DNA of 38,653 bases, from the NCBI GenBank assembly GCA_002256025.1, contig NKIB01015032.1:1-38653 (forward strand), in the 5' to 3' direction. The stretch comes from Asterionella formosa (lineage: Eukaryota). Position 1 is the first letter of the stretch, and each line of letters begins with the position of its first letter. This document shows positions 1 through 38,653 of this stretch, piece after piece. The translations under genes and the position numbers were made by a program. A model generated the notes under the pieces. It was given only the letters and a program-made list of their open reading frames with translations, did not search any database and was not told the origin of the DNA.

Positions 1-17
1 TCCGGAGCTGGAAGTCC

Positions 18-1106
18 ATGCTGGATGGTGCAATGGTTGTGGTTCCGGCGGAGGTGGCGGAGATTCCTCTGCAGGAAGAAGGTGTGATTCAGAGGCAGGT
101 GTTGATGAAAAAAATCGCTCACCCGGGCCGCTCTCCAAAAAGTGCTGCTGATTTCGAAGGATTGAAGACTCTTTTTGACCAGTTGCGGCTTCAAGATAGG
201 GCCTGCACCACCAGGATGCTCAGTGTTGAGCTTAAGAGGCAACCTGGGAACGAAAATGTGTCGCTGAAGGCACTTGAAAAACGGATCAAGCGCTGGCTTG
301 CCCGTGAGGACATTGTCATTAGGCGTGTGACTCGTGTCGCCCAAAATACAAGGCTGGATCAGGAGACAATTCAAGATTTTGTTTCCTACGTCAACAATCA
401 AATTGCTGCGTTCGAATTTCCTGCTGGAAACATTGTCAATATTGATGAGACAAACATCAATTTTGACATGTTTGGATCAAAGACTTTGGCAACCCGAGGC
501 GAAAGGACCATTGGGCTTCGAACAACAGGAAATTCGAATCGTTGCACTGTGTTGTTAGGGGTGACAATGAGTGGTGAGAAGTTGCCACCATTCATTGTAT
601 TTACAGGAACAAGGGATGGACGTATTTCCAGGCAATTGGGATTACTAGACAACAATCAACAACTTTTTCCGGTCAGTATTAAATACGCTTGTCAACCCAA
701 AGCTTGGGTTGATACAGACATATTTTTACAATGGATCGAAAAAGTTTGGCAACCATTTGCGTTGGGAAAAGGCGGTGAGCCTACTCACCTTCTTATGGAT
801 GATTTTACTGTCCACAAGGTAGGACGTTGTGTTGATGCAATTAAAAATTGCGGCACTGAGATTGATTTCGTCCTCCCAGGCTACACATCTAGACTTCAAG
901 TGTTGGATGTAGGAGTTAATAAGCCCTTCAAGGACTACATGAGAGGATATTGGGAAGACTACATGGTTGCCAATGTGGATAATCCCAAGGTGCAAAGGCA
1001 CCACATTGCACAATGGGTAGAGATGGCATGGGCTAGAGTCTCAATTCAAACAATCACCAATACCTGGAAGAGCATTGGATATGAGGGCTTTGCTGATGTT
1101 GACTAG
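18..1106 (+). CDS. pogo-family (Tc1/mariner-related) DDE/D transposase, DD35D type; 5' end probably outside the window
   Basis: Catalytic motifs NIDET, LMDDFTVH and LQVLDVGVNKPFK, with 35 residues between D2 and D3. Also RCTVLLGVTMSGEKLPPFIVF and QPKAWVD motifs, and a CENP-B-like HTH end (IKRWLAR..RRVT). The frame is open back to the window start. Confidence 0.93.
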   Translation: MLDGAMVVVPAEVAEIPLQEEGVIQRQVLMKKIAHPGRSPKSAADFEGLKTLFDQLRLQDRACTTRMLSVELKRQPGNENVSLKALEKRIKRWLAREDIVIRRVTRVAQNTRLDQETIQDFVSYVNNQIAAFEFPAGNIVNIDETNINFDMFGSKTLATRGERTIGLRTTGNSNRCTVLLGVTMSGEKLPPFIVFTGTRDGRISRQLGLLDNNQQLFPVSIKYACQPKAWVDTDIFLQWIEKVWQPFALGKGGEPTHLLMDDFTVHKVGRCVDAIKNCGTEIDFVLPGYTSRLQVLDVGVNKPFKDYMRGYWEDYMVANVDNPKVQRHHIAQWVEMAWARVSIQTITNTWKSIGYEGFADVD

Positions 1107-1345
1107 TCAATAAGGATTGGATTATTTGATAATCTATTTTAACATTTAGTTTTAGTGAAACAATCATTATCGTCAATTAGATTCAGGATGGCATTTCCTA
1201 ATAGGCAAATAAATTAAGCTGATGACTACAAAAAACCCAAAACGGAGTGATTCTAATGCTGAAAATGCTAATTTCTAATACTATTATTAACATTCTAGTG
1301 TAGATTGGTTGAAGTATTCAAAGGCTTGTCCAGTTTTCATAACAT

Positions 1346-1738
1346 CTATTCCTGAATCTGGATGTCCTCAAGAAGCCGGAATGAACAAACTCCAAGGTTA
1401 TTGTGGCTTTTTGCCCTTTTGGCAGCATTTTCACTAGAGTCATAGAGTTCAATAACTTGAGCAAACTTGTTGACAAACTTGTCACTTGTTTTCTTCAAAG
1501 CTGCAATATTCTTGCCAAGGAAACCAACCGTGCACAGTTCCGTCCCATCAAGGATCAGAACAGCCTTGATACCTGCCTGATCAACTCCATCAATCGGGAC
1601 CACTGCTGCCTTGAACCGAACACAATCATTCGGCCTCACAATTGCCCCACAGCAGGCATGCTGCTCACAGCTTCTTCCATTGGTGGTACCTCTGAGGCCA
1701 AGGATTTCGCCATCACGAATGTCGTCCGCAATCATCAT
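1346..1738 (-). CDS. 130-aa transposon passenger protein with a GRSCxxHxxCG motif and a HIRAN-like pattern
   Basis: Intact ATG-to-TAG ORF convergent on the transposase and lying inside the putative right terminus. The pattern ILG..VRF..(A)GIKAV..DG..CTVGFLGKNIA resembles the HIRAN beta-strand signature (by eye). Confidence 0.7.
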   Translation of the reverse strand: MMIADDIRDGEILGLRGTTNGRSCEQHACCGAIVRPNDCVRFKAAVVPIDGVDQAGIKAVLILDGTELCTVGFLGKNIAALKKTSDKFVNKFAQVIELYDSSENAAKRAKSHNNLGVCSFRLLEDIQIQE

Positions 1739-2347
1739 GTTGCCAACCGGTATATGTGACGATATTTTACAGGTGATGATACTTTACCGGAAACAGTAGG
1801 GTACCGGTAATATACGAAAATACATACTAATAAATAGAATACGTTTATGTTGTGTTATTTTTTCTGTACACAGGAAATATTTGGGAGTGTTGCGCCAGAT
1901 GTACAAAGGGGGGTACAGGTATCTGGGGGGATACGAGACACCAGGTTTTACGGTACGCCAGTATACCAGACCAGGTCCAGCGAAGCTAATCATATTTAGC
2001 ACAAACAATATGTGCACACTCGCTCCCCCTTTGCTACATGCACACGTATGTACCGGTAATCATATTGCTGGTACACACTACACCTGGTAGAGTCTGTCGA
2101 ACAAAATAATTTGTTTTCTATTTAAATGTTGACAGATGGAAAGGAGGTGGATTTGTCTCATCCCAAGCGTTTCATTGCCATTCTTACAATATCATCTCTA
2201 TCATCAGTAGTAGTAGTGTTTGTCTGTATATATGAGAGATCTATTCGAAGGAGGCATTGCTCATTGATACTGATAAACTGATTTGACAGGCTCCAATTCA
2301 ACAGATCCGTCATCACTTTTTGGATTCCATTGAAACCAAACAACAAA

Positions 2348-4237
2348 ATGTCGAGACGAGACAAAACGGCGATAGTTGTATCCTTCATGGCTGGCGCAGC
2401 AACGGCAGCATCGTTGATTGTTTGGTTCCTGGGGAAGCGAGACTCAAGTGGTGCCATTGACAAGCAACAAAAGCAGAAGCAGCCAACAGAACAACAGCAA
2501 AATTGGATGGAACCTCTTCTTAGCATGAATGTTGGCGAACTCAAAAATTCTCGAATAGGAGAACTGCCTGACATTTCTCGGTCCAACATGAGATGGCCAT
2601 GGGAGAAGATGCGACAACCAGTGAAGGAACCAAAACAGACTAGTAGTGAAACAGACCACGAGAATCCTATGTTTAAGTCACCTGTCAAGCCTCAGGAAAA
2701 GACTGGACTTTGTATCGGGAGCATCTTTGGATTGGACGTTGGGGGGACACTGGCGAAACTGGTGTATTTTGAGGAACGACAACTAGAAGGATCGGTGCAT
2801 AACGACACTTCGGAGCACGATCCAATTCCTACTGTCCGACGACGAACATCCACAGATGACATTTGGGACATTCGAAAATCAGAACCTCCTCGTGATACAG
2901 AGGTCTTAATGCACGACTATAAACGTCATCAATCCATGCCACCCATTCTTGTTGGTGGTGGTGAGTCGAATCAAACCATGTTTGAGTTGTCCAAATCTCA
3001 TGCAGAAGCTCTTGGACAATTTTACCACTTTGCTCGAACGTTTGATTCCTCGCAAAGTGGATTGAAGGACTCGCATTTATCGTTCTATTCAAGAGAATTG
3101 GGAGGAGACTTTCACTTTATCAGATTCGAGACACAAGACATGGTAACTGCCATGGATTTAATCCGGAATCACAACTTGCATTTGAACATTAGAGAAATGG
3201 GGGCTACAGGTGGTGGGGCACACAAATTTGCTAATGTGTGGGAACGAGTATTGGGAATCGAAATGATGAAGCAAGAAGAATTAGATTCTTTGGTGGCTGG
3301 GATGCAGTTTGTCCTAAGTACTGTTGTCGGCGAATGCTATACCTTCCGACCGAGAATACGAGACTGTGCTATGCCTCCATCAAATGCGCAACCATCAGAT
3401 CATGCATCAGATGGCACAAGTCAACAAAAAGCAGAAGAAAATTCTGATCACGATGCGGAAGTCAAAGATGAATATCAAGGTGACGACTGGTGGTGGTCGA
3501 GAAAGGTGCAGCGAGATGTGGTGTCAGTTTCGGAAACGTATCCCTACCTTTTGGTTAATATTGGAACTGGAGTTAGCATTCTTCGCGTGGATGGACCGCG
3601 GGAGCATGAGCGCATTTCTGGTTCCACCATTGGAGGTGGTACATACTGGGGGCTGATTCGGTTATTGACTGACATTGACGACTTTGAGGCAGTTATGAAA
3701 TTGGCAGAGCGAGGTGACCCGTCCAAGGTGGACATGATGGTAGGAGATATTTATGGCAAGAATAGTGATGCTCTGGAAAAAATTGGGTTGCCGTCCAATC
3801 TTGTTGCTTCTTCGTTTGGAAAATTGGTAGCAAAGCGGGATCCAGCTGTAGGTTTGAAACAAGAAGATTTGGCTAGAGCCCTTCTTCTTATGGTGACCAA
3901 TAACATTGGTCAAGTTGCCTACCTCAATGCAAAGCTGCACAAGACGCCACGAATCTATTTTATCGGTAACTTTCTCCGCGGGAACAAACTATCGCAGCGA
4001 CGATTGTCCTATGCCATAAACTACTGGTCAAAGGGAGAAATGGAGGCCCTATTCTTGGAGCACGAAGGTTATTTTGGAGCGCTTGGTGCTTTTCTTCTGT
4101 CCCAAGGAATTTCTCATAGCGAGAATGGGTTCTTTCAATGGGACAAGTGCCAACAAGCGCCGAGGGATTCATCACCCACCACAACACCTGATGAGGCAGC
4201 CATAAGGAAACATCGAAGGAGCAAAACAACAGGTTAG
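2348..4237 (+). CDS. PANK: Type II (eukaryotic, fumble-like) pantothenate kinase with an N-terminal hydrophobic anchor
   Basis: Motifs GLDVGGTLAKLVYF, ATGGGAHKF, YPYLLVNIGTGVSIL, GSTIGGGTYWGL, VDMMVGDIYG, ASSFGK and FLEHEGYFGALGA. First ATG at 2348 (the ORF track starts at TTG 2330). Confidence 0.95.
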   Translation: MSRRDKTAIVVSFMAGAATAASLIVWFLGKRDSSGAIDKQQKQKQPTEQQQNWMEPLLSMNVGELKNSRIGELPDISRSNMRWPWEKMRQPVKEPKQTSSETDHENPMFKSPVKPQEKTGLCIGSIFGLDVGGTLAKLVYFEERQLEGSVHNDTSEHDPIPTVRRRTSTDDIWDIRKSEPPRDTEVLMHDYKRHQSMPPILVGGGESNQTMFELSKSHAEALGQFYHFARTFDSSQSGLKDSHLSFYSRELGGDFHFIRFETQDMVTAMDLIRNHNLHLNIREMGATGGGAHKFANVWERVLGIEMMKQEELDSLVAGMQFVLSTVVGECYTFRPRIRDCAMPPSNAQPSDHASDGTSQQKAEENSDHDAEVKDEYQGDDWWWSRKVQRDVVSVSETYPYLLVNIGTGVSILRVDGPREHERISGSTIGGGTYWGLIRLLTDIDDFEAVMKLAERGDPSKVDMMVGDIYGKNSDALEKIGLPSNLVASSFGKLVAKRDPAVGLKQEDLARALLLMVTNNIGQVAYLNAKLHKTPRIYFIGNFLRGNKLSQRRLSYAINYWSKGEMEALFLEHEGYFGALGAFLLSQGISHSENGFFQWDKCQQAPRDSSPTTTPDEAAIRKHRRSKTTG

Positions 4238-5219
4238 ACATGTTGGTACTCCCTGTCGCCTCTCAGAGAAAGCCATAAAGGCAAAGTTTTTGGTTACCTT
4301 GCACTCTTATCTCTGGTTACTGGAATAAACAGAGTGCAAACAGCAGTAGGGCATTTTTCTTTGGCTATCAAGAGTTATCACGTTTGTGCTCAGTAATACC
4401 TCTCACGAACCAAATCATGATCATGATGCCTATAGAAAACCATACCATGTTGTTCATAGGATATTTAACGCCTGCTATCAATTTTTACTTCTTTACAATT
4501 TAATTTTTTTTCTAGTCCACATACCGATCATACCACCAGGACGTTTAAGCAGTCTACCTGTACTTGGTAACATATGGAGTCATAGCTTACCGGTATCTCA
4601 TGTCAAGTGAGTTCAGTTTCAAGTTTGGAGTGGTCTCCATGTAATAGAGTCTCGAACTATTCTTTATTGGTGGGAGGATCCATTTGTAGCACCACACTCC
4701 AGCATTATACATAACGTTTCTGTGCACCTTGTTTCTTCCTTTGATCCATCAAGTCTCCTGTTGCTATTGTTGCTACATACATATATGTACCTGTAGGCTA
4801 GAAAGAGAGATCTACTATAGAGTATGGTTTTCATTTGGTACCTGGTAATGGTACCAGTACCCCCCCCCCTAAACTTCGGCCGCTTGTGATCGCTAGGATC
4901 CGAGGCTTCAGAACACACAAATACGATAGTCGTCATGGGAATAAATATTTACCGGTACCGGTATGTACGTGTGCTACATTTGAACCTCGAAATGGAATCT
5001 ATGTACTCAGCTAGGTGCCAATTTCCGCTGATTTAAATATTTCAAATGGAATCATTGTTATTCGCTCATAATTAGTACATAAACATTCCCAGTTCCAGGG
5101 AATTTCAGCAACCCTAAGCAATATACTTAAATTGATTTTTGCCTAGGGTTTCAAATGCATGAACCTTAAAGAAAATTATAATAGCCCACGTATAAATGGT
5201 AAAAAATCTTATCCTTATC

Positions 5220-5580
5220 CCTATAGCAGCAAGCAATATTGCTCCGATTTGTCTGCTTTGATCAACTCACCATGCTGCTCAATATCACTGCCATTTCTTG
5301 TGCAAAAGTGATTCCCCCAAAGGCTTTTTGAATTGTTTGTCTAATCATGAGTAGGATGCTTTTGCTGAGTCACTTTTCACATGATATTATGGCCACCATC
5401 CTCAGTAATAAGTCTGCTAGCTGTTCATGGCATTTTGTGGTTGTTAGTCAATATATTCAGAGAATATCTTCATGAAAAGTACTCTGCTGACGCTGACATA
5501 CAATTAAATACAAAAAGTTTGATAAAGTCATTTAGCTTCACTAATATGAAGCGCTTCTTTGAAGACTACTCATTTGCTAG
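5220..5580 (-). pseudogene. Decayed ORF of unknown family, probably TE-derived
   Basis: One minus frame reads ...SSKKRFILVKLNDFIKLFVFNCMSASAEYFS*RYSLNILTNNHKMP*TASRLITEDGGHNIM*KVTQQK..., broken by isolated TGA/TAG stops in a CpG-poor context. Confidence 0.3.
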
Positions 5581-5699
5581 AGGGGTAGACCGCGTAGCAC
5601 TTCCTGGCACTGCCAGCCCTGATGTTCGTGTACATATACTTATTTACTATCCTAGGATCATCCCAACAAATGTGGTGACTTTGAGCGCTGGTGCGCGGG

Positions 5700-5784
5700 G
5701 ATCAGTACCGCTTTTAATCGTATGTAAGGTACAATGGGAACCTGTCTTTTTAATTTATTAGCCGCACGAACCCCGGAACCCTAG
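5700..5784 (-). repeat. Dispersed repeat, copy A (inverted)
   Basis: The reverse complement CTAGGGTTCCGGGG..GGCT..AAAAGACAGG..GGTACT aligns to the copies at 8759 and 9401. Confidence 0.7.
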
Positions 5785-8541
5785 GGAAATGATGAGTTAT
5801 TCCATCTGGATGTTGTTGCTCAGTCCCAAGTCGCATTAGGTAGTACTGATGAAACATCATTCCCTCTAGCATACATCCCTTTGTCTGCAAATAAAAACCA
5901 TCATATTCCAATGATGCATCATAGGATCATGATCATCTGATCATTATTTTTCTTTATATCAACTAATAATTTTGATAAATGCCCTCGTAGTTTAAATAGT
6001 AACCCTTTTGAATATGGAAATGAAATTATTATAAGTATTGTTTCTTTCAGGTTCCTTTATTAAATTTCTTGGTAGGATAATGTACCAGTTAAAGTAATGT
6101 GGTTTGGCTCATCATCCTTGCCAGTCCTCACTCTGATTCTTGCAACAACGACAAAGCGGCCATGTTGAGAGGAACAAGCAGTGTCTGTGATAAAATCTTC
6201 ATTTGTCGTTCAAGTCATCATATCTCTTCTAAGAATCATTGTCTACATTGCACAGTATGTTTGTATGCAATCTGTTAAGAGCATGAAAAGAAATCCAATG
6301 AAAACCAAATGGCACGCACATCACAACACACAAGACGAATATTTCCGATCTATCACCAGAGCATCACTCAGTGTTACAACCTCAATCATAGCTAAACACC
6401 ATCCATTATAGAACAGCACAATCTACTTCTCTGTAGTAACATCGTCTCTCTAACAAGAACGTAATACATCTAGAATTGAAACGCAGCATAGCAGGCGATA
6501 TGCACAAAGAAGCATCGCCCAGACTGTCCATTTATAGTAACAGAGTGATTCTGGTTTCGTAATTTTCATGTCCCATTAGTTTTCTTTTGTCATCGTTCTA
6601 GTTCCTTACCTTTGAAGACAGGAGCCTATTCTTCGATGTATCTGGAATTTTTCAATAGATGGCAGTAGTTGGATTTAGACACAAACCTCGACAAAAGCAG
6701 CCACTACTTTGTAGATGTTCATGAAAAGCGAGACACTTTGGCTTATCGAACACCAGCCAGTCTATACTGCAAAAATGCAAGAAGCACAAGTTTAATGCCC
6801 ATTTATGGATTCAATATTAGAAACGGGAAGTCACATTTCATCTAATTACGGTTTTCATTAGCTATACTAGCTAGTATGGATTGAGAGGAAGCAATGGTAG
6901 AATGACTGCCAAATGGGCGGGTGCAAACACAGAGAAGCCTACAGCCGCCATGATCTGTTGATTGTTGCTGTATGGTGCCACTGACCGAGACCTCCAGAAA
7001 TCGCAATTAGTTGCTTGTTTCTTGACTTGAATGCAAAAGGGATCAAAACCAGTGGATAAATCAAAAGGGAAATAGCTAAAAATGCTCTGCAAACATCAGG
7101 ACAATTGTGAAAGAGAAATGAAGGTTCTTGGGAGGAGAAGTAAAGGGATAACTGCTTCTGGTCTTGCGGGAACAAGAATGGATTGACCAAAGCAATGTTG
7201 ACAAAAAGGTACCTACTATGGAAAAGGAAGCAAAGCTTTCAGCATCATCAATCTATACACAAGCTTGCGCCACCTGATGTCGTCAATATAGCTACCTCGA
7301 ATTCATCAATGAAGAAGTGAATGGGTGGAGCATGTGAGGAAAATCGGGGTTGAGGTTTTCTTGACGCTAACATGCTTGGCTGAACTTGCAGATGAAGGCA
7401 TTGAAAAACCTGGGCCTGTGAAGCCAAAGGATAAAGAAAAATCTATGACAAGGGTGGTGAGATAGTGTTTAGGAGGGGGGAGCACAAGTTATCATAGCTG
7501 AACGCATTCGAAACTTGTATAGACAATAAATGGTGACATGCCATGGCTGCTCTTGGCTGACAGCTGCCAAGTCAAGTACAAACACAACAAGCAAGGGTGC
7601 ACAAAAGACAGTCCAATTTTAATCGACTGGCTGATACTTACTAGTTGTGAGACTCACCATTCTGAAATAGGATGGACTTTGATCATTGCTTCGTTCAAAG
7701 CACAATCAATTCAAATGCTGTCCAGTGAAACAGCCACCAATGACAACAATGGTGGCGAAGAAACGCAGAACAGATCAAGAGATTTCATAAGAATTAAAAT
7801 AACAGGGCATATAGTATGGTGCACTGCTCCTTATGTAGACTATATTTGATCATTTCCATATTTCATATCATACAGATGTATGGATGGAGTCATGTATGCA
7901 TGTATGCTGCGATAATTCTTACAAGACATAAAAATTTGGTAGCTTGGGGGTCATCACTTCCGTACTGTATACAGGGGGAAAGGGGTTGCATGCATGAGCA
8001 ACTACTTCGGTATAACAAACTATGATCATCTTTAATCAATAAATTTTGATTCATTTATCCTATACCTTTGAGCAATCAGGATTATTTGATCTTAAAAATA
8101 TGATCAAATGATCCTAAACACATGAGGATATTCAGTTTTCGCTGCACTATTTTGGTATTTCCATGATAGAAGTAATTCCCAGCAAGTATACAGTTCTACC
8201 GGTAGACCATATGAATTTTGGTCAATGTGTCTATATACATAAATGAATGATTTAATCATTTGAAAAATTGGTGATGACTCCCGTTTATTAAGGGGCTTGA
8301 TTAAATCAGCCACTGACTTGTACTTAAAAGAATTGACACAAAACAAATTGAAAAAATTCAACAGGTCGTGGAAAACTATGAACTCATCATGCATTGTATA
8401 TATTTGAATTATGTAGAATCAAAATTGATATTAGTATACACAGGATTTGCCGTATAATGAGAGTGTTTAAAACTATGCAAATGTTCAACTATATATACAT
8501 TTATATTTACAAATCTTTATATTAATGAAACACCAAATTTC

Positions 8542-8589
8542 TCTTCCTATCTAAACGTATTCTAGTCTTCCTATCTAAACGAATTCTAG
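8542..8589 (+). repeat. 24-bp tandem duplication
   Basis: TCTTCCTATCTAAACGTATTCTAG followed by TCTTCCTATCTAAACGAATTCTAG (1 mismatch). Confidence 0.9.
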
Positions 8590-8758
8590 TAAGTAGGAAG
8601 CTTGGCAGCTGTTGACGATATTGCATATACTTTTAAATGCATACAGATTTGTATACTTCTGTCCTTTCTTTGATAAGATTGATCTGGAAACATCTTATTG
8701 AGATACTTTATCAATCGATGGAGGATTGCTTAGTTGGTTAGCACGCCTTCATAGTAGG

Positions 8759-8880
8759 TGGGGTTCCAGGGGGTGTGGCTACTAATGGAAAGACAGGTCC
8801 TGTTGTACTGTATGGATGAATAAAACCGGTACTAATCGTTTCCATTTATTTGGAACCAAGTGCGATTATTGGAAAGCTTT
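8759..8880 (+). repeat. Dispersed repeat, copy B
   Basis: GGGTTCCAGGGGGTGTGGCT..GAAAGACAGGTCCTGTTGTAC..GGATGAATAAAACCGGTACTAAT..CCAAGTGC..TATTGGAAAGCTTT, colinear with 9401-9522. Confidence 0.85.
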
Positions 8881-9400
8881 ACTTTATTTATGTAATCATC
8901 ATTTTTATAGCGCATTCTTAATATCTAATTCTAGAGTTGCCGTTGTTGCGCTCCATGTCCCATTTAGGTGGAGCGGTGAATAGGTTTGGGTTGTAGTCAC
9001 TTTCTTGTGTGGATGTAGTTAAAAAATTGTGGTAGCTTTGCTCTTGGTTGATTTCTCTATGACTGCACTTTTCATGTCAGCCGGAGAATGGGATAGAGAG
9101 TGTGGATTGGGTTAATGATTTCTATTGCCCCACCTCTGTCTATTGGTTCAATTTGAATTATCCGTAACAATTGTTGCTTCATGAGGCTTCCAACTCTTTG
9201 GTTCTTTGTCTTTGTCTTCATTGTTTTGGTGATCAAAAAATTATTGCTTTGATCAGCGCATCCAGCTCTGGCGCAAGTTACTCATCAGTTACTTCCATTC
9301 TTGTTCTTCTTCAGGGGAATGGCTCAAAGGTTAGCACATCCTTCTGCGGTGGCGACTTCGATTCCTGCAATCTCCATGTGTCATTTTTATGTAGTCCCTA

Positions 9401-9522
9401 CTAGGGTTCCGGGGGGTGAGGCTGACGAAAAGACAGGTCCTGTTATAGCATACGGATGAATAGGACCGGTACTAATTGTGTACATTATGTATTTTCCCAA
9501 GTGCAAATATTGGATAGCTTTA
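9401..9522 (+). repeat. Dispersed repeat, copy C
   Basis: CTAGGGTTCCGGGGGGTGAGGCT..AAAAGACAGGTCCTGTTATAG..GGATGAATAGGACCGGTACTAAT..CCAAGTGC..TATTGGATAGCTTT. Confidence 0.85.
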
Positions 9523-9999
9523 ATGTGCTATAAAATTAAATTCAAATTTTATTCTTGTATTCTTCTTCTTGTACTGTAGTAGCGCTCACTGTTGTGAAAA
9601 AGAGTTTAAACTTCAGTCACCATTATTAACTGCTCCTGCATTAATTTTGTCTTCTTTTCCATATCTTCCTCTTTCTGCAATCTATTTCTATCGGCTTTTG
9701 TTATTATCATACAGTTCTGTCCCCCATGAATGATTTTTTCTTTCTTTGCTTGGCTGGCCGCTTGTATAGCGCCTTTTGTCATGGTGAATCGGTCGCTTTT
9801 AGGAATAGTTAAGTATCAGGACCCAGAGGTCCCTGTTGCTTGAATACCACTAAATTCTGTGATCAGCGCTGTGGTACTGTGCTAGTTATGCACAGGCACG
9901 GCAGGGAACAATGCAAGCAGGTCATGCACCATAAATATTTGATCATCACACCTCACCTGAATTGTCATTGTTGTTGTCCAGCCATCATGTTGTCATCTT

Positions 10000-10480
10000 G
10001 TTTGTATTGTTTGATGTCTCACAACATCAGACCGGTTGGTTTTTCGGTTTAGGTAGTAGCAGCTTGGAGGTGAGGGAGTGAATTGTTCCTGTTGTCCCTT
10101 GTGTGGCAAACAAACTGAGGTACCCCCTAACTTAAGTGATGACCAGCAAACCGGATATTGAAGCACTTCTTTGTCCACCAGAATCTCACTCCAGTTTTCC
10201 ATTTTCATACATCCTCTTTCTTGCGGAAGCAGCTATAATAATACAAGGAATGGGTTGTTTGCAAGAAAAGTGGCATAATGAAAGTCCAAGAAACATCCTT
10301 CAAAGGCTGACATTGGCAATCTGACAAGGAAATGATTGGCGAAAATTTCAAGCAATTATCAACTGAGCAGCAGGGACAGGGGAAGCAACAAACAGTTAGT
10401 TCAATGGACAGCTGAAGTGCTGATAGAGGTGTGGCAAATTGCGATTCACAAATGAATTGTTAGGAGATAAAAGAATTTTT
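10000..10480 (+). pseudogene. Relic of the C-terminal part of a non-LTR retrotransposon ORF2
   Basis: Ordered, frameshifted motifs LMSHNIRPVG, CPLCGKQTE (10093), DWRKFQ and WTAEVLIEVWQIAIHK*IVR (10405). They resemble the zinc-knuckle and Trp-rich tail of LINE RT proteins. Confidence 0.45.
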
Positions 10481-11720
10481 GGAAATGCCATTGCATGGTG
10501 CTTATCACCAAGCAAAGGGCATACAGATCCATCAGATTGTCGAAGTGCCCCAAAACATATAATTAAATAGTATCTAATCATTTATTCCTATAGTTTGTTT
10601 TCATTATACCTGTTCATTAGTTCACCAACACAACCCAAGTGAAAGCACCACCATTGTTGATCAGCAGCTAGCTACTGCTAGTGGTTTTCTCATGCTATAT
10701 TGTGCTCGAGGGCCAGTATCTCAGTGGCCGATTTTTCCAAAATAAGCAAGGATTAACATAAAGTACTACGGTATAGCCATTTGTTGAAAGGCTCCACTGG
10801 AATTCCGGTGAAACTCGAAGAAGTTTTATTTATGGCTGTATAAGAAGTAGAGGCTAAAACAACCTGGAAAATAATAACGACTACGGCGAAGGTTGCATGT
10901 GTATAGCTTCACTTGTCAAAGGGGACGTGTGGCGTCGAGGACAGCCCACCCTGCATTTCAAGCAGGAGACTATACTTCAAGGTGCGCAGGTGCGTTGGCT
11001 CGGTCGGCCGGCGGGTCAGCCGCATTGGTTAATGCATTGCTTGTTTCGGAACTCACTGAACAGCATGTTGCCTTACCGGTCGGTAGGTGACAATTTCACT
11101 TACCGGACGCCGGAGAAGTACTGGTACCTCCCGGTATACTTTCTACCTGGTAAAGGCAAACTACAGGCACCTGCTGAAAAAAATTGTTTATTTTAAGTGA
11201 CGCACAATTGAGACATGACCATAGTAAAGGCGTGCAATGGGCAGACGGTTTTATCAAAGCTAGAGCTGGCTCTCGATTGGCGACTAGTATAGAAAAACTA
11301 GATTAAAGCTGTTTAGGAACATGGATCTACTCTTTAGCGTCGTGTAGCAAAGTCGTTCGCTTGGCGATATATGTCGATACATTTTTCGTGTATATATATG
11401 TTTTATATTAAAAGCACACTACCAGTATATTCAATGAATTTGACGCACCTGCTGCCTGCTACGATATGTATGCCGGCGGTGTTCTCTCGTACATGTCGAA
11501 AATCCATTGAGTCGATGCATGAGATATTCTTAATAGATATATGATACTATGAATATTTATGAAATGATCAATATGTTTGTCACCCCGTCAATACTGTATA
11601 TAAGAAAAAGGAATCAAAGAAACGCTTCAACAAATTCTGAACCCCGGGGGCCCGATCGCACCTATATTTCCTGCATCCTCCTCCCCCTAGACTCGCTTCT
11701 TTCTCCCATCACGCCCCACC

Positions 11721-12803
11721 ATGAAGTCTTGTGTTGCCTTGCTTCTTGTTGGAGCAACATTATCAGCCGCGACGAAGTTTGAGATTCCCAAAACGAGAAG
11801 CAAAAGCAACTCAGATCAGTTCGCTCCGCCGCTTTTTCGTCGACTGGAGGATGCAAATCCAGCCAGCACCAGCTCCTACACCTTTCTAGAAGACTTGTCG
11901 TCCTACAACACTCAGTTTGGCAAATGTATTCGGATCAAGGTTCAAGAGAACAATGACGATGACGTACAGGAGGGCAATGCGCACTTTTACAATGGAAACT
12001 ACCACGCTCAGTATTATCGATATGCCTCCTTTTACCTTTGTTCCGAAGAGAAGAATGATCAATGTGGCTCTTGCGATTACTCCACAGAGTACGTGACTGA
12101 CTTGGACACTTACCTTGATAGCAGCGTGGCGTACATCCAAACTCTTTGTGGGAATTGCAAGGAGCAGTGCGGTGGCGGGCGGCGGGCGCTGCAAGAGGCC
12201 GATGTGGATTGCAGCACTTGCACCTCGACTTGTAAACTCTATACCGACGGCGACGCCAATGAATTTGACTACCTCAATTGTCAAAAGGCATATGAAGATG
12301 AAGCTGGGCTTCAGTACTACTCTGCCGCTGCCTGCGATACCAATGGTGATCTATACATTGGGGTCTTTTACAACAACGCATGTACCATCAAATCCAAAAA
12401 GTCCCTGAATGTGGCCTTCACCTACAACAACTTCAAGACAGTGCAGACCATGTGCACAGCATGCGCCGATGCAGGTGAAATGTGTGGTGATTTATACCAA
12501 GAGGCTCAGCACTGTGTCGATGGCACCAACATGAATGCCAATGTGGTTGCTGGTGACATGCCGGTCTGTAAGACGTACAAGGAAGCCAGCACAGAACATA
12601 CATACAAGAACATGAAGAAGCCATGGTTTCAAGTCCCAGTGGTGTTGGTTATCATTGCTTTTCTCTTTGTTGGAACTACCATGGGATCCTACACGTACTA
12701 TATTCGACACAGAGAAAAGAAACTTCCTTTGTCACAACTGGATGGTGTTGGATCCTCGTTGTCGGATGTGCCAGTAACAACATCGGAGGCAGTCATTTCT
12801 TGA
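11721..12803 (+). CDS. Silicanin-like (Sin1-family) Cys-rich type I membrane protein
   Basis: Signal peptide, RRL propeptide motif, 18 Cys in the luminal region (YNTQFGKC..ASFYLC..EYVTDLDTYL..DCSTC..YYSAAAC..IGVFYNNAC), one TM helix (VPVVLVIIAFLFVG) and a short cytosolic tail. Confidence 0.75.
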   Translation: MKSCVALLLVGATLSAATKFEIPKTRSKSNSDQFAPPLFRRLEDANPASTSSYTFLEDLSSYNTQFGKCIRIKVQENNDDDVQEGNAHFYNGNYHAQYYRYASFYLCSEEKNDQCGSCDYSTEYVTDLDTYLDSSVAYIQTLCGNCKEQCGGGRRALQEADVDCSTCTSTCKLYTDGDANEFDYLNCQKAYEDEAGLQYYSAAACDTNGDLYIGVFYNNACTIKSKKSLNVAFTYNNFKTVQTMCTACADAGEMCGDLYQEAQHCVDGTNMNANVVAGDMPVCKTYKEASTEHTYKNMKKPWFQVPVVLVIIAFLFVGTTMGSYTYYIRHREKKLPLSQLDGVGSSLSDVPVTTSEAVIS

Positions 12804-13243
12804 AGTGCATCATTAACATTCTTCGTTATGTTCATGTTATCTTTTTTTGAATGGGATCGCCCGCACTTTGGAAATCTTGTCTTTATTTCGTTTTATGTAT
12901 ATAATGATGGACTCTTGCGATTAGTATCGTCAGTGGCGAGTGTTTTTATTTTAGCTTCAAGAGTCAAAACCTTGAATTAGCAATACATACGGGTTGTCCT
13001 ATAGGTATGGGGAGTGTGCGTAAGTTGTACAGCTCACGAATAATAGTGCGACAAAGAACAAGAAAATGTTGGCAAATGAAGCATTCCCAATAATGATATT
13101 TAACTTCGGTGTATACTATTTTTGTTATTGATGATTCAGAGGATAATAGTTAGTCACTTGCCATTGTAGGATCCATGTGATCTGACACCAAGTAATCAAG
13201 ACAGTTGGAGTGTAAATGTGTTTCGAATTGCACGCAGTGAAAC

Positions 13244-13765
13244 TTATTCAATAACTTGAGAAGTCGTGGGAATCCCTCCAGATGTTGTTTTTCCCAAAGT
13301 AGATCCTCCACTCATAATAGTATCCACCACATCCTTGGTATCTTCTTCAATATTGGAATTCCCGCGAGTGTAGTCTCGCACAGCATACGACGCTTCTTGA
13401 AACCAACCCCCGACACTCTTCATAACTCGTTCCGCCTTTTCTGGTGGATCACCAATGACACTATGAACCGACTTGCCAATGGTCATGAGTGTTTCATGAA
13501 CAAAGGGACTGTATCCACAATGACTAGCACCACCTTCGTCCCATTCTGACTTGGCAGAACATTGACTGAGATCATCATCTTCGTATTTGAATTCACCTTC
13601 TTCTCCTTCCCTATACTCATGTGGGTTATCGACGTTCACGTCGTAAGAAGTGGGCTCCTCTGCCTCTGCGGCAGGAGACGCCTCGGCGGCGGCGGCGGCG
13701 GCGGTAGCGGCTGAAGTGGTTTCGCCAGCAGCCAAGGGCTTCTTGTTGAATATTTTGAATGCCAT
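13244..13765 (-). CDS. Hypothetical acidic protein (173 aa) with a poly-Ala tract
   Basis: Intact ATG ORF with coding-like composition. A (GCC)n tract encodes poly-Ala. No recognisable domain. Confidence 0.75.
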   Translation of the reverse strand: MAFKIFNKKPLAAGETTSAATAAAAAAEASPAAEAEEPTSYDVNVDNPHEYREGEEGEFKYEDDDLSQCSAKSEWDEGGASHCGYSPFVHETLMTIGKSVHSVIGDPPEKAERVMKSVGGWFQEASYAVRDYTRGNSNIEEDTKDVVDTIMSGGSTLGKTTSGGIPTTSQVIE

Positions 13766-14652
13766 TCTTTGGAATGCGTTGTAATTGTCCTGAATGCGTG
13801 GAATGAATAAGACAACGAGAAATGGGACGGGGGAGGTGGGCCTCTAACGCTCCAGACAGACAAGAAGTGGTCCTTCAGTTGCTTGTTGTAGCAAGATCAC
13901 AGAAAATATTCTGATAGAATGATCCCTGTTGTGACCGCCGTGCAGGTGTGGGAAGGAGAGTAATTCTTGACATTTGTCACCCGCCCATCTCGCATAAGGC
14001 GCCCTCGGCAAGAGTTCAACGGCAGCGAGTGATATCGCGGACTCAAAACTGCGTACCGTAATGCAGCAATATGTTCGATATTCATACACATATGTGTTCA
14101 TAGGAGCAGTTTCCAAATAACCGTTTAAGAGATGCCCGCCATAATTTACCATGATGGCTGGCGTTCATGGGTATAAATCCATGTATGCGAGAGAAGTCTT
14201 GGATGCCAATGAAAAAAATCTTCGTGCTTGCTTGACTGGACACGAGGCAAGAATGACCAGCATCAGTTGTACATATGTACCAGTACATTCCACACGTTTG
14301 TTTATGCCTTTCTTTACCGGTACATTTGCTAAACTTGAATAGATAGGCCGGTGCAGGACATGCTATACGAATGTAAGCAGCATGATGCTGAACACAGCTG
14401 ATGCAGACACTTACCGGTACGCTGATTTTCGTAGAAATGTTCGGACAGCAGTACTGGTAGGAAGGTAGGCCGGTTCTTTGCCGGAAGTCTGAACTTGTGT
14501 TCCTCATTCCCAGCAGTTTATAATTTAACACGGTATTTTCTAGCACTGCTAGGTTGAACTTGGAGTGAATTTTGATCATTCTTTGAGGGAAATACCGGAC
14601 GAACAGCCTTTTCAGTTGTTTTCTCGTGGCATTTTGCATATGCAGCACCTGG

Positions 14653-14805
14653 TACCGTAAATCCTGTGCTCCGGTCTTCCACTACCGGTACATACGCTCC
14701 TTTCTCCTCACTGTACATCTGGTGCTACACACCCAAAATTTACATGTGCAGAAAAGAAAACATATTTTTTTCTATTATGAGATATTTTTTGTATTCGCCG
14801 GTATG
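14653..14805 (+). mobile_element. Solo, diverged terminal fragment related to the pogo element end
   Basis: TACCGTAAATCCTG..TGTACATCTGGTGCTACACACCCAAAATTTACATGTGCAGAAAA versus the reverse complement of 1861-1955: TACCGTAAAACCTG..TGTACATCTGGCGCAACACTCCCAAATATTTCCTGTGTACAGAAAA. Confidence 0.65.
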
Positions 14806-14964
14806 GCTGCAATCACGATCAGGGTACCAGGTACCAGGTACCTAATACCTGGGACGGACCAGGGTCCCGGTAGCCAAAGATTCACTCGTAAGTGCTATGT
14901 AGAAAATTATTATTTAGCTTAAGGAATGCGATTCTTTTGTACATACAAAACACTTAGGTGAAGT

Positions 14965-15399
14965 CCTTATGTTCGGCTGGAACATCTTGGAATATGTCGT
15001 CAACGCCTTGACCATGACAAAAATAGCGAATATCTACATGAAAATTGAGAACGACGCTTTCCTATTTGGTTCGCACATCATACCCAACATAAAAAATACG
15101 ATCGTAAAAGAATTATTGAAACAACTCAAATATTAACGGCGAAAATTAGAGACGCAAATGGCGCATTTTTTCATGAAGTTTATGGATGCACAATTCAAAA
15201 CGACGATGCTCTGAACAGATTTGACAATGTCACAGTAGCTGCGAAATCACTACAACGACGACTATAACAAGAACATGATAGACTGGAGGAAAAAATATGT
15301 AACAAGCGTTTTAAACTAAGAATTGGTTGTTTGTATCAACGCCGCAAAAGGATGAGTTGCATGCCTTCTGGTTTCTTGACAATGCAGCCCTACGTATAA
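14965..15399 (+). pseudogene. Decayed ORF of about 145 codons with two internal stops; unknown family
   Basis: PYVRLEHLGICRQRLDHDKNSEYLHEN*ERRFPIWFAHHTQHKKYDRKRIIETTQILTAKIRD...LQRRL*QEHDRLEEK... in a single frame. Confidence 0.35.
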
Positions 15400-16016
15400 G
15401 TGAAGAAATTTTTCGTCATGCATGATGCACAAAAATCATAGCATGATTTGATTGGCTTGCGGAAATTACTGCAAGACAGAACTTTGTATAACCTACACAA
15501 GATAAATATGTGTGTTGAAATATGTTAATAAAGTTGCATCACTCTAGAAAAAAGAATGTTACTTGTGCTAATTTTCTGGCACACAAGTGCGCCAAAATTT
15601 GGAAAGTCAATTCATCATAGATGTATGACATTCTTTTGCTTTCTAAATTTTAACAAACGCTTTGTCAACTTGTTTTGAATGGTATTCAAAGAATTCGCAA
15701 TGCTTTTTTGGTTTTCTTAATTGAAAAGGGAGCCTTGGAAAGTTCATCCTCTGCGCCAGGGAAATGAATTAGACTCTCTGTTGCAACACCATTGCACAAA
15801 CCCATTATATCTGGAATGTGCAACGGCAAAAGTGACAATGATGGGAAGGAAGAAAATGAAGGTGTATGCGTTTTGAGGATTGGAACCATTAAATATCCAG
15901 TTGAACAGTTGATGTAATTATAACATCTGTTTGACAATGTGCTGAATTAAAGTTATTCCATTCATATAACAATTATGATAGCGATATGCTGTATTCAGTT
16001 TCCAGCAAATATTTAA

Positions 16017-17135
16017 GGTTGCGGCCCAGCAGTTACAAATTGCGAGGTCTGTTTTTTCCCAAATATTTTAATGATGCACATCAATCCACACATCACGTAA
16101 AAGTAAATATAATAGTTAAATGTTAAATTAGCTTTCACCATTACGACCACTTTGCATATGCTTAGATACTGTCATTTCGCGACTTAGGGGTATGATCTAT
16201 ATACAGATATGGTAAGGACCCCATTTCTGGAGAGAAGTGGCAGTTATGTATCATAGATTCATAACTACCGCAAAAATAGTCAAAAAAGGGGCTACGAAGC
16301 TTAAAAAATCTACGATACATAACTGCCACTTCTCTCCAGAAGTTAACTCCTGACGATATAGTAGGGTACACGGCTATCTATTTTAATCGTCATGAAACCC
16401 CGTAGACGTAGAGCAATCCACTTCCAAAAAGTCGACCCGATCGGTTTTTTCATCAGTCGCCAAAATATTGGAATCGGAATTAGTACGTGCAAAAAAGTTC
16501 TCATAGACTTAGAGTCTTGCGTAGTAGGTATGTTTTGCTGAATAATTCTCTGTCCGAAAAGACTCCAGGGTAAGTTCCCGCGTCAATACACATATTCTGA
16601 TTGGTTGAATTGAATTTACTCACCTGCTCCAGATCGGCTGCAGTATCTCGGTCTTGTGAAATTACAATTACGCCAGCCATACTTGCTTGAACCACATGTA
16701 TTAGATGTACTGTACCGGTACCTGGTAGGTAAAATAAGTACTACCGGTAGTTTCATCATCCATCGTCATTAACCAAGATTATGTACTACTGGTACCAGGT
16801 ACCCAGGTACCCTGGTACACCGTTACTCCGGTATAAACGGATTAAAAATATCATGAATAAACATCTAGGCATACTCCTGATTTATATATGTGTTATGGCG
16901 TGGAACAAAATTATGTCTACATCCAGAAACGCAGGTATAGTATTGACGTTTAAATATCATTTTTGTTTGTTTAAAATGGAACTCTGTCTATCTGGCGCCG
17001 ACTCCTATTTAATTCAAATATTCAAATGGACACTCGAATCATGGGAACTCATAGCAGCAAACTCCCTGTTCCATGCCATTTTTACAACCCTAGCGACGTT
17101 TTCTCCAAACTAGGGTTAAGCCGAGGGCCGCAACC
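16017..17135. mobile_element. Non-autonomous TTAA-specific DNA transposon with Kolobok-type termini, 1119 bp
   Basis: TTAA (16013-16016) | GGTTGCGGCCC ... GGGCCGCAACC | TTAA (17136-17139): a perfect 11-bp TIR with GG..CC ends and a TTAA duplication. No credible ORF inside. Confidence 0.75.
16225..16341. repeat. 35-bp inverted repeat with a 47-bp spacer
   Basis: TTCTGGAGAGAAGTGGCAGTTATGTATCATAGATT (16225-16259) and AATCTACGATACATAACTGCCACTTCTCTCCAGAA (16307-16341), 34/35 complementary. Confidence 0.95.
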
Positions 17136-17503
17136 TTAAGTGGCTGGCCAATATAAAACATCATTTTGTGATACCGGTATGTATATGTATGTAAATTTGG
17201 TTTGGATTACAACTGGCAATTTATTTGGATTGGTCTTGTTCGAGGATGACCCCCTTATCGACCAAATATCAGGTATTTGGTCGATTAGACTCCAACAGTA
17301 ACCAAATAAAAGGAGCATTTCTATTGGTTTAGTTTGTGGCTCGCGCCGGCAACCGAACGTTTAGAGTTTAATGAGTGCATACATAATTACAGTACAATCA
17401 TCATAGTCTCTTCATGTAGAACTCAATAGGCCAATGTGATCTTGGTGCGTATACATCATATTGATTCAACATCATAAAACAAAAATCATCATCGTCTGTT
17501 AGG

Positions 17504-18272
17504 ATGGGTCCCGGTGTCACGTGGGAGAAGAAAAAGGACGCAATCACTGGGACTGCACAGAAAGCAAGCAAGTTTTGCAGTAGGGTATTCGAGATTTTTG
17601 TTGAGCTTATCCCAGATGGGAAGGATCGCATCTCAATGGTGTGCACTGTTCGATGGGGAACAATCAATCAAGATGTAACAAAGTTTTGCGGCCTCTTTTC
17701 ACAGGTTACGTCCATTGTTAAGTCAGGATGGACAAACGACAACAAACCTTGAAGAAGCAAGAAGGGAGCTATTTAAATTAGAGGGAAAAGAAAGGAAACT
17801 GGGTAGAGAATTCGTGTTCGAAGGGTGTTGAATATTTTAGGATTCCCCAAAGTGGAAGGGTGGGTGTGGATATGTCCGTGATCAGCAGCAAATCACAAAG
17901 AAGGTTCCTGAGTTACTAGATGTGCGCCCCATGGGGACGAAAGCAGCAAAAGATAGTAGTAAGCTGCTCGCAAATGCTCAGCTTGACATTGAACAAAAAC
18001 ATGTGCATTTGTTGGAAAGAAAGTTGAAGACGCAACGTGATGAATTTTTGTTTAAGATTTTCTCTCTTAATATTAATTCATAGGAATTTAAAAAGTGGTT
18101 TGCTATGAAGGCTCAAGAAGCTATGGAGGAGATGGAGGATAGTTCAAAACCATCACGCAAAAAAACCAAGACCGGTTCTTTGGAGTCAGGCAGTTCAGTT
18201 GAAATCGATATTTCAACTTCTCGTTCATCTTCTACTGATGATGGGGTTTCGATTCTAGAGACTGGACCATAA
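17504..18272 (+). pseudogene. Harbinger Myb/SANT-like (NAM-associated type) DNA-binding ORF, disrupted
   Basis: ITGTAQKASKF..RWGTINQDVTKFCGLFSQV..KSGW..FVFEGC..PKW..RPMGTKAAK, with stops and frameshifts. Confidence 0.85.
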
Positions 18273-18394
18273 GAGTATTAAACTAGTTTGATTGTAGTGA
18301 CATCATTATACTCTTTTTTTCATTGTTGCCAATCTAGATCTTGTATTTTACAGACTTAAAAATATTAATCTAGAACCAAGTTATTATCTACTAT

Positions 18395-18820
18395 TTATTT
18401 CTCGTTTTGAATCCACAAGTACTCAATCAAATTGTTACACAATTGAAAGTGCACACTTTCACTCATGTATTTCATTCTAATATTCTTGAAATCAAGAAAT
18501 GTGTGTACATTGTCATGATTCACATTGTCCACCTAAAATTCATCCTGAATATTGTCAAATAGATATTTAATTTTATTTTTAGTTTCCCACTCATACCTGC
18601 TGATTATTGAGTTACAGAAGTGTTGCAATTTGTTGAGTGTTGTTGACTCTGACATGATCCTTGTTAAATCGTCCAACTGATCAGCCAATGTTCCATACTA
18701 GGCTAACAACGCGAAGCGCCGGGGTAAGTTTTTGTTGTGGAGAAAATCCCAATAAACCCAAGGCATTCTTGTTCTGTGAAAAGTAAGAATCCTAGTAAGC
18801 AACCGAATCATCAAGAACCT
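18395..18820 (-). pseudogene. Harbinger transposase relic with the catalytic core deleted
   Basis: DSYFSQNKNALGLLGFSPQQKLTPALR..YGTLADQLDD..SEST..FC, joined to the C-terminal HFQLCNNLIEYLW. Confidence 0.85.
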
Positions 18821-19834
18821 TTATTTCTATTGGCTAAAAATTTAGGTGCAAGATTTGACTAACATAGGATTTGGTCAATGTAGTGGGGGAAAAAAATTTC
18901 GACTATTGATAAAAAATTTCTCAACCAACAAGTGACATGTATTGATATTTTCAACTGCAATTGGCTTTGGTATTTGGTCGATGTGGTGGCAATGCTCTAA
19001 CACTTGGAAAAATGGTATTTGGAGTTGTTGCTGCAAATTGACACCATGATTTTTGACCAGAGACAGGCAACAAGAACAGCTTCAGCCAAGCTTGATGGTA
19101 CCAGGTACCAGGTACCCTGGTACCAGTACTCCACCGATTTCCTGCTACTGGTACCGGTAGCCCATGTACAGGTACATCAAATCCGTGAAACCAAAAACGT
19201 CCTGCGCATCAGCCTGTAACCAACCCGAATATGGGCAATAGCTCCATGATTCAAACCACCGGTTGTACTTATCACTCCCCAGGAGCTCTTCCATGTTGAG
19301 AACCCATCAATAGCAAGAGCCATTTTCTGGTTTGTCGAATCCATGTCGGGTCAGACGAAGAGTTCGCATTGTGTCTTTGGTGGTTAGAGTTCTCAAATTG
19401 ACGCCAGTAGAAATGTACGACAACCAACATAATTTCATGAGAATTGTGGCTGCCTCAAAGGGAAGTGCAACCCACCAAGTGTGTGCAGAGGGGCAGGACA
19501 GGATGGTTTTTGTCGTCGTTTGCTTTATTACACTAACTATCCTTCTTGTGTCTACTGCAATAATCTACGTCGATATATACTAGCATTCATTTTAGTTCAA
19601 GTGTGGTATTCTAAATACCTAGAAACATATACTACTACAGCGACGAAGGCCATGACGCTGGTCTCTACCATTGGCAGTTCTTACCATTCCACCTCCATCG
19701 CCTCATCCATTGCCATCTGCCCTAGCAGCAGCAGCAGCAGCAACAGCAGCAACAGTCGTCCTAACTAGTTTCTGCAGACGACAGCAACAGGTCTCAGCGA
19801 AGCATCAGCGCTTCCACCAATTCAGACCGCGGAG

Positions 19835-21531
19835 ATGACTGTAGGAGGCACAACGCCATCCAAGGATGAGCATCCGAAGTCAAATTGTGGTTCGCAACCG
19901 CCCCACGAGCCCGCGCTGGTCCGCGAACCGACGCCTCTGCTAGCGAATCCGCAGCAACAGGCATATCCACAAGACGAACAACAACAACAACAACAACAAC
20001 TGGGCTTGATGCCTAATCATCACTACATTATGCCCCATGGATTTGCGGCTACTCCGCTGGTAACTCCTCTGGCAGCTCCGTTGCAGTCCCCACCGAGTCC
20101 GAATCAACAACTGCAACACCAGCCACAACAGCTAGAGCACGAGGAAGATGAAGACGACAACGAGGACAACGTCACCATCAACAGGAAGAAGAAGCGCGGT
20201 GTCCCGCACATTTACCATGACTACTGCTCTGTACAAGACACCATGGGCTTTGTCCGAAAAAAGACGGGAGGGGTGACGCAGGCATTTCCAGAAAAACTCA
20301 TGGACATGCTCACTGCAGAATCCGACAACCAGACTCTGGTAGGTTGGCTCCCACATGGACGCGCCTTTATTGTTAGAAAGCCAAAGCAGTTCACGGATGA
20401 AATCATGCCCAAGTACTTTAGGCAGTCCAAGCTCACATCATTTCAGCGGCAACTGAACCTCTATGGCTTTAGAAGACTCACACAAGGCGCTGATGCCGGG
20501 GCGTACTATCATGAGCTGTTCCTGAGGGGCAGGCCTCAGTTATGTCAGAGAATGAATCGACAAAAGGTCAAGGGGACGGGGCACAAGCAACCAGCAGATG
20601 CACAAACAGAGGTGAGAGTTTTTGAAAATAGTACTGTTCCTTTCTTTCGTTTTCTGTGGTGTCCTTCGTTTCTATCGCAAAATCTCACTTAAACACGATT
20701 ATACTCACCACACACCAGCCCAATTTTTACGTCATGCCGACTGCACCAGAGCCAACTTACATTGCACATGCAAGTTCGGGCATTCAAGGGTTACAAGGGG
20801 CTGCTGATTTGTTAAAAGGATTTGCGTCGAGCATGCCTGTCACCAACCTCAGTGGAACAACATGGCCTGCACCAATACAAATGACAGCACCTGCCCCAGG
20901 TGTACACCATCAGTACATTTACAATACTGTCTCTGCACAGAATACACATCAGCAGCAGCAAACACAAGTTGTGTACACACAAGGCCCCAATGGACAACCA
21001 CAGATGCAACAAATCATTTATGCTCCAGCTCAAACTCAAGCCTCCGTCACATTGGGATCGGATGGACAATATTATCTTACAACCACACCAACATATACAC
21101 TGCCAAATCCTACTACGACTCATCCTGGAGAACAACTTCAACAACAGCAATATACATCGGCACCTGGGGCATCCATGATTTCATATGCTCCTCAAGATAA
21201 TTCGGCATATTCATCAGCTCCTACGATTCAGTTTGTTTGGCCACAGCAGTTGCAGCAACAACAGCAATCATGGATCCAACAAGCTCAACAAATTCAACAG
21301 ATTTCACAACCTGGTTCGTCGTCTCAATTAGACCAAGGAACGCAGCAACAGCAGAAGTCTCAGCAACAACAAGAGGCTCAGCAACAGCAGCTGCAGACTC
21401 AGCAGCAACAACAGCAGGCTGAACAACAGTATCGTTCATCCCAACAGTTTTTACAACAAGGGGAAGAGCAGCAAGTTCAGGAGGTGACCTACGCACAGCA
21501 ATCCCCTGCCGCTGTGGCTTCCACTTTATAA
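19835..21531 (+). CDS. Heat-shock transcription factor (HSF) with Gln-rich tails; exons 19835-20611 and 20719-21531
   Basis: HSF DNA-binding domain (FPEKLMDML..VGWLPHGRAFIV..FRQSKLTSFQRQLNLYGF..YYHELFLRGRP). A 107-bp GT..CTCAC..CAG intron (20612-20718) restores TE|PNFY in frame. The 5' end is uncertain. Confidence 0.93.
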
Positions 21532-21730
21532 TCTAGTTAATGGGGTTAGGGTTTCGAGCGACGACACAAAGTTGGCGATTTTGTTTTGTTCACTTATAAG
21601 AAAGAAATAATGTATGACACGTTTGTATAAATTGTATTACCCACTATAGATTAGTCCTTAAAACGTCAAAGGATTAATGTATAGTTTACCTGACTATAAT
21701 AACCTCTCTCCATGCATATATATATATATA

Positions 21731-24667
21731 TTAGTCATTGTGGCAGTAGTTGGATTCCACTGGCAACCAATGACTGCGGCGATAAAAGGGGACATTGGAA
21801 GCAGCATTATACCCTTGTCCCGGTGCTGCTTCGTCCGAGCCTTCAAAACTGCTGTCACTTGATGATGCAACATCACAAGGTGAAGGATCATCGGAGACTT
21901 TGTGGCCATCATCCACAAGCAACATGGCAGTCTTTGAATCACACGATGTAGAGTCTTCTTGTTGAGACAACCCCGAATCCACCATTATGGACCCGTACAT
22001 TATGGATGGGTCAAAATTGTTGCTGTTGTTGTCGACATCCAACAGACTACTTCGATAGTGCTGTCGAGATAGCGGCGTGGCATCGCTAGAGTTGGAAAAA
22101 CTACTAGCCGCCGAGACGACGTTGTTGATAGCCAAAGACTCCTGCGCCGGAACGCACACATGATGAGTACTAGTGGCATTGGTCGGGGATGATACTTCGA
22201 CAAACTGAGAGGCTATGCTGTCAAAGGATGAAACGGAGCTCACACTTTGAGTGGATGGAAGAAGTGATGGGTAAAGGTTACACGCATAGTGGTTGCCGTA
22301 TGAGCGAGACATGAGGAGGATGGAATTTAGTGAAGGATCAACAACAGGAGGTTCCAAGGGGAGTTCATATAGTGAGGTGAAAAGACTTGTTGATTCTTTC
22401 GCTTGAATTGAAAAGGAAGCATTGGCGATGGCCGTTGTGCGTTTCTCGCCAACTCCCACTTGAAACTCCTTGAATGTCGCATGCCCGGAAGTACTAAGCT
22501 GACTTTCAATGTCTTCTCCCTTGTCCGTTTGCAGAGAACCATGCTCTCCATCTGAGGTTTGCAAAATTCTTGCGACCGGGCCTGTTCCAACTCCAATTCT
22601 CACACTTTCACCCATTGTTATTTGAGTTTCATCCCCAACAGAAATGTCTGCCGTTGCGAAAATGTTGATATGATGCATGGGACGCGACCTCCGGCGTTTC
22701 CATCCCACAACGAGTACGAAGAGCGAAACAACCACCAAAACTTCAGCAATAAGCCCAAATAAACCTCCAGGCTTCAATCTCTGAGATTTGTGCTTTTTGA
22801 TTGGGACCTCGTCAAAGAATGTGCGGCTGAATGATGGTGCCGATGAGGTATATTGGACGTTGGTAACGTCATCAGATAACTCTGTAATTATTGGTTCGTT
22901 GGTCGCTGTCGCGGGCATCGAAGTCTCTAATGAAACAGCAGATGGCAAAGGAGTTGGTATGTTCGATACTTCTTGGAATTGGTCGTCTACACCTGTTGGA
23001 ATCTGGGTTGGTTGCTCTGAAGTCGGCAAAATCAAGGGATATGATGATCCTTTCCCACTTGGAGACAAAGAAGGGGATACGGAATTGTCGCGATCGGAGG
23101 GAAGATTAGATGGTCGGTCCGTAGTGGGTGCAAAAGTGCGACGTGTGTCCACCAATCGGCAAGAAGTTGACCCAATGACATTAGATAGAATTGGACAAGG
23201 AACACATGCCTGTCCAACAGTGTGCCTTCCAACTAGTCGCTGAAAAGATCCTGCAGAACAAGCGACTCCATCACATCCGTACAAGTTAGGAATCAAACCA
23301 TCAACGCTTGGCTTTTCACACAGCTGGATCGGTACAGCGCCAGTAATACCAACATCCTGTATGCGAAGGGTTCTTAATTCAGCAAGATCACCGAGACACG
23401 ATGGTAAAGTCCCTCCAATATTGGAATTGCCAGAGATATCGAGCGACACCAACCTCGTCAGATTACAAATTTGATTTGGAATTGTTCCTTCCAGCCTGTT
23501 TCCATCTAGTTTTAATCGTTGCAACAGACTCAATGTACCGAGCTCGGTAGGTATGCTGCCATTAAAGAAGTTCAGTCCCAGATCCAATTGCCGTAGATGC
23601 TTAAGGACGCTGATTGACGAAGGAATTTCTCCGTGCATGTTGTTTTGTCGTATTTGGATTCGCTGCAGTTTCTCAAAATCGGTCAACCGCGATGGAATGG
23701 TTCCAGTCAGACCAGTTCCGTTGAGGTCTAGTGCAATGACATAGTTGTCAACGTTGCACAGCACTCCTGTAAAATTACAGTAGTCAACAACTCCAGCTGA
23801 CGATTCTGACACGAACCAATTGTGACAGGCTCTAGATAAGGGAGAATTCATAGATGTTTCTTCGAAGAAAGACAAAAGCAATCTTCTTTGCTTTTGCTCA
23901 ATCGACTCTGTTGTTTGGTTGATTCTCGGAGTTATAGTCTCCACGTCGCAAAATGTTCCGAAGTCTCCGTGCTTATAAGAAACGGATTTTAAGCCAGTCG
24001 CCGGATTGCGAGGAGATATGTTATTCACTCTTCTACAGAGTGTAGGATCGTCCATCCAAACTGGGAATAGAGGCCCAAATCGTGTTGCCCCATTTTCATC
24101 GAAAGCAGTCCCAATAAATGCAACAGACAGTGCCATTTCCAACGAAAGAATTGGAATATTTCTAACATCGATATCAGAATCAAAAAATTCAAATGAGAGT
24201 TTCGATGCCTAGCGCGAGAAATCATAGAAAAGTGAGAGAGGCCATATCAAGATTTGTCTTGAACGGCATGCCGGCTGCAAACTCACCATCTGGGACGATA
24301 CTTCACATTCTTCGCTGGGACACGGATAGGCAGAGCAATAGGTAAAGATGTTCTCATCATGAGGTAAATCGAACATTAGTGAGTGGTCTACACCAAACCA
24401 GCCTTCTTCAGTAACTCGTAGAGTCAAATTTGCTGGAAGAGTGTTTTGGCAATCACCATTAGTGCAAAGAGGACAAGGCGATGCATTGAAAGCATTGAGA
24501 TTCCAAGGGGAGGGCTCGAAATTGAGCGACCCTGTTCGTTCGCAATCTACAACGCTTCTCTCTACTCGGAAGGAAATGCATTGGGGTTTGCAGGAGCTAA
24601 TGCCCTTGCAATTCGTAGCCGAGGCATAAAGAGGGAGCGTTACTAGAAGGGAAATAAATTCTCTCAT
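21731..24667 (-). CDS. LRR receptor-like membrane protein without a kinase domain (about 952 aa); exons 24667-24287 and 24208-21731
   Basis: Signal peptide, Cys-rich N-domain, plant-type LRRs (LxLxxNxLxGxIP), Cys C-cap (GCDGVAC..CVPC), P/S/T stalk, TM followed by WKRRR, and a Ser-rich tail. A 78-bp GTGAGT..CTCAC..TAG intron (24209-24286) joins the two ORFs in phase 0. Confidence 0.9.
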
Positions 24668-24852
24668 TGATGAATCAAATAGTTGCTTGATTTGAGTACT
24701 TCAGCAGCATACGACAAAATGAGAACAAAAGCAATACTTTCTTTCAGGTAGGAGTCGCAATATTCGCCGTGGAAGTCTCCTTCTGCATATTCTCCAACTA
24801 ATTTAATCAATCGTGTTTCTTCAGAGGTGCAATAACGCCAATAATTTCTACC

Positions 24853-26727
24853 TCAACTCCATCTACTTTTCTTCGCTGGAGGTGCAGCGCTCAAGCTCCA
24901 CGACGGACAGTTCCTCTCTGAAGCTAAAGTCTCATCACTGAATCCAATTCCCGATTTGTTCCTCCTAGGGTCAACGTTTCCGGATCGCCGGCTCTTGCCT
25001 GCTAGTTGCTTCAATTCCAACGACACGTCTCGTGCTTCTCTTTCAAAGGCGTTCATTAATACGTGAGCAAAGTCCGCATTTTTATGTGTCAATAATGTAT
25101 AGGCTGTTCCTTGTCTATGCTCTTGGCTATCCTTCGCAAGTCTCCCCGCTCGTCCAACTCTATGTGTGTGCACATCAAGATTCTTTGCTGCATCAAAATT
25201 GATAACCGTCGATACGTTTGCAATATCTAATCCTCTTGATGCCACATCTGTAGCAATCAAAATCAGTACTTTGCCATTAGCAAAGGCTTTTAGGGCCGCT
25301 TGTCTATCTGATGGGTGTTTGTCACCATGTAAAGTCTCAAGGATGAGTGTTGGATTTTGTTGTCGAATGACATCAGCGACTGACTCGCAATCTACTCGTG
25401 TCGACACAAATACAATTGTGCTCCCCAAATTCTCCAAAACAGGCAACATCTGAACAAGCCATTCCTTTTTGGCATCATAGGAAGGGAGTACCATGACATG
25501 TTGCTGAACATGTTCACTAGCTTCTCCTGTTTTTCCCACGGAAATGCGAACCGGATTTTGTAGCCATTTTTTAGTCACTTGCTCTACCTTTCTTCCCATG
25601 GTTGCACTGATCAACATGGATTGTCGGTCTGGTCGTACATTTTTCAGTATTTCCGTTACTTGTGATTCAAATCCCATATCCAACATTTTGTCAGCTTCAT
25701 CCAGAACCACCATAGTGACACGACGCAATGAAATTCCATTTTTTTTAATTGCCAATACATCCAAGAATCTCCCTGGTGTTGCCACAACAAGTTCGCATCC
25801 TCGCTTTGCAAAATCTTGAACAAGATGATACCTTCCCACTCCACCAGTAATGGCAATGGACTTTCCCTTGAGTGCTTGTACCATAATTTGTGCCTGTTTT
25901 TGTACTTGCATGGCCAATTCCCTTGTCGGCACCAATACAAGTCCAATGGGCCCTTCTCCAGGTAGTAATTCTCTTTGATCACAGCAATGCACTACCATGG
26001 GCCAAATGTATGCCAATGTTTTTCCAGATCCTGTTGATGCTGTAATGAGACAATCCTTTCCAGCCAATGCTACTGCAAGTGTCTGTGACTGTACCAGGGT
26101 TGGTTTCTGATAACCTCGCGATTGTATGACACCAAACAATTCATTTCCCAAAATATCCTTTATCTCATCAAAGTCAAGGATAGGATCCATCGTCCCTGGC
26201 GTGCATGTCACATTATGTTGATTACGCCACGAATGTCCCTTGACAGAATCACTCCCTTTGCCAAATTCCTTGTGGAAGGGTTCATACGGAATTAAGTCAT
26301 GTTGGACTTGTTCCAATGTAAAAGGCGATTGCTTTTGTTGTTGATGTGTGGCCTGTACAAAACCAATGGATGCCCATGCTGCATCTTGTGCTGTTACTGC
26401 TGCTGATGCATATTTTGTATTATTTTCTTGATGAAGCGATGTTTCTGATTTTGTCTCTAATGTTGGTGCTGCTGTCAGTGGTTCATTCATCCAATGACTT
26501 GTTGCTTCTTCAGCATTTTCAACGTCGAGTCTCTCTGGCTTGTAATGATTGTAGTTGGCAGCAGTAGCAGTAGCAGAAGCAGTAATGGAAGCAGTAGTCA
26601 CAATGGAAGCATTGTCCAACGACTTCATGTACGCATCGAGGGGATCTTCTTGATCATCATCTTCTACTTGCTGTTGCTGCTGATGCTGCTCAGGTTCGTC
26701 TTCGTCGCTGTCATCGAACCATCCCAT
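24853..26727 (-). CDS. DDX42: DEAD-box RNA helicase, DDX42-like
   Basis: Q motif, TGSGKT, PTRELA, TPGR, DEAD, SAT, TDVASRGLDI and HRVGRAGR, plus N-terminal DPLDAYM and YEPFHK. First ATG at 26727. The helicase call is firm; the DDX42 orthology is less certain. Confidence 0.85.
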   Translation of the reverse strand: MGWFDDSDEDEPEQHQQQQQVEDDDQEDPLDAYMKSLDNASIVTTASITASATATAANYNHYKPERLDVENAEEATSHWMNEPLTAAPTLETKSETSLHQENNTKYASAAVTAQDAAWASIGFVQATHQQQKQSPFTLEQVQHDLIPYEPFHKEFGKGSDSVKGHSWRNQHNVTCTPGTMDPILDFDEIKDILGNELFGVIQSRGYQKPTLVQSQTLAVALAGKDCLITASTGSGKTLAYIWPMVVHCCDQRELLPGEGPIGLVLVPTRELAMQVQKQAQIMVQALKGKSIAITGGVGRYHLVQDFAKRGCELVVATPGRFLDVLAIKKNGISLRRVTMVVLDEADKMLDMGFESQVTEILKNVRPDRQSMLISATMGRKVEQVTKKWLQNPVRISVGKTGEASEHVQQHVMVLPSYDAKKEWLVQMLPVLENLGSTIVFVSTRVDCESVADVIRQQNPTLILETLHGDKHPSDRQAALKAFANGKVLILIATDVASRGLDIANVSTVINFDAAKNLDVHTHRVGRAGRLAKDSQEHRQGTAYTLLTHKNADFAHVLMNAFEREARDVSLELKQLAGKSRRSGNVDPRRNKSGIGFSDETLASERNCPSWSLSAAPPAKKSRWS

Positions 26728-27363
26728 AATGAACAAGACTATTATACATGTAACAAGTGGAAGTGATGATGAATGATTTCATAGGAGTCGATGCGAAATG
26801 ACGAATGATGGTGGACTTTTCGTTGAGGAATAATAATACCGACCGGTACGCACAATGGCTGATGAATGAGTGGGCATAAAAACCATGCCACAACAACAAG
26901 ACTCTACATATTCTACCTGACACGGGGTACTGCACCAGGTACTGTGTTATTTTGATGATAATGTATACTTGTATACGTATTTGTATATTATATGATCCTA
27001 ATATTCTCTCTGACAAACATCATCAATGAAAAGGATAAATACTGGCATATCAGGAAATCTAAGATAGTAAAATTATTGCCGGTAGACAATGATATGTACT
27101 ATTACACCCCCTTTATCCCGACATCGAGTACCGGTGCCGTTACTGGTATCTATTCTTACGTAGCCCACCATCATCATCAACCTCGATAGAGCAACGACGA
27201 AGAATGCTGATGCCTCGATTCAAATCCATTGTTTCATGAACATCCTTCACACTCTTCTCTCCTGCTGATGCAGTACAATGTCAATGTATGTCTATGGCCA
27301 ACAACACAATACACGCTACCCCGTACCCTCAACAACGCTACATTCATTATCGTTTTATAGCAA

Positions 27364-29832
27364 ATGGCTCCATCTTCCACGACAATAGCAACTGCTTCTA
27401 CCGCAACTGCAACTGCTACTGCTACTAGAGCTGCTTCTTCTACTACCAGCAGTCGCAGTTCGTATCCTCACAAACGCCGTGTCATTGTCATTGGTGCTGG
27501 AATGGCTGGATTGGCAGCCGCACGTGAATTGCAACATCGACGGTATCAAGTCCTTGTGATTGAAGCTAGATCCAGAGTTGGAGGTCGGGTACATGGTGTG
27601 CCTGTTGTGACTACTATTGACGACATTGATGCATCCACCTGCTCTACTACTACAACAGCTGCAACTGCAACTTCAACCACTACTACTGCAAACGTCGATG
27701 TCGGTGGAGCCATTATTCATGGAATTGATAATAATCCATTGACTAAACTTTGTCAACAACTGGGTGTACACATGACCAAATCATTGCAGGATTGTTTATT
27801 ATTGAATCAAAGTGGATGGCCCATTGATCCAAAGGTGGATGAAAAAGTTAGTCAACATTTTAATGATGTTTTGGAAACAACATTTGAACGAATTCAACAA
27901 CTGCCTACTACAAAGTCGACAATAACAACCACTTCTGCTACTAAAGAGAGCTTCGGAACTGTCTTAAACATGGTCCGAGAGGAAGCTCATATTACACCAT
28001 CACCTCTATGGAATTGGCATCAAAACAATTTGGAATTAAGCTGTGGTGCGCCTCTAAATGAATTAGGATATGCTTGGAATGATGATGAACCGTATGGATT
28101 TGAAGGAAATCATGTGGCACTGGCCAAGAGCTGGAATACAGTCACGGAACGATTGGCTGAGGGATTAGATATACTATATAATTGTCCCATTCAAGGTATT
28201 CGAGTTGTTGAACAACAAAAACCTTCATCAAGACAGCATGCCATTGGTCAGGATATATCTCCCGCTGACACTGCAACTTCTACTATTCCAACTTCACGGA
28301 CTCCATCAGTAGTACCTATACTACCCTCATCACGAAGATGTTCGAATCGACATACCAAGAAACCTACCAAATTTACAATATCCTCACACTCGACACTTTC
28401 ATATGACACATCATCATTTGATACTCAAAGACGTAGTAAGAACCACAAACCAACACCACCCAAAGTCCTGGTTGAGTTATCAAATGGTAATGTATTGCAA
28501 GCCGATGCGGTTATTTGTACTTTACCACTTGGTGTACTCAAATCAAAGACTGTGACCTTTGATCCGCCTTTATCCACTGCCAAACAATATGCCGTTGATT
28601 CTCTTGGTTGTGGACTGCTCAATAAATGTGTCTTGACCTTCTCCACGGTCTTTTGGCAAGATTCTGACTTTATCGGTTTGACTGGAGACACGTCTCCATA
28701 TCTAATTTTGAATGGACATGTCATTACATCACATCCCATTTTGATTTTCATGTTTGGTGGAGCCAGTGCCTATGAGGTTGAGAAGAAGACAGACGAGGAT
28801 ATCATGAAGGAATGCATGCAAGTCTTGCGAACCATTTGTCACAATCGGACTCCTCCAGAACCCATGGATCATGTCATTACACGATGGGGACATGACCCCT
28901 ACAGTCGAATGAGTTTTTCCTTTGTCCCGCCAGGAGTCAATGGAATGACCCAATTGACAGCACTCTCAGAACCCATTGTATCAACTGCTTCATCGAAGCA
29001 GCCGTTGGTCCTGTTTGCTGGAGAACACACAACTCCCTTTCATCCATCGACCATTCATGGTGCCTTTTTGTCTGGAATAAGAGAAGCATATCGATTGGAT
29101 CTGGCTTTGGAACCTAAATTGAATGACTTTTTAAAATTTGAATCAGAGTATGTTTATCAAAAGACATTTACGTTGAAAAGAAAACTATCAGAAGCAAATC
29201 GAGTCTCCATAATGGGGGAGGAAAAGAAACCAAAAGAACTTGGTGGCACTAGTAGAACTGGAGCACTTTTACAGCAGCGTCGACATGGTGTCATGACATT
29301 GCGAAAGCGCAAATCCCCTATGCCTACAATGACAAATGTGACAGCCACCAATGGCAGTAATGCCTTACCAAGTCCACGTAAATCACAACGTCGCTTTCGT
29401 GTGCACTTTGGCGAAACTGCAGAATCAGCAGATCCACCAACAAAAGTAGCAACAACCTGGACAAATTCTCAGAGGGTGGCTCAAGAAGATCGAACATTGG
29501 ATAGACTTGCATCCTCATATTATCCAAGTTGGAACCTAATTGCAAATAAAGTATTACCACTCTATGGCACTACCAATAAAAAGGCGTCTGTGCTGAAACA
29601 GCGTTACCAATCCATACGAAAGTCAGTGAAGAAATCAAAACCAAAATTGGAATTGATGAACAATTGGTTGGCAGAAGATCAATACATCGTGAAGGAAAAT
29701 GGTGTAGTAGCGCCATTGCCAGTAACATCTGCAAATAGTGCTAATGGCATTAATCATGGCAACTCTCGTGAGAATGGCAAGTGCAGAAGATCTGATCGAA
29801 TGGTTGCTAGAAGAAAGGAACAACAGAAGTAG
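27364..29832 (+). CDS. Flavin-dependent amine oxidase, LSD1/KDM1-like histone demethylase, no SWIRM domain visible
   Basis: GAGMAG and EARSRVGGR, WHQNNLE..WNDDEPYGFEGNH, LPLGVLK, LGCGLLNKCVLTF..FW, TRWGHDP and FAGEHT..TIHGAFLSGIREA. Basic NLS-like C-terminal extension. Confidence 0.85.
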   Translation: MAPSSTTIATASTATATATATRAASSTTSSRSSYPHKRRVIVIGAGMAGLAAARELQHRRYQVLVIEARSRVGGRVHGVPVVTTIDDIDASTCSTTTTAATATSTTTTANVDVGGAIIHGIDNNPLTKLCQQLGVHMTKSLQDCLLLNQSGWPIDPKVDEKVSQHFNDVLETTFERIQQLPTTKSTITTTSATKESFGTVLNMVREEAHITPSPLWNWHQNNLELSCGAPLNELGYAWNDDEPYGFEGNHVALAKSWNTVTERLAEGLDILYNCPIQGIRVVEQQKPSSRQHAIGQDISPADTATSTIPTSRTPSVVPILPSSRRCSNRHTKKPTKFTISSHSTLSYDTSSFDTQRRSKNHKPTPPKVLVELSNGNVLQADAVICTLPLGVLKSKTVTFDPPLSTAKQYAVDSLGCGLLNKCVLTFSTVFWQDSDFIGLTGDTSPYLILNGHVITSHPILIFMFGGASAYEVEKKTDEDIMKECMQVLRTICHNRTPPEPMDHVITRWGHDPYSRMSFSFVPPGVNGMTQLTALSEPIVSTASSKQPLVLFAGEHTTPFHPSTIHGAFLSGIREAYRLDLALEPKLNDFLKFESEYVYQKTFTLKRKLSEANRVSIMGEEKKPKELGGTSRTGALLQQRRHGVMTLRKRKSPMPTMTNVTATNGSNALPSPRKSQRRFRVHFGETAESADPPTKVATTWTNSQRVAQEDRTLDRLASSYYPSWNLIANKVLPLYGTTNKKASVLKQRYQSIRKSVKKSKPKLELMNNWLAEDQYIVKENGVVAPLPVTSANSANGINHGNSRENGKCRRSDRMVARRKEQQK

Positions 29833-30719
29833 ATGGAGAATGGAACAGTACATTTTGAAATGTCTGTGTCCGATTGCCAATGTAGATAGGAATACATCAC
29901 ATTCTTATAACAAGAAGCAAACCCTAAAGCGAATGGACAGTGAATTCTCCCAAATAAATTTGGCTTTTAGGATATTTTGTCGTTGCTGGCTGACTTCATT
30001 CAGTATAACGGAATAACTACACCATTGCAATACTACTACTAGCAGTCCTTCCTATTTGTGGATCCATCATTTGAAAAACGTCGTGGAAGCAAGCAAGAAA
30101 ACATGAAACAACCCTATGACAAAAAATCCCATTGATTTGTTCTCATATTATTTATCATTGTCATTGTGATTGAGCCATTATGTTTGCCTAGTTTGTGTAT
30201 ACCAGCAAACGCAAATGCAAACGCAATCGCAATTATAGTAAGCAGGGTGTGTTGTGCTTGGTATGTGGCAGAAGCAATAAAAATTAATGAAGAAAAAAGA
30301 TAAAAAGAAGAATTGCACTACTAGCATTTAACAAAAGAAATCAACAACAGGGGCAGTTGAATTCTTATACATGAGCAATCCTAAGTGGGGGGGAAGTGTT
30401 GCATGCTTCCCGTATCTCACTTGCTAGCAGGAGCTTTTGCTTCTTGTACCACTATAAAAGGCATACACCATTTCTTCGGATGGTCCCTATTTCTATCTGG
30501 TTGTCCCATGCCAATCTCCTGTGCTTGGTGCAGTGAAGGAGATTGCTGCCTTTTGCAGCCCTAATCCCTACCTATGATTCTGTGATACAGTCAGTTTGGG
30601 TATTAGCATGAACCCTAAACCTATAGTATATAATATTTTGTGCCTGGATTGGCATCATGTTATAATCACATCCACCATGTTGTTATTATTCTGTTGCTTT
30701 ACTCAACAATAGAACATCC

Positions 30720-30792
30720 TCCCATGCCGCTTCAAATAGCCTTCTTTCCGCCATGAGTAGTGCTTATAGTAAACACAGGAAGCGGCATGGGA
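30720..30792. repeat. 14-bp perfect inverted repeat with a 45-bp spacer
   Basis: TCCCATGCCGCTTC (30720-30733) and GAAGCGGCATGGGA (30779-30792). Confidence 0.9.
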
Positions 30793-31347
30793 CGACACAA
30801 CTTGGTTTATAAATGAACTATTTTGTGTTGGGCACACAGATCCATGATGCCTAAATGCTGACCAATTGTTTTCACACTCTTGAGCTTGACAGCGGGCAAG
30901 CTGGAGTTGAAACTGTACAGGAATGTCTCAAATAAGGTCATATAGTATTCGCAATGAAGATACATCAACTATTTCACACCCATTGCTGCGCAATGGACTT
31001 CGATTTCATGTTCATCATGAATGAATGCAATGATGACAACGATGAGATTGCATGTAAATAAAATTTATTCACATGACTGTTATTTATAAAGAACATTTTA
31101 CTTAAGCTAAAATTATCTTGTACTGGTAGCTACGATGGCTACCCAATGTACCGGTTAGTGTCATAATGCATCCAGCCATATTGTCCAATGTTTTTACATG
31201 ATGGAGGAGGAATGATCAAGTATTCTGATGGCATTTGCTTCCAGTCGATCATCCTGCCTCGTCGCTCGAACAGATCAGCATCCCAGAACTATAGCTGCAA
31301 ATCACAATTCATCTTCTTAACAGCACAGCCAACACCAGCACGTCACG

Positions 31348-32145
31348 ATGATTCGGTCTTCCACCATCTGCATGGTGACAATCCTTGCGCTTATTTCTTG
31401 TCAGCAAATTGACTCGTTTTCGACCGTTCGATGGACGCGAAGAAGTGTCTGCAACAATTTCCACAGCAACAACAACAACATACCTTCTGCGCTCTTTGCC
31501 AAATCTAAGTCTTCCAAAAATGCCGCCTCCGGATTTGGAGGAGTATCTACCACTACTACTAAAATTCCAGACAATAAACTCCGGAGCATGTCAGGATTTC
31601 AAGGCGCTGGCACAAAACCTCTCCGAGTTGCTGCCAATACCTTTGATAAACTTCGTCAAAGGTACGGTATTCCAGCATGTTCTGACGTATATGTAAGATC
31701 TCGGGACAATGATCCACATACCTTTTGGTTTGTAGGAAAGGTGGCAAGATGTACCACAACGAGCGATGCGTTGCATGGAACGTCCATCCCAACACCACAA
31801 GAGGCGGTGATTAGTCAAAAACGCTTGATTCTGGAATATGCCAAACGAGAATTGAGGCCACAAAACTTGGGTGGGACTTTTTCACAATCCTTGGACATTT
31901 GGTTGGCACCAGGAGATTCAGAAATGGAGTGTGTCCAAAATAAAATTGCGCTGGAACCAGTGACCGGGTCAGCGGCGAATTTGTCACCTGGCTTTTCAGT
32001 GGCAGATGTTGGATACAATCCAGAGATTTATTTGGGAGATGAACTTAGTCAAGGAGGGCTGCGGTTGACAAGAGATATTGATGGAAGACCAATCAAACCA
32101 GTCTTCGATGTTAAAGAAGCGGTGCCTAAACCGAATTCATCATGA
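31348..32145 (+). CDS. Putative plastid-targeted hypothetical protein, possibly HHL1-like
   Basis: Signal peptide ending IDS-F followed by an S/T/R-rich transit-like peptide, then LFAKSK..SGFG and a globular region DVYVR..FWFVGKVAR..QKRLILEYAKRELRP. Confidence 0.75.
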   Translation: MIRSSTICMVTILALISCQQIDSFSTVRWTRRSVCNNFHSNNNNIPSALFAKSKSSKNAASGFGGVSTTTTKIPDNKLRSMSGFQGAGTKPLRVAANTFDKLRQRYGIPACSDVYVRSRDNDPHTFWFVGKVARCTTTSDALHGTSIPTPQEAVISQKRLILEYAKRELRPQNLGGTFSQSLDIWLAPGDSEMECVQNKIALEPVTGSAANLSPGFSVADVGYNPEIYLGDELSQGGLRLTRDIDGRPIKPVFDVKEAVPKPNSS

Positions 32146-32515
32146 GGCACCTTTCAAAGCAATATAACCTGAATTGTTGCTGCAGAGTTTGTCTAGAAGG
32201 GGCGGAATATCTGTTCAAAAATGGCAAACAGAATTTCATACCTATTATGATATTTCAAACAACCGATGGACAGAGAAACAGTATAATCCAGTCCAAGCAG
32301 TAATTGAGATAGTAGAACAAACAAACTCGATTGAAAGTCCAGTTCCTAGATCTAACTCCCAGGTGATTGATACTTTAGACACCAGAAAAGATCTGTGATG
32401 ACGAATTTGCTTGGGATTACTCCTAGATGAGGCAGTGACTAGAAAACAAATCTGTGGCTGAAAACTAGTAGCAATGTTCTATCAACTGATTGATTTATAA
32501 ACAATCAAGCGTAAA

Positions 32516-33685
32516 TTATATCAAAGCAAACATGGTAGTCACAGCAAGGAATAAAAGCAAAGGCTTGCCAGCGTCAAATGCGGAGCTTGTGAAAGCAGAC
32601 AAGGGAATTAATGGGTATGGAGCCAGTGAAGGAGGAATAGACTCAGGTGACGAGGTGACAACTGACGTTTGCGTTGGAGTCATAGTGCTAGGGGTAACTG
32701 AGGATGATGCTACTGGAGCCAAGGTAATTGGAGCTTTGGTTATAGCCTCTGTGACTGGCGCAGAGGTAACAGGAGCAAGTGTGTTGATACTAGGTGAAAT
32801 GGTAGCAACAGGAGCGGCAGTGACTGGAGCAGAGGTAGTCGGATAAGGCGTAGTTGGTGCTTCAGAAGGCAGTGGCGTAAGTGGCGCAAGAGTTACAACT
32901 GTGGTTTTCGAAGGAGAAGCTGAGACTGGCGCTCCCGACGGAGAAACGGAAGGCGATGAGAAAGACAGTGGGGCCATCGCGACAGGAGCCAATGTCTCGA
33001 GTTTCAAAGGAGCGCCCGACGGAGCGCCCGACTCGTTGGCTGGAGCTTGAGTACTGTTACCAATGCAGCCACAGACGCCAGTGTAATGCGATTGAGCGAA
33101 TAAACACGATCCTGAGTCGGAAGCAGTGAATTGAAGGGAAAAGTCATACTTCTCGCAAGTGGTAAGAGTCGAGCCGCTGTTGATGGAAATAGTACGGTCC
33201 AAATTCGTCACGGATTGTCCCTCCAAGCAAATCCCAGAGCAAGTTGGCCCGTAGTTAGGGCAACCGCAGTAGGCTGCAAATGACTCCTGGAAGTTGGAAC
33301 ATTCTGTGGTATCGTTCGTTCCCTTTGCAATTCTGTTGTTTTGAGAGCACGTTAGTCCCTCTGTCGCACTAATACCTATCAGCTTGTTGGGATGACCAAC
33401 ATCGGATCCATCAGGGCAGATGCCAACGCAGTTTCCAGCCGTGACATTAGGACATTGGCAGAAGAATCGGTACTTCTTGATGGTAGCGCATAGATCCTGG
33501 GTTGCGCCAATAGATGGAGCGATCGATGCGTAAACGCCGCATGTAAATCCTCCAGAAATTACCTCATCTGGGATTCCAGGAGCGGCGTTATTGGGACAGA
33601 ACTCGCACATGTCAGCCGCTGATGAGAGTGGGCTGCTTGCAGCAAAGGCCAGTGCCAGTAGGCAAATCAAGTTGGGGATCCGCAT
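32516..33685 (-). CDS. Secreted or cell-surface protein: three Cys-rich repeats, a Pro/Thr/Ser stalk and a probable GPI signal
   Basis: Signal peptide, repeats of C-x(2-3)-C..TC..C..C(G/Q)C, many TxAPV units, and a C-terminal SSA followed by a hydrophobic tail with no cytosolic part. Confidence 0.85.
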   Translation of the reverse strand: MRIPNLICLLALAFAASSPLSSAADMCEFCPNNAAPGIPDEVISGGFTCGVYASIAPSIGATQDLCATIKKYRFFCQCPNVTAGNCVGICPDGSDVGHPNKLIGISATEGLTCSQNNRIAKGTNDTTECSNFQESFAAYCGCPNYGPTCSGICLEGQSVTNLDRTISINSGSTLTTCEKYDFSLQFTASDSGSCLFAQSHYTGVCGCIGNSTQAPANESGAPSGAPLKLETLAPVAMAPLSFSSPSVSPSGAPVSASPSKTTVVTLAPLTPLPSEAPTTPYPTTSAPVTAAPVATISPSINTLAPVTSAPVTEAITKAPITLAPVASSSVTPSTMTPTQTSVVTSSPESIPPSLAPYPLIPLSAFTSSAFDAGKPLLLFLAVTTMFALI

Positions 33686-34540
33686 CTTTCAAGTGGAAAT
33701 ATACTCACTCTGGCTCTCCTTCCACCTAGGCTGCAGGCTCTACTGTGTCAAAATAGACAGGTTTCTCGTTTAGTTGGGTCTGCCTTTTGTTGTGTTGGGC
33801 GCAAAGGTACCTTAGTGCCTCTTACCGTTTATGGAGTCCTAGATTCTTATGCAGGCATGTCTGCAATGGGGTCTGATGTTGCGTCTACTTTACTATACAC
33901 ATGTATATACGCACCTGCTTCACAGCAATCGTACAAAACGTTTTGGCGATGTAATTTCAGTCGCTCATCGAATGACAAGTCGTGATCAATGACGGAAAGC
34001 AAGCCGGCGTCACCAAATCAATTAGTGGTATCGTAACTGGTACTATCCTAAAAGTACCCAGTACTAAGTTATGGCTATTATATGTGCCCAGTACTGCAGC
34101 CACTCGCAAAAACACCGGCATGATGACCTTGGAGTACAATCAATGCCAGCAACGCCTATACCAGGCACACTACCATCAAATAACAATACCAGTACGTGCT
34201 GGTATTTTAATTTCGAATGATAACCTTGTGTATATCATAGCTAGTAGCATTGCCATAACCACCAAGCCAATTGGAGTTGCAGCTCATGAGACGTCATGTT
34301 AGTCGAAAAAAGCAAAAATATTTTAGCCACTGCATTGACCAAGATCTAACATGCTTTGGTCTTGGCCAAGGATGAAACCCCCCCCCCCTCCATATCAAAC
34401 AAATATCAGGTGTTTAGTCGATTAGACTCACAATTAGATTCTGACCATAGCCAAATACTAAAAGAAGCAATTCTATTGGTTGAGATTGTTGCTTGATGTG
34501 CATATTGAGTCAACGTCATAAAATAATAATCATCCTCAGG

Positions 34541-35546
34541 ATGGGTTCTTCCAGTGCCACCTGGTGGTGGGGGAACGAAGAGGATGAGGCACTCTCTCAG
34601 GCCTGGGTAGCAGCAAGTGAAGACACAATCACTGGGACTGGTCAGAAAGCAAGCAAGTTTTGTAGCAGGGTGTTCAAGATTTATGTTGAGCTCATTCCAG
34701 ATGGGAGGGATTGCACATCAACGGCTTGCACTGCCATATGGGGAACCATCAATCAAGACATGCATGACAAAGGTTTGTGGCCTCTATTCACAGGTTATGT
34801 CTTTTACTAAGTCAGGTTGGACAGGGGAATGGCTCAGTTGGTTGAGCATGTTGCCTTTGATTTGAAGTTGTTTGAATTGATTCCCGCAAATTTGTTGAGA
34901 CGCAATTGTTGGGTTTGACTCGCTCCCACACTCCTCACTGTCCCAGGCAATCTTGCCTGGTATGCAAGGAAAAGTGGGTTGCCCTTCTACAACCATTGTG
35001 CGGTCTTCCTAGGCGATCTGAGTTTCCCCTAACACTGTGGCTAAGACAATCAACTTTCGCAAAAGATGGTTGGGGACTCACCTGCACTAACAAATCTAGG
35101 GAAGCACACAGACTGGTTGGCAGGCCATGCTATGAAATTCCTCGTGTAACGCCATGGCCTTATAAAGCACGTTATTTTAAAGTCAGGTTGGACAGAGAAC
35201 AGCTAGTACCTTAAAGAAGCTATAGAGATATTTAAATTAAAGTGAAAAGGAAGGTTTTCAACGGGTGTTAGCGAATTCTGAAGGAAGCCCAAAAGTGAAA
35301 AGGTGGGTGTGGATATGTTCAAGATCAGTAGCAAATCATGAAAAAGAGTCATGAGTTACTAGAGTGCATCCCATGGTTACAATAGCTGCAAAAAACAGCA
35401 AGATACTTGCAAATGCTTAGCTTGTCATGGAAAAATGTGTAGATATTGGAAAGAAAGGTTAAGATGCCATGTGATGAATTTTTGTTCAAGATTTTCTCTC
35501 TTGATAGAAATTCAGAGGAAGCCAAAAGGTGGTTGCCATGAAGGCT
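34541..35546 (+). pseudogene. Harbinger Myb/SANT-like ORF relic, interrupted by an insertion
   Basis: W..EEDEALSQAWVAASEDTITGTGQKASKF..WGTINQD..KSGWT, resuming after 35195. Confidence 0.85.
34825..35179 (+). mobile_element. Candidate tRNA-derived SINE (about 355 bp)
   Basis: Flanked by the 16-bp direct repeat AAGTCAGGTTGGACAG (34809-34824 and 35180-35195). A-box TGGCTCAGTTGG (34830-34841), B-box-like GGTTTGACTC (34912-34921) and an AT-rich 3' end. Absent from the homologous site of Harbinger copy 1. Confidence 0.72.
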
Positions 35547-35619
35547 GTCGTTTCATTAATTTTATTATCACCCATCCTCTAGAGCTTAAATTTTACACTT
35601 CAATCAAATTATTATCTAC

Positions 35620-36137
35620 TATTTGTCCTTGTTTGAGTCCACAAGTGCTCAATCAAATTATTTCGCAATTGAAAGTGACGTCCAATGATTAAAAAATCCC
35701 TGGCCAAGCAACCCTTTCCCTCATCCAACATAGAATCATCTCAAGGTCCTCTTAGGTCGGAGCTCTCAGATTGTCTTTCCCATATCTGTTGATTACTGTT
35801 TTTATAGAAGTGTTGCAGATTGTGAGTGTTGTTTACTCTGCCATTCTTGTTAAATTGTCCAACTGATCCGCCAATATTACATAAGCTAACATGCGAAGAA
35901 CCAAGGTAAGTTTTTGGTTGGCGAAAATCCCAGCAAACCAAAGGCAACCTGCCTTCATCTGAGAAAATATGAATCCGAAGCAACCAAATCATCAAGAATC
36001 TTCTCAAACAATGACCGTTGCATCAGGAAGCGCCTCCTGAAAATTGCCATAGAGTAAATCAGGTTTTCACGGAAAAAATGCTTTTTCAAAAGCTTGTCAT
36101 AGTCTGTCCGAAAATGATTGAGATTGGACTGTTTGGG
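35620..36137 (-). pseudogene. Harbinger transposase relic
   Basis: YDKLLKKHFFRENLIYSMAIFRRRFLMQRSLFEKILDD..DSYF..LRMLAY..ADQLD..LRAPT*EDL..WPGIF*SLD, fused directly to HFQLRNNLIEHLW. Confidence 0.88.
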
Positions 36138-36152
36138 TTAGGGTTAGGGTTA
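36135..36152 (+). repeat. Interstitial telomere-like tract (GGGTTA)3
   Basis: GGGTTAGGGTTAGGGTTA read directly from the sequence. Confidence 0.75.
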
Positions 36153-37228
36153 AACAGTTTTCACATTCAGAAACCTTGCTTGATTTCACACCCAAAGCAC
36201 AAGATTGAATAACATTGATAACAGAATTTTGCTAGATTGACGCACTGTTTTGTCAGTGCAACAAATATATGTACATACCAGCATGTGTGTACACAAGCAA
36301 CTAGTAATTATTTATGCATACATCCCAATATGATTGAAATCAACAATCCCTTACTCTTCAGCCATGGTCTCCTTGTCCTCCTTGCTGTCCTCCCAGAAGG
36401 ATTTTACTGGTGATCCTTATCAAGATACTCTCTATGATTTCGTATTCAATGAATTGTTGGACTCGATTGCTGGTCCAAAGGCGAGCAAGGCATCAGATTG
36501 ATCCTGAAACATCAAAGAGCTCATTTTCTACAGTCAAGACATTCTTTTTCAGGAATATATTTAGGATTTACTTGAGAGAGTCACTGGAATAAGCAGAAAA
36601 ACAAAGGGATTTTCTTTCATGGAGTTGTTGAGTGGATGATCTTGAAATAGAGCAAATGGATTGTGTTCTCTCAATTGGCTGATTAAATAAATAATTGTGT
36701 GCATTTCTTTTGGAGCTGCTGCCCAGCTGTATGATAGCTGCTGAGCTTCAATTGCATTTGTCCTTGGTGTCCTTGGGTGTGTGTGAGTGGCTGTGTTTGT
36801 TTGTGTGTTTGTTCACATTTGGCTATACACACAATCATTCTGCTACATTTGTCATCAGCCAACTCCTCCTGCAGCCCTTGGGCAAATAAATACATCATAA
36901 ATCACTTTAAATTGCTGGTGTTGATCATTCATTTGTTGTGATAATGGAAGGGGATCCTTTTTGCGTAGATATAGGTGCACCCCAAAACAGTTTTTAGGAA
37001 ATCCATATGGGCATCTATTACAGGTATAGTCAATCTTTGGAAGCAAGCTAATAGGAGGTATGGTATAGCTGCAAATATGAACAGAAGTAATATACTGGAT
37101 CATAGATAGGAACTCCATACATAGTATTTACATGCATACCCTCCTTACTAGTGATTTTACTCGCTTCTAAGTAAAACATCCCCAGGAAAACCCATGTGCC
37201 ATACTACGAATCTTTCCTAAGTACATCT

Positions 37229-38071
37229 TTACTCCTTAAACACCTCGCCCAAGCCATATTGAAGAGGGGATGCGAGGTACAATTCCGAAGTGAAAGGGGG
37301 ACAGTTGGCTCCATCTTCGCCCCCTCCGCACTTTTCGACATTGGCTAAATCGTATCGTTCTGCAACCTTGGCTACACCAGCCTTGCCATGACAAAAGTTA
37401 ATCTTCTCCTTTGTCAATGGATCAAGGAATGGATGAATAATAGTCCAAAAAGCTCTAAACGCAAAGGGTGGATTGCACACATAGGCTTTGAACATTCTCT
37501 CTGGATAATGATGCTGCAAGATATGCAAGGTATGCTTGGACGTACTGAGCGGGGGAGCATCTCGGAGGCGATATCCGTCAAAGTCGATCATGAGGTTGAT
37601 CTTCTCATAGCCCGAATTACGCTGGGTGCACGCGATCGCTCTCTCCAGATTATACACCAGATGGCGCATCTGGTTGGTTTCTCCCTTTGTATTTTCGTGG
37701 TGAGGACGCATGTACATCGTCGCACGTCCGTCATTGTCGTATCCGCCACGGACATAAATCTTTCCGGATGCATTTTCTTCTCTAATAATCTTTCGCATCT
37801 CTTCATCGCCACCTTCTTCGAAACATTTGGCGATCTTTTCCACTTCGAAATCCTTTCTCCACGCAATCGTCTCTTTGATCTTGCGAATGGCCACCTTGAC
37901 GTTGCCCTTATCGGCTCGCAAATGACGGAGAGGCATGTTGGTGTCTGGGAAGGCGGCCCTTTCTTCGTCAGTGAGTGCTGCTAGTATTCCTCTCACGCCG
38001 GATTCTTCCTCTTGAGGAGTCAGGTTCGACTTCTCGGTCTTCGCTGGAGTGCCATCTGATCCTCTTCCCAT
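37229..38071 (-). CDS. CRAL-TRIO/Sec14 lipid-binding protein
   Basis: LRHLRADKGNV..TIAWR, GKIYVRG.YDNDGR, HLVYNLERA, LQHHYPERM..NPPFAF..W..I.PFLDP.T.EKI.F and CGG. Confidence 0.93.
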   Translation of the reverse strand: MGRGSDGTPAKTEKSNLTPQEEESGVRGILAALTDEERAAFPDTNMPLRHLRADKGNVKVAIRKIKETIAWRKDFEVEKIAKCFEEGGDEEMRKIIREENASGKIYVRGGYDNDGRATMYMRPHHENTKGETNQMRHLVYNLERAIACTQRNSGYEKINLMIDFDGYRLRDAPPLSTSKHTLHILQHHYPERMFKAYVCNPPFAFRAFWTIIHPFLDPLTKEKINFCHGKAGVAKVAERYDLANVEKCGGGEDGANCPPFTSELYLASPLQYGLGEVFKE

Positions 38072-38254
38072 TATCGAAGATACCGGTAGTCTATAGGCTA
38101 CTGGTAGAAATAGACAATGCTATAACAATTGTAAATATGATACCGGTATTGTGATAGTTTCCTCTTCAAAAGCTGAGCGCTGCTGGCGCATTATGATTCT
38201 TCTTTTATGATGTTCCCACCATGCATTTCGTTAAATATCAGGCCGTTGCTAACC

Positions 38255-38313
38255 GTTGACCCAAACCAAAACCCAAAAACTTTTTTTTTGGATTGGTTTT
38301 GGTTTTGGTCAAC
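38255..38313. repeat. Imperfect inverted repeat (21-bp arms)
   Basis: GTTGACCCAAACCAAAACCCA versus TTGGTTTTGGTTTTGGTCAAC, 19/21 complementary. Confidence 0.7.
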
Positions 38314-38519
38314 TGACGAAAAAACGATGCTATCGGTTTTTGGGAAATCCTAAATGCTGTCAACCACCCATCTACTGTGACGTAGGATGACAAAACCATT
38401 ATAAAAAAAGTAAAATATTTCTATTAGACTAGTTATATAAATGAAATATTATGATTCCCATTTGGGAATTAGTTAGTTTTTCCCGCAATTTGAGCGATGT
38501 TGCTGTCTTGTCATTGAAC

Positions 38520-38563
38520 TACCTGGTACCTGGTACCTGGTACCGGTACCATGGTACCTGGTA
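38520..38563. repeat. 7-bp (TACCTGG)n / GGTACC tandem array
   Basis: TACCTGGTACCTGGTACCTGGTACCGGTACCATGGTACCTGGTA. Similar arrays occur near 4837, 14823, 16713, 16791 and 19097. Confidence 0.9.
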
Positions 38564-38653
38564 GTACACAACGGTAAATGTACCAACAATCCTTTGCTGG
38601 CCTCATCCTGTGGTGCGATCCACAAAAAATCTTTTCCTTGACACGAAATATAC

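What the first reader, a model, noticed from the sequence alone, without database searches (positions are those of the whole stretch)
1..1955. Two-gene pogo transposon carrying a HIRAN-like, Cys/His-containing passenger protein
Seen: an intact DD35D transposase and an intact convergent 130-aa ORF, both inside the putative right terminus (..TTTTACGG|TA). The ORF has GRSCEQHACCG plus a later C, H and C, and a HIRAN-like strand pattern ending VGFLGKNIA. Established: pogo/Tc1-mariner elements normally encode only a transposase, and HIRAN domains (HLTF/Rad5) bind free 3' DNA ends at stalled forks. Inference: this may be a transposon subfamily with an accessory DNA-end-binding, possibly zinc-binding, protein that influences targeting or repair of the donor site. 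Both ORFs being intact among decayed TEs suggests recent activity.
Basis: partly seen in the sequence, partly recalled or inferred. Interest (0 to 1): 0.8.

Follow-up and report, generated by a model that had tools for sequence, protein, structure and literature searches.

The report
Two-gene pogo transposon with HIRAN-like gene
This is the right-hand part of a recently active cut-and-paste DNA transposon that, unusually for its kind, carries a second conserved gene for a small, probably zinc-binding protein shaped like a domain that grips DNA ends.

Summary
Window 3-1106 (+) encodes the C-terminal 367 aa of a DDE_1/pogo transposase with DD35D spacing; the window start cuts off its N-terminus. 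Window 1346-1738 (-) is an intact, convergent 130-aa ORF. The element ends at 1953 in a 26-nt inverted repeat followed by TA.

A complete 2.44-kb copy in a metagenome contig (L002) has both inverted repeats around both genes. Three diverged subfamilies show the same layout: terminus, small gene 155-215 bp inside it, convergent transposase. Small-protein identity falls to 42% and transposase identity to 38%.

The small protein belongs to a large unnamed family (1258 clusters). It is under purifying selection (dN/dS about 0.1-0.14 between subfamilies). C24, H27, C30 and C69 are each kept in 99-101 of 102 sequences.

A pLDDT-94 model finds only HIRAN structures at the top of two fold searches (Z 6.7, 6.1, 5.1; next 4.4). 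A profile-profile comparison with bona fide HIRAN domains gives P 2-5e-5, against controls of 0.27-0.71. It misses the Pfam HIRAN threshold and lacks the NPxDxNA motif at the aligned columns.

Verdict: a real two-gene pogo lineage with a divergent HIRAN-like accessory protein. Its role at DNA ends is inferred, not shown.

The parts
3..1106 (+). C-terminal 367 codons plus stop of the pogo-type DDE_1 transposase (DD35D). Catalytic Asp codons are at 444-446, 798-800 and 906-908. The N-terminal ~40 codons (HTH region) lie upstream of the window.
   Evidence: ORF list. Pfam DDE_1 E 1.1e-22. Invariant D188/D306/D342 in 38 relatives. 97-99% identical full-length relatives P0061/P0062. The HTH_Tnp_1 and BrkDBD matches on the P0062 N-terminus are weak and sub-threshold.
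1107..1345 (.). AT-rich spacer of 239 bp between the 3' ends of the two convergent genes.
   Evidence: Sequence. Conserved at 98% in L001/L002/L003.
1346..1738 (-). Second gene: 130-aa HIRAN-like protein with the conserved C24-x2-H27-x2-C30 ... C69 set (stop codon at 1346-1348).
   Evidence: ORF. Family. AF2 model pLDDT 94. Fold searches. hhalign. dN/dS.
1739..1927 (-). 189-bp region between the terminal repeat and the small gene's ATG. It is presumably the gene's promoter/5' UTR. It contains C-rich subterminal repeats (..GTATCCCCCC..CTGTACCCCCC.. on the - strand).
   Evidence: Sequence. Similar subterminal GTCCTGCACCCC/GTCCTGGACCCCCC repeats occur in subfamilies B and D. The promoter role is inference.
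1928..1953 (-). Right terminal inverted repeat, 26 nt (5'-CCGTAAAACCTGGTGTCTCGTATCCC on the - strand).
   Evidence: Matches both ends of L002. Single exact occurrence in the window. Shared CCRTAWA start in all four subfamilies.
1954..1955 (.). TA target-site dinucleotide flanking the element.
   Evidence: TA abuts the terminus at all 9 termini on the small-gene side that were examined, and at the far end of L010. The far end of L002 has TG instead. Flanks diverge after 1955-1956 in independent copies and contigs.

Best explanation
Window 1-1955 is the right-hand 80% of a 2.44-kb autonomous DNA transposon of the pogo superfamily. Its features are a DDE_1 transposase with DD35D spacing, 26-nt terminal inverted repeats beginning CCGTAAAACC, and TA target sites. 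The host is a freshwater eukaryote, probably a stramenopile.

Unlike ordinary pogo/Tc1-mariner elements, this lineage carries a second gene as a stable part of the element. The gene is convergent to the transposase and starts about 155-215 bp inside one terminus. Its 130-aa product is a single-domain protein of a large, unnamed family. The domain is a divergent HIRAN-type fold. The loop after the first strand has been rebuilt into a Cys-x2-His-x2-Cys knuckle which, together with Cys69, most likely binds a zinc ion.

Shown here:
- the element's anatomy;
- the conserved linkage across subfamilies;
- purifying selection on the small gene;
- the fold resemblance to HIRAN and the remote profile similarity;
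- conservation of the four Cys/His residues;
- recent mobility;
- presence of both genes in RNA libraries.

Inferred mechanism (about 40% likely). The protein is a transposon-encoded DNA-binding accessory factor that recognises the DNA ends made during cut-and-paste transposition. Those ends could be the 3'-OH transposon ends or the 3' overhangs left at the donor site. Binding would either stabilise the excised element for integration or steer repair of the donor gap, and so raise the element's transmission.
For: ANATOMY. DDE_1 matches at E 1.1e-22. D188/D306/D342 are invariant, giving DD35D. The complete copy L002 has a 29-nt, 93% complementary inverted repeat at 78-106 and 2491-2519 enclosing both genes. 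L010, whose small protein is 57% identical, has TA+CCATAAATCCCGTGCT at both ends enclosing both genes.

LINKAGE.
- Of 16 metagenome loci, 10 have whole, partial or remnant transposase convergent and downstream of the small ORF (L001-L005, L007-L010, L015).
- Five others end 1-157 bp after the ORF, so they cannot show a transposase.
- One (L012) has only a minisatellite in its 750 bp downstream.
- L005-L011 share flanks and count as one locus.
- All 9 termini examined on the small-gene side show TA+CCRTAWA 155-215 bp upstream of the ORF, with unrelated flanks.
- Identities fall together for small protein and transposase: 60/50% (L004), 57-60/49% (L005), 42/38% (L015).

SELECTION. Window vs L004: pN 0.306, pS 0.733, dN/dS about 0.14. 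L012 vs L014: pN 0.164, pS 0.665, dN/dS about 0.11. L012 vs L013: dN/dS 0.24.

FAMILY. 1258 representatives at E<=1e-3 and 561 at <=1e-10. C24 is kept in 99/102, H27 in 100/102, C30 in 101/102 and C69 in 101/102 sequences.

FOLD.
- The model has pLDDT 94.0 and pTM 0.86.
- VIA-align over 48,161 chains puts 3k2y_A first (Z 6.7, rmsd 3.5, 92 aligned), then the HLTF HIRAN chain 4xzg_A (Z 6.1, rmsd 4.2, 88 aligned, 23% id) and Rad5 6l8o_A residues 181-290 (Z 5.1, rmsd 3.9, 84 aligned). The next hit has Z 4.4 and rank 50 has Z 2.5.
- Foldseek ranks 1-5 and 7-10 are HLTF HIRAN chains, with prob 0.95-1.00.
- 3k2y is itself HIRAN by sequence: a profile of 30 PF08797 domains hits it at E 3.4e-17.

PROFILE-PROFILE. 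Family vs 30-31 bona fide HIRAN domains gives Prob 68-75% and P 4.8e-5 / 2.4e-5. The alignment pairs V..GD.vRfk...E.AIK.V...CTVGFlPR with L..GE.L.L.REP.N..D.NAI.v...lGYL.r. Reversed and unrelated controls give P 0.27-0.71.

ACTIVITY. Copies 97-99% identical sit at three different flanks (window, L001, L002). Further flank variants appear in contigs. 20 runs from 13 studies hold the sequence.

RNA. Contigs of four metatranscriptomes from four studies cover both genes. For example, X16 record 15 spans 1340-1937 and X18 record 17 spans 1-1132.
Against: Sequence similarity to HIRAN is sub-threshold. No family member reaches the Pfam HIRAN cut-off: 2 of 29 match at best E 0.11 and 1 of 102 at E 0.12. 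A family profile finds no HIRAN chain in the PDB at E<=10.

Foldseek E-values are only 0.05-0.17, with TM 0.43-0.51 and none at <=1e-3. The tool's own note says Z under 8 can reflect a common arrangement.

At the aligned columns the family does not keep the invariant N41 and D44 of the HIRAN profile's NPxDxNA motif. The conserved E54 (80/102) lies one column away. By my recollection of the HLTF structures, that motif lines the 3'-end pocket, so end-binding in the HIRAN manner is not assured.

Zinc binding rests on conservation alone. I could not measure distances in the model.

RNA-library contigs show neither strand nor true transcription, and DNA carry-over is possible.

The context evidence comes from 16 short metagenome contigs representing about 10 independent insertions. 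Contexts of the other roughly 1200 family clusters could not be fetched.

One complete copy has TG instead of TA at its far end.

Subfamily C is a dead copy, with an in-frame stop in the small ORF and a broken transposase.
Confidence: 0.62

Rival explanations
1. The element is a two-gene pogo transposon as described, but the small protein does not work like HIRAN. It would be a new zinc-binding small beta-barrel with another job for the element, such as a transposition regulator or inhibitor, an anti-silencing factor, or a site-specific DNA-binding partner for the subterminal repeats (as the Myb-like ORF of PIF/Harbinger is, by recall).
For: The NPxDxNA motif of HIRAN is not kept at the aligned columns. 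The HIRAN similarity is sub-threshold by Pfam, and Z is only 5-7. The most conserved feature, the C-H-C-C set, is absent from HIRAN. C-rich subterminal repeats exist that some protein must read.
Against: All three HIRAN representatives top the unbiased fold search, with a gap to the next hit. The profile-profile P of 2-5e-5 stands against null controls. The alignment is collinear from IVGL/VVGV to VGFLPR/lGYL.r. The transposase has its own N-terminal HTH for repeat recognition, though those matches are weak.
Confidence: 0.25
2. The small ORF is a host gene captured by chance (a passenger) that hitch-hikes without benefit to the element.
For: The family includes longer forms (200-315 aa) with acidic, disordered N-terminal extensions. 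These might be host genes. The deletion derivative L001 and the L007-L009 variants keep the ORF without a working transposase.
Against: Position, orientation and distance to the terminus are the same in four subfamilies whose transposases are only 38-50% identical. Purifying selection acts between subfamilies, with dN/dS 0.11-0.14. No locus was found outside a transposon context. A one-off capture would not persist through that much divergence.
Confidence: 0.08
3. The ORF is a chance open frame or antisense artefact, and the element is an ordinary one-gene pogo.
For: The window protein has no Pfam match. The gene is short.
Against: There are 60 and 1258 relatives. Eleven columns are conserved in 90% or more of 102 sequences. 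pN is far below pS. The fold is confidently predicted, with pLDDT 94.
Confidence: 0.01

Closest known systems
pogo superfamily DNA transposons with DD35D transposases (Passer and Fot/Fot-like families; Gao et al. 2020, PMC7386202, passages read)
   Same: DDE_1 catalytic domain, DD35D spacing, N-terminal HTH region, short terminal inverted repeats, TA target site and a size of 2.4 kb. The paper reports Passer and Fot-like elements in stramenopiles, and says almost all of both families are DD35D.
   Different: The paper describes pogo elements as having one or two ORFs 'encoding transposases'. It mentions no separate accessory protein. Here a second, unrelated, convergently oriented gene is conserved across subfamilies. 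I did not place the transposase in a named pogo family by phylogeny.
HIRAN domain (Pfam PF08797; HLTF, Rad5, bacterial and phage stand-alone proteins such as lp_0118, PDB 3k2y)
   Same: Same size and overall fold (top three fold matches). The motifs are collinear: IVGL with VVGV, GD.vRf with GE.L.L, AIK.V with NAI.V, and CTVGFlPR with lGYL.r..A. It stands alone as a small protein, as many bacterial and phage HIRANs do; several of the 79 matching genomes have open frames of 97-250 aa.
   Different: It fails the Pfam threshold. It lacks the REP..NPxDxNA signature at the aligned columns. It has a five-residue insert carrying an invariant Cys-x2-His-x2-Cys plus a fourth Cys in the strand before VGF. 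It is encoded inside a eukaryotic transposon. No fusion to SNF2 or nuclease domains was found.
DNA transposons that need a second, non-transposase protein (PIF/Harbinger Myb-like ORF, MuDR mudrB, En/Spm TnpA/TnpD; ciliate Tec/TBE three-ORF Tc1/mariner relatives)
   Same: The element has two genes, and the accessory gene co-diverges with the transposase. Tec/TBE show that relatives of Tc1/mariner can carry extra ORFs (PMC7325037, passages read).
   Different: The accessory proteins are unrelated. Those of Harbinger, MuDR and En/Spm are recalled, not checked here. None is HIRAN-like as far as my searches show.

Membership tests
pogo superfamily (IS630-Tc1-mariner group) | DDE_1-type catalytic domain | tested here: met
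   PF03184 at E 1.1e-22, 80.9 bits against a cut-off of 22. P0062 gives E 6.3e-23.
pogo superfamily (IS630-Tc1-mariner group) | DDD triad with family-typical spacing (DD35D in Passer and Fot/Fot-like) | tested here: met
   D188, D306 and D342 are invariant in 38 sequences, leaving 35 residues between the last two. The family spacings come from PMC7386202.
pogo superfamily (IS630-Tc1-mariner group) | Terminal inverted repeats flanked by a TA target-site duplication | tested here: met
   Inverted repeats in L002 (29 nt, 93%) and L010 (18 nt, 94%). TA lies at both ends of L010 and at all 9 termini examined on the small-gene side. The far end of L002 has TG. The window's own left end lies outside the window.
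pogo superfamily (IS630-Tc1-mariner group) | N-terminal helix-turn-helix DNA-binding domain (CENP-B_N / HTH_Tnp / Brk type) | tested here: inconclusive
   Only sub-threshold matches on the full-length relatives: HTH_Tnp_1 E 1.8e-4 (22.1 bits, cut-off 24.1), BrkDBD E 4.7e-3, CENP-B_N E 1.1e-3. Precomputed Pfam labels on relatives list PF01527, PF13518 and PF04218. This part lies outside the window.
pogo superfamily (IS630-Tc1-mariner group) | Phylogenetic placement of the transposase within a named pogo family | not tested
HIRAN domain (PF08797) | Match to the Pfam HIRAN model above its gathering score (24.7 bits) | tested here: not met
   None of 29 and none of 102 family members reaches it. 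Best E 0.11 (2 of 29) and 0.12 (1 of 102).
HIRAN domain (PF08797) | HIRAN fold | tested here: met
   The pLDDT-94 model has as its top three of 48,161 chains 3k2y_A (Z 6.7), HLTF 4xzg_A (Z 6.1) and Rad5 6l8o_A residues 181-290 (Z 5.1); the next hit is 4.4. Foldseek gives prob 0.95-1.00 but E 0.05-0.17. The scores are moderate.
HIRAN domain (PF08797) | Remote sequence homology by profile-profile comparison | tested here: inconclusive
   hhalign Prob 68% with P 4.8e-5, and Prob 75.5% with P 2.4e-5, over 44 columns. Controls give P 0.27-0.71. This is suggestive but below the usual 90-95% probability.
HIRAN domain (PF08797) | Conserved REP..NPxDxNAI signature (N41, D44 and A47 invariant in 30 bacterial HIRAN domains) | tested here: not met
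   Only A47 and the following I have counterparts (A56 in 74/102, I57 in 52/102). The columns aligned to N41 and D44 are not conserved. E54 (80/102) lies one column off D44.
HIRAN domain (PF08797) | Binding of free 3'-OH DNA ends | not testable with these tools
   Needs biochemistry. The tools gave no residue-level superposition on the HLTF-DNA complexes.
Zinc-binding (Cys3His) module | Four invariant Cys/His ligands | tested here: met
   C24 in 99/102, H27 in 100/102, C30 in 101/102 and C69 in 101/102 sequences. The neighbouring C29 is kept in only 51/102.
Zinc-binding (Cys3His) module | Ligands close together in space, and metal bound | not testable with these tools
No metal-aware prediction was run.

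The most novel reading that the evidence does not exclude
A whole lineage of pogo-type transposons, widespread in freshwater and marine protists (1258 protein clusters), encodes its own HIRAN-derived, zinc-stabilised DNA-end-binding factor. It acts on the 3' ends produced by cut-and-paste transposition. It would be the first dedicated DNA-end-handling accessory protein in the IS630/Tc1/mariner/pogo group. It would also be a transposon counterpart of the HIRAN modules that HLTF and Rad5 use at stalled forks, so the element brings its own repair or end-protection function rather than relying on the host.
Probability: 0.35. Interest if true: 0.8.

Novelty: new variant of a known kind. Interest (0 to 1): 0.64.

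Why it matters
Tc1/mariner/pogo elements are the textbook minimal transposons: one gene and two repeats. They are also the basis of gene-transfer tools such as Sleeping Beauty and Passer. A pogo lineage that has kept a second, selected gene through deep divergence shows that the minimal design is not universal.

The lineage also offers a natural system for asking how a cut-and-paste element manages its DNA ends or the donor break. The accessory protein defines a large protein family that carries no Pfam label in the copy used here. That family links the HIRAN fold to a new metal-binding variant. If the protein improves transposition or donor repair, it could matter for transposon tool design.

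Tried and rejected
- Complex prediction on transposase P0062 plus the small protein returned no verdict (score 0.00, controls not run). It counts neither for nor against binding.
- Single-sequence and profile searches of the PDB by sequence found no HIRAN chain. The best hits were AhpC at E 0.13 and glucocorticoid receptor at E 0.29, judged chance.
- PHROGs gave nothing consistent over 102 members.
- In BFVD the best E was 0.015, for an unnamed protein. Named HIRAN proteins appeared only at ranks 10, 23 and 40 with E>0.1.
- The ESM Atlas scored 0.77-0.78, below the level the tool calls meaningful. One cluster had HIRAN on 23% of its members, which is a lead only.
- The search for longer, fused forms (553-2000 aa) found none, which the tool itself calls weak evidence.
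- The exhaustive search's top 150 include forms up to 315 aa whose N-terminal extensions are acidic, low-complexity and without a Pfam domain.
- Neither viral contigs nor prokaryotic genome contigs matched the family's most conserved peptide pattern. These were single-pattern scans, so they do not prove absence.
- No whole genome is held for the window, and earlier findings were not open.
- dN/dS among the near-identical copies (window, L001-L003) rests on only 1-5 differences and says nothing.
- I considered that L012 might be a transposase-free context. I rejected this because its downstream 750 bp is a minisatellite whose unit also sits between the two genes of L015.
- Parts of the laid stretch had no RNA-contig cover (for example 2002-2088). 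I did not interpret these.
- Literature searches found no paper describing a HIRAN-like gene in a pogo/Tc1/mariner element. Most 'HIRAN' hits did not look relevant from their listings. Subscription journals and Repbase Reports are not in the library, and no supplements were opened.
Full report
WHAT IS IN THE SEQUENCE

Window 3-1106 on the + strand is an open frame that runs in from the window's first bases and ends at a TAG. Its 367 residues match Pfam DDE_1 (PF03184, E 1.1e-22, 80.9 bits against a cut-off of 22) and, more weakly, DDE_3.

I aligned 38 relatives headed by P0062, a 419-aa protein 97% identical to the window's. The invariant acidic residues are D188, D306 and D342, so the last two catalytic residues are separated by 35 positions (DD35D). 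In the window these are codons 444-446, 798-800 and 906-908.

Window 1346-1738 on the - strand is an ATG-to-stop frame of 130 codons, convergent to the transposase across a 239-bp spacer. It has no Pfam match.

THE ELEMENT'S BOUNDARIES

A search of metagenome contigs with the small-protein alignment returned 16 loci.

- L002 (2730 bp) aligns with window 1-1956 at 98% identity. Window 1928-1956 also matches the other end of L002 in inverted orientation.
- The repeat finder gives a 29-nt, 93% complementary inverted repeat at L002 78-106 and 2491-2519.
- Read with its flanks, the element in L002 is 2436 bp: a 26-nt repeat (CCGTAAAACCTGGTGTCTYGTATCCC), about 370 bp, a transposase ORF of about 408 codons, the spacer, the small gene, about 190 bp, then the other repeat.
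- The window therefore holds the right-hand 1953 bp and lacks about 488 bp on the left, including the first ~40 codons of the transposase.

The right end is confirmed independently.

- Similarity to L001 and L002 stops at window 1956, and their flanks differ from the window's and from each other.
- Among the loose ends listed for four metatranscriptomes, contigs run on into mutually different sequence after 1955 (6 contigs), 1956 (3), 1957 (1) and 1953 (1).
- The dinucleotide at 1954-1955 is TA.

THE SAME ARCHITECTURE IN DIVERGED ELEMENTS

The 16 loci fall into four groups.

- A: L001-L003, 97-99% identical to the window.
- B: L004, small protein 60% and transposase 50% identical to the window's.
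- C: L005-L011, 57-60% and about 49%.
- D: L012-L016, 42-47%, with the L015 transposase at 38%.

tblastn with the window transposase and with 115 relatives finds transposase sequence convergent and downstream of the small ORF in 10 of the 16 loci: L001-L005, L007-L010 and L015. Of the other six, L006, L011, L013, L014 and L016 end 157, 15, 1, 94 and 1 bp after the ORF. L012 has 750 bp of a roughly 70-bp minisatellite, whose unit also lies between the two genes of L015.

L005-L011 share flanking DNA far beyond the element, so they are one genomic locus seen in several samples. The independent insertions therefore number about ten.

On the small-gene side, all nine termini I read show TA followed by CCGTAAAA, CCGTATAC, CCATAAAT or CCATAAAAA. 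These are the window, L001, L002, L004, L010, L012, L013, L014 and L016. Each lies 155-215 bp upstream of the ORF's start, with unrelated sequence before the TA.

L010 has the repeat with TA at both ends (2151-2168 and 4360-4377, 18 nt, 94%), enclosing both genes. The one exception to TA is the far end of L002, which reads TG.

No locus shows the small gene outside such an element.

THE SMALL PROTEIN IS A REAL, SELECTED GENE OF A LARGE FAMILY

- The word-indexed search found 60 relatives from 98% down to 39% identity. All lack a functional name; at most they are labelled 'hypothetical protein'.
- The exhaustive profile search found 1258 cluster representatives at E<=1e-3, 561 at <=1e-10 and 35 at <=1e-30.
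- Most of the 150 listed are 90-170 aa. Some reach 315 aa through acidic, low-complexity N-terminal extensions without any Pfam domain.
- In 102 aligned sequences, the columns conserved in 90% or more are G14, G21, R22, C24, H27, C30, G31, C69, F73, Y99 and G116.
- By count, C24 is kept in 99, H27 in 100, C30 in 101 and C69 in 101 of 102 sequences.
- Nei-Gojobori counts show purifying selection between subfamilies. Window vs L004 gives pN 0.306, pS 0.733, ratio about 0.14. L012 vs L014 gives 0.164, 0.665, about 0.11. L012 vs L013 gives 0.24. The near-identical copies differ at too few sites to say anything.
- Not all copies are alive. The subfamily C locus has an in-frame stop after VQH and a transposase broken into several frames. 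L014 has a deviant C-terminus.

FOLD AND RELATIONSHIP TO HIRAN

A first AlphaFold model from 29 sequences had pLDDT 78.8. A second from 102 sequences had pLDDT 94.0 and pTM 0.86, with all five models at 92 or more.

Fold searches:
- For both models, Foldseek against the PDB ranks HLTF HIRAN chains first. For the second model these are ranks 1-5 and 7-10, with E 0.049-0.17, probability 0.95-1.00, TM 0.43-0.51 and 16-23% identity. No hit reaches E<=1e-3.
- The Foldseek-independent VIA-align search of 48,161 representative chains gives, for the second model: 3k2y_A (Z 6.7, rmsd 3.5, 92 residues), HLTF HIRAN 4xzg_A (Z 6.1, rmsd 4.2, 88 residues, 23% identity) and Rad5 6l8o_A residues 181-290 (Z 5.1, rmsd 3.9, 84 residues).
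- Below these come OB domains of capping enzymes at Z 4.4 and 3.8, and rank 50 has Z 2.5.
- The tool warns that Z below 8 can be a common arrangement. What speaks for a real relationship is that the three top rows are three different HIRAN proteins and stand clear of the rest.

Sequence-level test:
- I collected bona fide HIRAN domains by searching Pfam PF08797 in 401 genomes of one bacterial phylum. 79 genomes had a match above the cut-off. I aligned 30 of them as A4.
- That profile hits 3k2y_A at E 3.4e-17 and the HLTF HIRAN chains at about 1e-15. This verifies that 3k2y is a HIRAN protein.
- hhalign of the family against A4 gives probability 68% and P 4.8e-5 over 44 columns. With the family alignment trimmed to the domain it gives 75.5% and P 2.4e-5.
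- Reversed alignments and the transposase alignment give P 0.27-0.71 and probability 0.2% or less.
- The aligned core pairs V..GD.vRfk...E.AIK.V...CTVGFlPR with L..GE.L.L.REP.N..D.NAI.v...lGYL.r..a. A relaxed alignment is collinear from IVGL/VVGV to the last strand.

Evidence against membership:
- No family member reaches the Pfam HIRAN threshold. 2 of 29 match at best E 0.11, and 1 of 102 at E 0.12.
- The family profile finds no HIRAN chain by plain HMM search of the PDB.
- The invariant N41 and D44 of the bacterial HIRAN set (the NPxDxNA motif) have no conserved counterpart at the aligned columns. A conserved Glu (E54, 80 of 102) lies one column away in a loop of variable length.
- Relative to HIRAN, the family has a five-residue insert after the first strand that carries C24, H27 and C30.

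My reading is that this is a divergent branch of the HIRAN fold, probably homologous (about 0.8), with a new Cys3His site. It is not a member of Pfam HIRAN as defined.

ACTIVITY AND EXPRESSION

- Subfamily A copies are 97-99% identical and sit at different sites.
- An internal-deletion form lacking window 532-1108, the catalytic core, but keeping the small gene occurs in L001 and in contigs of two RNA libraries (joint 529->1109).
- The stretch is held by 20 runs from 13 studies. These are freshwater, riverine, lake, estuary and algae metagenomes plus a coded organism. Six are RNA libraries.
- Contigs of the four metatranscriptomes I laid, from four studies, cover both genes. X16 record 15 spans 1340-1937, X20 record 24 spans 1279-1705, X18 record 17 spans 1-1132, and X15 records cover 1-293 and 561-1872 in pieces.
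- Contigs show neither strand nor level, and DNA can contaminate RNA libraries. This is therefore compatible with expression but is not proof.

HOST

The rest of the window carries ordinary eukaryotic genes in long single exons. They include pantothenate kinase (Fumble), an HSF-type factor, a DEAD-box helicase, an amine oxidase and a CRAL/TRIO protein. The nearest Atlas cluster to the pantothenate kinase is commonest in Oomycota (score 0.96). Together with the habitats, this suggests a freshwater stramenopile. I did not pursue it further.

HOW IT MOST LIKELY WORKS

Shown: the small gene is an integral, selected component of a pogo-type transposon lineage.

Inferred: its product binds DNA through a HIRAN-like surface stabilised by zinc. 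By established knowledge (recalled, not tested here), HIRAN domains of HLTF and Rad5 bind free 3' DNA ends. Tc1/mariner/pogo transposases leave 3'-OH transposon ends and short 3' overhangs at the donor.

The most economical hypothesis is that the protein engages one of these ends. It would either protect or deliver the excised element, or bias repair of the donor gap. I put this at about 40%.

A different DNA-binding or regulatory role for the element is the main rival, at about 25%. That could be reading the C-rich subterminal repeats, inhibiting transposition, or countering silencing. A functionless passenger is unlikely, at about 8%.

A complex prediction with the transposase gave no verdict and is not used.

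COMPARISON WITH WHAT IS KNOWN

Gao et al. [quoted passage not shown] Both families are present in stramenopiles.

Dupeyron et al. 2020 (PMC7325037; passages read) note that DNA transposons may contain additional ORFs. They cite the three-ORF Tec/TBE elements of ciliates.

Six full-text searches found no description of a HIRAN-like or Cys/His accessory gene in pogo or Tc1/mariner elements. The library lacks most subscription journals and Repbase Reports, and I opened no supplements, so Gao et al.'s element tables were not checked.

I therefore rate this a new variant of a known kind: a pogo lineage with a conserved accessory gene that defines a protein family without a Pfam label.

Noticed in passing
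window 14650-14782 and 15400-15614: Relic of a related element of the L010 type (subfamily C). It has a terminus TA+CCGTAAATCCTGTGCTCC at 14653 and a second block 78% identical to the region upstream of the L010 transposase start. No small-ORF or transposase coding similarity is left, and no right terminus was found within 15615-15900.
   Followed up: partly
window 17237-19002 and 34387-35883: Two copies of another repeat of about 1.5 kb, 79-89% identical in eight collinear blocks spaced about 17.1-17.4 kb apart. They are unrelated to the pogo element and were not identified.
   Followed up: no
window 1853-1953 (contigs of runs X15 and X20): Contigs in two RNA libraries join a different upstream sequence to the last ~100 bp of the element at 1853. 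Summed contig depth is highest over the terminal bin 1915-2001. This suggests short derivatives (MITE-like) or a sister element sharing the terminus.
   Followed up: no
L001 1-60 (flank of the subfamily A copy): A subfamily B-type terminus (TACCGTATACTTCATTGTCCTGGACCCCCC) lies about 40 bp from the end of the subfamily A element. Different subfamilies therefore coexist and cluster in one genome.
   Followed up: no
L012 617-1366: A minisatellite with a unit of about 70 bp (AT-rich, ..GATCAATAATAATAATTGGTGGATTGTCGGCTCGGT..) lies directly downstream of the small gene. One unit of it sits between the two genes in L015.
   Followed up: partly
window 14825-14855, 16782-16811, 19104-19133, 38533-38563; also the flanks of L007-L010: GGTACC-rich low-complexity motifs (TACCAGGTACCAGGTACC and similar) recur around transposon remnants in the window and in the metagenome loci. 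Their origin is unknown.
   Followed up: no
P0062 versus window 1104-1106 / L002 921-923: The 419-aa relative P0062 reads through the position of the transposase stop codon (W instead of stop) and gains 12 residues. It is a copy-specific variant.
   Followed up: no
window 2330-4237, 19835-20692, 24853-26736, 27364-29832, 37229-38071: Host genes in long single exons: pantothenate kinase (Fumble, E 2e-112), an HSF-type DNA-binding protein, a DEAD-box helicase, a flavin amine oxidase and a CRAL/TRIO protein. The transposon sits about 380 bp upstream of the pantothenate kinase ORF.
   Followed up: partly
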